Origin: an uncultured Candidatus Saccharibacteria bacterium
GTDB lineage: Bacteria; Patescibacteriota; Minisyncoccia; Phycocordibacterales; PALSA-1337
Assembly (NCBI GenBank): GCA_964367745.1
Contig: CAYIYK010000001.1
Span: 28,142-92,141 of the forward strand
Direction: 5' to 3'
DNA length: 64,000 nucleotides
Below are positions 1 to 64,000 of this stretch, piece after piece. Each line of letters starts with the position of its first letter. Position 1 is the first letter of the stretch. The notes beneath the pieces are model-generated. The model was not told where the DNA came from, did not search any database, and was given only the letters and a program-made list of their open reading frames with translations. The position numbers were made by a program, and so were the translations under genes.

Positions 1-188
1 TATATAATGGTAAAAAGATATATTATTCTTTGGGGAATTTTGCATTTGATCAGTATTTTTCAGAAGCAACTATGAATGGTATTGCGGTTTTAATAAATAT
101 TGACAGAAAAGACGATGAGATTTCTTTTTCATTTGAAGATGTTCCAGTGAGAGTGGATAGAGAAGGCGTTAAAGTAATAAATAAATAG
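1..188 (+). CDS. 3' fragment of a CapA/PgsA-family metallophosphoesterase-like protein (partial; the ORF enters from the left edge)
   Basis: The frame is open from nt 3 to a TAG at 186-188. The translation ...YYSLGNFAFDQYFSEATMNGIAVLINIDRKDDEISFSFEDVPVRVDREGVKVINK resembles the conserved C-terminus of CapA-family proteins (YSLGNF). Confidence 0.4.
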   Translation, partial: YNGKKIYYSLGNFAFDQYFSEATMNGIAVLINIDRKDDEISFSFEDVPVRVDREGVKVINK

Positions 189-271
189 TTATCCACAGAG
201 TTATGAAATTTTGATAAAATTTTTGTGTTTCTATCTATTGCTCAAAATTTTTTAAACTATAAAATGTAATC

Positions 272-625
272 ATGAATAAAGATGATTATGTTACAAAAGA
301 ATATCTCGATTCAAAACTAAAAGATTTTGTTACTAAAGACTATCTTGATAAGAAGTTTGAACTAATGTCTATAGAATTCGAGCGACATGCTACTGATTTA
401 GCATCTGGCATTAATGGAAAAATAAAGGGTGTTTGTGATCAATTATCTGCAATAGATGAGAAGCTTACTTGCTTGGATCAGAAGGTGACTGTTATAGATC
501 AAAAAGTGACATCTTTAAGTCTCGATGTTTTTAATATTAAGGAAAATATGAAGGAAAAGGTTGATAAAAGTGAAGTTTTAGATCTAAAAAAGAGAGTAGT
601 AAAACTTGAAATTAAACTTGCTTAA
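272..625 (+). CDS. hypothetical coiled-coil protein (117 aa)
   Basis: ORF track. The protein is rich in K, E, D and L with heptad-like periodicity. No recognisable catalytic motif. Confidence 0.4.
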   Translation: MNKDDYVTKEYLDSKLKDFVTKDYLDKKFELMSIEFERHATDLASGINGKIKGVCDQLSAIDEKLTCLDQKVTVIDQKVTSLSLDVFNIKENMKEKVDKSEVLDLKKRVVKLEIKLA

Positions 626-699
626 AAACCTATTTTTGATAGTATTTTATTGGAAACAGGAGCGGAGTTTTCTCCAAGCCTGTAGCAAGGGCTCCCTCC

Positions 700-740
700 C
701 CGGCATCCAATGTTCCTCTGGATGCCGGTTTTTGTTTTTA
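700..740 (+). terminator. rho-independent terminator hairpin
   Basis: ccggcatcc-N11-ggatgccgg followed by tttttgttttt. Confidence 0.55.
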
Positions 741-757
741 TAGGATATAATATATGA

Positions 758-1726
758 ATGCATAAAATAAGAGTTGGAGTTATACGCGGTGGTCCGAGTA
801 ACGAATATGATGTTTCTCTAAAAACTGGAGCAACAGTTTTGAACAATTTACCTAAAGAGAAATATGTAGCTCGTGATATTTTTATCGACAAAGATGGACA
901 TTGGTTTGTCCATGGTCTTCCTACAACTCCACATGAAGCTCTTACTCATATCGACGTTGCTTTTAATGCTTTACATGGGCACTTCGGTGAAGATGGAAAA
1001 ATTCAACATATATTTGAAGTTCATGGTATTCCTTTTACTGGTTCTGGATCATTTGCTTCTGCAATTGGAATGAATAAACAGATGACTAAGGAAGTTTATA
1101 AAAAAGAAAAATTAAAGACACCTCAATCACGTTTGATAGAATCTCTTGAGGAAGTTAGTAAACAAGCACATGAGATTTTTAGAGCTTTCCCTCTGCCAGT
1201 TGTTGTTAAACCTCTTGCAGGCGGATCATCAGTTGGAGTTACAATAGCAAAAGATTTTTCAAGTTTTGAAAAAGCAGTTAGAGATGCTTTTGAACACAGT
1301 AATTCTGTTATGGTTGAAGAATTTATAAAAGGGAAAGAAGCGACTTGCGGGGTGATCGACAATTATCGTGAACAAGAATTCTATGCATTACCACCAATCG
1401 AAATACGACCTCACAACGGCAATTTCTTCGATTATTCTGCAAAATATGAAGGGAAGTCAGATGAAATAGTACCAGGGAATTTTACAGAATCAGAAAAAAG
1501 AGAAATAGAAAATATGGCAATACAAGCGCACAAAGCTCTTGGTTTAAGTCACTATTCACGTTCAGACTTTATCATCCATCCGAAGAGGGGAATATTTATC
1601 TTGGAGAGTAATACACTGCCAGGATTGACTGAAGAGTCACTTTTGCCAAAAGCCTTGAAAGCTGTAGGAGCTTCAGTTTCCCACTTTTTGGATCATGTAA
1701 TAGAACTTGCAATAACTAGAAAATGA
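758..1726 (+). CDS. ddl: D-alanine--D-alanine ligase (ATP-grasp)
   Basis: N-terminal RVGVIRGGPSNEYDVSLKTG, GGSSVGVTIA and EEFIKGKEATCGVID motifs are typical of Ddl. Length 322 aa. TGA stop. Confidence 0.85.
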   Translation: MHKIRVGVIRGGPSNEYDVSLKTGATVLNNLPKEKYVARDIFIDKDGHWFVHGLPTTPHEALTHIDVAFNALHGHFGEDGKIQHIFEVHGIPFTGSGSFASAIGMNKQMTKEVYKKEKLKTPQSRLIESLEEVSKQAHEIFRAFPLPVVVKPLAGGSSVGVTIAKDFSSFEKAVRDAFEHSNSVMVEEFIKGKEATCGVIDNYREQEFYALPPIEIRPHNGNFFDYSAKYEGKSDEIVPGNFTESEKREIENMAIQAHKALGLSHYSRSDFIIHPKRGIFILESNTLPGLTEESLLPKALKAVGASVSHFLDHVIELAITRK

Positions 1727-1757
1727 AGTAATATATAAATTCGATGGTGTGTTTTAT

Positions 1758-1780
1758 GGGCTCGTAGCTGTCTTGGTAGG
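1758..1780 (+). repeat. degenerate partial copy of the tRNA-Ala 5' end (gggctcgtagct...ttggtag)
   Basis: It has 12 identical nt plus a further 7 identical nt compared with the tRNA 5' acceptor/D-arm at 1813-1834. It lies 55 bp upstream of the intact tRNA. Confidence 0.5.
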
Positions 1781-1812
1781 TATACAACGAAAGCAAGTTA
1801 AAAATAAAATAA

Positions 1813-1885
1813 GGGCTCGTAGCTCAGTTGGTAGAGCAATCGCTTTGCAAGCGAAAGGTCAGGAGTTCGAATCTCCTCGAGTCCA
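1813..1885 (+). tRNA. tRNA-Ala (anticodon TGC)
   Basis: Hand-folded cloverleaf: acceptor GGGCTCG/CGAGTCC with the G3:U70 Ala identity pair, D-arm GCTC-AGTTGGT-AGAGC, anticodon loop TTTGCAA, T-arm AGGAG-TTCGAAT-CTCCT, discriminator A. CCA is not encoded. Confidence 0.9.
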
Positions 1886-1887
1886 CA

Positions 1888-2286
1888 ATGAAATTAGATC
1901 CTCGACTTCATCACTATTGTCAAAATATAACTAGAGGCTATTTGAACGATGTTGTAGAGATGTATTCCTTACTAGGTTTAAAGGTGGTTTATATTCCTGA
2001 AAACAAAGACTGGATTATGGTTGCTCAAGAACCACTACAATTTGCTATTCAAATTACTCAAGTTGAGGACACTCTAATTTCTGATGTAGAGCTTAAAAAA
2101 CGAGCACATATTGCTTTTCTTTCCGATAATCCGCAAGCAGTTATAGATAAAGTCGAAGCGTGGGCAAAAGGTAAAAGTATAAAGTTCAGACAAGGCGGGT
2201 GGTCAGATATTGAAAGATACTTTGATTTACCAGATATATTTACTAATTTTGTAGTTGAAGTAATGCATACGTCTATTGAAAAATAA
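1888..2286 (+). CDS. VOC-family (glyoxalase/bleomycin-resistance fold) protein
   Basis: Starts 3 nt after the tRNA. HIAFLSDNPQAVIDKVEAWAKGKSIKF...YFDLPDIFTNFVVEVMH matches the VOC pattern HxAFxVxD...G...YFxDPDGxxxE. Confidence 0.5.
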   Translation: MKLDPRLHHYCQNITRGYLNDVVEMYSLLGLKVVYIPENKDWIMVAQEPLQFAIQITQVEDTLISDVELKKRAHIAFLSDNPQAVIDKVEAWAKGKSIKFRQGGWSDIERYFDLPDIFTNFVVEVMHTSIEK

Positions 2287-2292
2287 AATTAA

Positions 2293-3255
2293 ATGATACA
2301 TTTCAAAAATCAGCCAAAGTTATCTGGATTTGAAGTAGATAAGAAATTTGATGAGCGTCGTGTGGTACTTGCTTCACAGATTGAGACTCTTCTTGCCGAA
2401 GATGAGTTATTCAAAGACAAAGACGTGAGTGTTGAGTTCTCTCATAAAGGGGTTTCTTCTCTGGTCAGCTTTGTTGAAGCTGATAGTAAAAAATATGTCC
2501 TCAAAATCCCACTAAGTTCTAATTCTGAAGAAGGTGAAGCTCAATTTTTGGAAGCATGGGAAGCGGTTGGTGTATCTGTACCTCATATATATAAAGAAGG
2601 GAGAGTGGGAGAGCATCCATATATTCTTATGGATTTTGTTGATGCTCCAATCCTAATGGATGAAATTAAACAAAGTACAGCAAAGAAAGATATTTATATT
2701 GAATTAGGAAGAACTCTCGCTATAATGCACACTCCAAAAGCAGAAGGTTATGGACGCATTATAAAAGGGAAACCACAATATAGAGAATTCAAAGAGTGGC
2801 TTGCAAGCGAAGATATTATAAATAGAGTCAAAGCTACTCAAGAAAATAATCTTTTAACAGATGAACATGGTTCACTTACACGTGTCTTTGATGTTTTGAA
2901 CGCATATTCTGAAAAACATCCAATAAGTACTTACTGTCATTTTGATTATGATGCTACAAACATTTTGGCAACTGAACCAATTACTATTATTGACCCAAAC
3001 CCAACATTGAATCTTGGAATCATTGATATTGCTCGAAGTATTGTGATTTCAATTTCAAGAAGCGGTTCGGTCGATTCTGGAAAACAATTGAAAGAAGGGT
3101 ATTTCTCAGGTAATGCACCATACAATGCTAATGCACTACAAGCAGCAATTATCCTAAATGCCTACATGAAATTTCCTTACTGGTATAAGAAAGAGAAAAA
3201 AGAAGCCATAGAAAATATACGACAATACCTGGCTCAAACTGCACATCTTCAATGA
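2293..3255 (+). CDS. phosphotransferase-family protein (APH/choline-kinase-like small-molecule kinase)
   Basis: Brenner-type catalytic motif HFDYDATNIL and IIDPN, plus ILMDFVDA. The length and layout are like aminoglycoside phosphotransferases. Confidence 0.6.
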   Translation: MIHFKNQPKLSGFEVDKKFDERRVVLASQIETLLAEDELFKDKDVSVEFSHKGVSSLVSFVEADSKKYVLKIPLSSNSEEGEAQFLEAWEAVGVSVPHIYKEGRVGEHPYILMDFVDAPILMDEIKQSTAKKDIYIELGRTLAIMHTPKAEGYGRIIKGKPQYREFKEWLASEDIINRVKATQENNLLTDEHGSLTRVFDVLNAYSEKHPISTYCHFDYDATNILATEPITIIDPNPTLNLGIIDIARSIVISISRSGSVDSGKQLKEGYFSGNAPYNANALQAAIILNAYMKFPYWYKKEKKEAIENIRQYLAQTAHLQ

Positions 3256-3345
3256 CATGTGGTCTTTGTTTACAAAATTGCCTTTAAATACTTCATTTCC
3301 CTCACTAGATGGTTTAGAAAAATAAAACTAAAACCTACAATAAAA

Positions 3346-3377
3346 AATAGAGTAGCTTAGGCTACTCTATTTTTTTA
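3346..3377 (+). terminator. rho-independent terminator
   Basis: atagagtagc-ttag-gctactctat followed by ttttttt. Confidence 0.6.
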
Positions 3378-3467
3378 TCTAGGATTACCACTAGATTCGA
3401 AAGACGGAGGACACGAAGGTGTCCGAGTCGGGGTCGCGGGCGAGGCTAGTAAGCCGAGACCTGTGAC

Positions 3468-3487
3468 CGAATCTCCTCGAGTCCACA
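3468..3487 (+). repeat. direct copy of the tRNA-Ala 3' end (att-like junction)
   Basis: cgaatctcctcgagtccaca matches 1868-1887 at 20/20. It is preceded by a GC-rich structured stretch and followed by the hairpin ctggcgtttgccag plus a T-run. Confidence 0.7.
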
Positions 3488-3620
3488 ACGAAAGAAAAGA
3501 CTGGCGTTTGCCAGTTTTTTCTTTTGTCTGGAACTTGAACAAGATGAGAAAGGCGGAGGTATGAAAATTATTATATTTGACTTTAGAATTTTATCGGAGC
3601 ACAATAATCTCGGATACATT

Positions 3621-4340
3621 ATGAACAAAACAACTGAAAAAGTCAGATCTATCACTGGTAGAGGTACGGCACCCTTCCGTAAACTCGATAAAAATACCGC
3701 AGGCCGTAGTTCTGTGTATGAAGGTCCTCTACAGGCAGAGTTATCTGTTGTCGTGGTTGAACCAGATGAAAAAGTTCAAGCATGCCTCATGCGGTTTTTT
3801 AAAGATATTAAAATCGCTTGTCGCAGAATCGTTATTGCTCAAGACAAAGTCACGGCAATAGCTTATATCAACGAAGGTTTATATGGTGCGACGATTACAA
3901 ATGTCTTAATGTATGACGGTGCAGGTCAACAACCTGAACCTACACTCAGCCAGTCGCGCGTCTTCAGTAGATATGTCGAAAGGCATAAACCTAGGTGCAC
4001 ACGACTTCACTATATACTTGGTGATCTTGATAATTGTTTGAGAAGATATGCAGGGGACCTATGTCCAGCTAGTACAGATACTGTGCTTTTTACAACGAAT
4101 GGACATATGATATCTCCATATGTCGATGGTGTCGGTATTCCAACTTACGAAGGATGTTTGGTACTATTTAGAAGTCTCTTTATGATGCACGAGCTCAAAC
4201 AGGGGAATCTTACACAAGAGTCGACCCCACCATTAATTGGTTTTAGATTTGGAGACAAGGGACATAATTCACGTTTTCTCTTAAAGAAAAGACCTGACTC
4301 ATCAATCAAGCGTATCTTTAGAAAATACAACGTTTTGTAG
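3621..4340 (+). CDS. hypothetical protein, GC-rich ORFan (about 240 aa)
   Basis: ORF track, using the internal Met. No recognisable motif. Composition is atypical for the window. Confidence 0.35.
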   Translation: MNKTTEKVRSITGRGTAPFRKLDKNTAGRSSVYEGPLQAELSVVVVEPDEKVQACLMRFFKDIKIACRRIVIAQDKVTAIAYINEGLYGATITNVLMYDGAGQQPEPTLSQSRVFSRYVERHKPRCTRLHYILGDLDNCLRRYAGDLCPASTDTVLFTTNGHMISPYVDGVGIPTYEGCLVLFRSLFMMHELKQGNLTQESTPPLIGFRFGDKGHNSRFLLKKRPDSSIKRIFRKYNVL

Positions 4341-4375
4341 ACAATCATGTCAACTGACACATTACACTGTTAGCA

Positions 4376-4420
4376 ACCCACTCAGTAGGAACCCTTGCTG
4401 GCTGTGGGTTTTTTGTTTGT
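4376..4420 (+). terminator. terminator-like hairpin
   Basis: acccac-N24-gtgggt followed by tttttgtttg. Confidence 0.4.
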
Positions 4421-4442
4421 TCAAATAAATTTTTACATTGAC

Positions 4443-4462
4443 CGAATCTCCTCGAATCCACA
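4443..4462 (+). repeat. third copy (19/20) of the tRNA-Ala 3' end
   Basis: cgaatctcctcgaatccaca. It shares the extended left flank tgaccgaatc with copy 2. Confidence 0.65.
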
Positions 4463-4471
4463 ATAAAAAAA

Positions 4472-4496
4472 TACCCAAGCTTTCGCAAGGGTATTT
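4472..4496. terminator. bidirectional terminator hairpin
   Basis: taccc-aagctttcgcaa-gggta flanked by A-runs and T-runs. It lies between the island end and the convergent minus-strand gene. Confidence 0.45.
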
Positions 4497-4510
4497 TGAA
4501 ATTGATTTGA

Positions 4511-5185
4511 TCAAATTCTGAAATTTTTTCTTCGTATGAAGATATACGAGAACAAGACCAATCCAGTTGCGATTGTCGAAGCTGTTTCTGGTACCGCACC
4601 AGATGCAAGTGGTGTAACTGATATTTGATAATGACCACAGTTATTGATCACATCCTCGATACCAGATGCATTTCCGAAACCGAAATTGATTACCCTTGGG
4701 AGGGTATTCAGTTGTAATACATAGGAATATGAATGATCTGAACGATATTCAGGTATCCCACCTATGTTCATACCATCATATTCTCCAACAGTATTGTTCC
4801 AAACTATGTTGTATAGGCTTGTTGATTGCTCGTATGTGGTATTGTCACCAATAAAGTAATCATTCGGCACAAGAGACGTATTACCATCAAAAGCGATTCT
4901 GTGAGTTGATGATGATGTTTTGGGTACCCAACCGATTTGTGGATTGATGAATTCGTAAAATGCATCATACAGGTTGACGGTACTGTTTTTATCAAAACCA
5001 ATTCCACTGATCTTAACTCCGACTAGTCCACTGTACTTGGAAGTCGTAGTTGCTTCGATTGAATGATCGAACATTGCAATGAGGTTCTCAGACGGCCCAA
5101 TAGGGTGATAGTAATCCGTTATAACGTGCTGTGCCTTAAGGTTTAGTGACAGCATTAGCACAACGATAACCACGATATTTTTCAT
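4511..5185 (-). CDS. secreted cell-surface protein with a C-terminal sorting signal (sortase- or PEP-CTERM-like)
   Basis: N-terminal signal peptide MKNIVVIVVLMLSLNLKA. C-terminal VPETAS, then the hydrophobic segment TIATGLVLFSYIFI, then RRK. That is a motif + TM + basic-tail architecture. Confidence 0.5.
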   Translation of the reverse strand: MKNIVVIVVLMLSLNLKAQHVITDYYHPIGPSENLIAMFDHSIEATTTSKYSGLVGVKISGIGFDKNSTVNLYDAFYEFINPQIGWVPKTSSSTHRIAFDGNTSLVPNDYFIGDNTTYEQSTSLYNIVWNNTVGEYDGMNIGGIPEYRSDHSYSYVLQLNTLPRVINFGFGNASGIEDVINNCGHYQISVTPLASGAVPETASTIATGLVLFSYIFIRRKNFRI

Positions 5186-5276
5186 TGTTTATCCTCTATT
5201 TTTAGTTTCCAAATCGATAATAATACTTATAAAAAAATATATCAAGTTTAATATTGTTTTTTGGTTTATATAAATA

Positions 5277-5296
5277 AAAAACAAAACCCGCGCATT
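5277..5296 (+). repeat. 20-bp perfect direct repeat aaaaacaaaacccgcgcatt (copy 1 of 2)
   Basis: Identical to 5927-5946. The two copies bracket ORF 5419-5895. Confidence 0.7.
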
Positions 5297-5418
5297 TAGC
5301 GAGAGTTTCTGCCATCCAAACTAATCAAGAAACAAAAATTATATATATATTGACATAATCTGAAAAGTATAATATTCTTTTTTTAGAAGCAAGTTAACAA
5401 AAAAAGAAAATTTATAAA

Positions 5419-5895
5419 ATGAGCTTAACCATTACTATGAGCTTAACCATTACTAATAGTAAAAATGGCGATGGGTGTTTTTATGATGATTGTTATGAAT
5501 CTGGAGGTCTTCATCCAGTAAGTAATTCTCTCGCTAAGATACTTATCCTTGATACAAATGATAGTCTAATCCCATGTAATTACCAGCGCTGGTTTCACGC
5601 AGATGACTCTGGTGTTGGTGGCGGAAATAACTATGTTCCTACCGGTGAAGGACCGATACCTACTGATAGTATTGAGAAAGTTGATGAAAGGTGCTTTACG
5701 ACAAGCGAGGTCAGTAGTAATTTTTTGGACGACAATATTATCCATTTGATGGATCATCCACCAGAAGGTGTGCGATTTATTAAATATGACGGGTACCAAA
5801 AAGATGATCGATCAAAATATTGTACTTTTTTTGGCTTTAGAATCATCTACCGAAGGGAAGTTTCATTTCATCACCGTATACTACTTTTCAAGTAA
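5419..5895 (+). CDS. hypothetical protein; an 18-bp tandem duplication at the 5' end gives MSLTITMSLTIT
   Basis: ORF track. atgagcttaaccattact occurs twice in tandem. No recognisable domain. Confidence 0.35.
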   Translation: MSLTITMSLTITNSKNGDGCFYDDCYESGGLHPVSNSLAKILILDTNDSLIPCNYQRWFHADDSGVGGGNNYVPTGEGPIPTDSIEKVDERCFTTSEVSSNFLDDNIIHLMDHPPEGVRFIKYDGYQKDDRSKYCTFFGFRIIYRREVSFHHRILLFK

Positions 5896-5926
5896 AGTCA
5901 GTTCACGGTTCCAGAAACCAATTTTT

Positions 5927-5946
5927 AAAAACAAAACCCGCGCATT
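5927..5946 (+). repeat. 20-bp perfect direct repeat (copy 2 of 2), part of a bidirectional terminator hairpin
   Basis: aaaacccg-cgcattgtgtgct-cgggtttttt. Confidence 0.7.
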
Positions 5947-5962
5947 GTGTGCTCGGGTTTTT

Positions 5963-6496
5963 TCATTTTTTGATTTTCTTGCTACTCAATACAATAGCGT
6001 AGCAGAAACTAAGTAGTAGTTTTTTATAATGAACTACTTGATATGGAGAATACCTAATGTCGCCGTTCTCGGTATCATGCTTTACAAGATTGGTATGATC
6101 TCCTTGCTCATAGAAATGAACTATTTCGTCTAGATTAGTCCAGAGCTTGATTCGACCTTCATCCCTTTGAAAATAAAAGGCAGTGTATCGAATCGGCATA
6201 TCGCAAATTGATGGAAATTGAATCCATGGTTGCTTGCTTGAAAGCAAGTAGAGTTCTTCCTTACTCTCTTTACCAGTTACAGTGAAGTTTTTGTGACAAA
6301 GCCACTCAAAGACAACAACGATTTCTTTCTTCCTGGATCTGATATCGATTCTGAAATCCTTTATTTCACCCCTAAACATTTTGTAAGTTTTGAGGCCAGA
6401 AGAACCCTTATCTGTAGATTCGATTTGCAACTGACCACCTACATAGTCTGTAAGCTTTTCAACAAGCTTTACTCGACTCCAAAAATATCCATGCAC
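5963..6496 (-). CDS. hypothetical protein (177 aa), divergent from the lexA operon
   Basis: ORF track. No recognisable motif. Confidence 0.35.
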   Translation of the reverse strand: MHGYFWSRVKLVEKLTDYVGGQLQIESTDKGSSGLKTYKMFRGEIKDFRIDIRSRKKEIVVVFEWLCHKNFTVTGKESKEELYLLSSKQPWIQFPSICDMPIRYTAFYFQRDEGRIKLWTNLDEIVHFYEQGDHTNLVKHDTENGDIRYSPYQVVHYKKLLLSFCYAIVLSSKKIKK

Positions 6497-6560
6497 AGTA
6501 TGATCCTTTGTTAAAATTCAATTCTCGCGCCAGTATAGCACATTTATCCACAGATTTTAT

Positions 6561-6589
6561 TTGCAGGTGAACGAATGTTCACTTATACT
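6561..6589 (+). promoter_or_regulatory. sigma-70-type promoter (-35 TTGCAG, 17-nt spacer, -10 TATACT) with a LexA/Cheo-type SOS box GTGAACGAATGTTCAC filling the spacer
   Basis: The GAAC-N4-GTTC inverted repeat at 6567-6582 sits exactly between the -35 and -10 hexamers. It is 36 nt upstream of a small ORF and the lexA gene. Confidence 0.6.
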
Positions 6590-6624
6590 ATATTTATAAA
6601 AGAATAAGAATAATTATTAAAAAT

Positions 6625-6834
6625 ATGAGTAAAATAAAATTGGTACATAGTTTAAGAAGAGAGATTAAAAAGTTAAATAGTGAGATCGATTTGAAAATAA
6701 TAAAAGGTTTACCATATAAAGCAGAAGCTAGACGACATAAGTTCCTAGTATCACAGTTCTATGGATTCTATGAATCTTCAAAACAGAGCTGGCTTAAGAG
6801 GACTATGCTGACATTCGCTAGTTTTGTCCTATAA
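6625..6834 (+). CDS. small basic protein (69 aa), first gene of the SOS-box-controlled lexA operon
   Basis: ORF track. Lys/Arg-rich N-terminus. Lies 9 bp upstream of lexA. Confidence 0.4.
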   Translation: MSKIKLVHSLRREIKKLNSEIDLKIIKGLPYKAEARRHKFLVSQFYGFYESSKQSWLKRTMLTFASFVL

Positions 6835-6842
6835 TAAACTTA

Positions 6843-7406
6843 ATGCAAGATTATAAAAATAAAATCTTTTCATTCTATGAAAGGTATAAAAGAATGCCGA
6901 GCTATGCCGAAATCATGAATCTTTTGGGTTTTAAATCTAAGAATTCAGTTTATAAATTGATAAATAAACTCGTCGAAGCTGGAGTATTAGATAAAGATGA
7001 TACTGGGAAGCTTATACCAAACAGTCTATCTCAAGAAGTTAAACTTCTAGGACTTGTTGAAGCCGGTATTCCAACTGTAGCCGATGAAACTAGTCTCGAT
7101 AGTTTGAATCTTGACAATTTTCTTATTAAAAATCGTGACTCATCATATCTACTCGAGGTCAAAGGCGATTCAATGATTGAAGAAGGTATAAAGGAAGGTG
7201 ATCTTGTTATAGTGGAAAAAAGAAATGATGCAAAAGATGGTGATATCGTTATTGCCGAAGTAGACGGAGGATGGACAATGAAATTTTTCAGGAAAAAGGG
7301 GAATACCATATTCCTTGAACCAGCAAATAAAAACTATAAATCTATATATCCAGAAAATGATATGAAAATATCAGCAGTGGTTAAAGGTGTCATAAGAAAG
7401 TACTAA
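6843..7406 (+). CDS. lexA: LexA repressor (S24 autopeptidase)
   Basis: N-terminal wHTH. The Ser-Lys dyad context GDSM ... GDIVIAEVDGGWTMK ... VVKGVIRKY. Confidence 0.85.
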   Translation: MQDYKNKIFSFYERYKRMPSYAEIMNLLGFKSKNSVYKLINKLVEAGVLDKDDTGKLIPNSLSQEVKLLGLVEAGIPTVADETSLDSLNLDNFLIKNRDSSYLLEVKGDSMIEEGIKEGDLVIVEKRNDAKDGDIVIAEVDGGWTMKFFRKKGNTIFLEPANKNYKSIYPENDMKISAVVKGVIRKY

Positions 7407-7444
7407 CTATTGTAAAAATCGCAAATTAGAGTTAGAATCGTGTC

Positions 7445-7990
7445 ATGAATAATTCACATTTTCACTCAATCCCACAGGATAAAGCACCAGAAATTTTAAA
7501 TTTAATCGTAGAGATAAGACAAGGTGAGTCAAATAAATACGAATACAATAAAGACTATGGAATACTAGAACTTGATCGAGTTCTTTTTGGACCTATGTAT
7601 TATCCAGTAAACTACTGCGATGTCCCATCTACTTGGAATGAAGGCGACAATGATCCTCTAGATGCAGTTGTATTCAGCACTCACCCTATCGAGCCTGGAG
7701 CTTTGGTAAAAGGAAGAGTTATTGGTGTTATGGAAATGATTGATAACGGGGAGGAAGACTATAAGATCATAACTGTAAATCATAAAGACCCAAGATATGG
7801 TCATATAGAAAATGTAGATCAACTCGCTCCATATGAAAGAAAAGATCTTCAAACTTTCTTTGAGACATATAAGATTCCACAAACTGGCCCAGGTACAGTA
7901 AAAATTGGTAAATTCCTAGGACCAAAAGAAGCATATGAGCATATAAAGAAAGCTATGCTTGTTTACGAAAAGAAGTTTAAGAATAAATAA
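7445..7990 (+). CDS. ppa: inorganic pyrophosphatase
   Basis: Signature DNDPLDAVVF matching the family I motif DGDPLDVLV. 181 aa. Confidence 0.85.
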   Translation: MNNSHFHSIPQDKAPEILNLIVEIRQGESNKYEYNKDYGILELDRVLFGPMYYPVNYCDVPSTWNEGDNDPLDAVVFSTHPIEPGALVKGRVIGVMEMIDNGEEDYKIITVNHKDPRYGHIENVDQLAPYERKDLQTFFETYKIPQTGPGTVKIGKFLGPKEAYEHIKKAMLVYEKKFKNK

Positions 7991-8139
7991 TTTTAACGGA
8001 TATGTTAGAGGTATTACAGAAAATTTTCAGTTTTCTACTTTGGGTTCTAACTGGACTTATAATACTTCCTTGCGTCTTTATGGCTTCAGTATATTTTCCA
8101 AAATGGGAAAAGTGGGGTGAGGGTTTTTAAAAATTTAAA

Positions 8140-9525
8140 ATGACACCAACAATATTTGTAATACTTGGAATAACCGGAGACTTGGCTGGTAGAAAATTAC
8201 TGCCCTCACTTTTGAGTCTTTATGTTAAAAAAGAATTACCAAATAAATTTGCTATAGTTGGATTTTCACGAAGATCTTTTACAAGAGAAGAGTTCCGCTC
8301 TTTTATCCGTGAACATATGCATGTTAAGCCAGGTCAATACAGAGAGGAAGATGTAAAGCACTTCATCGATCATATGTATTATGAACAAGGGAATTTCGAC
8401 ACTCCTGAATCATATGCTCAACTTGCTCAAAGATTAAAGAATATCGATGACAATTTTGGTCAATGTTCAAACAAACTCTTCCATCTTTCAACCCCACCTT
8501 CTCTATATGAATCAATATTCGTCCACCTTCACAAATCTGGACTTACAGTTCCTTGTGGTAACGATGAGGGTTGGACAAGAATACTTGTTGAAAAGCCTTT
8601 CGGTAATGATATTGAGACCGCTCGAAAGCTCGACAAAAAGCTCGGAGAACTATTTAAAGAAAATCAGATTTTTAGAATTGATCACTATTTAGCAAAGGAG
8701 GCTTTGCAAAATATTCTTACTTTCCGTTTCGCGAATTCACTTTTCGAACCCTTGTGGAATAAGAACCATATAGATAAGGTTCATATAAAACTAATGGAGA
8801 AAATCGGAGTAGGTAGTAGAGGCGCTTTCTATGATGCTATTGGTGCATTGAAGGATGTAGGACAAAACCATCTTTTACAAATGCTTGCAGTTGTTGCTAT
8901 GGAACCACCTGAGAATTTTGATGCAAAAAATATAAGAAAAGAAAGAGCAAAAGTTCTTGAGAAAATTCAGATAATTCCTACAAAAAATATTTCAAGTAGA
9001 GTAGTTCGTGGACAATACGAAGGTTATAGATTTGAACCTGGAGTAAAAGAGCATACTCAGACTGAAACATATTTTAGAATTGAATCATATATTAACAATG
9101 CTCGTTGGAAGAATGTCCCTTTTTATCTAGAAAGTGGAAAAGAGATGTCAGAACAAAAAACTGAAATAAATATATATTTCAAGAATGATAAAAATGATAA
9201 GACATATGAAGATAGACAAAATGTTCTTACTTTTAGAATACAACCTGATGAACTTATAAAAATTGGTTTCTGGGTAAAGACTCCAGGATTTACTATGGAT
9301 GTTGAACCAAAGACTTTGAAGTTCAAATACAGTGATTTCCCATCACATTCTGTATTACCAGATGCTTATGAAAGAGTACTATATGACGCTATTATTGGAG
9401 ATCAAACCCTATTTACAAGCACAGAAGAAGTTCTTTTCGCTTGGAAATATATTACTTCAATAATGTCAGCTTGGAACAATGTACCTTTGACTGTATATAA
9501 AAAGGGATCACAAGATGTGATATGA
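8140..9525 (+). CDS. zwf: glucose-6-phosphate 1-dehydrogenase
   Basis: GITGDLAGRKLLP dinucleotide-binding motif, the RIDHYLAKE active-site motif and EKPFG. Confidence 0.85.
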   Translation: MTPTIFVILGITGDLAGRKLLPSLLSLYVKKELPNKFAIVGFSRRSFTREEFRSFIREHMHVKPGQYREEDVKHFIDHMYYEQGNFDTPESYAQLAQRLKNIDDNFGQCSNKLFHLSTPPSLYESIFVHLHKSGLTVPCGNDEGWTRILVEKPFGNDIETARKLDKKLGELFKENQIFRIDHYLAKEALQNILTFRFANSLFEPLWNKNHIDKVHIKLMEKIGVGSRGAFYDAIGALKDVGQNHLLQMLAVVAMEPPENFDAKNIRKERAKVLEKIQIIPTKNISSRVVRGQYEGYRFEPGVKEHTQTETYFRIESYINNARWKNVPFYLESGKEMSEQKTEINIYFKNDKNDKTYEDRQNVLTFRIQPDELIKIGFWVKTPGFTMDVEPKTLKFKYSDFPSHSVLPDAYERVLYDAIIGDQTLFTSTEEVLFAWKYITSIMSAWNNVPLTVYKKGSQDVI

Positions 9526-9549
9526 TAATTAAAAAATAATAATAAATTT

Positions 9550-9777
9550 ATGTTTCAAAATTTCCTGTTAAAACAAATGTTAAAGAAGCAGATGAAAGAT
9601 GTTCCGGCAGAACAGCAAGAGCAGATTTTTACTATGATAGAAAAGAATCCAGACTTTTTTATGAAAATCGCAAATGAAGTTCAAGAAAAAGTAAAAGGTG
9701 GAATGCCTCAGCAAGATGCGATGATGATGGTGATGAAGAGTCATCAAGATGAGTTAAAGAAGGTGATGGGGAAATAA
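9550..9777 (+). CDS. hypothetical small protein (75 aa)
   Basis: ORF track only. Confidence 0.3.
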   Translation: MFQNFLLKQMLKKQMKDVPAEQQEQIFTMIEKNPDFFMKIANEVQEKVKGGMPQQDAMMMVMKSHQDELKKVMGK

Positions 9778-11523
9778 ATGAATTATACATACAAAAGAAC
9801 TATAGCTTTTTTTGTTCAATTTCTAAAACCATATAAATGGATAGTGATTTTGTCTTTCCTGCTTTCATTTGTTGCATCAATATCAACTCTTTACAATGCA
9901 TTCGCTCTATCTCAGATTATTGATTTTGTATTTAAATATAGTAAAGGGGATTCACTGTCAGAAATATATTCTATAATTTATGTATGGTTATTGGTAATAA
10001 TTATCAGGTATGCAAGTATTTTTTACTCCCGTTCATCAGCAGTATTTATTGCAGAAAGGGCAGCAATAGATACTGAAATTTTTTCAGTAAATCATATTGC
10101 AAAAATTGATATTTCTTGGCATGAAAAAGAAAATAGTGGAAATAAAATAAAAAGAATTGAGCGTGCTTCAAGAAGTATTGTGGAAATGGTAAGACTCTGG
10201 AGAGGGACAGTTGTTGATATTATAGTAAATTTTTTAGGTATAGTTTTTATCATCTATCAATTTGATAGCATGCTAGTTTTGTTTATAGTAGTTTACCAAG
10301 TGATTTACTATTTCATAGCCAGTGCAACTAGAGAAAGAGGTATTAAGGCCATGCTTGAGGCAAATATAAAGGACGAAGTTATAACTGGTTTTTGGTACGA
10401 AATTGCTTCAAATATTAGAAGTATAAAAGTATTAGGGATGGCGGCAAAAATAATTGAGTATGCCAGAGACAAGTCCGAAGAATATTTAATTGATGTTAAA
10501 AGAAGAATTTTCTGGTTTCAATTGGGAGGAGTATCCGAAGGAACATTTGAAGCATTTACAAGAATCTTTTTTATAATTTATATTATTTGGGGAATAACTG
10601 AAGGGCGATACGAGCCGGGTTTTTTGGTTTTATTTTATTCGTATTTTAATACACTTAGCAATTCTGTCGGTCAATTATCAGATGTGGCTCAAGATACCGC
10701 AACTGCAAAGTCTAATATCGGTAGATTAACAGAGATTTTGGATGAACCAATTCTAATTGATGATGAAAAAAATAAAGTAGATTTTCCTAGTAATTGGAAC
10801 AGTGTTAAGATTAAAAATCTTTCTTTTGAATATGGTAAAAGCAAAGTACTTAATAATATAAATATTGAAATTAAGAAGGGTGAAAAGCTGGGTATTGTGG
10901 GTCTTTCTGGTGCTGGTAAATCAACGCTTTTCAAATTACTTTTGAAAGAATATGAAAACTATGAAGGTAATATAATGATCGGAGACACTTCACTAAAAGA
11001 TATTAATAAAAAAAGTTACGTTCAACATATTGCTGCGGTTTTACAGGAGACAGAGGTATTTAATATGAGTTTGCATAAAAATATTACTATTGCGAATAGT
11101 GATCAAATGGAAAATAAGAATCTGTTTGAAAGGTCATTAGATATTGCACATATTAAGGACTTTTTAAGCAAATTGCCTTCTGGTGAAGAAACATTGATTG
11201 GTGAAAAAGGTATTAAATTATCAGGTGGAGAGAGACAGAGATTGGGTATTGCCAGAGCAGTATTTAAGAACCCAGAAATTCTTTTCTTAGACGAAGCAAC
11301 TTCACATTTGGATGTCGAATCTGAGAGAAAAATTCAAGATACCTTAAAAATATTTTTTAAGGATGTCACCGCGGTTGTTATCGCTCATAGATTGTCAACT
11401 ATAAGGGAAATGGATAGGATTATTGTACTTGAAAATGGTCAAATAATTGAAGAGGGAACATTCGATGAACTACACTCTAAAGAAAGTAGATTTAAAGAGT
11501 TTTGGGATAAACAAAAAATATAA
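9778..11523 (+). CDS. ABC exporter, fused permease and ATPase
   Basis: N-terminal six-TM domain. Walker A GLSGAGKST, signature LSGGERQRLGIARA, Walker B ILFLDEATSHLD. Confidence 0.8.
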   Translation: MNYTYKRTIAFFVQFLKPYKWIVILSFLLSFVASISTLYNAFALSQIIDFVFKYSKGDSLSEIYSIIYVWLLVIIIRYASIFYSRSSAVFIAERAAIDTEIFSVNHIAKIDISWHEKENSGNKIKRIERASRSIVEMVRLWRGTVVDIIVNFLGIVFIIYQFDSMLVLFIVVYQVIYYFIASATRERGIKAMLEANIKDEVITGFWYEIASNIRSIKVLGMAAKIIEYARDKSEEYLIDVKRRIFWFQLGGVSEGTFEAFTRIFFIIYIIWGITEGRYEPGFLVLFYSYFNTLSNSVGQLSDVAQDTATAKSNIGRLTEILDEPILIDDEKNKVDFPSNWNSVKIKNLSFEYGKSKVLNNINIEIKKGEKLGIVGLSGAGKSTLFKLLLKEYENYEGNIMIGDTSLKDINKKSYVQHIAAVLQETEVFNMSLHKNITIANSDQMENKNLFERSLDIAHIKDFLSKLPSGEETLIGEKGIKLSGGERQRLGIARAVFKNPEILFLDEATSHLDVESERKIQDTLKIFFKDVTAVVIAHRLSTIREMDRIIVLENGQIIEEGTFDELHSKESRFKEFWDKQKI

Positions 11524-11550
11524 AAGAGGACCACTATGTCCTCTTTTTAT
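11524..11550 (+). terminator. rho-independent terminator
   Basis: agaggac-cactat-gtcctct followed by ttttatttg. Confidence 0.55.
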
Positions 11551-11738
11551 TTGTGATTGGTGTGTGTGAAAAGTACATGAATCGGTTTGAACAATACATA
11601 TGCTAGAAAGCATAGAATTGACACGATTGAAGAGATTACGATTTGAATCGTAATGCCAACTTTATTTAAAAATTTCATATCTTCACAAATTTTAACACAT
11701 ATATTTGTAAATTATCTATTTTCTGTTAATCTTCTACT

Positions 11739-12836
11739 ATGTCACTTTCAATTGGTATCGTAGGCTTACCCAACGTTGGTAAATCAACACTTTTCAACGC
11801 TCTTACAAAAAAGAGTGTTCTTGTTGCAAACTATCCTTTCGCAACGATTGATCCTTCAGTTGGCGTTGTTGCTGTTCCTGATGAAAGACTTTGGAAACTC
11901 TCAGAATTCTCAAAGACTCAAAAGACTGTTCCTGCAGTTGTTGAATTCGTAGATATCGCTGGATTGGTAAAGGGGGCTTCAGACGGTGAAGGATTGGGAA
12001 ATCAATTCCTTACAAATATTCGTGAGACTGATGCAATAGCAGAAGTTGTTCGTATTTTTGAAGATGACAATATCATCCACGTAGATGGGAAAATAAATCC
12101 AGTTAAAGATATAGAAGTAATAAATCTTGAATTGATACTTGCTGATCTTCAAACAGTTACAAAAAGACTTTCAAACCTTACAAGAGAAGTAAAAACAGGA
12201 AAAAAAGAAGCGATTCTAGAAAATAGTTTGGTAGAGAAAATAAAGATAGCACTTGATGCCGGCAAGCTAGCTTCAACAGTAGTTCCAGACGAATTCGAAA
12301 GACCATTCCTAAAGTCACTTCACCTTTTGACCTCAAAACCTTTTATGTATATTTTGAATAAAAAAGCGGGAGGTAAAAATCTAGATGAAATAAAAGATGC
12401 AAGATGGGATGCTTTGATAAAATTCCTAAATGAAAGTAATTCTAAATGGGTAATAGTTGATGCTGGTATAGAACATGAATTAAAGGATATAGATGATAAA
12501 GATAAAAAAGAATTGAGAGAGGGACTTGGAGCAAGTGACGATGGTATAGATGATCTTATAAAAAAAGGATATGAGCTTTTGAATCTAATAACATATTTTA
12601 CAACTGGAGAAAAAGAAACTCGAGCTTGGACTATAGGGCGAGGTTGGACAGCACCAAAGGCTGGAACTGCTATACATGGAGATTTCGAAGAGAAGTTTAT
12701 ACGAGCTGAAGTAATAGAGTGGGATAAATTGATAGAGTCAGGATCATTTGGAAATGCTAGAGAAAAGGGATTGTTAAGAACAGAAGGGAAAGAGTATATA
12801 GTAAAAGATGGGGATGTAATGGAGTTTAAGGTCTAA
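11739..12836 (+). CDS. ychF: ribosome-binding ATPase YchF (Obg-family GTPase)
   Basis: G1 motif GIVGLPNVGKSTLFNALT. C-terminal TGS-like region. Ends DGDVMEFKV*, where the canonical YchF ending is ...DGDVMHFRFNV. Confidence 0.9.
   Translation: MSLSIGIVGLPNVGKSTLFNALTKKSVLVANYPFATIDPSVGVVAVPDERLWKLSEFSKTQKTVPAVVEFVDIAGLVKGASDGEGLGNQFLTNIRETDAIAEVVRIFEDDNIIHVDGKINPVKDIEVINLELILADLQTVTKRLSNLTREVKTGKKEAILENSLVEKIKIALDAGKLASTVVPDEFERPFLKSLHLLTSKPFMYILNKKAGGKNLDEIKDARWDALIKFLNESNSKWVIVDAGIEHELKDIDDKDKKELREGLGASDDGIDDLIKKGYELLNLITYFTTGEKETRAWTIGRGWTAPKAGTAIHGDFEEKFIRAEVIEWDKLIESGSFGNAREKGLLRTEGKEYIVKDGDVMEFKV
12807..12836 (+). repeat. R0: native 3' end of ychF (gatggggatgtaatggagtttaaggtctaa), the prototype of the cassette-boundary repeat
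   Basis: Seen directly. Seven further degenerate direct copies lie downstream. Confidence 0.8.
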
Positions 12837-12890
12837 GTGAAAGTGCCGCCCGATTTTCATCGAACGGCACTTGATTAGACCCTTGACGGG

Positions 12891-13124
12891 TCACTGAGTG
12901 ATCATGAGTTTCAGCAGATTCTTCACTGCAACAGTTCGATTCCTTTTGCTTTTGCTTCCGTGCGCCCGTTTGACATTGCGCACGGCGGCAGCCAATTGGA
13001 AATCTTGCTTTTTGCAGAGCTGATCTTGAAGCTCTTCACATACTGACAGGATGTTAGACATAATGTGCTTTCTGTTGAAGTTAAAACTGAGGCAAAAGTA
13101 ACACATGTGCATGATACCTGTCAA
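12891..13124 (-). CDS. cassette A: hypothetical small protein in a GC-rich segment
   Basis: ORF track. The surrounding 12840-13130 contains several GC hairpins (gtgccg...cggcac and ccgtgcgc...gcgcacgg). Confidence 0.3.
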   Translation of the reverse strand: MTGIMHMCYFCLSFNFNRKHIMSNILSVCEELQDQLCKKQDFQLAAAVRNVKRAHGSKSKRNRTVAVKNLLKLMITQ

Positions 13125-13135
13125 GTATACAAAGA

Positions 13136-13162
13136 CAGCGGTGTTACAGAGTTTAAGATCTA
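13136..13162 (+). repeat. R1: agcggtgttacagagtttaagatctaa
   Basis: Degenerate copy of R0. Confidence 0.6.
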
Positions 13163-13202
13163 ACTATTTACATATAAATTATTTCGTTGTATAGTAGCCA
13201 TA

Positions 13203-13613
13203 GTGAGTAGCTGGTTGTATGGAGGGACACCGGTGTCTCAAACAATATACCAAAATAAAAATTGTATGTATGTATTAGTTTGTGTGCAGTTATCTTCAGG
13301 GAAGAGTGGATACAAAAGCAAAGGTGACGCCATCCCTTGTTTTTCTAGAAACCAGGATCCGCTTGAATCTGCAAAAATGGCAATAGTTCATTTGCTTAAA
13401 CCTGGACCAGATGAAAAAGTTGAACTTGAATATCTGGGTCAATTACAAAGTGATGGTAAAACGTATGCTCTTGTTGTGGACAATAATGATCCGGCTGACT
13501 GGGTGGTCTACGTTAAAGAAATCCTCCCAAATGATGAAGTCGTGGATCTTCGTCATCATTACTCAGGCACATGGACTCATTTCTATTTCAAGAGTATTTG
13601 CCGTAAGCTCTAG
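13203..13613 (+). CDS. cassette B: hypothetical protein
   Basis: ORF track. The true start may be the internal Met (MAIVHLLKPG...). Confidence 0.3.
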   Translation: MSSWLYGGTPVSQTIYQNKNCMYVLVCVQLSSGKSGYKSKGDAIPCFSRNQDPLESAKMAIVHLLKPGPDEKVELEYLGQLQSDGKTYALVVDNNDPADWVVYVKEILPNDEVVDLRHHYSGTWTHFYFKSICRKL

Positions 13614-13673
13614 ACCTACACTTCGACACAGGAACCCCTTTCGCAAGATGTGGGTTTTTCTTTTTATAAAATA

Positions 13674-13700
13674 GAGGATGTGATGGAGTTTAGGATTTAG
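13674..13700 (+). repeat. R2: gaggatgtgatggagtttaggatttag
   Basis: Near-exact copy of the ychF tail. Confidence 0.75.
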
Positions 13701-13708
13701 ACATCTCG

Positions 13709-14131
13709 TTGTATAATATATTTAATATGAAATCACAAAAAATATTAATTGCTGTTTTGTTAGTAATTATAATTGTGCTATCAGTAATATTATATAGATC
13801 AACTCCTAATATCTCAGAAAAAGATTTTGTAGAAGTAATCGCTAAAGGAATTGTTGTAGACAACAATCTAGAAAATCCTGAGATTGGATCATATATACAT
13901 TTAAAGCAACAGACTACAAATGATGACCTATTCGTTATTTACAAGCCATTTCTTAATGGTAAACAAGTGGATTGTTTAAATCCAATTGATGTAAGTAGTA
14001 TATCTGTAAAACCAAGTACTGTAGTAGAAGTTAAAGGAAAGTATCTAAGTAAGGTTAATGGACAACCTCCAACTAATCTCATGATTTCTGCTTGTGAGTC
14101 ACCAACTTCTTATATAAAGGTTATAAAATAA
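13709..14131 (+). CDS. cassette C: small membrane-anchored extracytoplasmic protein
   Basis: N-terminal TM anchor KILIAVLLVIIIVLSVILY followed by a soluble ~110-aa domain. A TATAAT-like hexamer at 13713-13718 suggests the real start is Met 13727. Confidence 0.4.
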   Translation: MYNIFNMKSQKILIAVLLVIIIVLSVILYRSTPNISEKDFVEVIAKGIVVDNNLENPEIGSYIHLKQQTTNDDLFVIYKPFLNGKQVDCLNPIDVSSISVKPSTVVEVKGKYLSKVNGQPPTNLMISACESPTSYIKVIK

Positions 14132-14146
14132 GTTTATTAAAAAAAT

Positions 14147-14173
14147 GATGCTGTCATGAAGTTTAAGATTTAG
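14147..14173 (+). repeat. R3: gatgctgtcatgaagtttaagatttag
   Basis: Degenerate copy. Ends 5 nt before the start of cassette D. Confidence 0.65.
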
Positions 14174-14178
14174 GAATT

Positions 14179-14571
14179 ATGATTAAAAGAATTCTAATTG
14201 TTACAGGAATAACCCTGGCCTTGATTGTCTTAGGGATAAGCTTGTTAATATATCTGTTCGGAAAATCTATGTGTGGTGATGATCAGTTTGTGAAATATCT
14301 GTCTCCTAACGAAAAACATGAGATTGTAAAGTATCGAAGTAATTGTGGAGCTATGACAACATATGTCTATAATGTGGAACTAGATGGAAAAACCATTCTT
14401 CGTTATACGTATGGAGAACCAGTTTTAGTTAAATGGATAGATGATAAAAAAGTTTCTATCGAAATGGCTTCAAGTTCACCATACATGAAGACATATAAAA
14501 TCCTAGAAAACTATAAAAATGTTCAAATAAATTTTGATCAGGATATCAAAAATAGTTACAGAGTAAACTAA
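14179..14571 (+). CDS. cassette D: small membrane-anchored extracytoplasmic protein
   Basis: N-terminal TM anchor ILIVTGITLALIVLGISLLIYLF. Cys-containing soluble domain. Confidence 0.45.
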   Translation: MIKRILIVTGITLALIVLGISLLIYLFGKSMCGDDQFVKYLSPNEKHEIVKYRSNCGAMTTYVYNVELDGKTILRYTYGEPVLVKWIDDKKVSIEMASSSPYMKTYKILENYKNVQINFDQDIKNSYRVN

Positions 14572-14580
14572 TTAGAAAAT

Positions 14581-14608
14581 AGCGGTGTTATAAAGTTTAG
14601 AGTGCTAA
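14581..14608 (+). repeat. R4: agcggtgttataaagtttagagtgctaa
   Basis: Degenerate copy. It shares its 5' part agcggtgtta with R1. Confidence 0.55.
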
Positions 14609-14685
14609 TTCACTATTTAGAAGTTGACATGTTATATATTAACTTATATAGTTTAAAATAGTAAACTTAGACGAATGATCTTGTT

Positions 14686-14913
14686 ATGCAAAATTTGAAA
14701 AAAGGGGATGTAATTAAGTGTAGTTTTAACGGTTACGAATTTCAAGTATCCGAAGTGGTGCGCCATCCAAAATACGACAATGACGGAGTCCCAAGCAGTG
14801 TTCGTGGTCATTACGTGGGTGGTGGTGCTAGTGGCTCGGATCTTCTTTATTTCGGTGGCAAGCATCCTCCATATAATTGGCGAGATTGGAGTGTCATTAA
14901 ACAAACTGCGTAG
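14686..14913 (+). CDS. cassette E: hypothetical small protein (75 aa)
   Basis: ORF track. Confidence 0.3.
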   Translation: MQNLKKGDVIKCSFNGYEFQVSEVVRHPKYDNDGVPSSVRGHYVGGGASGSDLLYFGGKHPPYNWRDWSVIKQTA

Positions 14914-14953
14914 TTTACATCTAAATAGGATTTCAAAAAAGAAAGGAACACAG

Positions 14954-15151
14954 ATGAATACATTACTTAAGGAATTCTACAATGCAAGTACTAATGAACA
15001 GGATCAGGCAAAGAAAATTCTTTTTACAGTATTTTTTGATCTGATTGCACGTGTTGGTTTTGTAGAATTCTGGAACTCGTGTGATGAAAACAGTAAAAAT
15101 GAAATTCTCCAGAAAAATTTGGAGAAAATTCGCGCACTGGCACAATCTTAA
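14954..15151 (+). CDS. cassette E: hypothetical small protein (about 65 aa)
   Basis: Internal Met of ORF 14780-15151. Followed by a strong terminator. Confidence 0.3.
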   Translation: MNTLLKEFYNASTNEQDQAKKILFTVFFDLIARVGFVEFWNSCDENSKNEILQKNLEKIRALAQS

Positions 15152-15200
15152 CCCATCATCTCAACACGGAAAATTCACGTCGCGAGATGGTGGGTTTTCT
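15151..15200 (+). terminator. rho-independent terminator
   Basis: acccatcatctc-N17-gagatggtgggt followed by tttct. Confidence 0.6.
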
Positions 15201-15208
15201 GTTGGGAA

Positions 15209-15238
15209 GATGGTGGTGCGGTGGAGTTTAGGATTTAG
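15209..15238 (+). repeat. R5: gatggtggtgcggtggagtttaggatttag
   Basis: Degenerate copy. Translates DGGAVEFRI*. Confidence 0.7.
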
Positions 15239-15240
15239 GT

Positions 15241-15456
15241 AAAAAATAGCCCCGTCTGGACGTGTTCTGGCTAGGCCAGGGTACCAAACGGGGGTTGCAA
15301 CCATGACACACGCTTGACTACTGAGTCAGCTTTCGGCGAACCGAGAAGAACTACATGTGTCTACGTTTTATTTGCAACGAGGCCTGCATCGTGAGGCGTC
15401 TCCCGAATAAAATATAGCACTCCAGAACATGGTTGTCTAATTAGGTAATCTAAAGA
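15241..15456 (+). other. cassette F: GC-rich non-coding segment with multiple short hairpins; possibly a structured RNA or a decayed cassette
   Basis: No ORF of 60 aa or more. Hairpins include ccccgt...acgggg, ctggc-tag-gccag and tgact-actg-agtca. Confidence 0.3.
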
Positions 15457-15486
15457 GATGCGGGTTACAGAGTTTTGTCTCAATAA
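15457..15486 (+). repeat. R6: gatgcgggttacagagttttgtctcaataa (most degenerate copy)
   Basis: Retains gttacagagttt and the spacing to a stop codon. Confidence 0.4.
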
Positions 15487-15562
15487 ATTAATAAATATGA
15501 ATTTATGACGGTGGCAAAAAAGCTTTATATGTAGGCTATTTTCGTGGTATATTATTTATAAT

Positions 15563-16531
15563 ATGGAGCTGACTCGCAGATTTACCCAATTAAATAGACA
15601 TAATTCAGACATTGCTGGAGGTAAGGGTGCTTCGCTTGGTGAAATGACACAGGCGGGTATTTCAGTTCCTCCTGGTTTTGTGGTCCTTGCAGAATCCTTT
15701 GAGCAATTTATTAAGAAGACCGATCTTGTTCAGGAAATAGATGCTATCTTACATAAGGTTAAACATAACGAAATCCATACTGTTGAAGCGGCGTCAGAGA
15801 AAATTCGTGAACTTATTTTGAATGCAGAAATGCCTACGCATATTGCTGAGGATATTTTAAGACAATTTAAAGAATTAAATAATAAGTATGTCGCCGTTAG
15901 GTCTTCCGCCACCGCCGAAGACGGCATGGATCATGCATGGGCCGGACAACTTGAGTCATATTTAAACACTACAGAAGAAGATGTTCTCACAAAGGTAAAA
16001 CTTTGTTGGTCATCTTTATTTACTCCCCGTGCAATTTTCTATCGTTTTGAAAAGAGTCTTCATTCAACAAAAATATCAGTGGCCGTTGTGGTACAAAAAA
16101 TGGTTGAATCAGAGGTCTCGGGTATTGCATTTTCAGTGCATCCAGTCACAGAAGATTACAACCAGCTTATTATTGAGGCAGGATTCGGTCTTGGTGAGGC
16201 TATTGTTTCAGGATCAGTCACTCCTGATTCGTATGTAGTCGAAAAAGATCCGAGAAATATCTTGGATATTAATATTTCGACACAAGATCGAGCTTTGTAC
16301 CGATCAGAAAAAGCTTCTATAGAGCATGGAAATAACGAATGGAAAACTATTCCTGAGCCAAAAGCATCATCTCAAGTGCTTACGGAAAAGCAAATCTTGG
16401 AACTTTCAGAAATTATTCTTAAAATTGAAGATCATTATGTTTTTCCATGTGACATTGAATGGGCTTTCGAAGAAGGAAAGTTCTACATCGTTCAATCAAG
16501 ACCAATTACAACACTTTCAAAAAACAGATAA
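15563..16531 (+). CDS. PEP-utilising-enzyme N-terminal nucleotide-binding (PPDK_N, ATP-grasp-like) domain protein; the N-terminal half of an RPH/PEP-synthase-like phosphotransferase
   Basis: GGKGASLGEM, FVVLAESFEQF and AVRSSATAEDG, and it ends IVQSRPITTL. This is the classic PpsA/PPDK/rifampin-phosphotransferase ATP-binding domain, and it stops at the domain boundary. Confidence 0.7.
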   Translation: MELTRRFTQLNRHNSDIAGGKGASLGEMTQAGISVPPGFVVLAESFEQFIKKTDLVQEIDAILHKVKHNEIHTVEAASEKIRELILNAEMPTHIAEDILRQFKELNNKYVAVRSSATAEDGMDHAWAGQLESYLNTTEEDVLTKVKLCWSSLFTPRAIFYRFEKSLHSTKISVAVVVQKMVESEVSGIAFSVHPVTEDYNQLIIEAGFGLGEAIVSGSVTPDSYVVEKDPRNILDINISTQDRALYRSEKASIEHGNNEWKTIPEPKASSQVLTEKQILELSEIILKIEDHYVFPCDIEWAFEEGKFYIVQSRPITTLSKNR

Positions 16532-16570
16532 TAAAGGAATAATCAAGATTCTTAAATAAAAAAAAAGAAC

Positions 16571-16600
16571 CCAGAGCAGCAAGTGCACTGGGTTCGTCGA
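16571..16600. terminator. bidirectional terminator between convergent genes
   Basis: aaaaaaaaagaaccca-N15-tgggttcg. It reads as a T-run on the minus strand. Confidence 0.45.
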
Positions 16601-16602
16601 TA

Positions 16603-17202
16603 TTACTTGGGAGGGAGCAAAGTGTCCACACCAAGCAACTGGTTATTTCCGTCGAAACGGAACCGGTAGATTCCCGCTTTTGGAAGCGTCTGCTTCCGAG
16701 GCGGAAACGATGTGTCTAGCAATCCTCGCAGAATACCGAGAAGGGGTTGATGACTCACAAACAGAGCTGACTGACCGAGCTGAATCTTATTCAGAATCTC
16801 GGTAGCCGTCTTTTGAATGTGGGCACCTTCCCGTTCGCAGAAATCTGGAATGAAAGCTTCAACTTGGTCCAAGTCTTGAGGATGACGCTCTGGTTCGAGT
16901 GCCTGATAGACGTCGTCGAGCTCTTTTTCAAGGAGCGGAGCTAGTCCGGTGAGCACTTCCCATGATCCATTCGGAACCGCAATTTCTGCAGTCTCCCGCG
17001 CCCGCACAAATGGCGAGTGGGCGAGATATGCAAATTCGGTATCTGTCAGATGGGTAGCACGGACTATCTCAATCTCCTCTCGGCCTTGCGGATAGAGGGG
17101 AGACCGGGATTGCCACATTCCATGAACTCGGATGTCTTCCTCGAGCTGGTTGTTGCCGTGGCGCATTGCCCACAGCCACTTTTCATCAGTTGGCGTTTTC
17201 AA
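16603..17202 (-). CDS. histidine-phosphatase superfamily protein (PGAM/SixA-like), in a GC-rich gene (about 50% GC by eye)
   Basis: RHG catalytic motif LWAMRHGNN. The second motif is SPFVRARETA. The composition contrasts sharply with its neighbours. Confidence 0.7.
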   Translation of the reverse strand: MKTPTDEKWLWAMRHGNNQLEEDIRVHGMWQSRSPLYPQGREEIEIVRATHLTDTEFAYLAHSPFVRARETAEIAVPNGSWEVLTGLAPLLEKELDDVYQALEPERHPQDLDQVEAFIPDFCEREGAHIQKTATEILNKIQLGQSALFVSHQPLLGILRGLLDTSFPPRKQTLPKAGIYRFRFDGNNQLLGVDTLLPPK

Positions 17203-17296
17203 TCCACACCTCCATATTTATTAGTTTTATGATATACTGCTGTCAAAGAGACCTTGAGCAATTATATCACATTAGACGGCTTACGTCAATAATTTT

Positions 17297-18832
17297 ATGA
17301 CACCAAAAACCCAATCAAAATTACCTAGAATAATGTATGATCAAACACAGTTCACATCGTTGTGGATGATTGATAAGAATGGTTTGTGGCTCTGTGATAA
17401 GGCGTATCACGATATGAGGAAAATTTCAGGGTATACTCCTTCTGAATGGATTATTTATACTCAAAACAAACCTGTCTCGTTTTGGTTTGGTGCATATGAC
17501 GAAGAAGCAATCAATGAAGAAGCAAGGGTAGGATTTGATAATTTTACAGATAAGGAATTTCTAGATAAATTTGAGTCCGCAATAAATAAATCTTACGAAG
17601 AAACGAAGGCGCTCAAAGATATATTTTTCAGTAAGTTTTACAAGAAAGAAAAAGAGGCGCTTGAAAAAGAACCTATTGAGGTTGCTAATTTTATACAAAG
17701 AATCCATGACATGTCAGCATTTACAATGTCATATTATTTTCTCACACAGCCTCAAAGATTTTATAAATTTGAAGAAGAAATAAAGCAATATCTCCCTAAC
17801 AAAGAACTTGAGCATGTATCAACTAATGGTCGCTATCTTACATATATTTCTCAAATTCAAAAGTTTATTACTGATCTGGCTTCTTCAATTAAAGAAAAGA
17901 ATAAAACCTTCAATAATTTTATTACTGAAAACCCAGAATGGTCTACAAAGATTGATGACATTGTTAAGAACATCGGATTTTTGAATTGGGGTTTGTTGGG
18001 AGGTGAGTTGGCTGATAGAACCTATATCGAAAAAGCCGTAGAGGAATTGCTTAATGATGACGCTAAACTTGTTGAAGAAAAAAGAAAAACTTTTGAACTG
18101 ATTACTCATACAGATGAAAGAAATAGAATAGTGGCTAATGATAAAAGTAGAGCGGTGCAAGTTGCAGATATAATGGGTCATTCATCAGTAATGAGATTTG
18201 ATCTCCAAACATTCATGCTTTGTACTATTAACTATGCAAATATCTTTATCAAAGCAGCCCAGGAAAAATATAAGCTAACTAATGATCAACTCGCGTCGTA
18301 TTTTTATGATGAAGTCGTTTCTTTGGTGAAAGAAGGTAAGCTAGTGGATTCAGAAATATTAGATCAAAGACAGAAAGGTTTCTTAAAGATTCACAAAGGC
18401 ACAACTGTTGACAGCTATATCGCAGAAAAAGCTCACAACGAAATAAAGGATTTGCTCGAGTTTAGACTCAGTGAGATTAATTCCACAAAGGAAGTTAGGG
18501 GTACCGTCGCTTCATGGCCAGACAAAGGGACTGAAAAAATATCTGCAAGAGCCTTTGTTCTTACAACAGCTTTTGATATTGAAGAAGAACTGAGGAAATT
18601 TAAGCCAGGGGATATCTTAGTTGCTACTCAGACTCATCCTAATCTTGTACCTCAAATGAAAAGCGCTGTTGCTGTTGTAACTGACGAAGGTGGGATTACC
18701 TGTCACGCAGCAATTGTTTCTCGTGAGCTTCGAAAACCTTGTATTATAGGCACAAAACTTTCTACAAAAATATTTAAGACAGGTGATATGTTAGATCTTG
18801 ATTTAAAATTAGGTACTGTAAAAAAAGTTTAG
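17297..18832 (+). CDS. PEP-utilising-enzyme mobile (phosphohistidine swivel) domain protein with a ~400-aa unknown N-terminal region; the C-terminal half of an RPH-like phosphotransferase
   Basis: C-terminal GGITCHAAIVSRELRKPCIIG matches the catalytic-His motif GGxTSHAAIxAREL. The domain order ATP-grasp | middle | His is that of rifampin phosphotransferase rather than PpsA. Confidence 0.65.
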   Translation: MTPKTQSKLPRIMYDQTQFTSLWMIDKNGLWLCDKAYHDMRKISGYTPSEWIIYTQNKPVSFWFGAYDEEAINEEARVGFDNFTDKEFLDKFESAINKSYEETKALKDIFFSKFYKKEKEALEKEPIEVANFIQRIHDMSAFTMSYYFLTQPQRFYKFEEEIKQYLPNKELEHVSTNGRYLTYISQIQKFITDLASSIKEKNKTFNNFITENPEWSTKIDDIVKNIGFLNWGLLGGELADRTYIEKAVEELLNDDAKLVEEKRKTFELITHTDERNRIVANDKSRAVQVADIMGHSSVMRFDLQTFMLCTINYANIFIKAAQEKYKLTNDQLASYFYDEVVSLVKEGKLVDSEILDQRQKGFLKIHKGTTVDSYIAEKAHNEIKDLLEFRLSEINSTKEVRGTVASWPDKGTEKISARAFVLTTAFDIEEELRKFKPGDILVATQTHPNLVPQMKSAVAVVTDEGGITCHAAIVSRELRKPCIIGTKLSTKIFKTGDMLDLDLKLGTVKKV

Positions 18833-18870
18833 AATATTAAAACTTGTCTTGAGATGATGGTTTTTAATTA

Positions 18871-18900
18871 GATGGGGATGTGATGGAGTTTAGGATTTAA
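18871..18900 (+). repeat. R7: gatggggatgtgatggagtttaggatttaa (27/30 identical to the native ychF end)
   Basis: Translates DGDVMEFRI*. It is the distal boundary of the array. Confidence 0.8.
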
Positions 18901-18957
18901 ACAAAAGAAAACTCGCCATCCGAAGATAGAGAGTAGTCTGTTTAGTTGGTGAGTAGT

Positions 18958-19110
18958 TACTTCTTGCGGGGCTCCTTGGGCCACACGATCTCAATAGCAC
19001 CGAGGAAGATAAGTGCGAATAGACAGTATGGGTTTTTGGTCAAATAAACCGCATACCCGACTGCTGCACTGACACCCAACGCAATACATGATGCAGGTAC
19101 ATATTTCATG
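18958..19110 (-). CDS. small hydrophobic protein (about 50 aa) in a GC-rich block
   Basis: Hand translation of the minus strand gives MKYVPASCIALGVSAAVGYAVYLTKNPYCLFALIFLGAIEIVWPKEPRKK. It is below the 60-aa cutoff of the ORF track. Confidence 0.3.
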
Positions 19111-19293
19111 ACTAAGTACTTTCGTTTGTTGTGAAAACTTACCTAAAAATTATCATAGCATAATTAAATTATTATGTCGAATCTGAGATAATGTTCGCAT
19201 TGCCTCAAGTCATTGACACTATCACATATATGTGCTAGTGTTTTTGTGGATTAGTCGAACAAATTGACAACTCCATACGAAAGGAAAACTTAA

Positions 19294-20247
19294 ATGACCG
19301 CTTCAAACATTACCGAAATGGGCATCGTACAGATGCTCGCCACAGTTCTTGGTGGTGAAATCTCCGAAGATTCTGGTCCGTCCGAACGGATCAAGAGCAA
19401 GGAGAAGCAGAGGGGTGTCATCACCTCACCTGCTTCACGTAGGCTCTACACCGCAAACTCGATTATGTCCGAACATATCGGAGACCTCGTAAACGAGCAC
19501 AACCGCCTCCACGAGAATGAAGAGAAGCCTGAGAATCACGACTGCGAGGCATTCAGGGCGAAAATTTCGCGCCTGGGTGCTCGGAGGGATTTGCTCCACA
19601 GTCTTCTCTGGCAAGCAATCACCGAGGAACACCCTCAGGTTGTCGCAAACAATGCGAGTATCCGAAAAGGATGGCTCCTAGTGGATAATGATGGGGAGTG
19701 GAACGAAATCATTACCGTATCTGACAAGGCAAGTATCGCTAACAATTTCATCAGCCGTGTAACCGCAATCGTCTGCGGAAAGCGTCTGGCGGTGATGGAA
19801 GAAGAACTTGATCTCGTTGGAATTGGTGAGGAAGTAATTGGCTCGCTCAACGACGAACGTATCCAGACCCTTAGATCGCTTACTTCAGAAGTTCACAAGG
19901 AGCTGTCAAAACAGCTTTCTGCGGACGTCATGGACGCCGGTAGTAATGTTATCGGGAATATGACTGTAAATGAGGTGAGCCGTCTGATCGCACAGGCGAT
20001 ACATCTCAAGAAACTGTCTGACCTTACATCCTCCTTGTTCTGGTGCGGTGTTCGTGATGCTGTTCCAGCAGCAGCGGATCTTCCGAATATTGGTATTCGG
20101 CGGGCGTGGGATGTCGTCAAATGTGTTCATGATGAGGACGAAGACGGCATCAAGATGGTGATGACCCCGACGGGTCCCATAATTGAGATGAAAGTCCCTA
20201 TCCCAAGAGGTTTGCTCATGTCCTTATTGGGACGTGGTGGACGCTAA
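19294..20247 (+). CDS. hypothetical protein, GC-rich ORFan (317 aa)
   Basis: ORF track. No recognisable motif. Composition is about 50% GC. Confidence 0.4.
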   Translation: MTASNITEMGIVQMLATVLGGEISEDSGPSERIKSKEKQRGVITSPASRRLYTANSIMSEHIGDLVNEHNRLHENEEKPENHDCEAFRAKISRLGARRDLLHSLLWQAITEEHPQVVANNASIRKGWLLVDNDGEWNEIITVSDKASIANNFISRVTAIVCGKRLAVMEEELDLVGIGEEVIGSLNDERIQTLRSLTSEVHKELSKQLSADVMDAGSNVIGNMTVNEVSRLIAQAIHLKKLSDLTSSLFWCGVRDAVPAAADLPNIGIRRAWDVVKCVHDEDEDGIKMVMTPTGPIIEMKVPIPRGLLMSLLGRGGR

Positions 20248-20283
20248 TCCAATCGACGCCTGACCGCCCCCACAACCTCACAA

Positions 20284-20320
20284 GCCGGTAACTCTCACAC
20301 AGAGTTGCCGGTTTTCTTTT
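20284..20320 (+). terminator. rho-independent terminator
   Basis: gccggtaactct-cacac-agagttgccgg followed by ttttctttt. Confidence 0.55.
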
Positions 20321-20585
20321 ATCTTCCAAAAACACCTGATTTATGGTAATATGATAGGGAATGAAAAGAAGCTCCTTTCACTACGAGACGAGTCATGGTG
20401 GACACAATGATTCAGGTAATGCTTGGAAAAACATTGGCAAAATAACCGTAGTACTTTTGGTTATTTGGGCTATTCAAATTTTCTTTGTTAACTTCCCCCC
20501 ATGGTTCAATCAACAATGAACCTCCTCCTCTACGAAAACCCCGGTACTTCACAGTATCGGGATTTTGTTATATCATACAAGGACT

Positions 20586-22886
20586 ATGAGCTCTTACGAC
20601 CATACAAAAATTGAAAAGAAGTGGCAGAAAATATGGGAATCAAAAAAACCAAATAAAGTAAAAGAAGATTTAAAAAAGAAAAAGTTTTTTGCATTGATAG
20701 AATTCCCATATCCATCAGGAGCAGGGATGCACGTTGGTCATATAAGAAGTAATACAGCAATGGATATAATCTCTCGAAAGAGAAGAAGAGAGGGTTATAA
20801 CGTTCTATATCCAATAGGTTGGGATGCTTTCGGTCTTCCTGCAGAAAACTATGCAATTAAAACTGGTATACATCCGTCTATAATAACAAAACAGAATACA
20901 GATACGTTTAGAAGACAATTAAAAGCTTTAGGTTTTTCTTTTGATTGGTCAAGAGAAATAGATACAACAGATCCAAAATACTATAAATGGACTCAATGGA
21001 TTTTTTTACAATTCCTTAAAAAAGGTTTGGCATATAAAAACAGGATGACGATAAATTGGTGCCCAAAGGATCTTATAGGTCTTGCGAATGAAGAAGTGAT
21101 AGACGGATGTTGTGAACGTTGTGGTACAAAAGTAGAAAAAAGAGAAAAAGAACAGTGGATGTTGGCTATAACAAAGTATGCAGAAAGATTAGACAAAGAT
21201 CTAGATGAAACAGATTTTCAAGAGAGAATAAAGATTCAACAAAGGAATTGGATTGGGAAAAGTGAAGGTGCTGAAATTGATTTTAAAATAAATAATTCAG
21301 ATAAAAATATAAAGGTATTTACAACAAGACCAGATACGCTTTTTGGTGTAACTTATCTAGTGCTTGCGCCAGAACATAGTTTGGTAAAAGAATTGATTTC
21401 TGATGTTTCAAATAAAGATGAAATAAATGCATATATAAAACAAGTAAAAGAAAAAACAGATATAGAAAGAACAGATGCGAAATCAGAGAAAACTGGCGTA
21501 CAGTTAAAAGGAATTAGTGTTGTAAACCCTGCAAACAATGAGGAAGTACCCCTATGGATCGCTGATTATGTATTAGCAGATTATGGAACAGGGGCTGTTA
21601 TGGCAGTGCCAGCACATGATGAGAGAGATAGACAATTCTCAGAAAAATACAATCTTCCGATAAAAGAAACAATTCTACATGATAAAAAAGAAATAATTGA
21701 AAAATACGGTAAATCAATAACCAAATTCAAACTTCGCGACTGGGTATTCTCTCGACAAAGATATTGGGGAGAGCCAATACCAGTTATACATTGTGAAAAA
21801 TGTGGAATGGTTCCTGTACCAGAAAAAGACTTACCAGTAAAACTTCCAAAAGTTGAAAACTATAAACCAACAGAGACCGGTGAATCTCCACTCGCTTCAA
21901 TTGATAAATGGGTAAATACAAAATGTCCAAACTGCAAAGGTAAAGCAAAAAGGGAAACAGATACAATGCCAAACTGGGCGGGAAGTAGTTGGTACTATTT
22001 AAGATATACAGATCCAAAAAATAAAAAGGCTTTCGCTAGTGAAAAGAATTTAAAATATTGGACTCCAGTAGATTGGTATAACGGTGGAATGGAACATACC
22101 ACTTTACACTTATTGTATTCAAGATTCTGGCATAAATTCCTTTTTGATCTAGGCTTGGTCCCAACTACTGAGCCATACAAAAAGAGAACATCACACGGTT
22201 TGATACTAGCAGAAGGTGGAGCGAAGATGTCAAAGTCAGTCGGAAATGTAGTAAATCCTGATGATATAGTAAAAGTTGTAGGAGCAGATACACTAAGAGT
22301 TCACGAAATGTTCATGGGTCCATTTGATCAAGCGATAGCGTGGGACACAAACTCAATAGCAGGATCAAGAAGATTCATAGAAAGAGTTTGGAAACTAAAT
22401 GAAAAGATTGGATTACAATCAAGTGGAGAAATAGAGGTAAGTGTTCACAAAACGATAAAGAAAGTTAGCGAAGATATCGAAGAGATGAGGTTCAATACAG
22501 CGATAAGTTCAATAATGATTCTATTGAATGATTTTGAAAAAGAAGGAAGTATATTGAAAGAACATTACAATATCTTGATACAACTTTTGGCACCATTTGC
22601 ACCGCATGTCACAGAAGAACTATGGGTTATGATGAAGAATAAAGGCTCTGTACATGCCTCAGAATGGCCCAAATTTGACCCAAGTAAGCTAATAGAAAGT
22701 AATGTCACGATAACTATACAAGTTAATGGAAAAGTGCGAGGTACGATGAAAGCAAAGATTGATACTCCAGATATAGAAATAGAAAAAACGGCTCTAAATA
22801 TGGATGAAATAAAGAAATGGACACTTGGAAATGTTCCAAAAAAGGTGATAGTAATCAAAAATAGGCTTATCAACATAGTGGTGTAA
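20586..22886 (+). CDS. leuS: leucyl-tRNA synthetase (short form)
   Basis: HVGH (HIGH-class) motif, KMSKS and the editing-domain region. The internal Met MSSYDHTKIEKKWQKIW is the likely start. Confidence 0.9.
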   Translation: MSSYDHTKIEKKWQKIWESKKPNKVKEDLKKKKFFALIEFPYPSGAGMHVGHIRSNTAMDIISRKRRREGYNVLYPIGWDAFGLPAENYAIKTGIHPSIITKQNTDTFRRQLKALGFSFDWSREIDTTDPKYYKWTQWIFLQFLKKGLAYKNRMTINWCPKDLIGLANEEVIDGCCERCGTKVEKREKEQWMLAITKYAERLDKDLDETDFQERIKIQQRNWIGKSEGAEIDFKINNSDKNIKVFTTRPDTLFGVTYLVLAPEHSLVKELISDVSNKDEINAYIKQVKEKTDIERTDAKSEKTGVQLKGISVVNPANNEEVPLWIADYVLADYGTGAVMAVPAHDERDRQFSEKYNLPIKETILHDKKEIIEKYGKSITKFKLRDWVFSRQRYWGEPIPVIHCEKCGMVPVPEKDLPVKLPKVENYKPTETGESPLASIDKWVNTKCPNCKGKAKRETDTMPNWAGSSWYYLRYTDPKNKKAFASEKNLKYWTPVDWYNGGMEHTTLHLLYSRFWHKFLFDLGLVPTTEPYKKRTSHGLILAEGGAKMSKSVGNVVNPDDIVKVVGADTLRVHEMFMGPFDQAIAWDTNSIAGSRRFIERVWKLNEKIGLQSSGEIEVSVHKTIKKVSEDIEEMRFNTAISSIMILLNDFEKEGSILKEHYNILIQLLAPFAPHVTEELWVMMKNKGSVHASEWPKFDPSKLIESNVTITIQVNGKVRGTMKAKIDTPDIEIEKTALNMDEIKKWTLGNVPKKVIVIKNRLINIVV

Positions 22887-22953
22887 TAAAGCCAAATTTG
22901 ACAGATTATAAAGGATAATGTAGTATCAAACTTATAAATTAACAACAAATTGC

Positions 22954-24000
22954 ATGCCTAACATACAATTCAAACCAAAACAAACAACAAAAAAGCTTTT
23001 AGCGGTTCTACCAGATCGTGCTCGTGAAGTCCTTATCAAAAGATACGGCCTTGGAAAGAGTACAGAAAAAATGACTCTAGATTCTATTGGTAAATTGTAT
23101 GGCATTACTCGAGAAAGAGTTCGACAAATCGAAAACTATGCTCTAGCTAATATAAGAAAGTCTGATGCATATAAAGAAGAGAAAAACGCTTTTGCTGAAA
23201 TAGAAGAATTGATCCATGCTTTGGGTGGGATTGTTGTTGAAGAAGATTTCCTAGGACATGCTTCAAAAGATAAAGAATTACAAAACCATATTCATTTCCT
23301 TTTGGTTATTGGTGATACATTCAAGAAGAGAAAGGAGGATAATGATTTCAAGCATCGATGGCATGTAAATGAAGAGCTTGCAAAGCAAGTAGAATCTTCT
23401 CTAAGTAAGCTTTATAGTAATCTATCAAACGATGATCTACTTCTTGAATCTGAAATCGTAAACAAATTCCTAGGACATCTAGAATCTGTTTCTGAAAAAT
23501 ATAAGAATCAAGAAATCGTTAAAAGATGGTTATCTCTTTCAAAGACACTTGGCAAAAATGCTATGGGTGAATGGGGTGTTGCTAGTTCATCAAATATCAA
23601 GACAAAGGGTATGAGAGACTATGCTTTCCTTGTTATACGAAAACACGGTTCCCCAATACACTTCAAAGAAGTGGCAAAACAAATCACTGCAGTTTTCAAA
23701 AAGAAAGCTCATATCGCTACAACTCACAACGAACTTATAAAAGATAAGAGATTTGTTCTAGTAGGAAGAGGACTTTATGCTCTAAGAGAATGGGGATATA
23801 TGTCAGGAGTTGTTAAGGATGTTATAAAAAATATTCTAGAAAAGAACGGACCTCTAACTAAAGAAGAGATTATCGATAAGGTAATGAAGGAGAGATACGT
23901 AAAGGAAAATACTATTATGGTTAATCTACAAAACCAAAAGCATTTCAAGAAAACAAAGGATGGTAAATACGACCTTATAGAAGTAAAAGTAGTTGCTTAG
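22954..24000 (+). CDS. sigma-70 region-4 HTH plus C-terminal HARE-HTH domain protein (putative transcription factor or RNAP-associated protein)
   Basis: N-terminal REVLIKRYGL...TLDSIGKLYGITRERVRQIENYAL matches sigma-70 region 4.2. C-terminal IRKHGSPIHFKEVAKQI...KRFVLVGRGLYALREWG matches the HARE-HTH pattern. Confidence 0.5.
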   Translation: MPNIQFKPKQTTKKLLAVLPDRAREVLIKRYGLGKSTEKMTLDSIGKLYGITRERVRQIENYALANIRKSDAYKEEKNAFAEIEELIHALGGIVVEEDFLGHASKDKELQNHIHFLLVIGDTFKKRKEDNDFKHRWHVNEELAKQVESSLSKLYSNLSNDDLLLESEIVNKFLGHLESVSEKYKNQEIVKRWLSLSKTLGKNAMGEWGVASSSNIKTKGMRDYAFLVIRKHGSPIHFKEVAKQITAVFKKKAHIATTHNELIKDKRFVLVGRGLYALREWGYMSGVVKDVIKNILEKNGPLTKEEIIDKVMKERYVKENTIMVNLQNQKHFKKTKDGKYDLIEVKVVA

Positions 24001-24043
24001 TTTTCCATAGTCTATACAAAAGAAAACTGATATAATATTTGGT

Positions 24044-25297
24044 ATGATTTTTAGTTTGCTTCAAGATGAAGTTGTATCAGCTGTTACTCAAATCCTATTT
24101 CCGATTTTTCCAATAATCCTTGCTTGGATATTGTTTATATTATTCAAACCTCTTTGGATAAATTATGTTCAGTCATATTTTATCCTTAATCTTAAATATT
24201 CTCTAATAGAAGTTAAACTGCCAAAAGAAATGATTAAGTCTCCTTTATCAATGGAGCTTTTTCTCAATTCACTTCACAATACTTCAGATGGTAGTAACTA
24301 TGCCAAGTTCTGGAATGGAGAAAAGAGACCAAGTTATTCTCTAGAATTAATATCGGTTGAAGGTACTGTAAAGTTCCTGATCAGAACAGAAGATAGAAGA
24401 AAGAATGGAGTTATATCTGCACTGTATTCACAATTCCCTGGTATTGAAGTTCATGAGGCACCTGATTATACGCACGGCATACACTACAATCCAAAGGAAA
24501 CAAAGCTTTGGGGTGGAGAATTCGTTTTTACAAAACCTGATCCATATCCAATAAAAACATATATAGATTACGGTCTAGATAAAGATCCAAAAGAAGAATA
24601 TAAGATAGATCCTATGACACCGTTTTTGGAATTTTTGGGTAATCTAGGTTCAAATCAGCAAGTCTGGGTGCAGTATGTTATACGTGCTCATACACCAGAG
24701 CAAAAGAAATCAGGATATCTATGGAAAAAGACAGATGCATACAAAGACGAAGCTGCAAAAGTTATAAATGAAATAATGGTCCGAGATCCGAAGACTCGTG
24801 TTGTTGGTAAAAAGGATAAAGAAACTGGAAGAGTTATACCACCCACACTTTCTGATGGTGAAAAAGAAGTTATAAAAGCAATTGAAAGAAATATGGGAAA
24901 GATCTCTTTTGATGTTGGTGTTCGTGTTATTTATATTGCAAAGAAAGAAGTTTTTGATAAACCAAATGGAATCGGAGGTATTATGTCTGGATTCAAACAT
25001 TTCTCAACAGAGAACTTCAATGGTTTCAAACCAAATAATAAAATATGGTCTCCTAAATTCAGTAACGTTCCTTGGGAAGATTATAAAAAGATGAGAGAGA
25101 ATAAATCGAATACCTTGGTATTGGAAGCATATAAACGTAGATCATTTTTCTATCAACCTTTTGTTAGTAAAACTATTGTCTTAAGTACAGAAGAACTTGC
25201 TACAATATATCACTTCCCTGGAAGTGTTGCTGCGACTCCAGGACTTGTACGTATTCCATCAAAGAAATCAGAAGCTCCATCAAATCTACCTATATAG
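24044..25297 (+). CDS. hypothetical membrane-anchored protein (417 aa)
   Basis: Two N-terminal TM helices. No recognisable catalytic motif. Confidence 0.4.
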   Translation: MIFSLLQDEVVSAVTQILFPIFPIILAWILFILFKPLWINYVQSYFILNLKYSLIEVKLPKEMIKSPLSMELFLNSLHNTSDGSNYAKFWNGEKRPSYSLELISVEGTVKFLIRTEDRRKNGVISALYSQFPGIEVHEAPDYTHGIHYNPKETKLWGGEFVFTKPDPYPIKTYIDYGLDKDPKEEYKIDPMTPFLEFLGNLGSNQQVWVQYVIRAHTPEQKKSGYLWKKTDAYKDEAAKVINEIMVRDPKTRVVGKKDKETGRVIPPTLSDGEKEVIKAIERNMGKISFDVGVRVIYIAKKEVFDKPNGIGGIMSGFKHFSTENFNGFKPNNKIWSPKFSNVPWEDYKKMRENKSNTLVLEAYKRRSFFYQPFVSKTIVLSTEELATIYHFPGSVAATPGLVRIPSKKSEAPSNLPI

Positions 25298-25299
25298 TT

Positions 25300-26235
25300 A
25301 TGAAGAAAAATATTATTCTAGTTTTGATTTCAATATCTATACTTTCAGTAGTAGTTTTCTCGCAAGCTCCAAGTAGTTTCCCTACAAAGCCTTTTTCCTT
25401 TCCAATTTATAAAGGTAATTCTTTGAATAAAATAACTGATGATTTGTATTCAAAAAATATCATAAAGTCGAAAATACTTTTTAAAGCATCAAGTACTTTA
25501 TTTTCTTTCGGTAGTGGTCTAAAAGCTGGTTATTACAAATTTACTGTAAAAGAAAATGTTTTTGTTATTGCGTATAGAATGGCAAAAGGGCAGATACGAC
25601 AACAGAAAATAAGAATTACAATTCCAGAAGGCACCAATGTTTCTGATATGGCATTTATTTTATTAAAAAATCTTCCAGATTTTAATGCTCCACGTTTTGT
25701 ATCTTTGGCAAAAAAAGATGAAGGATATCTATATCCAGATACTTATGATTTTTATGAAGGTACTTCACCCGAGGATATTATTTCTACGATGAAAGATAAC
25801 TTCGATTCTAAAATAAAAGGTCTTGATTCAGAAATAAATAATTCAAAAAGAAGTTTGGAAGATATCATCATAATGGCTTCGCTTATCGAAGAAGAGGTAA
25901 ATAATGATATCGATAGAAAAATAGTTTCTGGTATTTTGTGGAAGAGACTTGATGAAAATATGCTTTTGCAAGTAGACGCACCTTTTTACTATATTACTGA
26001 TAAAAAGGGAGGAGTCACTTATGATGATCTTAAAATTGATTCACCCTACAATACTTATAAATATAAAGGATTAACCAAAGGTCCTATATCAAATCCTGGT
26101 ATAAAGTCGATTGAAGCAGCACTCAGACCTACAAAAACTAACTATTATTACTACCTTTCTGGCAAAGACGGAGTTACTAGATACGCTACTACATACGATG
26201 GACATTTGAGAAACAAGAATATATATTTGAAATAG
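25300..26235 (+). CDS. mltG: endolytic murein transglycosylase MltG (YceG family)
   Basis: N-terminal TM, YLYPDTYDF, SGILWKRL...LQVDAPFYY and YNTYKYKGLTKGPISNPG. Confidence 0.8.
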   Translation: MKKNIILVLISISILSVVVFSQAPSSFPTKPFSFPIYKGNSLNKITDDLYSKNIIKSKILFKASSTLFSFGSGLKAGYYKFTVKENVFVIAYRMAKGQIRQQKIRITIPEGTNVSDMAFILLKNLPDFNAPRFVSLAKKDEGYLYPDTYDFYEGTSPEDIISTMKDNFDSKIKGLDSEINNSKRSLEDIIIMASLIEEEVNNDIDRKIVSGILWKRLDENMLLQVDAPFYYITDKKGGVTYDDLKIDSPYNTYKYKGLTKGPISNPGIKSIEAALRPTKTNYYYYLSGKDGVTRYATTYDGHLRNKNIYLK

Positions 26236-26237
26236 AA

Positions 26238-26262
26238 AATGACCCGTTTAAGGGTCATTGAA
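26238..26262. terminator. bidirectional terminator
   Basis: atgacccgtttaagggtcat between convergent genes. Confidence 0.5.
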
Positions 26263-26275
26263 CTGGCAGTAGAGG

Positions 26276-26773
26276 TTACTTCATATGCCTGAATGGGAAA
26301 TAATCTCGAATTTCTTTTTTACCAGATTGATCAGTATTAACTTCTACAAATCCTGTATAAATCTGGTTCGTATCATTTCTTGAAGTCAATGGACTATCAA
26401 GCGATACGAGGATAGGGAGAGGGGTGACTGGGGTGGTGGCAAGCACCTTATGTATAGGATCAAGACTAGTTACTTTTTCTTGATGTAGAATGACCAGATT
26501 CATTCCACCTGGTCCATCGTAGCTATTTATAATTCTGTATAGACCATTAGTTATGCTACTAAGCGTTGGAATGGTGGTAGAGGTGAAACTTGATTTAAGT
26601 TTTTTGAGTTCCATCAGTGTTGAGACATATAAACTCGCCAATATCACTAATACAGTGCTACATATAAACAACACTTGCTTGAGTCCGTAAGTTGTTTTAA
26701 CAAAAAATGTAATTAAAATCCAAAACACACCAAAGGTTATGGCGATGATTAATGATTCAATAAATGATTCCAT
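26276..26773 (-). CDS. hypothetical membrane protein
   Basis: Two N-terminal TM helices. ORF track. Confidence 0.4.
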   Translation of the reverse strand: MESFIESLIIAITFGVFWILITFFVKTTYGLKQVLFICSTVLVILASLYVSTLMELKKLKSSFTSTTIPTLSSITNGLYRIINSYDGPGGMNLVILHQEKVTSLDPIHKVLATTPVTPLPILVSLDSPLTSRNDTNQIYTGFVEVNTDQSGKKEIRDYFPFRHMK

Positions 26774-26849
26774 ATGAGTATCTTTTTAATGAGCGTTATT
26801 GCTCAAATCTAGAATTAGTTATATATTAGATTATACTAATAGTCAAGAT

Positions 26850-28052
26850 ATGAAAAAAGAAATAAAGCCAAAGGTATATATAGGTATGTCAGGCGGAGTC
26901 GACAGCTCTGTTTCAGCTGCTTTATTAAAAAAGCAGGGTTTTGACGTTACCGGAGTCTTTATAAAAGTATGGCAACCTAGTTGGATAAACTGCACATGGA
27001 AAGAAGATAGACTAGATGCTATGAGAGTTGCTGCGAAACTTGAAATTCCTTTTGTTACCCTTGATCTTGAAAAAGAATACAAAGAAGAGGTAGTGGACTA
27101 TATGATAAATGAATATAAAAAGGGAAGAACTCCAAACCCTGACGTTATGTGTAATCGATATGTTAAGTTTGGCGGATTTTTTGATTGGGCTATGAAAAAA
27201 GGTGCAGACTATGTTGCTACAGGACATTATGCGCAGATATATAGTGGCATAAAGAAGGTAGTATTAGATTCCTCAGACTCTGAGAAAAAGATGGAAACAG
27301 ACTCTTCAGGACACGCACTATCGCGTACTCGCGATGTGCTAGTTCTCGACGCCTTCGCGTCTCCGAAATGTCCTTCAGAATCTGTTCCATCTTTTTCTCT
27401 AGTTGCTGGAAATGACAAAAACAAAGATCAGACATATTTCCTTTGGACCCTCACTCAAGAGCAACTTTCAAAAACCCTTTTCCCAGTTGGTAATATTGAA
27501 AAGCCAGAAGTAAGGAAACTTGCAAAGAAATTTGATTTGCCAAATGCAGACAAGAAGGATAGCCAAGGACTCTGCTTTATAGGAAAGATAGATATAAAAG
27601 AATTCCTTTTACATTATATAGATGCGAAGAAGGGAGATGTTTTGAGTAAAAATGGTGAAGTTATAGGAGAACATGATGGCGCTTTCTTTTTTACAATTGG
27701 GGAAAGACATGGATTTAATATTTTTAAAAAGACTCCAAATGATGAACCGTATTATGTAATATCAAAGGATATCGATAAAAATACAATTACTGTTGCAAAT
27801 AAAGACATGGAAGGGAATTTACCAAACAATACAAATAAAATTCAATTGAAAGATGTAAATTGGAATCAAGGAAGTATAGAATATGGTAAAAAACTTAAAG
27901 CTCGTGCAAGGTACAGAGAAGTGCTACAGGATATTGTAATAAACAAGAATAATGAAGTTTTGTTTGATAAACCACAATCAACAATATCTGGTGGACAATC
28001 ACTAGTGGTTTATGACGGAGAGCAATGTTTAGGTGGAGGGATAATAGTTTGA
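26850..28052 (+). CDS. mnmA: tRNA 2-thiouridine(34) synthase MnmA, with an in-frame GC-rich insertion of about 44 aa
   Basis: PP-loop IGMSGGVDSS, NKDQTYFLW, C-terminal GQSLVVYDGEQCLGGG. About 60 residues lie between GHY and NKDQ, against about 18 in E. coli MnmA. Confidence 0.85.
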   Translation: MKKEIKPKVYIGMSGGVDSSVSAALLKKQGFDVTGVFIKVWQPSWINCTWKEDRLDAMRVAAKLEIPFVTLDLEKEYKEEVVDYMINEYKKGRTPNPDVMCNRYVKFGGFFDWAMKKGADYVATGHYAQIYSGIKKVVLDSSDSEKKMETDSSGHALSRTRDVLVLDAFASPKCPSESVPSFSLVAGNDKNKDQTYFLWTLTQEQLSKTLFPVGNIEKPEVRKLAKKFDLPNADKKDSQGLCFIGKIDIKEFLLHYIDAKKGDVLSKNGEVIGEHDGAFFFTIGERHGFNIFKKTPNDEPYYVISKDIDKNTITVANKDMEGNLPNNTNKIQLKDVNWNQGSIEYGKKLKARARYREVLQDIVINKNNEVLFDKPQSTISGGQSLVVYDGEQCLGGGIIV

Positions 28053-28094
28053 CTTTATCTATAAAGTAGTGTAGGATATTTTTGGATAAAAAAC

Positions 28095-28433
28095 ATGGAG
28101 GAGAAAATTATGTATTATTTGTTTGCTATTTTAACGGTAGCGCTTATCTGGTTCATATACACCTGTGGTAAGCGTGAGAGAGCGATGAACGAAGCGACCG
28201 AGGTAATACTCGAAACGCTCAGAAATAATTCAAGCGTAATGAGTGCCTCTGACATTCATTTTGCAATTACTCAAGCCGAAATCGATGTTAGTGTTAATGA
28301 TGTCTATCACCAACTTATTCTGTTGTGCGAATCAAGGCACATTAGGTGCTATAAGCAACCTGAATTTAACGGAAACATGATCGTGTCTCATGGCACTTAC
28401 GCCATCGACACGATTTCCGATTACAGTCGATGA
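28095..28433 (+). CDS. hypothetical small membrane-anchored protein
   Basis: N-terminal TM YYLFAILTVALIWFIY. ORF track. Confidence 0.35.
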   Translation: MEEKIMYYLFAILTVALIWFIYTCGKRERAMNEATEVILETLRNNSSVMSASDIHFAITQAEIDVSVNDVYHQLILLCESRHIRCYKQPEFNGNMIVSHGTYAIDTISDYSR

Positions 28434-28452
28434 GAAGACACCACACAAGAGC

Positions 28453-28480
28453 ACGTCACTATATGTGACGGCTTTTTTTT
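28453..28480 (+). terminator. rho-independent terminator
   Basis: gtcac-tatat-gtgac ggc followed by tttttttt. Confidence 0.55.
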
Positions 28481-28499
28481 ATTATGATATTATTTATTT

Positions 28500-29342
28500 A
28501 TGAATCACCTTATAACAATCACCAAAGCGGATGGAAAGAAAGAATTATTTGAAGAACAAAAATTAATCGATTCATTGAGAAATGCTGGTGGTAGTGAAGA
28601 AATAATAGATGATATTCTAGGTCATATAGGTAAAGAAATATATGACGGAATGCCAACTAGTGAGATTTATTCTAGAGCATTCAAACTTCTACGAAGTCAC
28701 TCTATGCCTATGGCTATCAAGTATTCTTTGCGAAGAGCACTTTCTGATCTTGGTCCAGACGGTTTTCCTTTTGAAAAATATGTAGCAAAAATATTTCAAG
28801 CTTGGGGATATGAAACTCTTACAGACCAGACTGTTCTAGGTGTATGTGTGGCACACGAAGTAGATGTTATTGCTTGGAATAAAGACAGGTTGATGATGGT
28901 TGAAGCAAAATTCCACAATGAACTAGATCTAAAGTCTGATTTAAAAGTGATTTTGTATATCAAAGCAAGATTTGATGATCTCAGAGGTAATATGTTCAAG
29001 TATGGAGGAATCGTCCGAAAGCTAGATGAGGGATGGCTAATAACGAATACTAAGTTTACCGATCAAGCTATAAGATATGGAGAATGTAATGGTGTAAAGA
29101 TGCTCGGTTGGAACTATCCAGCAAAGGGCAATCTTCAAGATATCATCGAAGAATTGAGACTTCATCCTTTTACTTGTCTTGCAAATATTTCAAATGTAAA
29201 TAAAAAAGCATTATTGAAAAAAGGTGTAGTTCTGTGTACTGATATTTATAATAACCCAAAAGTTTTGGAGGAAATAGGTATGAAAGAACCAAATATTGAG
29301 GAAGTAATGAATGAAATAAAAGTTGTTTGCGGAATAAACTAG
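28500..29342 (+). CDS. ATP-cone domain fused to a PD-(D/E)xK (Mrr-like restriction-endonuclease fold) nuclease domain
   Basis: The N-terminal ITKADGKKELFEEQKLIDSLRNAG is an ATP-cone. FEKYVAKIFQAWGYE...VDVIAW...VEAKFH gives the D...ExK nuclease core. Confidence 0.55.
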   Translation: MNHLITITKADGKKELFEEQKLIDSLRNAGGSEEIIDDILGHIGKEIYDGMPTSEIYSRAFKLLRSHSMPMAIKYSLRRALSDLGPDGFPFEKYVAKIFQAWGYETLTDQTVLGVCVAHEVDVIAWNKDRLMMVEAKFHNELDLKSDLKVILYIKARFDDLRGNMFKYGGIVRKLDEGWLITNTKFTDQAIRYGECNGVKMLGWNYPAKGNLQDIIEELRLHPFTCLANISNVNKKALLKKGVVLCTDIYNNPKVLEEIGMKEPNIEEVMNEIKVVCGIN

Positions 29343-29361
29343 TTTGTTCTATATTGTTCAC

Positions 29362-31167
29362 ATGACTGCAAAATCCTTTTTAGACTATTTAAATATTAAG
29401 TATCATAAACTCCATACAAGTTTTGAAAAATCATTCTGGGATTTTCGTATGGGTATAAATACTGATGGAAGTAAGATGAATAAAACCGAGCAAGCTCGAG
29501 ATAGTTTCCGTTCTAATAAAAAACTTAAAGAACAAACTGAATTATACATTCCAAAAGCAAAGGGTGAGATTAAAAAGAGATTAAAGATCTGGAATGATTT
29601 CTTTAGTCTATATCAAATTCCTGATCATGCTGTCCCTTTAAGAAAAAAGGTAGCTCTCATAGAAGAAAAAATACTTAATATACAGGGTAGTAGAAAAGAA
29701 GGATATATAGACCCAGTATCTGGTAAATTCGTTGAATCATCTATGAATAAGATGAGGCTTATGATGAGGTCAAATCCCGATGAAAATATCCGTAAGGCCT
29801 GTTTTGAGGCCATTGAAGCTATACCTCTAGGTACTCTGGATGACTATATTGAGGTTATAAAATATAGGAATGAATACGCCAGAGCTTTGGGTTATGAAGA
29901 TTTTTATGATTATAAGATCCATCTTGATGAGGGAATGACAAAAGATGAATTATTTAAAATATTCGAAAAGATTTATGATAAAACAAAATTTGCTTTTGAT
30001 AACGTTCGTAAACTAGAAATAGAGAAACCTGGTTTGAGAAAACCATGGAATTTTGGATATATGATATCTGGGAATTTAGTAAAAGAAGAAGATCAATATT
30101 TCCAATTTGAAGATGTATTGTTATATTGGGGTAAAACTTTTTCTGCTATGGGAATAGATTATGCTGGAGGAGAATTGAAACTAGATTTATTGGATAGAAA
30201 AGGGAAGTGGAATAATGGTTTTTGTCATTATCCAAAACTTGTTTGCTATTCAGACAAAGGCAAAATCTTGCCTGCTTCATCAAGCTTCACCTCGAATGCA
30301 ATCCCATCGGAGCTAGGCTCTGGAATCAATGGAATAAATACAGTATTCCATGAAGCAGGCCATGCTGCGCATGGGCTGAACTCCGTTCAGCAAGATGTTT
30401 GCCTAAACCATGAATACCCACCGAACTCAGTTTCTTGGTCTGAAACTCATAGTATGTTTCTAGATTTTATATCTTCATCAATAGAATGGAGAGTTAGATA
30501 TGCAAAGAATAAAAATGGTGATAGTTATCCATTTGAATTGTTTGAAAAAAGATTAAAAGCGGTAATAGATATTATTCCACTTGAAATGATGGGAATTATT
30601 TCAGTTATGGATTTCGAAAGAAGAATATATGAATGTAAGGATCTTACAAGAGATTTTGTATTAAATACTGCAAAGGAAATCAACAAAAAATATTTTGACT
30701 ATTCTGAATCATCACTGTCTTCATTGAATGTACCTCATATATATTCATGGGAAAGTTCTGCGTATTATCACGGCTATGGATTGGCAGAGATAGCCGTGTC
30801 ACAATGGAGAGAATATTTCTTTAAGAAATACGGATATATAATCGATAATCCAAAAGTCGGCAAAGAAATGAAAAAAGTTTGGAAATATGGTTCTCTATAT
30901 AAATCAAATAAATTAATAAAAATTGCTACAGGTAAAAGTCTTGATCCAGATTCATATATAAAAGATATTACAAGAACATATGAAAAAAGGGTAATTGATG
31001 CAAAGAATAGAATATCAAAGCTGGAAAAAATACCTTTGAATAATAATGATATAGAGTTAAATGCAAAAATATCAATTGTTCATGGTAAAGAAAAGATAGC
31101 TGACAATAAAAAGAGTTTTGAAGATATGGACGAGAAGTTTAAGGATTGGATTAAGAGTCTAAAATAA
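29362..31167 (+). CDS. M3-family oligoendopeptidase (PepF-like)
   Basis: Zinc-binding motif TVFHEAGHAAH (HExxH) with a downstream Glu. The length of about 600 aa is typical. Confidence 0.75.
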   Translation: MTAKSFLDYLNIKYHKLHTSFEKSFWDFRMGINTDGSKMNKTEQARDSFRSNKKLKEQTELYIPKAKGEIKKRLKIWNDFFSLYQIPDHAVPLRKKVALIEEKILNIQGSRKEGYIDPVSGKFVESSMNKMRLMMRSNPDENIRKACFEAIEAIPLGTLDDYIEVIKYRNEYARALGYEDFYDYKIHLDEGMTKDELFKIFEKIYDKTKFAFDNVRKLEIEKPGLRKPWNFGYMISGNLVKEEDQYFQFEDVLLYWGKTFSAMGIDYAGGELKLDLLDRKGKWNNGFCHYPKLVCYSDKGKILPASSSFTSNAIPSELGSGINGINTVFHEAGHAAHGLNSVQQDVCLNHEYPPNSVSWSETHSMFLDFISSSIEWRVRYAKNKNGDSYPFELFEKRLKAVIDIIPLEMMGIISVMDFERRIYECKDLTRDFVLNTAKEINKKYFDYSESSLSSLNVPHIYSWESSAYYHGYGLAEIAVSQWREYFFKKYGYIIDNPKVGKEMKKVWKYGSLYKSNKLIKIATGKSLDPDSYIKDITRTYEKRVIDAKNRISKLEKIPLNNNDIELNAKISIVHGKEKIADNKKSFEDMDEKFKDWIKSLK

Positions 31168-31173
31168 AAGAAA

Positions 31174-31200
31174 GCACCGGTTTGTAAGCGGTGCTTTTTG
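31174..31200. terminator. bidirectional terminator
   Basis: gcaccg-gtttgtaag-cggtgc followed by tttttg. Confidence 0.55.
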
Positions 31201-31217
31201 TTGGTACTCATTTCGAT

Positions 31218-31760
31218 TCATCTTGTTGTATCTGATTCTATGTAATTAGGAAATCTATCGACGGGTACATTCGACAGATCAATATCGTTTTCTCTAGGTA
31301 GCCCCAGTTCTTCACTACCACCAAGTCTCTCGGTGTGTTTACCAAAGATGTCACAAGTATGACCAGTGTAGTAGTACATATTTGCTCGGTTCTTGTTAAA
31401 GACGAGGATAATGAATGCTCCTGAATTTTTTGGAGCAATCCACTTGAGACTTCCGACGCAATAACCCACACTAGGATCGTATTTGAAGCAATTCCAGACA
31501 AGCAGGTTTGTATCACTGGCGTCCTGATGTAGTAATGTAGAACTCGGACTTAGAACCCTAAAAATCCTCGATGCCGTTATTGTAGAAGCCTCAACTTCAC
31601 AACGCTGCGCTTGACCCTTGAGTTTGTGTTGCAGTGTTGCAATAAAATCCGCATTTTCATCTGTGATCATTGCCTTCGTCACGCAATCGACGAAATGTAA
31701 TAATCCATCGACATGGCTTAATCCCGGCGACTTTCCATTGAATATTGATTTACCTTTCAT
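31218..31760 (-). CDS. hypothetical protein, GC-rich ORFan (180 aa)
   Basis: ORF track. About 48% GC by eye. No motif. Confidence 0.4.
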   Translation of the reverse strand: MKGKSIFNGKSPGLSHVDGLLHFVDCVTKAMITDENADFIATLQHKLKGQAQRCEVEASTITASRIFRVLSPSSTLLHQDASDTNLLVWNCFKYDPSVGYCVGSLKWIAPKNSGAFIILVFNKNRANMYYYTGHTCDIFGKHTERLGGSEELGLPRENDIDLSNVPVDRFPNYIESDTTR

Positions 31761-31894
31761 TATACCTCACTTTTTCAGTTTGAATTTTCGTTAACAATGT
31801 GTCTATTCGTACAGACATCTATTTAAAATACTAACAAATAGTGCGTAATAGGCAATAGTTCAAAATAAATGAGTTTCGTGATAAACTCTGTTTT

Positions 31895-33670
31895 ATGAAA
31901 TCAAGTGAAATCAGGTCAAAATTTCTTAATTTTTTTAAAGAAAAGGAACACGCCATTATCCCCTCAGCTTCACTTGTAACTAGTGATGATAAAGGGGTTA
32001 CAAACAGTACTCTTTTTAATACTGCAGGAATGCAACCTCTAGTTCCATATCTACTCGGCAAAGCTCATCCAGAAGGCAAAAGACTAGTAAATGTACAAAA
32101 GGTTTTGAGAACTGTAGATATCGATGATATTGGTGACAAAACTCATGCAACATTTTTTGAAATGCTTGGTAACTGGTCTTTGGGAGACTATTTTAAAGAG
32201 GAAGCAATAAATTGGAGTTACAATTTTCTTACAGACAGAGAGCAAGGTTTGGGTCTAGATCCGAGAAGACTTTATGTAACAGTTTTTGAAGGAGACGATA
32301 TTGCTCCAAGAGATGAGGAAGCTGCTTCAATTTGGAAAAAGATATTTGATGAAAATGGAATAGAGGGAAATAGAATATTCTATCTTCCAGCAAAGAACAA
32401 TTGGTGGGAAGCTGGAGACAATGGTCCTTGTGGTCCAGATACAGAAATGTTCTATGATGTGTCAAATACCTTTAACGGCAAAGGACTGACTCACGAAGAA
32501 TATATAAAAGCTGATGATGAAAGATATGTTATCGAAGTTTGGAATGATGTATTCATGCAGTATGAAAAGAAAGATGGAAAGATTGTTGGCAAACTCCCAA
32601 AACCATCAGTTGATACGGGTGCAGGACTTGAGAGACTAACAATGACGCTACAAAGCGTTGATAATATTTATGATACAGATCTGTTGAAACCTTTGATGGA
32701 TTATATAAAGAATTCATCAAAAGACTGGAATCTAAAATCAGCTAGAATAATTTCAGACCATATACGATCATCAATATTACTAATCGGTGATGGAGTAATA
32801 CCTTCAAATACAGATAGAGGCTATATTCTAAGAAGACTTTTAAGAAGAGCTATTGTAAATGCAAATAAAATAAGGTTGCAAGAATTTAGTCTAAAAAATC
32901 TAGTAGATATTGTCGTAAATAATTATAAGGATGTATATCCAATACTTGCAGAAAAGTCTGATTATATAAAGAATGAAATAAATGCTGAAGAAGAAAAATT
33001 CAGAAAGACACTAGAGAAAGGATTAAAAGAATTTGAAAAGGGAACTGACGCTTTTGTACTATTTTCAAGTTATGGTTTCCCTCTTGAACTGACTTTAGAA
33101 TTGGCAAAAGAAAAAGGACTTTCTGTTGATATAGAGAAGTTCAATGAGGAATTCAAAAAACACCAAGACCTATCTCGCTCAGGAGCAGAACAGAAGTTCA
33201 AAGGAGGTTTGGCGGATACAAGTGAAATGTCTATAAAATACCATACAGCAACACATCTTTTGCATCAGGCTCTGCACGACGTTTTGGGAGATGGAGTTGG
33301 ACAAAAAGGCTCAAATATAACTCCAGAGAGATTGAGATTCGATTTTTCTTATGATAAGAAAATGACGGATGAAGAAAAGAAAAAAGTAGAAGATATAATA
33401 AATGAAAAAATAAAACTAGGTCTACCGGTACAGAATGTAGTTATGCCAAAAGCAGAAGCAGAAAAGACCGGAGCAAGGCACTTCTTTGGTGAAAAATATG
33501 CTGATGAAGTATCGATATATTTTATTGGTAAGGATTTACAAACTGCATATTCAAAAGAATTCTGTGGAGGTCCTCATGTGAAGAATACAAATGAGCTTGG
33601 AACATTCAAAATTCAGAAAGAAGAAGCTAGCTCTCAAGGTGTAAGAAGAATAAAAGCTATTTTGACTTAG
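31895..33670 (+). CDS. alaS: alanyl-tRNA synthetase, short form with catalytic and editing domains and no C-Ala domain
   Basis: N-terminal FLNFFKEKEHAIIPSASLV...NTAGMQP. Editing-domain motifs HTATHLLHQALHDVLG and CGGPHV. 591 aa. Confidence 0.85.
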   Translation: MKSSEIRSKFLNFFKEKEHAIIPSASLVTSDDKGVTNSTLFNTAGMQPLVPYLLGKAHPEGKRLVNVQKVLRTVDIDDIGDKTHATFFEMLGNWSLGDYFKEEAINWSYNFLTDREQGLGLDPRRLYVTVFEGDDIAPRDEEAASIWKKIFDENGIEGNRIFYLPAKNNWWEAGDNGPCGPDTEMFYDVSNTFNGKGLTHEEYIKADDERYVIEVWNDVFMQYEKKDGKIVGKLPKPSVDTGAGLERLTMTLQSVDNIYDTDLLKPLMDYIKNSSKDWNLKSARIISDHIRSSILLIGDGVIPSNTDRGYILRRLLRRAIVNANKIRLQEFSLKNLVDIVVNNYKDVYPILAEKSDYIKNEINAEEEKFRKTLEKGLKEFEKGTDAFVLFSSYGFPLELTLELAKEKGLSVDIEKFNEEFKKHQDLSRSGAEQKFKGGLADTSEMSIKYHTATHLLHQALHDVLGDGVGQKGSNITPERLRFDFSYDKKMTDEEKKKVEDIINEKIKLGLPVQNVVMPKAEAEKTGARHFFGEKYADEVSIYFIGKDLQTAYSKEFCGGPHVKNTNELGTFKIQKEEASSQGVRRIKAILT

Positions 33671-34032
33671 TGCCCAAATTGCGATATATTCTTGTCGGAT
33701 CAAAAAAGGAGGAATTCGTGGAAAAAAATAGAAATACTTATAGCAGACTCGACAATCTTGTATTGGGAGGGTTTCTGACATTACTTGCGGTTTTAATGGC
33801 ATTATTTGCCGGTGCCATGGGTGTTATGGCTGTAACACCAATTGTTGGGATATACAGTGGTGCACTGTGTAAGAAAATTTTCATCGGTGCTATAATTTTC
33901 TCACTACTCACTGCAACGACGTACATTCTCAAGATCTATTTTGGGTTTGAGATTTGGCAAATTGCTTTGATTCTTTGTCTGTTCATCGCATCTTTCGTGT
34001 TTGCAAAGAGGATAACTAAAACTCAATGCTAA
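33670..34032 (+). CDS. hypothetical membrane protein
   Basis: Three predicted TM helices. ORF track. Confidence 0.35.
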   Translation: MPKLRYILVGSKKEEFVEKNRNTYSRLDNLVLGGFLTLLAVLMALFAGAMGVMAVTPIVGIYSGALCKKIFIGAIIFSLLTATTYILKIYFGFEIWQIALILCLFIASFVFAKRITKTQC

Positions 34033-34049
34033 CTCTGGTTTAGCCAGAA

Positions 34050-34083
34050 TCATTTTTAAAGGCTTGCTTTGCAAGCCTTTTCT
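34050..34083 (+). terminator. rho-independent terminator
   Basis: aaaggcttgc-tt-tgcaagcctttt followed by cttttg. Confidence 0.55.
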
Positions 34084-34117
34084 TTTGCATATTTCTCCAT
34101 GCTATAATATAGCAATC

Positions 34118-35248
34118 ATGTTTTCGCTTTTTTCCGATAAAAAAAAGGAAGTAAGAAGTATCATAATCGATATTCAAAGTGGTCTGGTTAGAGGCGCACT
34201 TGTTCTAGATAGACCAAATGAACCTTCTACTATTACTTGTGTCGTTACCAAGTCTATTTCCGGCAAATCTCAAATACAAAACTCTGAACACTTGGTAAAG
34301 AAAATGCTAAAACTTATAGGTGAAGTTGTGGAGCATTTGGCTAGAGACAATGGTAGAAATACTATTTCTCATATTAGTTATACACTCTCAGATCCTTGGA
34401 TCAATTCAAAATTAAAGACCGTAAAGATCAATTATGAAAAAGAAACCGAGATTACTACTGATATTTTAGAAAATATTATAAAAGAAGAATTAAAAAGTAG
34501 TTCCTCAACAACAGATATACGCCCGGTAGAGCAAAAGATTTTTGAAGTAAGGCTAAATGGCTACCCAGCTGTCATGTTTCAAGGCAAAAGGGCACACAGT
34601 CTGGAAGTTTCGCTATCTACATCATTTGGATCGAGTCAATTTTTAGATAAAGTATACGATACGATAAATAAGCATGTTCATGTAAAAAAGCACAATATAC
34701 ATTCGGCGTTGTTGATGCAATATATAGCAATGCAAGAGGTTTTGAAGAATAAAAATGAGTATCTTTATATACACGTACATAGTGAACTAACCGACCTTAT
34801 TGCTGTAAAAGACGGTCTTTGTAAGCATATTATCTCTTTTCCATTCGGTATTAAGACAGTTTTGAGAAAAGTAGCAAATGGATCAAATGAAAGTGTCGAA
34901 ACAAGTGATTCACTAATATCGCTTTTCCAGGGGGATAAACTAAGTGAACAAGAAAAAGAGAATATGCAAAGAATTATTACTCCTCTGGTCCATGAATGGA
35001 GTGATTTGTGTATAAAATCTTTCGAAGGTGTACTAGATATAAACAGTATTCCAAGAACAGTTTATCTATCTGCTCACAGTCATTTCGATCTATTCAAGGA
35101 GGCTCTTATTTTTCAAAATCAATTAAATTTTGATGTTATAGCATACGATTCTATTGCAATTGGTAATCAAATAAAGTTTGGCAAAGGTGTCGAAGTTAGT
35201 AATATGATGAGAATATACACATTTGCTTTAAGAAATGACAGAGTGTGA
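34118..35248 (+). CDS. hypothetical protein with an actin-like-ATPase-like pattern (FtsA/PilM/ParM-like) and degenerate phosphate-binding motifs
   Basis: IIIDIQSGLVRGALVL resembles the phosphate-1 motif hhDxGSxxh(K/R). LYIHVHSELTDLIAV resembles the phosphate-2 motif hhhDIGGGTTDIAV but lacks the glycines. The call is weak. Confidence 0.3.
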   Translation: MFSLFSDKKKEVRSIIIDIQSGLVRGALVLDRPNEPSTITCVVTKSISGKSQIQNSEHLVKKMLKLIGEVVEHLARDNGRNTISHISYTLSDPWINSKLKTVKINYEKETEITTDILENIIKEELKSSSSTTDIRPVEQKIFEVRLNGYPAVMFQGKRAHSLEVSLSTSFGSSQFLDKVYDTINKHVHVKKHNIHSALLMQYIAMQEVLKNKNEYLYIHVHSELTDLIAVKDGLCKHIISFPFGIKTVLRKVANGSNESVETSDSLISLFQGDKLSEQEKENMQRIITPLVHEWSDLCIKSFEGVLDINSIPRTVYLSAHSHFDLFKEALIFQNQLNFDVIAYDSIAIGNQIKFGKGVEVSNMMRIYTFALRNDRV

Positions 35249-35268
35249 TATAATATTTGTAAATTTGT

Positions 35269-36648
35269 ATGGCAACAAAAACTGGAAAAAAAATAGTTCA
35301 AGATATTGTACCTGGAGATAGACGCTCTATCCGTAAGATCAATATAACAAAAGAGAAAAGACGTCCTGTGGTCGAAGAAGATGAGGATGAAGAGATTGAA
35401 GAAGAACAAGAGGAAAGTATCGAGGAAGAGGAGGAAGAAAAAGATGAAGAGATTGAAGAGATAATCTCTCGAAGGAAGACAAAAATAAAGAAAATAAGTT
35501 CTGGAGGAGGTTCATACAAATACTTACTAACTTTTGTTATTGTACTAGTATCTCTGGTTGTAATAGGAGTTGCTCTATCTTTATCATATTCAAAAGCGGT
35601 AGTTACTATTACACCGAAAGTTACGAATTTTGATATTAGCGGTACTTTCACTGCAAAGAAATCACTGACAAGTACGACAGAAGATTTTGGTTATGAAGTG
35701 ATCTCTGTTACAGATATGATGAGTCAAACTATTCCAGCAACAAAAGGTGCTTTGGTACAAACAAAAGCAAAAGGAACTGCAATCATATATAACAACTATT
35801 CTGCAACTGCCCAGACTATAGTCGCAGGTACAAGACTTTCAAATACTCAGGGGAATATATATAGAACAGCGACAACTGTAGTTGTTCCAGGTAAGAAGAC
35901 ATCACCAGGCAGTGTCTCTGTGGTTATTGTCGCAGATCAAGCTGGGGATAAGTACAATCTAAAGATTGCTGATTTGAAGGGTGATTTCAAACTTCCTGGT
36001 TATCAAGGTACTCCAAAGTATGCAGGATTTTATGCTAGATTAAAAACAGATGTAGCTGGTGGATATTTGGGTAATAAAATGACTATAAACGAGGAATCAA
36101 AAAAGACAGCAATCAAGGATATGCAGGATAGTCTAAAGGAACAGTTAATAACAAAACTAAAAGAAAATGTAACTCCAGATCATATACTTTATGAAGGCGC
36201 TTACAATGTAGAGTTCGAAGTGCCAGAACCTGTAATGAAAGGCAATGCAGATGCTGATCTTGTAGTAAGAGGAACTGCTTATGGAGCTATATTTAGCAGT
36301 GATACATTGATAAAATACATAGCAGGCAAAGAGATAAAGAAGTTCCCATCTGATACTTACAATATAACTGGTGATAAAGAATTAACATTTAATATTTCAA
36401 ATATAAAAGATTTCTCAGCAAAGAAAGCAACTCCACTTATCTTTACATTGAAAGGACCAATTGCCATCACCGGAACATTCTCTGAAGAGAAACTAAAAGA
36501 TGAATTAAAGGGTATAAATCTAAAGGATAGTAATGCAATTTTTGCAAAGTATTCTGCTATAGCAAATGCTTATGCTTTAATCACTCCTTTCTGGCTAAGG
36601 TCCTTCCCAAATTCTGTAGAAAAGATTACAATAGAGTATAAGCATTGA
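35269..36648 (+). CDS. hypothetical protein with an acidic low-complexity N-terminus, a single TM and a large extracytoplasmic domain
   Basis: EEDEDEEIEEEQEESIEEEEEEKDEEIEE, then the TM LLTFVIVLVSLVVIGVALSL, then about 350 aa. Confidence 0.35.
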   Translation: MATKTGKKIVQDIVPGDRRSIRKINITKEKRRPVVEEDEDEEIEEEQEESIEEEEEEKDEEIEEIISRRKTKIKKISSGGGSYKYLLTFVIVLVSLVVIGVALSLSYSKAVVTITPKVTNFDISGTFTAKKSLTSTTEDFGYEVISVTDMMSQTIPATKGALVQTKAKGTAIIYNNYSATAQTIVAGTRLSNTQGNIYRTATTVVVPGKKTSPGSVSVVIVADQAGDKYNLKIADLKGDFKLPGYQGTPKYAGFYARLKTDVAGGYLGNKMTINEESKKTAIKDMQDSLKEQLITKLKENVTPDHILYEGAYNVEFEVPEPVMKGNADADLVVRGTAYGAIFSSDTLIKYIAGKEIKKFPSDTYNITGDKELTFNISNIKDFSAKKATPLIFTLKGPIAITGTFSEEKLKDELKGINLKDSNAIFAKYSAIANAYALITPFWLRSFPNSVEKITIEYKH

Positions 36649-36691
36649 CTTATTGAGGGTAGTTATAGTAGTATGTATAAACCGAAAATTA

Positions 36692-36943
36692 ATGGTTTCT
36701 GAAATCAATCCAAAGATAAATAGTAGTCAAAAACAAAAGAGTACGACTACAGCATTTGGTGTTGTAACCGAAGCTTTACCAGATACCTTGTTTAAGGTAA
36801 AAATTGACGGAAAAGAGGAAACACAGCTTGCTTATTTAGCTGGGAAGATGCGAATGCATCGCATCAGAGTACTTATTGGCGATAAAGTCGAGCTTGAATT
36901 GGATCCTTATGGAGGTAGAGCACGTATTACAAAAAGATTTTAA
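36692..36943 (+). CDS. infA: translation initiation factor IF-1
   Basis: GVVTEALPDTLFKVKIDGKEETQLAYLAGKMRMHRIRVLIGDKVELELDPY is a near-canonical S1-like IF-1. Confidence 0.85.
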   Translation: MVSEINPKINSSQKQKSTTTAFGVVTEALPDTLFKVKIDGKEETQLAYLAGKMRMHRIRVLIGDKVELELDPYGGRARITKRF

Positions 36944-36973
36944 TCGCTAAAAGATTTCAATAATTAAAAGAAA

Positions 36974-37090
36974 ATGAAGGTTAAAGCATCTGTAAAGAAA
37001 ATTTGTCCAAAATGTAAAGTAGTTCGAAGAAAGGGCTACGTTTATGTTATATGCAAAGCTAATCCTAGACATAAGCAAAGACAAGGATAA
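36974..37090 (+). CDS. rpmJ: 50S ribosomal protein L36
   Basis: Hand translation gives [38 protein letters not shown], with the zinc-ribbon CxxC...C...H. It is absent from the ORF track because it is under 60 aa. Confidence 0.85.
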
Positions 37091-37104
37091 TTAATTATAA
37101 TTTT

Positions 37105-37485
37105 ATGAGAATACTTGGTATAACAATTCCAGATACAAAAAGATTAGACATTGCACTTACAGTTTTATATGGTGTTGGTAGATCACGTGCAGTATTTATT
37201 TTAGAAAAAGCTAAAATCCCTAAGGATATAAAAGCAAAGGATCTAACTGTAGATCAAGAAAATGAAATAAGAAAGGTTATCGAAACATTTAAAATAGAAG
37301 GAGACCTAAAGCGAGAAGTAGCTTCAAACATAAAGAGACATAAGGACATAAAGACTTACAGAGGCTCAAGACACATAAGAAGACTACCAGCTAGAGGACA
37401 GAGAACAAAGACAAATTCAAGAACAATAAGAGGAAACATAAGAAAGACCATGGGATCAGGACGAAAGAAGGAAGAAAAGAAATAA
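37105..37485 (+). CDS. rpsM: 30S ribosomal protein S13
   Basis: MRILGITIPDTKRLDIALTVLYGVGRSRA. Confidence 0.9.
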   Translation: MRILGITIPDTKRLDIALTVLYGVGRSRAVFILEKAKIPKDIKAKDLTVDQENEIRKVIETFKIEGDLKREVASNIKRHKDIKTYRGSRHIRRLPARGQRTKTNSRTIRGNIRKTMGSGRKKEEKK

Positions 37486-37507
37486 TATCTAAATACTAAC
37501 GAATAAA

Positions 37508-37936
37508 ATGGTAAAGAAAAAAATTGAGACAACTGAAGCAGGAGCAAAAGAGAAAGCTGTAAAACAGCCGGCTACTTCTAGTAAGAAAAGACTAGACTCT
37601 GGTATTCTATATGTTCAATCAACTTACAATAACACTAAGGTTCTTCTAACAGATGAAGGAGGAAATGCTGTTATGTGGTCATCTTGTGGTACTCTAGGAT
37701 TTAAGGGTGCAAAGAAGGGTACACCATTTGCAGCTGCAAAAGTAGGAGAAACTCTAGCTCTAAAGGCAGAAGCTCTAGGACTTAAGGATATTAAGGTTGT
37801 TGTTAAGGGTGTTGGTTCTGGAAGAGAGTCAGCAATCCGAGGCTTTATCTCAAGAGGGGTAAATATTTCATCAATAAAGGACGAGACTCCAGTGCCTCAT
37901 AACGGACCACAGGCAAAGAAGCCACGAAGAGTATAA
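37508..37936 (+). CDS. rpsK: 30S ribosomal protein S11
   Basis: GILYVQSTYNNTKVLLTDEGGNAVMWSSCGTLGFKGAKKGTPFAA. Confidence 0.9.
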   Translation: MVKKKIETTEAGAKEKAVKQPATSSKKRLDSGILYVQSTYNNTKVLLTDEGGNAVMWSSCGTLGFKGAKKGTPFAAAKVGETLALKAEALGLKDIKVVVKGVGSGRESAIRGFISRGVNISSIKDETPVPHNGPQAKKPRRV

Positions 37937-37958
37937 TAAATATAATATATAATTTTTT

Positions 37959-38570
37959 ATGAAAATTGGACCAAGATATAAAATTGCAAGAAGACTAGGA
38001 GTGCCTGTATTCGAAAAGACACAGACACAGAAATTTGCTATTCGTACAGAACAAAAGAGAGCAAATAGTAAATCTTCAAAACCTAGAACAAAAAGTGATT
38101 ACGGACTTGGTCTATTGGAAAAGCAAAAAGCTAGATACAGTTACGGTGTAACTAGTAAGCAATTTGGTAACTATGTTGCAAAGGCTACTGAAGCAAAGGG
38201 TAATTCTAGTGAAATATTGGTAAGTCTACTTGAGAGTCGATTTGATAATATCGCATTCAGATCAGGATTTGCTACTACTCGACAAGCTGCAAGACAAATG
38301 ACTTCTCATGGTCATCTTACAATAAACGGCAAGATCGTAACTATTCCTTCGTATCAAGTTAAAGTTGGAGATATTATTGCTATCCGAGAAGGAAGTAAGA
38401 AGAAAGCTATTTTTTCAACACTAGGCGACAGACTAAAGACTGTTAAAGTTCCATCATGGTTAAAACTCAATGTAGAGAAGTATGAGATAAAGGTTGAGGG
38501 TATACCGAAAGTTCCGTCTACGGAGTTGTTATTCAATGTAGGATCAGTTTTGGAATTTTATAGTCGTTAG
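37959..38570 (+). CDS. rpsD: 30S ribosomal protein S4
   Basis: RYKIARRLGVPVF...LESRFDNIAFRSGFATTRQAARQMTSHGHLTINGKIVTIPSYQVKVGD. Confidence 0.9.
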   Translation: MKIGPRYKIARRLGVPVFEKTQTQKFAIRTEQKRANSKSSKPRTKSDYGLGLLEKQKARYSYGVTSKQFGNYVAKATEAKGNSSEILVSLLESRFDNIAFRSGFATTRQAARQMTSHGHLTINGKIVTIPSYQVKVGDIIAIREGSKKKAIFSTLGDRLKTVKVPSWLKLNVEKYEIKVEGIPKVPSTELLFNVGSVLEFYSR

Positions 38571-38611
38571 TATTAATAAGTGAATGCAAATTAATTTTTA
38601 ATAAAAAATAT

Positions 38612-39577
38612 ATGTCAAATCATTCAATAATTGTTCCATCAAAGCCAAAAATAATCCGAGAGGAGGGTTTTAGTGGTGTATATGAAATTGATGGTCTATA
38701 CCCAGGATACGGACATACACTAGGAAATTCTCTTAGAAGAATTATCCTATCATCTCTACCAGGATCAGCAGTTACTCGAGTAAAGATCAAGGGAGTTGAA
38801 CACGAATTTTCAACAATAGAGGGTGTAAAGGAAGATGTTATAACTCTACTTTTGAGTCTAAAGAAATTGAGAATCAGACTTATAACTGATGAACCACAAA
38901 CAATCACTCTAAAAGCAAAGGGTGTTAAGACTCTTACAGCAAAGGATATAGAAGTTCCTGGACAAGTAGAAATCCTAAACCCAGATCTACATATCGTTAC
39001 TCTTACAGATAAGAGTTCAGATTTCGAAGCAGAAATAACTGTAGAAAAGGGTCTTGGTTATGTTTCAAAAGATGTATTAACAAAAGACAGAGTTGATATA
39101 GGTGTTATATCACTTGATGCTACTTTTACTCCTATCAAGAAAGTAAACTATGAAGTAGAAAATATGCGAGTTGGAGATCGAACAGATTTCAACAGACTAA
39201 GAATCTCTATAGAAACAGATGGAACTCTAACAGCAAAGGAAGCTTTGGAGAATTCAATTTCACTTATGATTATGCAACTTAAGTCTATTGTAGGATTTAA
39301 GGAAGAGGAGGTTGTTGTTCCTGAAAAAGAAGAATCTTCAGATTCAAAGGAATCAGGAGCAAAGGAGGAGATGGATGTTGAATTCCTAAAGACAAGAATT
39401 GACGCTATCGGACTTTCTCCAAGAACAACTAAAGCTCTTACAAGTGCAAACATAAGAACAGTAGGAGGACTTGCAAGAAAGAAGGAAATTGATATCTTGG
39501 ATATTGAAGGACTAGGAAGTAAGGGTATTCAAGAGATCAAGAAAGTGCTTTCACAATACGGTATAACATTAAAGTAA
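38612..39577 (+). CDS. rpoA: DNA-directed RNA polymerase alpha subunit
   Basis: LYPGYGHTLGNSLRRIILSSLPGSAVTRVKI. C-terminal alphaCTD helix-hairpin-helix. Confidence 0.9.
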   Translation: MSNHSIIVPSKPKIIREEGFSGVYEIDGLYPGYGHTLGNSLRRIILSSLPGSAVTRVKIKGVEHEFSTIEGVKEDVITLLLSLKKLRIRLITDEPQTITLKAKGVKTLTAKDIEVPGQVEILNPDLHIVTLTDKSSDFEAEITVEKGLGYVSKDVLTKDRVDIGVISLDATFTPIKKVNYEVENMRVGDRTDFNRLRISIETDGTLTAKEALENSISLMIMQLKSIVGFKEEEVVVPEKEESSDSKESGAKEEMDVEFLKTRIDAIGLSPRTTKALTSANIRTVGGLARKKEIDILDIEGLGSKGIQEIKKVLSQYGITLK

Positions 39578-39600
39578 AAGAATAATTAAAGAATAAATTT

Positions 39601-39951
39601 ATGAGACACCATTCAGTAAAACGAAAATTCGGACTAGAGAAAGATCAAAGAAACGCTTTGATGCGTTCTCTTGCGCGAAATCTTATAAATGAAAATAAAA
39701 TCGAGACTACTCTTGCAAAAGCAAAGGAGCTACGACCTTATGTTGAAAAGCTAGTTACAAAGGCAAAGACTGGTACTATCGCTTCAAGAAGAGTTGTTAT
39801 TTCTAAGCTAGGTGGAGAATCAGAAACAAAAGTTCTTTTTGATACAATAGCAAAGAAGTATATGGACCGAAACGGGGGATATATAAGAATTATTAAGATG
39901 GCACCAAGAAAGCTTGACGCAGCCCCTATGGCCATGATTGAATTTGTATAA
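39601..39951 (+). CDS. rplQ: 50S ribosomal protein L17
   Basis: MRHHSVKRKFGLEKDQRNALMRSLARNLI. Confidence 0.9.
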   Translation: MRHHSVKRKFGLEKDQRNALMRSLARNLINENKIETTLAKAKELRPYVEKLVTKAKTGTIASRRVVISKLGGESETKVLFDTIAKKYMDRNGGYIRIIKMAPRKLDAAPMAMIEFV

Positions 39952-39955
39952 TACT

Positions 39956-40309
39956 ATGAATAATATGAATCACACTATAGACGCACAAGGAAAGAAGCTA
40001 GGACGAGTTGCAAGTGAAGCAGCGAGTTTACTTAATGGAAAGAGAACTGTTTCTTATACTAGAAACAAAGTATCAGGAGTTAAGGTAAGTATCATAAATA
40101 CAAGTAAAGCTGATTTTGATATCAAGAAGCTAAAAGAAAAAGAATATATAACATTCACAGGATTTAGAGGTGGTCTATATACAGAATCTCTAGAACATTT
40201 GATTGCTCGAAAGGGTACAAAGGAAGTTTTTGAAAGAGCAGTATACAGAATGCTTCCTTCAAATACTTTGAGAAAGCAAATAATGAAGAATTTAACTATT
40301 ACAGAATAA
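39956..40309 (+). CDS. rplM: 50S ribosomal protein L13
   Basis: DAQGKKLGRVASEAASLLNGKRTVSYTRNKVSGVKVSIINTSKA. The internal Met is used as the start because the ORF-track start overlaps rplQ. Confidence 0.85.
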   Translation: MNNMNHTIDAQGKKLGRVASEAASLLNGKRTVSYTRNKVSGVKVSIINTSKADFDIKKLKEKEYITFTGFRGGLYTESLEHLIARKGTKEVFERAVYRMLPSNTLRKQIMKNLTITE

Positions 40310-40310
40310 T

Positions 40311-40733
40311 ATGGAAAAAAATACAACTACAAAGTCATCAGAGAGATATATTGAAGCAATCGGAAGACGAAAGACTGCTTCTGCTCGAGTACGAATCACT
40401 CCATCAGCAAAGATGTCATATGACATAAATGGTAAGACTGTAGAAGAATATTTTCCTACAACAGAGCTAAGATCAACAGCTGTTGAATCTATAAAGGAAT
40501 CAAAACTTTCAGAAACAAAGTTTAAGATCACAGTGGTAGCAAAGGGTGGAGGTATAAGTGGACAAGCAGATGCTATGAGACTAGGTATCGCTAGAGCACT
40601 TATCGTTTATGATAAGGAACTAAGAGGAAAGCTAAAGAAAGCAGGACTTCTAAAGAGAGATCCAAGAGCAAAAGAAAGACGTAAGTTCGGTCTAAAGAAA
40701 GCTCGAAAGTCACCTCAGTGGAGTAAGAGATAA
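40311..40733 (+). CDS. rpsI: 30S ribosomal protein S9
   Basis: YIEAIGRRKTASARVRI...GGGISGQADAMRLGIARAL...KRDPRAKERRKFGLKKARKSPQWSKR. Confidence 0.9.
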   Translation: MEKNTTTKSSERYIEAIGRRKTASARVRITPSAKMSYDINGKTVEEYFPTTELRSTAVESIKESKLSETKFKITVVAKGGGISGQADAMRLGIARALIVYDKELRGKLKKAGLLKRDPRAKERRKFGLKKARKSPQWSKR

Positions 40734-40744
40734 TAAAGTAAAAA

Positions 40745-40771
40745 GCGCATTGGGAAACCAATGCGCTTTTG
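40745..40771. terminator. bidirectional terminator
   Basis: gcgcattgg-gaaa-ccaatgcgc followed by ttttg. Confidence 0.6.
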
Positions 40772-40788
40772 CGAGAAGATGATTCAGG

Positions 40789-41163
40789 TCAATTCAATGG
40801 GCCAACAACAACACGGTAAGACTCAAGGTTGGTGCTATTTTGATTTGCTTCAGCAATTCGGGCTTCAATGAAAAACTTCGTCTTGTCTGTAATTATCTTC
40901 TTTAGTCGACAACCTGATATGTTTGTATCAAGGTATGCTTGATCCTTCCATTTTCTCCTATCGAAACTTGAAGGAGGGTTCACGAAAGTTATTGTTAATA
41001 CAAGCTGCCAACTTCCATGACCATCATCGACACCCATGACCCCAATATGCTCAATGAGTGTACCACTCACTTCAAGAATATCTAGAGCTTGTAATATCTC
41101 GTTGAACATCGCGGAGTATTGATCATTTTTGATCCTACAATCCTCCTCTATCGTGATCTTCAT
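40789..41163 (-). CDS. hypothetical protein (124 aa)
   Basis: ORF track. Confidence 0.35.
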   Translation of the reverse strand: MKITIEEDCRIKNDQYSAMFNEILQALDILEVSGTLIEHIGVMGVDDGHGSWQLVLTITFVNPPSSFDRRKWKDQAYLDTNISGCRLKKIITDKTKFFIEARIAEANQNSTNLESYRVVVGPLN

Positions 41164-41274
41164 AACTATCTCTGCTTTCTAGTGCTAAGCACTTTTAATT
41201 GCTGCATTTCAAGGTTGCAGTTACCGTTTAAAATATATCATAAAAATTTGATTTGTAAAGACATGGCAAAAATT

Positions 41275-41309
41275 ACAAACTTTTCTTTTATCTAGATTTT
41301 ATATATACT
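41275..41309 (+). promoter_or_regulatory. copy 1 of a 35-bp perfect direct repeat acaaacttttcttttatctagattttatatatact; a putative promoter/operator containing the 8-bp palindrome ATCTAGAT
   Basis: Identical to 41819-41853. It ends 9 nt before the Nudix start codon and contains a -10-like TATATA. Confidence 0.55.
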
Positions 41310-41318
41310 TGAAATTAA

Positions 41319-41813
41319 ATGGAAATTAAATCTACAATAGACTGGAAAGATAAAAACTTTGACATTATATATCGAGACATAGATAACGAAAGTGAATTGG
41401 AAGGTAGAAAAGTTTCATCAGTTCATGCATGGTGTTTCTGTGGAGATAAGATGGTTATTGTTTATGCAAAGAAAAAAGATATTTGGACACCACCTGGAGG
41501 AAGGGTGGAAGAAGGAGAAAATTGTGTTGATGCTATGATACGAGAAGTAAAGGAAGAATCAAATATGAAGGTTCTGAAATGGAAGTTTATTGGTTATCAG
41601 GATATCCATGAATCTAAAGGTGTATCGACTCAAGTTAGATTTGTATGTATCGTGGAGCCATATGGTGATTTTATTAAAGATCCTGACGAGGGAGATATTA
41701 CTGAAATAAAGCTTATAGATCCAAAGGATTTTAATAAGCAATATTTCAACTGGAAAGAAATAGGTGATCATATTACAAAGCGAGCATTGGAGTTGAAAGA
41801 AAAATTTGAATAA
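41319..41813 (+). CDS. Nudix hydrolase
   Basis: Nudix box GGRVEEGENCVDAMIREVKEESN, matching GX5EX7REUXEEXGU. Confidence 0.8.
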   Translation: MEIKSTIDWKDKNFDIIYRDIDNESELEGRKVSSVHAWCFCGDKMVIVYAKKKDIWTPPGGRVEEGENCVDAMIREVKEESNMKVLKWKFIGYQDIHESKGVSTQVRFVCIVEPYGDFIKDPDEGDITEIKLIDPKDFNKQYFNWKEIGDHITKRALELKEKFE

Positions 41814-41818
41814 AAAAT

Positions 41819-41853
41819 ACAAACTTTTCTTTTATCTAGATTTTATATATACT
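41819..41853 (+). promoter_or_regulatory. copy 2 of the 35-bp perfect direct repeat, 8 nt upstream of grpE
   Basis: Seen directly. 35/35 identity with 41275-41309. Confidence 0.55.
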
Positions 41854-41861
41854 AAAACTAT

Positions 41862-42404
41862 ATGAAAGATGAAAATGATATCACAATTGAAAAAGATGAA
41901 AACCTAGACGATTCTGTTGTTGTTGAAGACAATGCGACTGAAACAGTTAAGGTTCTAAAAGAAAAACTAAGGAAGGCTATTGATGAGAAACAAGAGTATC
42001 TAAATTCTTGGCAAAGAGACAAAGCTGACTTCATGAATGCAAGAAGAAGAGATCAAGAAGCTCAAAAGGACTTTGCTCGTTTTTCTAATGAAAGTCTAAT
42101 ATCTGAACTTATACCTGTTCTTGATAGTTTTAATATAGCAATGGGGAATAGAGAAGTATGGGAAAAGGCAGATAAAAACTGGAGAGTAGGTGTTGAATAT
42201 ATTGCAAATCAACTTAAGAAGGTTTTAGAAGAATTTGGTCTAAAAGAAATAGATCCTCTAGGTAAGACTTTTGACCCTATGCGAGATGAAGCTATTGAGG
42301 ATGGTAAGGCCAGTGATATCGTCACGACAGTCATCCAGAAGGGCTACGAGCTCCATGGTAAGGTTTTGAAGGCTCCAAAGGTGAAGATAGGGGAGAGTAA
42401 ATAA
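41862..42404 (+). CDS. grpE: nucleotide exchange factor GrpE
   Basis: Coiled-coil N-terminus, then FDPMRDEAI...GYELHGKVLKAPKVKIGE. Confidence 0.85.
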   Translation: MKDENDITIEKDENLDDSVVVEDNATETVKVLKEKLRKAIDEKQEYLNSWQRDKADFMNARRRDQEAQKDFARFSNESLISELIPVLDSFNIAMGNREVWEKADKNWRVGVEYIANQLKKVLEEFGLKEIDPLGKTFDPMRDEAIEDGKASDIVTTVIQKGYELHGKVLKAPKVKIGESK

Positions 42405-42409
42405 AAACA

Positions 42410-42435
42410 CCCCTTTTGATAAGGGGCGTTTTTGC
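42410..42435. terminator. bidirectional terminator
   Basis: cacccctttt-gat-aaggggcg followed by tttttg. Confidence 0.55.
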
Positions 42436-42779
42436 TATATTTTGACTTCTTTCTTAATATCCTTCCAATGCGACTTTAGTACCTTAATCGTTCTATCCAA
42501 TTCCTCTGGGTCGATATTCTTTATCGTCTCATATTTCTTTGCTACGGTATCGATGACTTTATGATATTCAACTTCTGTTAATTCTTTCATATTCTCTAGT
42601 TGCTCCATAACATCACCTTTCATCTTTATTGACCAAGATTTAATAGCTTTTCTTCGTGCCGGTCCCTTCGTTGAACCATAAAGGAAATATGCTCCAGCAA
42701 CAGTAGCAGCCAATGCTCCAACTCCCAAACCTATAGCGACACTATGGTTACTAGTTTTCTTTTGAATTATTTTTTTCAT
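42435..42779 (-). CDS. YtxH-like small membrane-associated protein
   Basis: N-terminal VAIGLGVGALAATVAGAYFLYGSTKGPARRK fits the YtxH pattern Gly-zipper + SGKETR. Confidence 0.45.
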   Translation of the reverse strand: MKKIIQKKTSNHSVAIGLGVGALAATVAGAYFLYGSTKGPARRKAIKSWSIKMKGDVMEQLENMKELTEVEYHKVIDTVAKKYETIKNIDPEELDRTIKVLKSHWKDIKKEVKI

Positions 42780-43078
42780 TATTTATTATTGTTAGACCTA
42801 TTAGTAGATTTTCGGAAACGGAATAGGTTTCGAATAACCTTGATTAGAGAAAGAATAATTGATGAACCATTCATTAGTTCATAATTAACTTCTTTACGAA
42901 TAAGCTTTATGTCTTCGGCTATATCTGCACTTCCACTGCGAGCGATTCGAGATATTTCCCGAATGTCGGCAAGTATTTTTGCAATATAGAAAAGGATAAT
43001 GGCAGATATGATTCCAAGTATTATTACAATGATGGTTGTAATGAAGAAGAAGATATCTGCATGAATTAAGCTTTCCAT
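42779..43078 (-). CDS. DUF948-like membrane protein
   Basis: N-terminal TM IFFFITTIIVIILGIISAIILFYIAKIL followed by a coiled region. It neighbours the YtxH-like gene as in the Firmicutes ytxG-ytxH pair. Confidence 0.4.
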   Translation of the reverse strand: MESLIHADIFFFITTIIVIILGIISAIILFYIAKILADIREISRIARSGSADIAEDIKLIRKEVNYELMNGSSIILSLIKVIRNLFRFRKSTNRSNNNK

Positions 43079-43150
43079 AGTTGAAGCATACCATATATAA
43101 AAAGAAAAGGCGGTCCTATGAGGGAACCGCGATTTGTGAGACTGGCACAG

Positions 43151-43471
43151 TTAGTTGTTGATTTCGTAAAGATCTCTAATGAGGATATGACGCTCGGGTG
43201 TCATTACCTTTCTGAGATAACTTTGTTGGATTTTTCTGACCCTCTGTTCGGTAATATTAAAAAGGTCAGCAATATCTTCTTCAGAGAAAATTACACCGGG
43301 ATAATACCCAAAAAGTAGCTTGAAAACTCTTTTCTCTTTCATATTGAGAACACTTACTATCTCAGTAATTTTGCTCGTCCTGTGTTCTCTAATGATTGCT
43401 GGATCACTAATACCCCGCTTGGAGTATGGAGTGGCTGTATCGATTATGATCTCATTAAATAGTGCATTCAT
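43151..43471 (-). CDS. stand-alone sigma-70 region-4 HTH domain protein (106 aa)
   Basis: KEKRVFKLLFGYYPGVIFSEEDIADLFNITEQRVRKIQQSYLRKV matches sigma region 4.2. Confidence 0.5.
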   Translation of the reverse strand: MNALFNEIIIDTATPYSKRGISDPAIIREHRTSKITEIVSVLNMKEKRVFKLLFGYYPGVIFSEEDIADLFNITEQRVRKIQQSYLRKVMTPERHILIRDLYEINN

Positions 43472-43552
43472 ATGTTATTTCCTGTCAAATAATAATACTA
43501 ATATAATACATTGTCAATACTTGCCAAATACTAAATTTGTTATAATACGGGC

Positions 43553-43849
43553 ATGTTAGCTATTCCAACTAAACAACTGAATAGCATATTCGAGAGAATA
43601 ATACGAGACAAAAATGGTATTTTAGTTCGTATTCGTTTTACTGTAGTTGAAATAAACGGGAAGTTTCAACCTGTTATTATTTCTGCTGAAGCTTTAGTAA
43701 AAAATAAAGAAGAAGTAGTTTTTCTTCCTAAAGAAATATCAAAGAAAGATATTGCTCTAGATACTACTCCTAGTTTTATTTCCATTTTATCTCCATATAT
43801 AAATTTAGATTTTTTCATGAGTCAACCAACTAGAGCGCCGTCTATGTAA
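43553..43849 (+). CDS. hypothetical protein (98 aa)
   Basis: ORF track. Confidence 0.3.
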   Translation: MLAIPTKQLNSIFERIIRDKNGILVRIRFTVVEINGKFQPVIISAEALVKNKEEVVFLPKEISKKDIALDTTPSFISILSPYINLDFFMSQPTRAPSM

Positions 43850-43916
43850 AAGAAAAGGCATCCATTGTGGATGCCAACTAGGATTCCATTCAACCCCAAA
43901 AGTGATTTATGATCAG

Positions 43917-44090
43917 AACCAACGATACCTTGAATTAAAGCTCCCAATAATTCCCACGATAAGGGTTAAGACAAAGCAAGTAATAAAGGTAACAAGGAGG
44001 CTGCCAGTTATTGCGCAGGTTATCATTCCAAGAATACCAAACATGATTGTTGAGGTGATCCCACTAGTAGAAGATTTACTTTTCATCTGG
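43917..44090 (-). CDS. possible small membrane protein (about 57 aa)
   Basis: Hand translation of the minus strand gives MKSKSSTSGITSTIMFGILGMITCAITGSLLVTFITCFVLTLIVGIIGSFNSRYRWF. Confidence 0.25.
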
Positions 44091-44157
44091 CAACAAAATA
44101 TACCATTATATAAGATTTGTCAAGTGTCAATTATAAATTAATTAAAATAAAAACAAT

Positions 44158-46068
44158 ATGTCCAAAATAATCGGAATCGATCTAGGTACTACCAACTCAG
44201 CCGTCGCAGTGATGGAAGCTGGTACTCCTAAAATATTAGAAAATGCAGAAGGTGCTAGAACTACTCCTTCTATAGTTGCAATGTCAAAAGCTGGCGACAG
44301 AATGGTGGGTCTATTAGCAAAGAGACAAGGAGTTACAAATCCTAAAAATACAATTTATCAAATAAAAAGATTTATCGGTCACAACTTCGATGATCCTGCA
44401 GTTCAGAAAGACAGATCATCTGTACCCTTTGAGATTCAAAAGAGTGCAACTGGAGGAATTGAAGTAAAGATGGGAGATAAATGGTATAGACCAGAAGAGA
44501 TATCAGCTATGATTCTGGGAAAGATGAAAGCTGATGCAGAATCAAGACTTGGAGAACCAGTTACTGAAGCAGTTATCACAGTGCCAGCATACTTTAACGA
44601 TGCACAAAGACAAGCAACAAAGGACGCAGGTAAGATCGCAGGTCTTGATGTAAAGAGAATTATAAACGAGCCAACAGCAGCAGCTCTTGCTTATGGTTTC
44701 GACAAAAAGAAGAATGAAAAGATCGTAGTATTCGACTTCGGTGGAGGTACATTTGATATCTCAGTTCTTGAGGTTGGAGACGATGTAGTAGAAGTAAAAT
44801 CAACAGATGGAGATGCACATCTTGGAGGTAAGGATATCGATCAAAAGATAATCGATTGGCTTGCTGAAGAGTTCAAAAAACAAGAAGGAATAGATGTAAG
44901 AAAAGATGCATTGGCTCTACAGAGACTTGATGAAGCTGCAGAAAAAGCAAAGATTGAGCTTTCAACAGCAATGCAAACAGAAGTAAATATTCCTTTCTTA
45001 ACTTCAGGTGCAGATGGACCAAAGCACCTTCTAGTTACAATGACTCGAGCGAAGCTTGAAGAACTTACACGAGAGTTTATCGATAGAGCTATAACTATCA
45101 CAAAGCGTGCTATGGATGCTTCACCATTTAAGATCCCTGATATTAATGAAGTGATCTTGGTTGGAGGACAGACACGTATGCCTGCTATGCAAAAAGCAGT
45201 GAAAGATTTCTTCGGTAAAGATTTGCATCTAGGTGTAAATCCAGACGAAGTGGTTGCGGTGGGAGCGGCTATCCAAGGAGGTATTCTTGGTGGTGATGTA
45301 AAAGGGGTTTTGCTTTTGGATGTTACTCCACTTTCTCTAGCTATTGAAACTATGGGGGGAGTAGCAACAAAACTAATCGACAAGAACACTACAATCCCTA
45401 CTCAGAAGTCACAAGTATTCTCTACAGCAGCAGACAATCAGACATCTGTAGAAATTCACATAACACAAGGTGAAAGATCAATGTCAGCTGACAACAAGTC
45501 ACTAGGACGATTTATTCTAGACGGTATTGCACCAGCACCTAGAGGAATGCCACAAGTCGAAGTTACTTTTGACCTTGATGCAAACGGTATTCTTTCAGTT
45601 ACGGCAAAAGACAAAGCTACAGGAAAAGTAAATAGTATAAAAATCACAGCAAGTTCAGGTCTTTCAAAAGAAGAAGTAGAAAAAATGAAAAAGGAAGCAG
45701 AAATGCATGCTTCTGAAGATGCAAAGAAAAAGGAAATGGTTGAAGCAAAGAATATGGCAGAACAACTAATCCATACTTCAGAAAAATCATTGAAAGACGC
45801 AGGAGACAAAGTCCCAGCAGATCTAAGAAAGAGTATTGAGGATAAGATTGCAGATGTAAAAAGTGCAAAAGAGGGAACAGATAGTGCAAGATTAAAGACA
45901 ACAACAGAAACATTGTCTACAGAACTTTCAAAGATAGGCGAGATATTGTCAAAAGCTCAACAAGGTCAAACACCTCCAGGTGATGCAGGGGCAAATGGTG
46001 GAGCAAGTGGAGGTCCACAAGGTGCAGAAGGAGATGTGAAGGATGCGGAGTTTAAGGAGAAGAAGTAA
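44158..46068 (+). CDS. dnaK: chaperone DnaK (Hsp70)
   Basis: [24 protein letters not shown], and the substrate-binding and lid domains. Confidence 0.95.
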
Positions 46069-46087
46069 AAGTTAAATAAAATAAATA

Positions 46088-46125
46088 AAAAGAAGCCGAC
46101 TATCCGTGAGGAGGTCGGCTTCTGC
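46088..46125 (+). terminator. rho-independent terminator
   Basis: gaagccgac-tatccgtgagga-ggtcggcttc tgcgttt. Confidence 0.55.
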
Positions 46126-46145
46126 GTTTAACTTCAATTCTGATC

Positions 46146-46670
46146 TCAAATTATCTCATGTGCTAAACCTAATTTGATGATTTCCTCGGGGTATAGATAC
46201 ACCTCTGCCTTCATTAATTTCAGAACCTTTGAAGCTTTAAATTTACCAGAGGTTCTTTCTTCAAGATACTCCGCATACCATTTCTGCGACACTTCCAAAT
46301 TATCTGACTTCCTATGAAGCTCAGTGATTGAGAGGCGCTCGTCCCTATCTGGACTGAAACCAAGGTCGTGCAGAAATATGTCAGTGTGTTTCGTTACAAA
46401 CCTCTTAATTCCTGATGCAAAAATTGGCACAGCCATGGAACCGACACCACCTGAAGCAATTGTGGTCAAATTGATGTTGTAAAATTTGATCATATCGATG
46501 AACATGAAGGACGGATCACACATACCTCCACCAGAACATACAATAAGCTTGATTTCCTTATCACGATCCTTTTTCCAGTGACCAAGCATCAATTCCATTG
46601 TCTTTGTCATTGTCTCGTGATTGATTTTCCCAAAGAGGGGCACAATTCTATCAGAATCTTGTTCGCTCAT
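46146..46670 (-). CDS. ClpP-family (S14) serine peptidase-like protein
   Basis: IKLIVCSGGGMCDPSFMFIDMIKFY...IASGGVGSMAVPIFASG...IFLHD match the ClpP core pattern I.L.I.SPGG...G.AASMG...IHQP. Confidence 0.55.
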   Translation of the reverse strand: MSEQDSDRIVPLFGKINHETMTKTMELMLGHWKKDRDKEIKLIVCSGGGMCDPSFMFIDMIKFYNINLTTIASGGVGSMAVPIFASGIKRFVTKHTDIFLHDLGFSPDRDERLSITELHRKSDNLEVSQKWYAEYLEERTSGKFKASKVLKLMKAEVYLYPEEIIKLGLAHEII

Positions 46671-46802
46671 TCATTTATGTGGTTTTCTTGTGCAGGTAAC
46701 CTGGCCCTTTCTAAGCCAACCTGTTTTATTGTTGAAGAACTCTGGACATCAGTCCTGAATTTGTTTATTTATATATAACACGAGTATAATGTAAAGTCAA
46801 TA

Positions 46803-47009
46803 TTGTTTGTGTCTGTAACAGAACTACAATTGTGTCATATGAATACACTAACGTTGCAAAGAGAAACAAATAAATTAGAGAAATCGATTAAAAAGGCAAA
46901 TAGACTTTTATTTGAGTTTAAACTTGCTCAATCTGATTGGGAAATAAAAAATGGAAAAATTAAGAAATATTCCTCTGCAAAATCTTTGATGAAGGAAATG
47001 CGTATCTAA
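46803..47009 (+). CDS. hypothetical small protein
   Basis: ORF track. It is preceded by the motif gtcaatattgtttgt, which is also found upstream of the antitoxin gene. Confidence 0.3.
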   Translation: MFVSVTELQLCHMNTLTLQRETNKLEKSIKKANRLLFEFKLAQSDWEIKNGKIKKYSSAKSLMKEMRI

Positions 47010-47074
47010 AATATATAGGCTCACATGATGAGGTCTATTAGGTAACATGTAAAATATGCATAATCGAAAAAAAG

Positions 47075-47105
47075 ACGCCTGAAGATTAAATAATTCAGGC
47101 GCCTT
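47075..47105. terminator. bidirectional terminator
   Basis: cgcctgaa-gattaaataa-ttcaggcg. Confidence 0.5.
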
Positions 47106-47121
47106 TACTGTTCCTCAGTTA

Positions 47122-47409
47122 TCACATGGATTGATACCAAATGATCCCAATAAGAAATATGAGCATACCAATCATGCCAACCAACATGTCAGCTCCAGAT
47201 GATGTTGCGTTGTGTCGGCGGCTTAAAAACAGTCTATATCCACAATGTGTTGCAATAAGCAATCCTATTGAACCAATTGTGAAAGACACTGCTTTGTAGG
47301 GTTGAACTTCGGAGGGAATCGTGGCAACAGCCATGAATACGATAATTCCCAATATCCCCATTAACAGTGCTTTAAACATATCACCATTCGTCGTGAGTTT
47401 TTGTTTCAT
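47122..47409 (-). CDS. hypothetical membrane protein (three TM)
   Basis: ORF track. Hydrophobic throughout. Confidence 0.35.
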   Translation of the reverse strand: MKQKLTTNGDMFKALLMGILGIIVFMAVATIPSEVQPYKAVSFTIGSIGLLIATHCGYRLFLSRRHNATSSGADMLVGMIGMLIFLIGIIWYQSM

Positions 47410-47522
47410 ATTTTATTGTTGTGAAGAGCCCTTACTTATACTAGTTTATTAATTTATATATCATGATCCAAATACCGTGTCAATATTGTTTGTCTCTTTC
47501 CATTTTGTACAATATGTACAAT

Positions 47523-47774
47523 ATGAAAATAATCACAACAACTAACGCGCGCAAGACAATTGGGGATATGATAAATAAAGTGAAATATTCTGGTGAAGTA
47601 TTTGGTATTGGACGCAGGAATTCTATTGATGCTTTATTAATACAATTTCCAACAGCATATAATAAAGATATGAACGAAATCACAAATATAAATGCAAATT
47701 CTAAGAGCTTTGATTTTTTATCAAAGGAAAAAGAAATTTATTCACTATCTGATTTAAAGAAGAAATATGCCTAA
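47523..47774 (+). CDS. Phd/YefM-family antitoxin
   Basis: MKIITTTNARKTIGDMINKVKYSGEVFGIGRRNSIDALLIQ fits the YefM pattern. It overlaps the toxin gene by 8 nt. A tandem tacaatatg x2 at the start makes the initiation codon ambiguous (47514 or 47523). Confidence 0.55.
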   Translation: MKIITTTNARKTIGDMINKVKYSGEVFGIGRRNSIDALLIQFPTAYNKDMNEITNINANSKSFDFLSKEKEIYSLSDLKKKYA

Positions 47775-48093
47775 GGGGACAATTGTACTAATACCTTTTC
47801 CATTCACAGATCTATCTGGACACAAAGTACGTCCAGCGCTTGTTTTGTATAACCAAAATGGTGGGGAAGATTGCATTGTCGCTTTCATTTCATCTATTAA
47901 ACAAAAGAAAATCGGAAAGTATGATGTGTCACTTAAACCATCGAAATTAAATGGTATAAAAGTTGATTCTACGATTAAAGTATCGAAAATTGCTACATTA
48001 CAGAAGAAAATAGTAATCGGAGAAATTGGAGATTTAGAACCAAACAAACTTAATGAAGTTAATATGGTTTTAAGGAGTTTGTTAAGTATATAA
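47767..48093 (+). CDS. MazF/PemK-family toxin (mRNA interferase)
   Basis: GTIVLIPFPFTDLSGHKVRPALVL is the family signature. Confidence 0.7.
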   Translation: MPKGTIVLIPFPFTDLSGHKVRPALVLYNQNGGEDCIVAFISSIKQKKIGKYDVSLKPSKLNGIKVDSTIKVSKIATLQKKIVIGEIGDLEPNKLNEVNMVLRSLLSI

Positions 48094-48147
48094 ATAAAGC
48101 TAATTGACGCGTGTACCTAAACTGATTAGTGTAAAAAATATAACCCA

Positions 48148-49056
48148 CTAATTGACTAAGGTTTCCACTTCGGTAATAAAGTCTACCTCTCCTTTCAGTA
48201 CTTGTTGGAATTCACGTGAGATTCTTGTTGGCACAATTGCATAAATCGATCCTCCCGTCACTCTTAAGCCAATATTTTTAGCTGCAACTGCTCCATTTTT
48301 GTATGCTAGTTTAATGAGAAAATCATAATCTGGATTGTTAATTTCGAGATCACTTTTAAGTGATAGATACAAATCATTAATTAACTTAGAGGAAATTAAA
48401 ATATTATTTTTCATAATATTATCCCAAAGCAAAGGTAATATTGAATTTACATTTTCTTTATAACGTTTAAAACCCACATTACCTTTAATACTCTTTTGTT
48501 GGATGATCAATCCTATTTTTCTATAGTCGGTTGGATGAGACCCGATAACAAAAAATACATAGTCACTAAAAATATCTTTATTTAAATTTTGAATTATTTT
48601 TGATGGGGTTACTGAATGATCTTGAAATTGCATACCTTTCCTTGAAACTGCATAAGTATCTGTCTTTCCAACTAATACATTTAATATTTTATGTTCTGCA
48701 TAATACGCAATATTTTCGAGTTCGTCACTTGAACAATTAATTTGATTATATTTATTATATGCAATAGCAATTGCAAACATTAGTGCAGCAGATGAGGCTA
48801 GACCATACCCAGAAGGAATAGTTGTAGAAATTATTAATTCAGGAGTTGATACATGATATCCGAATTTTTTAAAAGAGTCATTAATAGCGTCTATTTCTCT
48901 TGCGAAAGAAGAGTTCTTTTTACAAGAAGAACCAATCTTGATATTTACCGAAAGATTTTTGATATGGATTGTTATTGCCTTGCCAGAATAAAGACCTAAC
49001 CCTTCGCCACCCAAACAAATTCTAGAACCTACATTTATGCTATCCATAAATTTCAC
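48148..49056 (-). CDS. GHMP-family kinase (probably a sugar kinase)
   Basis: PSGYGLASSAALMFAIA matches the GHMP ATP-binding motif PxGSGLGSSAA. Confidence 0.65.
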   Translation of the reverse strand: MKFMDSINVGSRICLGGEGLGLYSGKAITIHIKNLSVNIKIGSSCKKNSSFAREIDAINDSFKKFGYHVSTPELIISTTIPSGYGLASSAALMFAIAIAYNKYNQINCSSDELENIAYYAEHKILNVLVGKTDTYAVSRKGMQFQDHSVTPSKIIQNLNKDIFSDYVFFVIGSHPTDYRKIGLIIQQKSIKGNVGFKRYKENVNSILPLLWDNIMKNNILISSKLINDLYLSLKSDLEINNPDYDFLIKLAYKNGAVAAKNIGLRVTGGSIYAIVPTRISREFQQVLKGEVDFITEVETLVN

Positions 49057-50095
49057 TAATAATTTTTTTTGACAAATTTTTCAGTGAATGATTGTTAGCA
49101 ATTTTAATCATATGTCTTTTGTACGTATCCCAATTTTCGTTAGGTTGATTAATCATGTATACAAGACGATCTGATAATTCAGAGTGATGACCAAAGTTAA
49201 AGAAAAAATCACTACCTGCTTCACTTTTGTAATCACTACTCGACGAAATAACTATACAACCACTAGCTGCCGCTTCAAAAATAGTCTTATCATACATCCC
49301 TGATTTCGAACAGTTTATAAAAATATCATGAGTAGAATATAAACTAGGTGTTTCACTGAAAGAAACTCCGTCAGTAAATGTAAAACGAGAGGTAAGATTC
49401 AAATCCTCTATCTCTTTTTTACATTTAAGTAAATACAACTTATCATCTAATGAAATAGTCGGTCCAGTTACTCTGATGTGCCATTTCATATCTACCAACG
49501 GTTGTAGAGAGAGTGCTCTTATTAGATCCTCCAAACGCTTGCTTTTTGCTATTCTAGCGAGAAAAAGTATTTTTATTAGTTTTCTATCTGTGTCTCTGGT
49601 AGATGTCTTAAAAATATCAGTATTTACACCAACCGGCATTTGTACAGATTGAGAAAAACGTGAAGTGTACGCACTTTTAGAAGTAAAAAAAATTTTATTG
49701 CAAAAAAGGGCAGATATATTAGTAAGAAAATTTCCTGAATAGTGGTTATACCACAGGTAAACTTTTTTTCCTGTCAATTTCCATATTATACCAGATATCA
49801 GAATATATTCTTGATTCATGTGGACAAATACATCATCGTAATCATCTCTTGTCTTCCATATATACTTAATAAGCTTAAAAATATAAAAAAATCTTCGAAA
49901 GGGTGAACCATAGTGATTCTCTTTACCTAATGAAAAGTACTGCACATTTGCAGGTAGTTGAACTACGCCGACTTTTAGTGCAATTACAGTAATCTTATCA
50001 AATAAGGGGTGAAAATATTTAATCCACTCATGAAAAAAACTCATTGCTGGATCAGTTGTATCTAAGACTTGGCAACAAAAAAGAATTTTTCTCAT
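49040..50095 (-). CDS. family-4 glycosyltransferase (GT-B fold)
   Basis: C-terminal FEAAASGCIVISS matches the GT4 EX7E region. Confidence 0.65.
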   Translation of the reverse strand: MRKILFCCQVLDTTDPAMSFFHEWIKYFHPLFDKITVIALKVGVVQLPANVQYFSLGKENHYGSPFRRFFYIFKLIKYIWKTRDDYDDVFVHMNQEYILISGIIWKLTGKKVYLWYNHYSGNFLTNISALFCNKIFFTSKSAYTSRFSQSVQMPVGVNTDIFKTSTRDTDRKLIKILFLARIAKSKRLEDLIRALSLQPLVDMKWHIRVTGPTISLDDKLYLLKCKKEIEDLNLTSRFTFTDGVSFSETPSLYSTHDIFINCSKSGMYDKTIFEAAASGCIVISSSSDYKSEAGSDFFFNFGHHSELSDRLVYMINQPNENWDTYKRHMIKIANNHSLKNLSKKIISEIYG

Positions 50096-50712
50096 AGTTT
50101 TATTATATTTTTTATTCTATTTACACCATCAATTTCTCCTATAATTTTGATTACAGATGTGGCTAGAAACTGCTTCCAATCTCGATTACTAGTTTTCATT
50201 GCTTCTCGTATATCTGAGGCATGTATTTTGATAGGAGACTTTAATATAATAATTTCTCTATTTAAATTTTTTTGAAAAGCTTCTTGTCTCGACCTATCAC
50301 TTTGTGGGTCGTTTTGATTTAATTCAATATCAACAAAATCTATTTCACTAGGCGGGTATTTTTTATTAAAATCTAGTTGATACGCTACCCTAGTCATCGG
50401 AATAACTTCAACGCGATCTGTCAAATTATATTCCGCGAGTAATGCATTCCACATATTTAGTATTTCTTGTGGCGTAAATGGGTTATTTGGCGGGTTACTA
50501 AGAACAGATTCTGCAGATTCAATGTATGGTTTCCATTTTTCGGGGATGTCAGCAGGAGGTCTTGTGTAGTGTACTATACCAACAGTACATTTTTTATATT
50601 TTGATAAAATTACGAAAAGTGAAACAAGGTGTCCTATAGTCGGTGGTTGAAATCTACCGACCCAAATTGCATCTTTTGGATTTGATAGGTTTAGGTTTTT
50701 ATCCTCACTCAT
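50092..50712 (-). CDS. cytidylyltransferase-superfamily nucleotidyltransferase with the (H/T)xGH motif
   Basis: IWVGRFQPPTIGHL resembles the GRFQPxHxGH motif of NadM-like and HldE-domain-II-like adenylyl/cytidylyltransferases. Confidence 0.5.
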   Translation of the reverse strand: MSEDKNLNLSNPKDAIWVGRFQPPTIGHLVSLFVILSKYKKCTVGIVHYTRPPADIPEKWKPYIESAESVLSNPPNNPFTPQEILNMWNALLAEYNLTDRVEVIPMTRVAYQLDFNKKYPPSEIDFVDIELNQNDPQSDRSRQEAFQKNLNREIIILKSPIKIHASDIREAMKTSNRDWKQFLATSVIKIIGEIDGVNRIKNIIKL

Positions 50713-50921
50713 AAGAATATTGTACAGGTTTATGTACGAGTTGCCAAATTAATGAATGTAAATAATGTGTCAGAATAACAAGAAAAATAGCTATTTCTTT
50801 TTATGTACACCTGATATAATTTAAAAGCTAATCTAGTTACCACGCTAGACCAACTCAATCAATCCAGTAATCTTTCCGGGAATTCTAGAATCGTTTTTAT
50901 TATTAACTAATACAATTTAAT

Positions 50922-51944
50922 ATGACAAATACAAATATCATTAAGAATGAGGATGGTAAACTTGTAATATATACAAGTGCAAGTGGAGCGGTGGAGTTAA
51001 GGGCAGATACGGATAGTGAAACTATCTGGGCTACGCAAGCCCAGATTGCGGAATTGTTTGAAACTACCGTACAAAATATAATTTTACATTTAAAAAATAT
51101 ATATAATGAAAAAGAGCTAGAGAAAAAAGCAACTTGTAAGGAATTCTTACAAGTTCAAATTGAAGGAAGTCGCTCTGTTAAGCGCTCAATTGAATTTTAC
51201 AATTTAGATGCAATAATTGCAGTGGGCTATAGAGTCAACTCTAAAAAAGCTACACAATTCCGTATCTGGGCTACAACTACTCTCCGCGAATACCTAATCA
51301 AAGGTATCGTTGTTAATAATGAAAGAGTGTCAAAGCTTCCAGACAAAATATTAAAAGATCTTGAAGAAAAGATTTCTCTAATTCAAAGAACGGTAAGAGA
51401 AAGACAATTAGATCAAGGAGAAACTAATAGTCTATTGTCAGTTATCCATGACTATGCGAACTCTTGGAAATTTCTTAAGGAATACGATGAAGGAGAATTG
51501 AAGCTTAAGAAAAGTAAAGAAATTGAAAAGAGAAAGTTTGATTATGAATTTATTCGAGGATCTATTGATGTTTTAAAAGAAATGTTAATAGATAAAAGGG
51601 AAGCAACAGATTTGTTTGGTTCAGAAAGAGATGGAAGCTTCCAAGGTATATTGAAAACTATATATCAAACATTTGATAGTAAAGAACTGTACTCTAGTCT
51701 TGATGAAAAGGCATCACATTTACTTTATTTTATTATAAAGGACCATCCATTTTCTGACGGGAATAAGCGTATTGGATCATTCGTTTTTATTTATTTCTTA
51801 AGATTAAATAAAATTGATATTAGATCAAATGGTGAAAAGAAAATAAATGACAATACTCTCGTTGCCATCGCTCTACTTATAGCTGAAAGTGATCCGAAGG
51901 ATAAAGATTTAATGGTTGCTTTGGTTACTAACCTGTTGTCATAA
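50922..51944 (+). CDS. RhuM-family protein with a C-terminal Doc/Fic-like domain
   Basis: The N-terminal AELFETTVQNI...FYNLDAIIAVGYRVNSKKATQFRIWAT is RhuM-like. The C-terminal HPFSDGNKRIGSF matches the Doc motif HxFx(D/N)GNKR. Confidence 0.6.
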   Translation: MTNTNIIKNEDGKLVIYTSASGAVELRADTDSETIWATQAQIAELFETTVQNIILHLKNIYNEKELEKKATCKEFLQVQIEGSRSVKRSIEFYNLDAIIAVGYRVNSKKATQFRIWATTTLREYLIKGIVVNNERVSKLPDKILKDLEEKISLIQRTVRERQLDQGETNSLLSVIHDYANSWKFLKEYDEGELKLKKSKEIEKRKFDYEFIRGSIDVLKEMLIDKREATDLFGSERDGSFQGILKTIYQTFDSKELYSSLDEKASHLLYFIIKDHPFSDGNKRIGSFVFIYFLRLNKIDIRSNGEKKINDNTLVAIALLIAESDPKDKDLMVALVTNLLS

Positions 51945-51949
51945 AAAAA

Positions 51950-51990
51950 GAAAACCGACTTGTCCTTACGGAGGTCGGTTTCGTGTGGTG
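51950..51990 (+). terminator. terminator hairpin; its 3' half (ggaggtcggtttcgtgtggtg, 51970-51990) is duplicated at 52221-52241
   Basis: aaaaccgac-ttgtccttacggag-gtcggttt. Confidence 0.5.
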
Positions 51991-52019
51991 TGAATTGTTG
52001 AGGCTTCTAAACGTGCAAA

Positions 52020-52190
52020 TTAGTAGCGGCGATTAAAGTATGTCGGCGCACAAGTGAGACAATAATAGTCTGTCTCTTTGCTCATATCATGTCCACGGAT
52101 TTTCAAATATGATGTCGAGATCAGGTTTTGACACTCTTTACACAATTTTTTCAATGTTTTTGGTTTAGAGTGAGTTATATTTTTTGGCAT
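52020..52190 (-). CDS. small zinc-ribbon protein (56 aa)
   Basis: Hand translation gives MPKNITHSKPKTLKKLCKECQNLISTSYLKIRGHDMSKETDYYCLTCAPTYFNRRY, with CxxC...CxxC. It is bracketed by the 21-bp repeats. Confidence 0.3.
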   Translation of the reverse strand: MPKNITHSKPKTLKKLCKECQNLISTSYLKIRGHDMSKETDYYCLTCAPTYFNRRY

Positions 52191-52220
52191 AGCTTGTCCT
52201 ATTTATCGATTGTACATAAA

Positions 52221-52241
52221 GGAGGTCGGTTTTGTGTGGTG
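52221..52241 (+). repeat. second copy (20/21) of ggaggtcggttt(c/t)gtgtggtg
   Basis: Seen directly. It lacks the 5' arm of the hairpin. Confidence 0.6.
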
Positions 52242-52251
52242 AGAAGTATGA

Positions 52252-52545
52252 TTACTTGAGGTCTGAGCCGAATCCCAAATTCACCATTTTTAGGAAATCT
52301 TCCCTTGTATAATTCAAAGAACTAAAGCTGATAGTGAGAATGTTGATTCTGGGTATCATTGTTACCTTCAAATTCAATCCATCTTTTTCTGTTGAATTAT
52401 CCTCAAAGAGGTAAATGCAATCAGGTGTTTCGTGGACAAAGATACCAGTTCGAACAACATTGTCACGTAATAAAACCTTCACGGTTTTGTTGCTGAATAT
52501 GGATGTATTATTTCCTGTGATCATATATTTGTTAGTCTTGTGCAA
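52252..52545 (-). CDS. hypothetical protein (97 aa)
   Basis: ORF track. It overlaps its upstream partner by 14 nt. Confidence 0.3.
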   Translation of the reverse strand: MHKTNKYMITGNNTSIFSNKTVKVLLRDNVVRTGIFVHETPDCIYLFEDNSTEKDGLNLKVTMIPRINILTISFSSLNYTREDFLKMVNLGFGSDLK

Positions 52546-52798
52546 GATCGAAATAATCTAAGCTCCACCAGAACACACGACCTCGAATCTGAACGCTACT
52601 AGGATGCTTTCCTCGTTCATTATACAGAAGATAGGCGAGGGCAGTTTGACCTTTCACCATGCCTCCATCATCAAGAGATACAGCCCAAACCAATTTAATC
52701 GGAGGTTCGATCTTGAACAATCCTTTTTCAGGTTTTTGTTCAGGATGAGGTTTGAGACTGGTCGCATTCGCGATAATTTCCTTTGCAGTAATTGGCAC
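52532..52798 (-). CDS. hypothetical protein (88 aa)
   Basis: ORF track. Confidence 0.3.
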   Translation of the reverse strand: MPITAKEIIANATSLKPHPEQKPEKGLFKIEPPIKLVWAVSLDDGGMVKGQTALAYLLYNERGKHPSSVQIRGRVFWWSLDYFDLAQD

Positions 52799-52900
52799 AA
52801 TGTCCCTTTTTGTTGGTTTTTTGTTTACTTGATCTGACTAATACATATCACAAAATACAGTCTAGGTCAAGACCTACTCAACCCCAATTTCTGCTATTAT

Positions 52901-53776
52901 TTGTCTCTATATATGAAAGATCACTACAAGACTTTAGGTGTCGAAAAGAACGCCTCAAAAGAGGATATAAAAAAAGCTTTCCGTAAGCTGGCTCATGAAT
53001 ATCACCCAGACAAAAACAATGGCGATGATAAAAAGTTCAAGGAGATAAATGAAGCTTATACAACCCTATCTGATGATCAAAAGCGTCAAAACTACGATAG
53101 ATTCGGTTCTGATGGCCCGTCAGGTTTCAATCCAAATCAAGGAGGATTCAATGCTGATGGATTTGATTTCTCAGGCTTTGCTCGACAATATCAAAGTCAA
53201 AACGGCCAAGCATTCGAATTCGATCTGGGTGATATATTCGGAGAATTCTTCGGTGGAGGTGGTGGACGACGTTCAAGAAAGGGTGCGAATATCACAGTAG
53301 ATATTCAGATATCATTTAAAGAATCTATTTTTGGAGTTGAAAAGGATGTAAATATAAATAAAGAAAAAATATCTATTAAGATTCCTTCTGGAATTGAGAA
53401 TGGACAAGGACTTCGAGTTTCTGGAAAAGGTGAAGAAGGTGCTGGAGGAAAAGGTGATCTAATAGTTCGTATTTGGGTGACTGATCATGATGTCTTTAGA
53501 AAAGAAGGAATGAATCTAATAATGGAACTTGATCTAAAACTTACAACCGCGCTACTTGGTGCAACAATTGACCTCGATACTTTGGATGGAAAAATAGAAT
53601 TAAAGATTCCTGCAGGTACAACTCATAATGAAATACTTCGAGTAAGACAAAAGGGAGTTCCGGATGAAAAGGGAAGAAGAGGGGATTTGCTTATCGTTAC
53701 TAGAGTAGATATGCCAAAGAAACTATCAAAAAGTGCTCAAAAACTTGTTGAAGAGTTAAAAAAGGAGGGTCTCTAG
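52901..53776 (+). CDS. DnaJ-like co-chaperone lacking the zinc finger (type II, CbpA-like)
   Basis: J-domain DHYKTLGVEKNASKEDIKKAFRKLAHEYHPDKN, a G/F-rich linker, the C-terminal substrate-binding domains, and no CxxCxGxG repeats. Confidence 0.75.
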   Translation: MSLYMKDHYKTLGVEKNASKEDIKKAFRKLAHEYHPDKNNGDDKKFKEINEAYTTLSDDQKRQNYDRFGSDGPSGFNPNQGGFNADGFDFSGFARQYQSQNGQAFEFDLGDIFGEFFGGGGGRRSRKGANITVDIQISFKESIFGVEKDVNINKEKISIKIPSGIENGQGLRVSGKGEEGAGGKGDLIVRIWVTDHDVFRKEGMNLIMELDLKLTTALLGATIDLDTLDGKIELKIPAGTTHNEILRVRQKGVPDEKGRRGDLLIVTRVDMPKKLSKSAQKLVEELKKEGL

Positions 53777-53809
53777 TCTTTATTAGATTTTTGTGTTATA
53801 TTTTAATTT

Positions 53810-55300
53810 ATGAAAATATTTAGCTATATACGTAGTCATGCAGTTCTTTCGTCTGGTATTGCTATTGTAGCGGTCATTTCTATGATTGTTGCAGGTAGAA
53901 TGGCGAATAGAAACAAGGTGGTAGATAACAGTCAATTGAATGTAAAAAAGGTATCACTTGTAAGTGTATCTGATTTTCGAAATAATCAATCAAAAGTTTC
54001 AGCGGATGGTATCGTAGAATCGGTATCGCAAGTTGATCTAAAAAGTCAGATCTCAGCTCCAATATCTGTTGTAAATGTTTCTGTTGGAGACAGTGTTTCC
54101 GCTGGACAAACAATAGCGGTATTGCAAAACGCTGACATAAAGGCTCAACTTGATCAAGCAAGAGCAGGACTCCGACTTGCTCAAGGCCAATATACAAGTA
54201 CAGGTGTTTCTTTAGAATCATCTAAAAAGAATGCAATTGAAACACTAAGAACTAGTTATATTGCTGCGGATGAAATAATTAATATTAAAATAACTCAATC
54301 ACTTTATGAAAGTACTGGCAATAATCCTAAAATATCAACATTTATTTCAGATAGAAAATTAAGTGAATCTATAAGAGATAAGTATTTAAATTCAAAAGGG
54401 ATGTTTTTAGATTGGAAAAGGGTAATAGATTCACTAACTTTTGAGTCAAAAGATTCTGAAATCGAATCAGCTATAGTTCTGTCTAGAAAAAATTTTAATA
54501 CAATAAATTCACTACTAGATGATATGGCATTAGCAATAAATGATGCTACTAAGGGTACAAATGACGCTGGAACTTTTGCTATATTTTTAACTTGGCAAGA
54601 TATGATCAAAGATACTAGAGCATTAGCAAATAGTACAATGAGAAATCTTACAGGTACCGAATCGAGCATCTCTAGCTCAGTTGCACAGACCTCATCTGCT
54701 CAAGCTATAGTTAGAAACCTTGAAGCTCAATTTGCAAAAACTGTTATCACATCACCAATATCAGGCAAAATCGCCTCATTACCACTTCGAACTGGAGAAT
54801 TGGCACAACCAGGACAACTTATCGCTACTGTAGTTGGAGGTGGAGGATTACAAATAAAAGCATATGCAAGTGGTGAGGATTTCTCTAGAATTAAAAACGG
54901 AGCAAAGGTTCTAATACAAGGCAAAATAACTGGAACAGTGGTGAATGTTGCACCAAGTGTAAATGTAATAAATAAAAAAGTAGAAATAAAAATTTCAGTT
55001 GATGATTCAAATACAAATGAATTGGTAGTTGGTCAGAATGTGACTTTGTCTATCTCTACAGATGAACAAGTGAACAATAAAAATAACAATTACAGTCTCC
55101 CAATACAAAATGTGAAGATTATTCCAGGTGATGCTTTCGTCTATACTCTCGACTCAGAATCGAAGATCGTTAAGAATCCAGTAGTGCTTGGAAAAGTGCA
55201 AGGGGATTTCGTAGAAATAATAAGTGGAATAAATCCAGACATGATGATAGTAACTCCAGTATATGAAATAGAAGAAGGTGAAAAGGTAGTTGTTCAATAA
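53810..55300 (+). CDS. efflux RND-type periplasmic adaptor (membrane-fusion protein, HlyD-like)
   Basis: N-terminal TM, a coiled-coil hairpin and lipoyl/beta-barrel-like segments. It immediately precedes and overlaps the RND permease. Confidence 0.6.
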   Translation: MKIFSYIRSHAVLSSGIAIVAVISMIVAGRMANRNKVVDNSQLNVKKVSLVSVSDFRNNQSKVSADGIVESVSQVDLKSQISAPISVVNVSVGDSVSAGQTIAVLQNADIKAQLDQARAGLRLAQGQYTSTGVSLESSKKNAIETLRTSYIAADEIINIKITQSLYESTGNNPKISTFISDRKLSESIRDKYLNSKGMFLDWKRVIDSLTFESKDSEIESAIVLSRKNFNTINSLLDDMALAINDATKGTNDAGTFAIFLTWQDMIKDTRALANSTMRNLTGTESSISSSVAQTSSAQAIVRNLEAQFAKTVITSPISGKIASLPLRTGELAQPGQLIATVVGGGGLQIKAYASGEDFSRIKNGAKVLIQGKITGTVVNVAPSVNVINKKVEIKISVDDSNTNELVVGQNVTLSISTDEQVNNKNNNYSLPIQNVKIIPGDAFVYTLDSESKIVKNPVVLGKVQGDFVEIISGINPDMMIVTPVYEIEEGEKVVVQ

Positions 55301-58300
55301 AAATATGGATAATAAAAATAATGAAAAATCTTCAGACAGTCGATATCTTGAACGTCTAGAGTTTCGACCTGAACTAAGGAATACTTGGCTAAATTTCTTT
55401 GTGACCAACTTCAGAGTGGTTGTCCTTTTGATTATGATGATAACTGCTTGGGGATTGTTTTCATTTTTTAGTTTACCTAGAGAATCAAATCCAGAAATAA
55501 AGATTCCAATTGCTATAGTTTCTACTTTTTATCCTGGAGCATCACCTTCAGATGTTGAAGAATTTGTTACAAAAAAGATTGAAGCAAAACTTTCAGGATT
55601 AAAGGGGCTCAACAAACTTACTTCAAACTCTTACAATTCACTTTCAACTATTCAAGTAGAATTTAATGCAAATGAGAATCTTGAGGATGCTATAAGAAAT
55701 CTCCGTGACAAAGTCTCAACAGTTAAAAAAGATATATCAACCGATGCTGAAGAGCCAGTAGTAAGTGAAATATCACTAGACGATTCACCGATTTGGTCTA
55801 TTTCTCTAACTGGCCCTTATGATGGTTTTACATTAAGAAACTATATAGAAAAGATAAAGGATGAACTAGAGAAAAATCCTGGTGTAAGAGAAATCCAAAT
55901 TTATGGAGGAGATGAACTTGATTATGAAATTGCATACCAAAGTGATCGTCTACTTTATTATGGAATAACAACTGATGATGCAAATAGATCAGTGCTTTCT
56001 TCAAACATCGCTATACCCTCTGGAAACTTTGAGAATAAAGGTTTGATTTTCCCAATTAGGGTTGATGGAAGAATGACCGAAGTTAGCGATATTGCAAGAA
56101 TTCCTGTAATGCATACAAATGACGGTAGTACAGTCCAATTAAAAGATATTGCAAAAGTAACAGAAAAGGCAATTAAGAAAACTTCATATTCGCGATTGTC
56201 ACAAAACGGTAGTGAAGCCAAGAATTCTATTTCACTTTCTCTTATAAAAAGACAAGGCGCTTCAGTGCTAGATACAGTAGATCAAGCAAAAGCAAAGGTT
56301 GATGAAATGTTAAAGACTTTTGCTCCTGGAATTACCTACAGTGTAAGCATGGATATGGCAAAGGAGGTGAGAGTAAGTTTTGACCAACTGAGTCATGACT
56401 TCCTCATAACCGTACTTCTTGTATCTATTATTCTTTTCCTAATTGTGGGATTGAAAGAAGCTTTCGTTGCGGGTCTGGCTATACCACTTGTATTCTTTGT
56501 CAGTTTTGGAGTTTTGCATGCTATCGGAATGACTCTAAACTTCCTCTCACTATTTTCACTTATCCTTTCTCTCGGACTTCTTGTCGATGATGCTATTGTG
56601 GTAGTTTCTGCTACAAAACAATATCTAAATACTGGTAAATTTACACCGGAACAAGCAGTTCTTTTGGTTCTAAATGACTTTAAATGGGTACTTACAACTA
56701 CAACTCTTGCTACTGTTTGGGCTTTCCTACCTTTGCTTTTTGCAACAGGAATTGTTGGTCAATATCTAAAATCAATTCCAATAACGATTTCTATAACCCT
56801 TACTGCTTCACTTATCATTGCTTTAATGATAAATCACCCTCTCGCCGCTGTTCTTGAAAGAATTCGTTTAACAAAGAAATTCTTCTTTATTATAGAAGGA
56901 TTGCTAATCGTTTTTGCTGGAGCAATGTTTTATAACGGAGGGATAATACAAATTATTCTTGGAATTATCGCTCTTATTATAGAAGGATGGCTTATCTGGT
57001 GGTATGAAAAGGGAGGAATAGAAAAAATGAAAGAGAATAATAGATTGATGAATCTAGAATGGAAAGATGAATCACTAATAAAAAAGAAATTGGCTTCACA
57101 AGGTGATAGATCACATGAAGATTTTACCAATCGTCTAATACACGGAATCATAGATTTCCACAAATTCATCCCGATTTACGAAAAAACTTTGAGATACTAT
57201 ATCTTCGATAAAAAAAGAAGAAAGTTGGTTCTTGGTTTTGTCGGTTTACTTTTCATTGGTTCTATAATTCTTATTCCAACTGGAGTTATAAGAAATGAAT
57301 TCTTCCCAATATCAGATCAAGATTATGTTTATGTAGATATAAATACTCCAGTAGGATCAAGTCTAGATATAACTGATGCAAAGACAAAGCTTGTGGAAAA
57401 AGAATTGTCTATTTATCCTGATGTAACAAGTTATTCTACAATCATCGGACGCGCTAGTGCGAATTCAGGACAATTCGGTGGAGCGGGGACTGGTTCATTT
57501 AATATGTCATCTATCAGTCTTACTTTGAAAGATAAAAAGGAAAGATCAATGAAGTCATATGAATTGGCAAATAAAATCAGAGACGATTTGGAAAGTAAGA
57601 ATATTCCAGGAATAAAAATAAAGGTTTCAACACCTGCAGGAGGTCCGCCAGCTGGGGCAGCCTTTGAGGCACATATAGGTGGTGATGATTTGGCAATACT
57701 GACAAAGATCATGAATGATCTTCGTGCACCACTTTCTTCAATTCCTGGAGTTATAAATATCGATACTTCTATTAAGGATTCAGTTCCAGAATATACATTT
57801 ACTCTAGATCAACAAGCTTTGGAGAGGAATTATCTGAGTTCTGCTTATGTAGGAACGGTTCTAAGAACTGCAATATCAGATATTGAAATTGCAAAAGTGA
57901 TAAAGGGTGAAAAAGAAATAAAGCTTATAACTACTTTTGATAAAGGTAGCTTGCCAGATTTGGAATCAATTCAAAATCTCCAAATACTCAATACTCTTAA
58001 GCAACCTGTTTTCCTTAAAGACGTAGCAAAAATAGAATTGAAACCTGCTGTGAATGTGATTACACGTATTGATCAAAAGAGAACCGTGGTACTTTCAGCT
58101 GGTGCTGATTCAAGTACAAATGGACCAACAATACTTGCACAATTCCAAGAGAAAATAAAAGATTATGTAGCTCCTGCAGGTTATACAATAAGTTATGGAG
58201 GAGAGAATGAACAGAATGCTGAATCATTTTTATCTATAATAAAAGCGATGGTAATAGCAATACTTCTAATCGTTGCTACTCTAGTTATACAGTTCAATTC

Positions 58301-58712
58301 ATTTAGAAAATCACTTATCGTACTTGTACCTATACCTCTCGCTTTGATCGGAGTATTCCTTGGAATGGCAGTGTTTGATGTATCTATCGGACTTCCTGCA
58401 CTTATTGGTATATTGGCACTATTTGGTATTGTGGTTAAGAACTCTATTATTCTTGTTGATAAAATAAATCTAAATCTAAAGAGTGGAATTGATTTCGAAG
58501 ATGCAATAATCGATGCTGGTAAATCAAGACTTGAAGCGATATTTATCACATCAATTTGTACAATATTCGGTATATTGCCGGTTACACTTTCAGATGAATT
58601 CTGGCAAGCACTTGGAAGTTCTGTAATATTTGGATTGACACTTTCATCATTCCTAACATTGTTCCTAGTTCCTGCATTCTATTTGATTCTAATGAAAGAG
58701 AAGACGGATTAG
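55290..58712 (+). CDS. RND-superfamily efflux permease (AcrB-like, 1140 aa)
   Basis: Twelve TM segments with two large loops. It carries the conserved LLVDDAIVVVS motif. Confidence 0.85.
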   Translation: MFNKNMDNKNNEKSSDSRYLERLEFRPELRNTWLNFFVTNFRVVVLLIMMITAWGLFSFFSLPRESNPEIKIPIAIVSTFYPGASPSDVEEFVTKKIEAKLSGLKGLNKLTSNSYNSLSTIQVEFNANENLEDAIRNLRDKVSTVKKDISTDAEEPVVSEISLDDSPIWSISLTGPYDGFTLRNYIEKIKDELEKNPGVREIQIYGGDELDYEIAYQSDRLLYYGITTDDANRSVLSSNIAIPSGNFENKGLIFPIRVDGRMTEVSDIARIPVMHTNDGSTVQLKDIAKVTEKAIKKTSYSRLSQNGSEAKNSISLSLIKRQGASVLDTVDQAKAKVDEMLKTFAPGITYSVSMDMAKEVRVSFDQLSHDFLITVLLVSIILFLIVGLKEAFVAGLAIPLVFFVSFGVLHAIGMTLNFLSLFSLILSLGLLVDDAIVVVSATKQYLNTGKFTPEQAVLLVLNDFKWVLTTTTLATVWAFLPLLFATGIVGQYLKSIPITISITLTASLIIALMINHPLAAVLERIRLTKKFFFIIEGLLIVFAGAMFYNGGIIQIILGIIALIIEGWLIWWYEKGGIEKMKENNRLMNLEWKDESLIKKKLASQGDRSHEDFTNRLIHGIIDFHKFIPIYEKTLRYYIFDKKRRKLVLGFVGLLFIGSIILIPTGVIRNEFFPISDQDYVYVDINTPVGSSLDITDAKTKLVEKELSIYPDVTSYSTIIGRASANSGQFGGAGTGSFNMSSISLTLKDKKERSMKSYELANKIRDDLESKNIPGIKIKVSTPAGGPPAGAAFEAHIGGDDLAILTKIMNDLRAPLSSIPGVINIDTSIKDSVPEYTFTLDQQALERNYLSSAYVGTVLRTAISDIEIAKVIKGEKEIKLITTFDKGSLPDLESIQNLQILNTLKQPVFLKDVAKIELKPAVNVITRIDQKRTVVLSAGADSSTNGPTILAQFQEKIKDYVAPAGYTISYGGENEQNAESFLSIIKAMVIAILLIVATLVIQFNSFRKSLIVLVPIPLALIGVFLGMAVFDVSIGLPALIGILALFGIVVKNSIILVDKINLNLKSGIDFEDAIIDAGKSRLEAIFITSICTIFGILPVTLSDEFWQALGSSVIFGLTLSSFLTLFLVPAFYLILMKEKTD

Positions 58713-58735
58713 TAAAGTTTTGCTATTATATAGAT

Positions 58736-59680
58736 ATGTCAAAAAAGATATTACTTTCTGGAGTAAAGCCAACAGGTAGACCTCATATTGGTAATTATTT
58801 CGGAGCAATGAAACAATTCACTGATTTACAATCACAATATGATTGTCGTTTTATGATTGCCAATTATCATGCTTTGAACTTTATTCAGAATGGTGATGAG
58901 ATGAGAAAGAATACTTTGGACTTAGCTCTAGATTATCTTGCTATAGGTTTGGATCCAGAGAAATCTCTAATATTCAAGCAATCTGATGTAAATGCGCATA
59001 CAGAACTTACTTGGATTTTCGATACTATTACAACAATGCCGTATCTAATGAGAGCACATGCTTTCAAGGATGCAGAAGCAAAAGATAAAGAGATTTCAGT
59101 TGGTACATTCAACTATCCAATTCTAATGGCTTCAGATATTTTGCTTTATGATGCAGATATTGTTCCAGTTGGTCAGGATCAAAAACAACATATTGAGTAC
59201 ACTAGAGATATAGCACAGAAGTTCAACAATACTTTTGGTGAAGTATTTAAGCTTCCAGATCCATACATTATGCAAAGTGTAGCTATTATTCCTGGAACAG
59301 ATGGACAAAAGATGTCTAAGAGTTATGGCAATACTATTCCACTTTTCTCCACTCGCGAAGAGATAACTAAAGCTGTAATGGGAATAGTAACAGATTCAAG
59401 CGGGGAAATTCCTATGAATGTTTATAATATTCACAAACTATTTAGAACAGAAGCAGATTTGAAAAAGATTTATGATGAAAATAAAGGTAAGTATAAGATT
59501 TTAAAAGAAGCATTGATAGAAGACCTCGACGCTTTCATTAAACCACTTAGAGAGAGAAGAGAAATGTTAGCAAAAGATATTGATAAAGTTGAAGAAATAC
59601 TAGAAGATGGAGCAATTAAAGCGAGAGAGATAGCAGATGAGAAGCTTTTTGCAGTAAAGACAGCAATTGGTGTAATATAA
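58736..59680 (+). CDS. trpS: tryptophanyl-tRNA synthetase
   Basis: SGVKPTGRPHIGNYFGA (HIGH-class) and KMSKS. 314 aa. Confidence 0.9.
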   Translation: MSKKILLSGVKPTGRPHIGNYFGAMKQFTDLQSQYDCRFMIANYHALNFIQNGDEMRKNTLDLALDYLAIGLDPEKSLIFKQSDVNAHTELTWIFDTITTMPYLMRAHAFKDAEAKDKEISVGTFNYPILMASDILLYDADIVPVGQDQKQHIEYTRDIAQKFNNTFGEVFKLPDPYIMQSVAIIPGTDGQKMSKSYGNTIPLFSTREEITKAVMGIVTDSSGEIPMNVYNIHKLFRTEADLKKIYDENKGKYKILKEALIEDLDAFIKPLRERREMLAKDIDKVEEILEDGAIKAREIADEKLFAVKTAIGVI

Positions 59681-59685
59681 AAACT

Positions 59686-60978
59686 ATGAAAAGAACATAT
59701 ATAAAAGATTTGAAGGAGTATGTAGGGAAGGAGGTTAGTATATCTGGATTTGTACACACTATAAGAGTACAGAGTAAAATTATCTTTATAATTTTAAGAG
59801 ATATAACTGGCCTTGTTCAGCTTGTTGTAATGAAAGACAATGCAAACTTTGATTTAGCAAAGGATCTATCAAGTGAATCAGTAATAAAGATTTCTGGCAC
59901 AGTTAAAGAGGAAAAGAATGCAATCGGCGGTGTAGAAATACATCCTGATACATTGGTAGTATTGTCGAAATCAAACCCAGAACTTCCTATTCCGGTAGTT
60001 ACAAAAAAAGGTAATGAAGAAACTGAAGCGCCTATTCGTTTTGACTATAGATGGTTGGATTTACGAAAGCCAGAAAAGGCTAAAATCTTTAAGGTTTGGA
60101 CAATGCTCGAAAAAGGTTTTAGAGATTATTATTTGAATAATAACTTTATTCAAGTTTATTCTCCTTCATTCATGAGTACTCCATCAGAGACGGGTGCTGA
60201 GGTTTTTGAAGTAAAATATTTTGATAGATTAGCTTATCTAGCTCAATCACCACAATTTTATAAACAAATGGCAATCGCTAGTGGATTCGAGAAGGTATTT
60301 ATGATGGGTCCGATATTTCGAGCTGAAGAGTCATTTACTACTCGCCATATGACAGAATTCACTGGATGGGACTTTGAGATTGGCTATATAGATTCTCACC
60401 ATGACATAATGGATAATGAAGAGGGAATGATTGTAAGTGGTATGGAAGCTATCAAACAAGCCATGCCAGATCTAGATATTACTATTCCACAAAGACCTTT
60501 TCCAAGGATTCCAATAGTAGAAGCAAAGAAGATTCTAAAGGACAGAGGATTTAGTTCTGGAGAAGAACATGACCTATCACCTGAAGAAGAAAAAGGTATT
60601 TGGGAATATGTAAAAGAAACAAAAAATCATGACTTTGTTTTCATCACTGATTATCACAAATCAAAGAGTGCTTTTTATCACATGAGACATGAAAATGATA
60701 ATGATAGATCAAAACGAGCTGACCTTATATACAGAGGTATTGAGATTACGACTCTAGCTCAGCGTGAACATAGACCAGAGATATTGGAGAAGCAAGCTAT
60801 CGAAAAGGGAATGAGTTTGGAATCATTAAAAGACTATTTGAATTTCTTTAGATATGGGTGTCCGCCACACGGTGGAGCTGGTATAGGTCCAGGAAGATTT
60901 ATAATGAAAATTCTTGATTTACCAAACGTAAGAGAAGCGACATATCTACCAAGAGATGTGAAGAGACTAAATCCTTAA
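59686..60978 (+). CDS. aspS: aspartyl-tRNA synthetase, short archaeal/non-discriminating type (an AsnRS cannot be excluded)
   Basis: N-terminal OB fold. Class II motif 2 FRAEESFTTRHMTEFTGWDFE and motif 3 GGAGIGPGRFIMKIL. 430 aa. Confidence 0.75.
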   Translation: MKRTYIKDLKEYVGKEVSISGFVHTIRVQSKIIFIILRDITGLVQLVVMKDNANFDLAKDLSSESVIKISGTVKEEKNAIGGVEIHPDTLVVLSKSNPELPIPVVTKKGNEETEAPIRFDYRWLDLRKPEKAKIFKVWTMLEKGFRDYYLNNNFIQVYSPSFMSTPSETGAEVFEVKYFDRLAYLAQSPQFYKQMAIASGFEKVFMMGPIFRAEESFTTRHMTEFTGWDFEIGYIDSHHDIMDNEEGMIVSGMEAIKQAMPDLDITIPQRPFPRIPIVEAKKILKDRGFSSGEEHDLSPEEEKGIWEYVKETKNHDFVFITDYHKSKSAFYHMRHENDNDRSKRADLIYRGIEITTLAQREHRPEILEKQAIEKGMSLESLKDYLNFFRYGCPPHGGAGIGPGRFIMKILDLPNVREATYLPRDVKRLNP

Positions 60979-60994
60979 ATCATAAAAGTTAAAC

Positions 60995-61028
60995 ATAGCC
61001 CCTTAGTAAAAGGGGTTTTGTTTTGTTT
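60995..61028 (+). terminator. rho-independent terminator
   Basis: gcccctt-agtaa-aaggggttttgttttgttt. Confidence 0.55.
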
Positions 61029-61115
61029 AAAATCCAAATCTAACTATATTGACCCAGTAAACTATATCTGATACTTTTATCAAAAAAGGCTCTTTAACTG
61101 CAAACCAAACTACAA

Positions 61116-61634
61116 ATGAATGCTAATAGTATCAAGGATAGGTTACGACTCTCCATACCTAAAGGTGCTCAAATTCATTTTTTAGATATAACTTACAACC
61201 CCGGTTGTGAATGGGTTGAAGCTTTGAGTGGTACTGATGTAAATAAACAGAATTATCCTGAAGTTCTCAAAATTGGAAGTCAGTTTCCACCAGTAAAAGG
61301 AAGTGGTAGTATTAGTGGAACAATCGCTATGATCAGCTATTTCAGTACTAGTGGTATGGACAGAGCATGCACCTGGGCGAAATCTCATGGTTTGCAAGAA
61401 ACAACACCACGAGAAGTCTTTGTTATCGGCAAGTCATATCCAAAGATTTACGCTGATTTAGGACAGGAACTTACATGCGTAGTGGCAACTAAGAAATGCA
61501 AATTTCTAGGTTATAGCGGAGCATGTTATTGTTGGCGTACATGCGATGAACTTAGAATGGGTGTTGGGTTTTTAACAGATTTTGATACTGAAGAACACTG
61601 GTACTCATTCAGTATACCTACGAGTATGCTGTAA
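61116..61634 (+). CDS. hypothetical Cys-rich protein (172 aa), moderately GC-rich
   Basis: ORF track. It is flanked by 15-bp direct repeats ggggttttgttttgt at 61012 and 61661. Confidence 0.35.
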   Translation: MNANSIKDRLRLSIPKGAQIHFLDITYNPGCEWVEALSGTDVNKQNYPEVLKIGSQFPPVKGSGSISGTIAMISYFSTSGMDRACTWAKSHGLQETTPREVFVIGKSYPKIYADLGQELTCVVATKKCKFLGYSGACYCWRTCDELRMGVGFLTDFDTEEHWYSFSIPTSML

Positions 61635-61702
61635 ACACTCAAAAGCCTCATAAAAAATATGGGGTTTTGTTTTGTCTATTTTATTTCTGCTATAATATCT
61701 CC

Positions 61703-62434
61703 ATGTCCCAATCCTTTATTATCAAATCCGAAGTATTCGAAGGTCCTCTAGACCTCCTTCTTTCTTTAGTTGAAAAAAGAAAACTTTTTATAAATGATAT
61801 CGCTCTTGCAAAAGTCACGGATGATTTCATAAATCACATACAAAATTTTGATAAACTACCAATGGAAGACTCAGCTTCTTTTATTCTAATTGCTTCTACT
61901 CTACTTTTAATAAAATCGAAATCACTTTTACCAGCTCTAACTTTAACTGAAGAAGAGGAAGTTGAGATTCATGATTTGGAAACAAGACTAAAAATCTATC
62001 AAAGAATAAAGGATGCAAGTGTACATATAAAAGATATTTTTGGAAAAGAGATAATATTTCAAAGATCTCAAACACCAAAGATCGATCCCATCTTTTCTCC
62101 ACATGAATCAATGAATCTTTTATCACTTGCACAATCTATAAAAGATATGATTCACGCTCTTCCGAAAAAAGAAAATATTCCAAAAGCAGTAGTAAGAAAA
62201 GTTATAAGTCTAGAAGAAACAATAGACAATCTGACAAAAAGAATAACTACAGGACTAAGAATGAAATTCAGTGATTTTGCTAGTGTTCATAAAGAAGAAA
62301 AAGTAAATATTATCGTAAGTTTCCTCGCTATGCTTGAGCTTGTAAAACAAGGAGTTATACATGTAACTCAAGAAAACCATTTTGGGGATATCAACATGGA
62401 AACAAAAGAAGTTGGAGTTCCGAGGTATAATTAA
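61703..62434 (+). CDS. scpA: segregation and condensation protein A
   Basis: FEGPLDLLLSLVEKRKLFINDIALAKVTDDF. Confidence 0.8.
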   Translation: MSQSFIIKSEVFEGPLDLLLSLVEKRKLFINDIALAKVTDDFINHIQNFDKLPMEDSASFILIASTLLLIKSKSLLPALTLTEEEEVEIHDLETRLKIYQRIKDASVHIKDIFGKEIIFQRSQTPKIDPIFSPHESMNLLSLAQSIKDMIHALPKKENIPKAVVRKVISLEETIDNLTKRITTGLRMKFSDFASVHKEEKVNIIVSFLAMLELVKQGVIHVTQENHFGDINMETKEVGVPRYN

Positions 62435-62437
62435 TTT

Positions 62438-63013
62438 ATGTCATTACCACTTGAATCACAAATTGAAGCATTATTGTTCTGGAAAGCAGAAACTCTTTCT
62501 ATTAAAAAAATAGCAAATATTTTAAATAAAGATGTAGAGGAAATTAAAACTGCAATACAAACTCTAAGAGAATCTCTAAATGGTAGAGGTGTTACTTTGA
62601 TTGAATGGGAAGAGGATATTACTCTTGGAACTGCAAAAGAAGCCTCTGAACTTATAGAAACATTAAATAAAGAAGAATTGTCAAAAGATTTGGGTAAAGC
62701 TGGACTTGAAACATTATCAATTATTCTCTATCAAGGACCAATATCTCGTGTGGATATAGACTATATAAGAGGAGTAAATTCGCAGTTTATAGTAAGAAAT
62801 CTACTTATAAGAGGTCTCGTCGAAAAAGTCGACAATCCGATGGATCAAAGAAGTTTCTTATATAAACCAAGTCTCGAGTTACTAGCATATTTAGGTATTT
62901 CAAAAGTGACAGACTTGCCTGATTTTGAATCTGTCAGAAAAGATATAGAATCATTCAAAAAGGCTGAAGGAAGTTCTTCAAACGATAAAGAGCAAATAAA
63001 GAGTAATGAATAA
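62438..63013 (+). CDS. scpB: segregation and condensation protein B
   Basis: IEALLFWKAETLSIKKIANIL...GVTLIEWEEDITL and tandem wHTH repeats. Confidence 0.8.
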   Translation: MSLPLESQIEALLFWKAETLSIKKIANILNKDVEEIKTAIQTLRESLNGRGVTLIEWEEDITLGTAKEASELIETLNKEELSKDLGKAGLETLSIILYQGPISRVDIDYIRGVNSQFIVRNLLIRGLVEKVDNPMDQRSFLYKPSLELLAYLGISKVTDLPDFESVRKDIESFKKAEGSSSNDKEQIKSNE

Positions 63014-64000
63014 ACTTAAGATCGACAAGATATATCTGACATCAGTTATTCTACTTACCGTAGTTGGCTTTTTTATTTTTAGTTCAGCATCGCTAGGTCT
63101 ACTCGCTCGTAACGGTGCGAGTTTCCAATCTGTAGCTATGAGTCAAAGCGCCGGACTTATTTTAGGTATTATTTCTTTTTATATAATGTCTAAAATAAAT
63201 TATAAAGTATTAAGAAAAAATGCTTTTTATATTTTAATAGGTGCTATATGCATTAACTTACTTTTATTTGTTCCAGGCTTATCCTTTGATCATGGAGGAG
63301 CTTCAAGATGGATAAATCTAGGTTTTACTACATTTCAGCCGTCAGAATTCCTCAAAATTGCTTTTATTATTTATTTTGCAGCTTGGCTTTCTGGATTAAA
63401 AGAAAAGATTGGAGAATTTAAATTTGGGATTATACCTTATATGGTTATAGTCAGTATACTTGGAATCTTGCTTATGATTCAATCTGATACAGATACATTC
63501 GTCGTTATTGCTACTACCGGTCTTATTATGCTTTTTATAGCAGGAGGAAAGATAAAACACATTCTTATACTATGTGGACTAGGTGCTATTATGCTTTTCA
63601 CGCTTGTCTTGGTCAGACCTTATATAATGCAAAGAGTCATGACATTCTTTAATCACGGTGTTGATACACAAGGTGCAGGTTATCAGATACAACAATCTCT
63701 AATCGCTATTGGTTCAGGGAGAATAGTCGGAAGAGGTTTTGGTCAAAGTGTGCAGAAATTCAACTATTTGCCAGAACCAATTGGAGATTCAATATTTGCA
63801 GTCGGTGCAGAAGAATTCGGTTTCATCGGAAGTATCGTGCTTATTGGATTATTTTTATTTTTTTTTACAAAATCTATGAAGATATCCGTAAGGTCACCAG
63901 ATTATTTTGGTGGACTAACTGCAATCGGAATTGCTATACTTATCCTCATAGAGTCGTTTATGAATATTTCTTCGATGCTTGGACTTATACCGCTATCGGG
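63006..64000 (+). CDS. SEDS-family peptidoglycan glycosyltransferase (FtsW/RodA), 5' portion; it runs off the right edge
   Basis: Hand translation from the ATG at 63006 gives MNKLKIDKIYLTSVILLTVVGFFIFSSAS...LIAIGSGRIVGRGFGQSVQKFNYLPEPIGDSIFAVGAEEFGFIGS, which are canonical SEDS motifs. It is not in the ORF track because it has no stop in the window. Confidence 0.75.
   Translation, partial: MNKLKIDKIYLTSVILLTVVGFFIFSSASLGLLARNGASFQSVAMSQSAGLILGIISFYIMSKINYKVLRKNAFYILIGAICINLLLFVPGLSFDHGGASRWINLGFTTFQPSEFLKIAFIIYFAAWLSGLKEKIGEFKFGIIPYMVIVSILGILLMIQSDTDTFVVIATTGLIMLFIAGGKIKHILILCGLGAIMLFTLVLVRPYIMQRVMTFFNHGVDTQGAGYQIQQSLIAIGSGRIVGRGFGQSVQKFNYLPEPIGDSIFAVGAEEFGFIGSIVLIGLFLFFFTKSMKISVRSPDYFGGLTAIGIAILILIESFMNISSMLGLIPLS

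Follow-up and report, generated by a model that had tools for sequence, protein, structure and literature searches.

A probable site-specific integration hotspot at the 3' end of ychF in Paceibacteria, stacked with miniature integrase-less modules

Integrative elements aimed at the 3' end of a protein-coding gene are reportedly exemplified by ICESt1, ICESt3 and the CIMEs at the end of fda in Streptococcus thermophilus, an account attributed to Pavlovic et al. 2004 as cited in PMC3146451. The ICEs are said to use a tyrosine integrase and to undergo tandem accretion, and the CIMEs are said to be integrase-less, att-flanked elements mobilised by a neighbour. The system as reported shares with our locus the tyrosine integrase, the protein-gene 3' end as target, tandem accretion and integrase-less att-flanked members; it differs in having a conjugative carrier instead of a phage and one or two much larger elements instead of arrays of up to seven.

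The Dehalococcoides ssrA islands (McMurdie et al. 2011, PMC3146451) are a documented case of tandem accretion at a gene 3' end, some members having no integrase. As at the locus described here, multiple islands stand in tandem on the downstream side of one essential single-copy gene, direct repeats of the target's 3' end delimit each of them, number and content differ by strain, and cis-mobilisation through accretion was proposed for those members that have no integration module. However, the ssrA islands use a CcrB-like serine recombinase on a tmRNA gene, whereas here the recombinase is of the Xer-like tyrosine type, is found on phages and has a protein gene's in-frame end as its target; their length, from kilobases up to tens of kilobases, compares with a median of ~320 nt here, and they usually have an integration module of their own. 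Prochlorococcus tycheposon islands (bioRxiv 10.1101/2020.12.28.424599) likewise occupy a streamlined host genome, keep partial target-gene copies between successive elements, have newcomers that push older elements deeper into the island, and are the main store of flexible genes, but they target tRNA genes and carry their own tyrosine recombinase and replication genes, neither of which is found in the modules here. Integrons, too, form arrays of small, mostly single-gene cassettes with a 3' recombination site, proximal entry and very high cassette diversity. They differ in relying on IntI and folded attC hairpins, with the integrase gene and attI beside the array and promoterless cassettes read from Pc; here there is no IntI, the sites lack a second arm, the integrase is phage-borne and modules have their own promoters. 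With ssrA islands, ICESt/CIME at fda and tycheposons on record, the statement in the first-pass annotation that no described system matches has to be withdrawn. The locus belongs to an already described class of genomic island, formed by tandem site-specific accretion where a conserved gene ends; it is not an integron, although its form is unusually miniature and integron-like. What sets it apart is that the host belongs to the Patescibacteria, that ychF is the target, and that the modules, including a structured small RNA, are tiny, self-contained and integrase-less.

The window, by which we mean the whole 64-kb stretch of DNA analysed, carries an intact ychF followed by repeated copies of its own 3' end (Table 1). 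We consider it probable that these copies are att sites and that the ychF end is a hotspot stacked by a phage-type integrase between ychF and leuS.

Table 1 Features of the ychF-leuS locus, with positions counted in the window
Feature	Position	Strand	Content or evidence
ychF, intact target gene	11739..12836	+	TIGR00092, 433 bits against a cut-off of 279
R0, native ychF end	12804-12836	+	weight matrix 42 bits
Module 1, ends in R1	12837..13163	+	77-aa ORF 12891-13124 on - strand
R1	13131-13163	+	weight matrix 31 bits
Module 2, ends in R2	13164..13700	+	ORFan ending at 13613, no Pfam match
R2, native-type left arm	13668-13700	+	weight matrix 20 bits
Module 3, ends in R3	13701..14173	+	134-aa membrane-anchored ORF 13727-14131, no Pfam match
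R3	14141-14173	+	weight matrix 22 bits
Module 4, ends in degenerate R4	14174..14609	+	130-aa DUF5412-like ORF 14179-14571
R4, read as degenerate	14575-14609	+	fails ungapped matrix, -1.6 bits
Module 5, ends in R5	14610..15238	+	small ORFs 14686-14913 and 14954-15151, conserved terminator block
R5, element-type left arm GGTGGTGCG	15206-15238	+	weight matrix 46 bits, highest of six
Module 6, structured small RNA of ~170 nt	15239..15447	-	candidate att copy 15424-15447 without centre
R6 of the first-pass annotation, doubtful	15455-15488	+	not recovered by weight matrix
Module 7 (3.4 kb), ends in R7	15489..18900	+	Pfam-annotated ORFs
PPDK_N ORF (module 7)	15563-16531		Pfam
His_Phos_1 gene, GC-rich (module 7)	16603-17202	-	Pfam
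PEP-utilizers ORF (module 7)	17297-18832		Pfam
R7, native-type left arm	18868-18900	+	weight matrix 38 bits
GC-rich unique DNA, R7 to leuS	18901..20564	.	GC 46-54%
leuS, conserved right flank of hotspot	20565..22886	+	syntenic with ychF in relatives

A degenerate pattern (GATGTRATGGAGTTTARGRTYTAR, at most 3 mismatches) matches the window five times, always on the plus strand (ends at 12836, 13700, 14173, 15238 and 18900), and gave 0 matches in shuffles. When scored with a 33-nt weight matrix built exclusively from sites at other loci, six window positions exceed the null (maximum of 8.2 bits over 30 Markov randomisations of the window), namely the native ychF end and five downstream copies. 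Seven downstream copies had been claimed; five thus stand far above chance, R4 is degenerate and R6 is doubtful. R4 can be read as a degenerate copy with a 1-nt indel because it shares GGTGTTAYARAGTTT with R1 (0.08 matches expected) and sits at a module border. R6 has only GTTACAGAGTTT in common with R1, and the segment listed for module 6 is the better candidate for the end of that module, apparently having lost ~10 nt of its centre. The window array is partly decayed, with both R4 and the module 6 end degenerate. Spacings between copies (327, 537, 473, 436, 629, 250 and 3412 nt) agree with the 250-3400 bp originally described, and no inverted repeats tied to the copies were found in the array.

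As had also been noted, every copy keeps the reading frame and a stop (TAG, TAA or TGA), like native ends, and could once have been a gene end. This supports the view that each copy either was formerly the end of ychF or is built to become it, which would be why frame and stop are kept. The suggestion that the YchF terminus is itself remodelled is not borne out: the 365-aa protein ends in DGDVMEFKV*, the same as in relatives, the usual end throughout the clade is DGDV[MI]EFK[IV], and EFKI/EFKV is thus normal. R0, comprising the last 10 codons and stop of ychF, is an attB-type site: it has a native-type left arm (GATGGGGATGTAATG) and the spacer GAGTTTAAGG but lacks a right arm (3/15). One relative (L002) has a distal copy that, with its flank, matches R7 and the 13 nt to its right. 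There is no tRNA at the locus, the sole tRNA in the window lying at 1813-1886.

The modules in the window encode neither an integrase nor replication genes (Pfam, 9 array ORFs). The ORF of module 1 is homologous to the first-module ORF of two relatives (L089 and L118), and the module has a GC content of 40-45% compared with ~32% in the flanks. Module 2 has a promoter immediately 3' of R1 (TTTACA-17-TATAGT, 13167-13195), module 5 has one at 14624-14652 (TTGACA-17-TATAGT), and the module 4 ORF matches PF17428 (E 1.9e-5). At the end of module 5, positions 15146-15238 are 85-98% identical to module ends in L005, L089, L103 and L116, whose flanking ychF genes are 65-74% identical. Module 6 has a promoter of the form TAGACA-17-TATATT with TG. 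Its RNA has no match in Rfam; RNAalifold predicts 49 pairs, 11 of them with compensatory changes, and the L009, L098 and L100 arrays contain homologues, whose homology begins exactly at the att copy.

Comparison across relatives, all of them metagenome assemblies, had been proposed as a check, and it shows module number and content varying between conserved flanks. Synteny of ychF and leuS is seen in L001, L002, L005-L007, L009, L013 and many metagenome contigs; in related Paceibacteria the two genes surround 0 to 5 or more unrelated mini-modules, and the interval ranges from 0.47 kb without a module (L006) to 7.7 kb in the window. Its content is unrelated even where YchF is ~90% identical to that of the window. 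Each mini-module ends in a 33-nt site copy with the consensus gAAGATGGTrGTGynATAGAGTTTAAGATTTAG, modules have a median length of ~320 nt with empty ones of 73-97 nt, and 50 of the 82 are singletons. In 12 sites a -35 box lies at +5/+6 past the stop. When the window and 25 related ychF loci were scanned on both strands, strong copies were all on the plus strand downstream of ychF, and none was found on the minus strand. The exception is L090 and L120, with two copies upstream of ychF and none downstream; these are unaccounted for by the integration model and count against it.

The first-pass annotation also saw no recombinase, which holds for the 64-kb window: an integrase-family profile searched against six frames gave a best E of 0.27, and Pfam scans of 30 ORFs outside the array and 9 inside it returned housekeeping or cargo families only. 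However, related phage and element contigs do carry a cognate tyrosine integrase beside a copy of the site. In 9 metagenome contigs the gene for this ~305-aa Xer-like protein (PF00589, E 1.5e-25) precedes a site copy by ~380 nt, with the same arrangement in L122-L124, L139 and L143-L147. Neighbouring genes encode a terminase large subunit, an O-like replication initiator, a DnaC-like loader, an exonuclease, RusA and PG_binding_1-domain proteins, the last taken as lysis genes; with terminase, replication and lysis genes, these are temperate-phage contigs. No contig joining ychF, attL and a prophage was recovered, which, like the lack of an integrase in the window, weighs against the integration model.

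The site forms a dyad in three of the five phage contigs, where a constant 10-nt spacer, GAGTTTAAGA, is flanked by inverted arms of 15 nt. The arms match at 12/15 in L123, 13/15 in L132 and 12/15 in L139 (null P(>=12) 1e-4) and co-vary among phage sites while the spacer stays constant. The remaining two have a weak dyad (8/15 and 6/15), and chromosomal and array sites lack the right arm (3-5/15). Natural recombinant junctions between contigs break exactly in the spacer. Upstream of the site, L144 and L147 are 100% identical over 400 nt and 99.6% over 1300 nt up to GGAGTTTAA, and are unrelated past that point; L147 and L123 share 99.8% identity over 600 nt downstream of the site, with unrelated sequence upstream. 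Together with the clade-wide sites, these junctions uphold the initial reading of repeated site-specific integration at an att site overlapping a conserved gene end. Further features of such islands are present as well: same-orientation downstream repeats, an intact ychF, variable content and a cognate recombinase in related contigs. In favour of this reading, too, one module is homologous to an attP-adjacent gene of IMG/VR phage contigs.

We hypothesize that an Xer-like tyrosine integrase, encoded by temperate phages and integrative elements of Paceibacteria, uses the last 33 bp of ychF as its attB-type target. The site on the element mimics the YchF tail (left arm ...GAAGATGGTGGTGCGATA, spacer GAGTTTAAGA, then a stop codon), with strand exchange probably falling within the 10-bp spacer, so that YchF would stay intact at each arrival. 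The incoming element would supply the last codon and stop to ychF and displace the previous end to the far side; repeated arrivals would stack modules between ychF and leuS and push older ones towards leuS. We infer both that this integrase family made the window array and that the array grew in this direction. Modules are small self-contained units, each with its promoter and terminator, a 3' att copy of its own and, as content, a small RNA or one to a few genes. As they have no integrase, they could be moved only by the integrase of others, in trans or in cis by an integrase-bearing element landing alongside (accretion-mobilisation), or else would now be fixed. Since array sites lack the right arm, recombination between two of them, and thus single-module excision, may be inefficient.

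A more far-reaching reading is that the ychF-leuS interval of Paceibacteria is a phage-serviced, integron-like cassette system and their main flexible-gene store, in which phage integrases capture, shuffle and ferry mini-modules between divergent hosts via alternative att pairing; taken as a whole, this is tentative, and we would sooner doubt it than accept it. The data suggest that single modules may be independently mobile. Modules behave as units: in L085 one module comes straight after ychF, and L086 has that module too, with a Nudix module inserted precisely between it and ychF. The small-RNA module has different neighbours in four arrays, with homology from the att copy onward.

The modules might instead be attR-proximal leftovers of mostly deleted prophages, never mobile alone, and the array a graveyard. 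In this reading's favour, the module of L090/L120 is homologous to an attP-adjacent gene in L132 and L134, both phage contigs. The non-coding stretch found after the integrase also closes the Fic module of L096, no right arm is present in array sites, several of the copies in the window have degenerated, and tiny empty modules occur. However, tblastn of module ORFs against phage contigs found no other recognisable phage-gene fragment, modules are precisely bounded by att copies with promoters at a fixed offset, and one module is found between different neighbours. Some modules are also more conserved than the core gene (86% compared with 70% for the module common to L085 and L086 and their ychF genes, and 91-98% compared with 65-74%), and the 33-nt block, sharply delimited and common to 73 distinct non-native copies, keeps a consensus of its own (GGTrGTGynATA, where the native tail has GGnGATGTgATn). 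We regard a pure fossil origin as unlikely.

Site-specific accretion by the phage-type integrase also has to be set against exploitation of host Xer at a chromosome dimer-resolution site (IMEX at dif). The integrase is Xer-like, with XerA, XerC and XerD as its best curated matches, and integrase-less modules are stacked at a single site, but its scores fall far under the Xer cut-offs (124/220, 110/335 and 110/330), its gene sits in phage genomes, the site lies within the ychF coding region, the cumulative GC skew keeps rising on either side with no change of sign, and the spacer is 10 bp, making this explanation very improbable. The resemblance to integrons noted at the outset stands only as an analogy. 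A true integron, or a CALIN (an integron-derived array without integrase), with an IntI-type integrase acting on attC sites would account for the small, mostly single-gene cassettes, the site at each 3' end and the seemingly proximal insertion; however, the integrase reaches 54 of the 265 bits required for TIGR02249 and 29 of the 435 required for NF011946, no integrase adjoins the array, the 33-nt direct repeats lack an attC-like inverted repeat (arm match 3-5/15) and modules have their own promoters and terminators, leaving this extremely unlikely. An origin without mobility, by local duplication, homologous recombination or a reused regulatory or terminator motif, would suit short, in-frame copies that in some cases lie just upstream of the next gene's start, but can be practically dismissed given unrelated module content in close relatives despite conserved flanks, the same site beside an integrase in phages, junction breakpoints in the spacer, and no Rfam match or common fold.

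The ultra-small Patescibacteria have tiny, uncultured genomes whose gene acquisition is little known, and a clade-wide, sequence-defined hotspot provides a handle for locating their flexible genes; because of it, many assemblies break immediately 3' of ychF. Through the attP-attB match, uncultured phages (IMG/VR contigs among them) can be tied by sequence directly to Paceibacteria hosts, and the match is evidence of lysogeny in these hosts. The compact Xer-like integrase, its 40-bp dyad site and the conserved target form a candidate integration tool for organisms without genetics. If single modules are mobile, the locus would represent an integron-independent evolutionary route to gene-cassette arrays.

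The GC-rich DNA between R7 and leuS has no match in any relative, no Pfam match and no terminal att copy. It encodes a 50-aa membrane ORF (minus strand), a 317-aa ORFan and a 52-aa ORF, and is probably part of the variable region.

Further copies of the last 33 nt of ychF lie downstream of the gene on its own strand. Five such tail copies in the window match a degenerate pattern for which none is expected by chance, and six positions score 20-46 bits in a weight matrix built exclusively from sites at other loci (null maximum 8.2 bits), so the repeated gene ends reported in the first-pass annotation are real. Two copies of that annotation need comment: R4 stands, in degenerate form, and R6 at 15455-15488 is doubtful, module 6 (modules 1-7 being the segments between consecutive copies) ending rather at a copy at 15424-15447 which has lost its centre. 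The interval between ychF and leuS, which starts at 20565, contains patches of 40-54% GC compared with ~32% for the genome. The encoded YchF has its relatives, at 58-92% identity, in Patescibacteria of the Paceibacteria/Parcubacteria type, whose YchF proteins usually end in DGDV[MI]EFK[IV] directly before the stop codon. For this clade the terminus found in the window is thus normal, and the earlier comparison with the ending ...HFRFNV, from which a remodelled terminus had been deduced, is not applicable. The ABC transporter gene directly upstream of ychF (9778-11523) is missing at that position in two relatives, L001 and L002, in both of which a G6PD homologue is found nearer ychF; variability thus extends to the upstream side of ychF.

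Features of the ychF-leuS array, of related loci and of phage contigs
Feature	Locus	Position	Strand	Detail
ychF	window	11739-12836	+	intact; TIGR00092 433 bits, cut-off 279
Site copy (native ychF end)	window	12804-12836		42 bits, weight matrix
Site copy	window	13131-13163		31 bits, weight matrix
Site copy	window	13668-13700		20 bits, weight matrix
Site copy	window	14141-14173		22 bits, weight matrix
R4	window	14575-14609		degenerate relative of R1
Site copy	window	15206-15238		46 bits, weight matrix
Site copy	window	18868-18900		38 bits, weight matrix
Predicted promoter	window	13167-13195	+
Predicted promoter	window	14624-14652	+
Predicted promoter	window	15524-15553	+
Predicted promoter	window	15439-15411	minus
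Predicted promoter	window	17289-17261	minus
Module 6 predicted small RNA	window	15239-15447	minus	~170 nt, structured
Module 6 RNA homologue	L009	12072-12265
Module 6 RNA homologue	L098	404-600
Module 6 RNA homologue	L100	7675-7865
Phage dyad site	L132			left arm GATGGGGATGTTATG, spacer GAGTTTAAGA, right arm TATAACAACCCCATC; arm match 13/15
Phage dyad site	L123			left arm GATGGTGGTGCGATA, spacer GAGTTTAAGA, right arm TATAACACCACCGTC; arm match 12/15
Phage dyad site	L139			left arm GACGGCACCGCTATC, spacer TAGTTTAAGA, right arm TATAACGGTCCCGTC; arm match 12/15
ychF-leuS interval	L006			0.47 kb
ychF-leuS interval	L090			0.55 kb
ychF-leuS interval	L007			0.6 kb
ychF-leuS interval	L001			1.25 kb
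ychF-leuS interval	L002			1.95 kb
ychF-leuS interval	L005, L009, L013			2-2.6 kb
ychF-leuS interval	window			7.7 kb

Comparison with related loci, all of them from metagenome assemblies, returned further plus-strand tail copies downstream of ychF (L001, L002, L004, L005, L009, L013 and L026) and an interval of 0.47-7.7 kb between syntenic flanks, ychF and leuS being retained throughout and only the distance between them differing. Scanning metagenomes for the non-native site variant yielded 41 contigs, mostly with the order ychF, one to five modules, leuS. The interval of the window matches relatives, including those with ~90% identical YchF, only in short pieces adjoining att copies; several contigs break just after ychF, and the sole other contig with an identical YchF ends inside module 2. 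Across loci, 79 modules have a median length of 323 nt (range 73-3415 nt), and 50 of 82 inter-repeat segments are singletons upon DNA-level clustering.

The 73 distinct non-native copies share a sharp-edged 33-nt block, gAAGATGGTrGTGynATAGAGTTTAAGATTTAG, whose left part (GGTrGTGynATA) differs consistently from that of the native tail (GGnGATGTgATn). Native-type left parts are found in a minority of distal copies, among them R2 and R7 of the window. Another is the distal copy of L002, which duplicates 57 nt of the ychF end and has the same ACAAAAGAAAACT flank after it as R7. Stop codons in the copies (TAG, TAA or TGA) vary as they do in native ends, which would fit right halves having served as gene ends. 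In three phage contigs the site forms a dyad whose arms vary between phages and are complementary within each, the spacer being constant (probability of at least 12 arm matches under the null, 1e-4). Two further phage sites show a weaker dyad (8/15 and 6/15), and chromosomal and array sites consist of left arm and spacer only, with arm matches of 3-5/15. Upstream of the site, integrase-phage contigs L144 and L147 are 100% identical over 400 nt and 99.6% over 1300 nt, up to GGAGTTTAA, and unrelated beyond, whereas L147 and L123 are 99.8% identical for 600 nt downstream and unrelated upstream. From these breakpoints we infer that strands are probably exchanged within the spacer. Such an exchange would keep the YchF codons up to ...EF(K) chromosomal, with the last codon and the stop supplied by the arriving element. 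The copies, the variable interval and the spacer junctions together support repeated site-specific integration at an att site in the ychF end, the mechanism class proposed in the first-pass annotation.

That annotation had also seen no recombinase. This holds for the window, where the integrase family described here is absent, as it is from the 20-kb ychF loci, but fails beyond: nine of the metagenome contigs encode a 305-aa ORF on the strand of a site copy and ~380 nt upstream of it. The protein is a PF00589 tyrosine recombinase with an R..HxxR..Y pattern, is closest among solved structures to XerA and a XerC-like protein, and its family is common in Patescibacteria (354 matches). The gap between gene and site (L099 3150-3528, with equivalents in L082, L083, L088, L106, L107, L110, L116, L121 and L123) holds a small basic ORF and, in addition, ~130 nt of conserved non-coding sequence without an Rfam match. 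The ORF, of ~45 aa and rich in lysine and glycine, has its own promoter; the non-coding stretch contains a 12-bp hairpin (GCTCGCCTACTA..TAGTAGACGGGC) and may act as a regulatory RNA or provide accessory binding sites. Among L106, L082, L099, L121, L088 and L107 the integrase is 91-94% identical and the adjoining 333-aa phosphoribosyltransferase-like gene only 43-63%, reflecting either far stronger constraint on the integration module than on its neighbours or recent exchange.

In contigs that extend further, integrase and site together form part of temperate tailed phages. Beyond the site, L122-L124 encode a terminase large subunit, an O-like replication initiator, a DnaC-like loader, an exonuclease, a Sak4-like protein, RusA and methyltransferases, and directly upstream of the integrase L143-L145 carry PG_binding_1-domain genes, taken to be lysis genes. 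A first scan of viral sequences with a pattern ending in ATYTAR gave 0 matches because phage sites end in ATATAA; with a revised pattern the site was found in IMG/VR contigs L132 and L134, seven other matches being chance occurrences inside unrelated genes, and L139 carries integrase plus site. Searching 40 related loci with phage proteins for a prophage integrated right after ychF returned only housekeeping SSB matches and no ychF lysogen. More distant integrase relatives (57-59% identity; L125-L128) are found at the ends of other genomic islands carrying restriction-modification genes, Fic or a relaxase, with no common repeat detectable at the island ends.

Several comparisons favour modules as units of movement, as far as sequence relationships can indicate. 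The small-RNA module has differing neighbours in four arrays, with homology beginning exactly at the att copy. In L086, a Nudix module is placed exactly between ychF and the module that directly follows ychF in L085, and the module common to both is 86% identical compared with 70% for ychF. The 3' block of module 5 recurs, at 85-98% identity, at the module ends of genomes with 65-74% identical ychF, where it is joined to different ORFs. In phage contigs L132 and L134, the gene next to attP matches a module of L090 and L120 (17/19 aa, ~90% over 60 nt), which would speak for a phage origin of modules. The missing right arm of array sites, on the other hand, would count against independent excision. 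An integrase-bearing element might land at one att copy and exit via another, taking modules along or leaving them behind, and such accretion and mobilisation is compatible with the data. It does not explain two att copies located upstream of ychF, between G6PD and ychF, in L120 (5849-6165) and L090 (994-1310, oriented); both loci have zero copies downstream, so that ychF itself is bracketed by att copies.

Other systems were considered. A tRNA or tmRNA as the true target can be dismissed, since neither the locus nor the integrase contigs contain one, and an Rfam search of the array region and integrase loci gave nothing relevant. A dif-like palindrome (TTTTCAACAA..TTGTTGAGAA) upstream of an integrase-linked copy was rejected because it is not conserved among contigs. 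Integron and dif/Xer systems are ruled out, the integrase falling below the curated cut-offs for integron integrases and for XerA, XerC, XerD and XerS. The architecture matches that of islands stacked in tandem by site-specific integration at a conserved gene's 3' end (PMC3146451; bioRxiv 10.1101/2020.12.28.424599), contrary to the initial statement that no known system corresponds. Dehalococcoides ssrA islands are likewise tandem, with integrase-less members proposed to be cis-mobilisable (PMC3146451), and ICESt/CIME accretion at fda, cited in PMC3146451, also resembles this array. Tycheposon islands similarly have partial tRNA copies between elements, new arrivals pushing older ones inwards (bioRxiv 10.1101/2020.12.28.424599). 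New here are the host phylum, ychF as target, a phage-borne Xer-like integrase with a 15-10-15 dyad site, and very small self-contained integrase-less modules, small-RNA modules among them. A literature search of limited coverage found no publication on this locus and, for ychF as att site, only an unrelated pneumococcal prophage upstream of ychF; a paper on horizontal transfer in Patescibacteria (PMC12455944) mentions neither ychF nor an integrase.

The typical order within a module is att copy, -35/-10 promoter, ORF or RNA, hairpin with T-run, GAAGAT and the module's own att copy. Across loci, a TTGACA-like box starts at +5/+6 past the stop in 12/118 sites and lies within +16 in fifteen (background 1.7%). 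Cargo in the window comprises a DUF5412-like protein, ORFans and a 3.4-kb module with PPDK_N, His_Phos_1 and PEP-utilizers proteins; other loci carry Fic (twice, L002 and L096), an NTP_transf_6 nucleotidyltransferase, a Nudix protein and many ORFans. A RhuM/Fic-domain protein is also encoded at 50922-51944 of the window. In module 7 (15563-18832), PPDK_N (15563-16531) and PEP-utilizers (17297-18832) are separate ORFs that resemble the two parts of a single rifampicin-phosphotransferase/PEP-synthase-like gene, broken at a domain border. Between them, on the opposite strand, lies a 52%-GC histidine-phosphatase gene (16603-17202) with its own promoter (TTGACG-17-TATAAT).

The promoter of the module 6 RNA is of the extended -10 type, and the intrinsic terminator abuts the upstream att copy. 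RNAalifold, run on only 4 sequences, predicts 49 pairs, of which 11 are compensated, and no Rfam family corresponds. A second non-coding module of 141 nt (L085 474-614, equal to L086 878-1019) seems similar in layout. The stretch between R7 and leuS (18901-20564; ~1.6 kb, 46-54% GC) includes a 317-aa ORF (19294-20247), has no Pfam match, no counterpart in any relative and no terminal att copy, and may be an older fixed insertion. The adjoining leuS (20565-22886, 773 aa) lacks all three in-frame inserts of ~180-200 aa found in relatives, where leuS is a single continuous ORF (L104 3985-8013, 1355 aa; also L089, L090, L091, L095, L105 and L108). Two of these inserts contain a Nudix box and one a HAD-like DxDG motif, domain insertions that are unusual for a tRNA synthetase.

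Follow-up and report, generated by a model that had tools for sequence, protein, structure and literature searches.

Organization of the ychF-leuS interval and of the GC-rich block

The window, i.e. the entire stretch of 64,000 nucleotides analyzed here, carries ychF at 11739-12836, and downstream of the gene its last ~30 nt recur in several copies, each of which keeps the reading …EF(K/R)(V/I)-stop. The clearest of these copies start at 13132, 13668, 14141, 15206 and 18868, weaker ones at 14576, 14698 and 15453, and the units between them are small (0.1-3.4 kb). The terminal copy (…GATGTGATGGAGTTTAGGATTTAA, plus strand, 18868-18907) shows no mismatch to the repeat pattern, with 0 such matches expected by chance (nhmmer E=1.7e-6), and forms the left border of the GC-rich block at 18901-20320, which lies directly behind the last repeat as the first-pass annotation had placed it.

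Abutting this repeat, a hairpin with a UUCG loop and a T-run (18899-18934, minus strand; -13.8 kcal/mol, z=-3.2) is the putative terminator of ORF50, and the same repeat-CAAAAAA-hairpin junction is also present at the related loci L014, L019 and L021. ORF50 itself (18957-19109, minus strand; GC 0.47, GC3 0.51) encodes 50 amino acids with two hydrophobic segments, the membrane topology being judged by eye only, and finds no family match in scans of Pfam, NCBIfam, PHROG and PADLOC. It is strain-specific, as the corresponding stretch is absent or replaced in the sister strain L021. ORF50 has a promoter-like site (TCGACA-17-TATGAT preceded by TG; 19152-19180, minus strand) which agrees with the consensus at 10 of 12 positions and is assigned by this match only.

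The divergent plus-strand unit starts with a putative promoter (TTGACA-17-TGnTAGTGT, 19213-19241) with a weak -10 element; it scores under the threshold of the promoter scan and was read from the sequence and from its alignment with the family promoter described below. Downstream follow a conserved 5′ leader with a ribosome-binding site (AAATTGACAAC…ACGAAAGGAAA, 19258-19293, plus strand), at which the nucleotide homology to the other family loci begins, and ORF317 (19294-20247, plus strand), which encodes a two-domain protein of 317 amino acids (GC 0.505, GC3 0.54, GC at four-fold sites 0.46). The unit ends with an intrinsic terminator at 20282-20320 (plus strand), in which a stem-loop with a 14-bp stem (20282-20314; -20.7 kcal/mol, z=-6) precedes a T-run. 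The ~50-residue hydrophobic protein on the minus strand, the 317-residue reading frame and the strong GC terminator listed in the first-pass annotation are all present, and the block is two divergent, self-contained transcription units, each with a predicted promoter and terminator, rather than one segment. An Rfam scan of 12500-21000 returned nothing real.

The sharp compositional boundary within a seemingly metagenomic contig might point to an assembly chimera or to a contaminant insertion. However, three independent assemblies from other runs (L007-L009) are identical over 18600-20700, both junctions included, and in L021, assembled from another sample, ORF317 is likewise joined to leuS, with 98% identity to the window. 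An assembly chimera is therefore rejected, and the chance that the block is an artifact of this type is negligible.

Base composition and codon usage

The block has a GC content of 0.475, whereas the window averages 0.35 (z=4.4); a value this high is found in just 0.05% of the windows of the same length. In 300-bp windows (mean 35%, standard deviation 4.5%) all those with at least 45% GC fall within 12751-20450, i.e. the ychF-leuS interval. Of all 1-kb windows in the 64 kb, 19301-20300 deviates most in tetranucleotide usage (z=5.85), followed by 16201-17200 (z=2.6), and the windowed check thus recovers the statistically distinct segment proposed earlier. After normalization for base composition the tetranucleotide usage of the block is no outlier, hence its signal is mainly one of GC content. 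The jump to ~50% G+C behind the last repeat is real, although it is not uniform over the ~1.4 kb originally claimed, with an AT-rich spacer at 19110-19290 (0.31-0.37 GC) separating the two GC-rich reading frames.

The same deviation is found at the codon level, where GC3 amounts to 0.54 for ORF317 and 0.51 for ORF50 as compared with a mean of 0.28±0.08 (standard deviation) for 66 ORFs, and where the GC content of four-fold degenerate sites is 0.46 in ORF317 as compared with 0.115 in ychF and 0.078 in the sigma-like gene. Composition and codon usage support the block as foreign DNA.

Alternatively, ORF317 might be a native gene, vertically inherited at the ychF-leuS locus, whose high GC content results from the composition of its protein or from selection on the gene. 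GC1 and GC2 of ORF317 are indeed raised as well, but the excess at four-fold sites over the value of ~0.1 in the neighboring genes goes beyond amino-acid composition. Further evidence on both sides of this alternative comes from the related loci and is given below.

The ORF317 protein family

The description of ORF317 as an ORFan does not hold. A word-indexed search retrieved 16 homologues with 40-100% identity, and a profile search of 1.84 billion representatives yielded 228 family representatives at E≤1e-3, while scans of genomes and metagenomes for the family added only four loci. The accompanying statement that the protein has no recognisable motifs is right insofar as ORF317 has no match in Pfam, NCBIfam, PHROG and PADLOC, scans which also gave nothing for ORF52 and for distant family members, but motifs conserved within the family do exist. 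They include the β-strand motif GEEV(I/V)G, clustered His/Cys residues (H69, H73, H82 and C84) and the motifs LFWxxVRD and (I/L)G(I/L)RxGWxVV; Arg, Asp and Glu residues are conserved across the family as well. Single-domain family members of ~150 amino acids match either half of ORF317, which identifies the latter as an internal duplication.

A confident AlphaFold2 model of ORF317 (pLDDT 80, pTM 0.77) consists of two helical hairpins and small β-hairpins. Foldseek returned no convincing match for this fold, and a sequence-profile search of the PDB with ORF317 gave only noise. The helical-bundle proteins of the PhoU-like/COG4129 type share 6-14% identity with ORF317 (Foldseek E>0.07, TM-score on the query up to 0.31), from which the latter differs by the extra β-hairpins with the motif (I/L)G(I/L)RxGW and by the lack of a sequence-profile match; the likeness is probably generic to helical bundles. 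ORF317 matches neither the Pfam PhoU profile nor the pair of E/DxxxD metal-binding motifs of the PhoU family. A role as tyrosine or serine recombinase is unlikely, as the invariant Tyr or Ser is absent and no matching fold was found. Our best guess is a cytoplasmic, metal-binding (His/Cys) helical-hairpin protein with a regulatory or adaptor function.

At the nucleotide level, a promoter conserved throughout the family (CCCTTGACA-N17-TAATAT) accompanies the gene, as does a conserved terminator (GGGCGTGCAC…GTGCACGCC-T run). In the window the homology to the family extends from 19258 to ~20200 only and ends before the stop codon; the last ~14 codons of ORF317 differ from the family, and the terminator at 20282-20320 is unlike the conserved one. 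The early end of the homology together with the different terminator fits the truncation of a longer element. An unannotated and widespread family without a convincing fold relative thus moves as a self-contained transcription unit.

Genomic contexts of the family gene

The family gene was found in nine different genomic contexts, the related loci being short metagenomic contigs which could be chimeric, and it is GC-richer than its flanks in all nine of them. In the context shared by the window and L021 (ychF array…leuS) the window gene has a GC content of 0.505 as compared with 0.35 in the flank, and in L001, where the order is ychF array…DEAD helicase…leuS, the values are 0.44 and 0.38. At the other loci the gene is located between an AAA ATPase and DUF1360 on one side and a TrpR-like gene and an integrase on the other (L010/L011; L010 gene 0.553, flank 0.46), between dnaB and cysS (L014; 0.518 and 0.33), beside a serpin (L015; 0.556 and 0.44), beside an efflux adaptor (L017; 0.60 and 0.41), within HIT…metallophosphatase (L018; 0.507 and 0.40), near RNase R in a Candidatus Saccharibacteria metagenome-assembled genome (L019; 0.508 and 0.42) and among ABC-transporter genes of a genome with 47% GC (L025; 0.571 and 0.47). 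The excess in every context, even in the 47%-GC genome, is unlike the prediction of simple one-off transfers. It speaks for the native-gene alternative insofar as it could mean a gene-intrinsic cause, and some such cause may conceivably lie behind the high GC content of the family.

In the window, L021, L014 and L019 a common architecture is observed, in which the repeat is followed by CAAAAAA and the hairpin (minus-strand terminator), a small gene on the minus strand and the module of the family gene; the small gene is a different one at each locus. In L014, where ychF is missing from the surroundings, the repeat and the module stand between dnaB and cysS, and in L001 the promoter of the family gene comes immediately after the last repeat. 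Altogether the gene is located behind a ychF-end-like repeat in four independent contexts. Of the eight contexts whose upstream sequence could be used, four (L010/L011, L017, L018 and L025) show no repeat upstream of the gene; L015, with only ~200 nt of upstream sequence, was left out of this count. Away from ychF loci the repeat profile finds copies at 3059-3090 of L014 (E=9e-6), 9515-9540 of L019 (E=4e-4) and 5081-5105 of L010 (E=0.009). A search for direct repeats flanking the gene at the other loci revealed no convincing target duplications.

The family is GC-richer than its flanks in all contexts covered here and at the same time recurs at the distal end of ychF-end repeat arrays, a combination that deserves attention.

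Direction and age of the transfer

ORF317 is 42% identical to the copy at the same locus in L001, as compared with 73% for ychF and 75% for the sigma-like gene, while its identity to copies at unrelated loci reaches 62-81%, a pattern that speaks for a shared hotspot and against simple vertical inheritance. The first-pass annotation had named an orthologue at the same locus of a low-GC relative as an observation that would speak against foreign origin. Formally such an orthologue exists in L001, yet its identity lies well below that of the flanking ychF and sigma-like genes.

The substitutions on the window branch, polarized with the agreement of L010, L017 and L014 as reference, comprise 39 GC→AT as compared with 21 AT→GC changes (22 and 8, respectively, at third positions). 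The copy in L014, whose host has 33% GC, shows the same GC→AT bias and that in L017 the opposite one. Within this clade GC3 rises from 0.54 in the window over 0.58 (L014), 0.66 (L010) and 0.70 (L015) to 0.76 (L017 and L023), and the L001 copy, with a GC3 of 0.40, is nearly ameliorated. The ancestor of the window copy was therefore richer in GC, and the copy has come part-way towards the composition of its host, which makes it a concrete, datable example of partial amelioration.

Four-fold sites of housekeeping genes are saturated between the window and L001 (58-66% differ), and residence of ORF317 since the common ancestor of the two would presumably have erased the GC signal. For the native-gene alternative one may cite that the L001 homologue is found at the equivalent place between the last ychF-end repeat and leuS, and that ORF317 is nearly identical in the sister strain L021. 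Against it stand the bias of the window copy towards GC→AT substitutions, the lower identity to the same-locus copy than to copies at unrelated loci, and the host composition that the window copy has not reached in spite of the saturated four-fold sites. Vertical inheritance is consequently considered unlikely.

The presence of ORF317 predates the split from the L021 strain. The window and L021 diverge by 0.6% over 19205-20725 and by 5.5% in leuS beyond 20726, and in the shared cassettes at 14127-15198 they differ at 3 of 1072 positions. The low divergence of these island segments relative to leuS points to recent recombinational exchange between the strains.

Source of the block

Saccharibacteria in culture grow on Actinobacteria of high GC content and are able to take up DNA, and the composition of the block is far above that of the recipient. 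Both facts would fit the uptake of the block from the high-GC actinobacterial host of an epibiotic cell of the Saccharibacteria type, a donor that had been considered at the outset. The homologues argue against this attractive idea of gene capture from the host. Wherever flanking sequence is available, the neighboring genes have a low or middle GC content and are of the kind usual in small-genome bacteria, one record being titled Candidatus Saccharibacteria. The highest GARP fraction among 162 family members is 0.34, so that none of them has an amino-acid composition of the high-GC type; proteins from genomes with 65-70% GC usually exceed this value. The highest GC3 in the family is 0.76, and the family-wide promoter is AT-rich and of the TTGACA/TATAAT type. 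Uptake from such a host is thus highly improbable, even if an ultimate origin in a host organism is still conceivable. A phage or plasmid source, likewise proposed for comparison, found no match for ORF317 in tblastn searches of phage and plasmid collections and in a scan of IMG/VR. The best-supported source is a mid-GC relative or its mobile elements.

A related island with a tyrosine integrase and the origin of the block

In L010 the family gene is part of a GC-rich island of at least 6 kb which ends in a tyrosine integrase with the motifs R…HxxR…H…Y. The order is AAA ATPase…family gene…tyrosine integrase, followed after ~350 nt by the repeat AAGATGGTGGCCTTATAGAGTTTAAAAC and a host gene that is 58% identical to window positions 28500-29342. 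This link between the family and an integrase is provided by one locus, whose left end, together with any ychF, lies off the contig. L014 keeps a truncated promoter and the start codon of the gene which is found 3′ of the family gene in L010 and L017, and therefore represents a truncated version of a longer element.

Compared with the marks of an islet or a remnant of an integrative element, the block is deviant in composition and codon usage, and its distribution is patchy and incongruent, as seen from the nine loci, the similarities relative to those of flanking genes and the lack of ORF50 in L021. Its left border is the ychF-end repeat at 18868-18907, and the profile search found no further copy to the right of ORF317. 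An integrase or recombinase, present in the related L010 island, is lacking in and beside the block: the 64-kb window contains no homologue of the L010 integrase, and none of the ~20 window proteins scanned matches Phage_integrase.

Taken together, we regard the block as the distal remnant, devoid of an integrase, of DNA that was horizontally acquired at an integration hotspot formed by copies of the ychF 3′ end, with a probability of roughly 60%. In this reading the family travels among small-genome bacteria of the Patescibacteria/Saccharibacteria type as a promoter-gene-terminator module, and at one locus at least it is carried by a GC-richer integrative element that has a tyrosine integrase and ends in a ychF-end-like attachment sequence. 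On the ychF-end site, such a tyrosine integrase may act. The window copy would stem from a mid-GC source with an ancestral GC3 of ~0.65 or more, and its entry, or its replacement of a resident copy, would fall between the split from the L001 lineage and the later one from L021. The right part of the element, including any integrase and right-hand repeat, was probably lost, and the copy is now decaying towards the AT-rich composition of its host.

Instead of being mere cargo, ORF317 might be a functional part of the ychF-end cassette system, for instance a recombination or maintenance factor, and owe its position at the end of the array to this role. It is the sole protein that recurs beside the terminal repeat in four independent contexts, one of them without ychF, it stays constant while the upstream cassettes vary between strains, and it has conserved His/Cys as well as Arg/Asp/Glu residues. 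On the other hand, half of the eight contexts mentioned above show no repeat, the invariant Tyr or Ser nucleophile is missing, and the conventional tyrosine integrase of the L010 island can account for the recombination. Such a role is very unlikely. Similarly small is the chance of a bolder version, according to which the family is the dedicated partner of an undescribed ychF-3′-end cassette-capture system in small-genome bacteria, marking and perhaps servicing the distal end of the array, e.g. as a factor of new fold that binds the site or sets the direction of recombination. If this were true, the family would be GC-rich in every host because it keeps spreading horizontally along with the cassette-capture system.

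Comparison with known mobile elements

Islands that insert into the 3′ end of a gene and rebuild it are known from SGI1/MGI at trmE and from dusA-targeting islands, including tandem arrays (PMC8409611, PMC2297512, PMC4482086). As in these islands, the direct repeats of the window reproduce a housekeeping-gene 3′ end, each with reading frame and stop codon, the composition is foreign, several insertions are found in series at one site, and in the related L010 island a tyrosine integrase lies beside such a repeat. In contrast to them, the target in the window is ychF, the units between the repeats are tiny (0.1-3.4 kb), and neither an integrase nor a right-hand repeat was found, hence this unit is a remnant and not an intact element.

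In the tycheposon islands of Prochlorococcus, older elements are moved outward as new ones integrate at the same site, which leaves behind partial copies of the target and degenerate remnants without integrase (bioRxiv 10.1101/2020.12.28.424599). The reading of the block as a remnant agrees with this picture, and the window also resembles these islands in its streamlined-genome host and its strain-variable content. The attachment site, however, is the end of a protein-coding gene instead of a tRNA, and no replication/integration module of the tycheposon type was seen.

Phage morons are reportedly, according to papers by Hendrix and Juhala, autonomous promoter-gene-terminator units of deviant composition. 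Like these, ORF317 carries its own predicted promoter and terminator and has a GC content unlike that of both neighbors in every context. Unlike these, it is located outside any prophage, with no phage genes nearby and no match in phage, IMG/VR and PHROG collections.

Short single-gene units between repeats resembling recombination sites, with strain-variable content, are also reminiscent of integron cassettes, from which the window differs in that no IntI gene is adjacent and the units have their own promoters and terminators. Neither attC hairpins nor an adjacent intI with attI nor promoterless cassettes were found in the window. An attC-like folding of the repeats was rejected, with folding energies of 0 to -2 kcal/mol that are no better than those of shuffled sequences in three of the four repeats tested.

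The block is an ordinary kind of feature, namely an integrase-less island remnant at a gene-3′-end hotspot, which carries an uncharacterized mobile protein family. A literature search revealed no description of ychF as an island target, nor of the ORF317 family.

Repeated acquisition at the ychF end and further GC-rich patches

At the end of ychF, an AT-rich, small-genome bacterium of the Patescibacteria/Saccharibacteria type thus maintains a hotspot of gene capture, in which compositionally different DNA becomes fixed. The cassettes of the array range in GC3 from 0.16 to 0.54, which implies multiple sources, and the cassette content between the repeats differs among sister strains. The repeated acquisition put forward in the first-pass annotation is borne out for the ychF-leuS locus by these heterogeneous, strain-variable cassettes. 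The wider ychF-end cassette system which the block terminates is a more interesting object than the block itself.

The earlier extension of this process to six further patches of ~50% GC was overstated outside the hotspot, while the foreign origin of the block is well supported. Three of the patches, all within the ychF-leuS interval, are distinct (12840-13130 with 0.45, 15241-15456 with 0.48 and 16603-17202 with 0.52 GC). The other three, located outside, are weak or indistinct (3380-4420 and 31218-31760 with 0.42 each, 61116-61634 with 0.39 and z=1.0), their ORFs show GC3 z values of 0.1-1.2, and they provide no evidence of the process seen within the interval.

The patch at 16603-17202 is a SixA-like histidine phosphatase gene on the minus strand, the second strongly GC-rich gene of the hotspot. 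In a second genome (L027) this gene is again GC-rich beside AT-rich neighbors. Between the window and L027 it differs at 22% of the four-fold sites with an amino-acid identity of 90%, whereas the neighbor gene differs at 60% with an identity of 52%. Being far less diverged than its neighbor, the SixA-like gene was exchanged recently as well.

Organization of the ychF-end array

The segment 12804-18907 of the window is an array in which short units are set apart from one another by copies of the 3' end of ychF; every copy retains a reading frame and a stop codon. The build of the units is visible in sister strain L021 (1040-3330), where every one of them consists of the repeat, a GAATGTTGACA promoter, a gene and a terminator. 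The unit content of the array varies between strains, and the related loci L001 and L004 likewise differ from each other. Unlike the attC sites of integrons, the ychF-end repeats do not display attC-like folding.

A cassette protein of 65 aa is common to the ychF arrays of the window (14954-15151) and of the distant relative L001 (9389-9583), with an identity of 41%, and in both cases its gene is followed by a similar terminator and then by a repeat. Two GC-rich units (12844-13131 and 15241-15456, 0.45-0.48 GC), flanked by ychF-end repeats, contain no convincing ORF and gave no match in Rfam; a non-coding RNA or a gene in decay is conceivable in each case. The segment 15563-18832 encodes a 322-aa PPDK_N protein as well as a protein of 511 aa that carries a PEP-utilizers swivel domain; the pair resembles an Rph/PEP-synthase-like enzyme split into two halves. 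Located between these two genes and in opposite orientation is the GC-rich gene of a SixA-like histidine phosphatase (16603-17202), and the pairing of the phosphatase with the 511-aa protein is seen again in the related locus L027.

Duplicated gene ends outside ychF

The related locus L019 has a 107-aa gene whose 3' end occurs twice (6807-6833 and 8432-8458, 89% identity), on either side of two inserted genes, which suggests that insertion with gene-end duplication also occurs at other genes in these genomes. An MBL-fold gene of the same locus (end at about 9096) likewise terminates in ychF-end-like sequence (…DGDEKEF-stop).

leuS and its left flank

The divergence between the window and L021 shifts sharply at position 20726, a recombination breakpoint inside leuS, with 0.6% to its left and 5.5% to its right. 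Between leuS and the terminator of the 317-aa ORFan lies a 52-aa ORF (20361-20519) with one hydrophobic segment, followed by a hairpin (20540-20561); the GC of the ORF is at background level and the L021 copy is identical. The leuS homologue of L001 (13385-16918) comprises 1177 aa, including NUDIX and Ser_hydrolase domain matches, compared with 773 aa in the window.

Further observations on composition and assembly

Elevated GC3 is also found in two window ORFs missing from the list of the first-pass annotation, namely 28095-28433 (0.46, z=2.2) and 46146-46670 (0.43, z=1.9). In the related contig L002, a mirror-image duplication of the contig (8195-10816) is centred on the ORFan homologue and is probably a palindromic assembly artefact.
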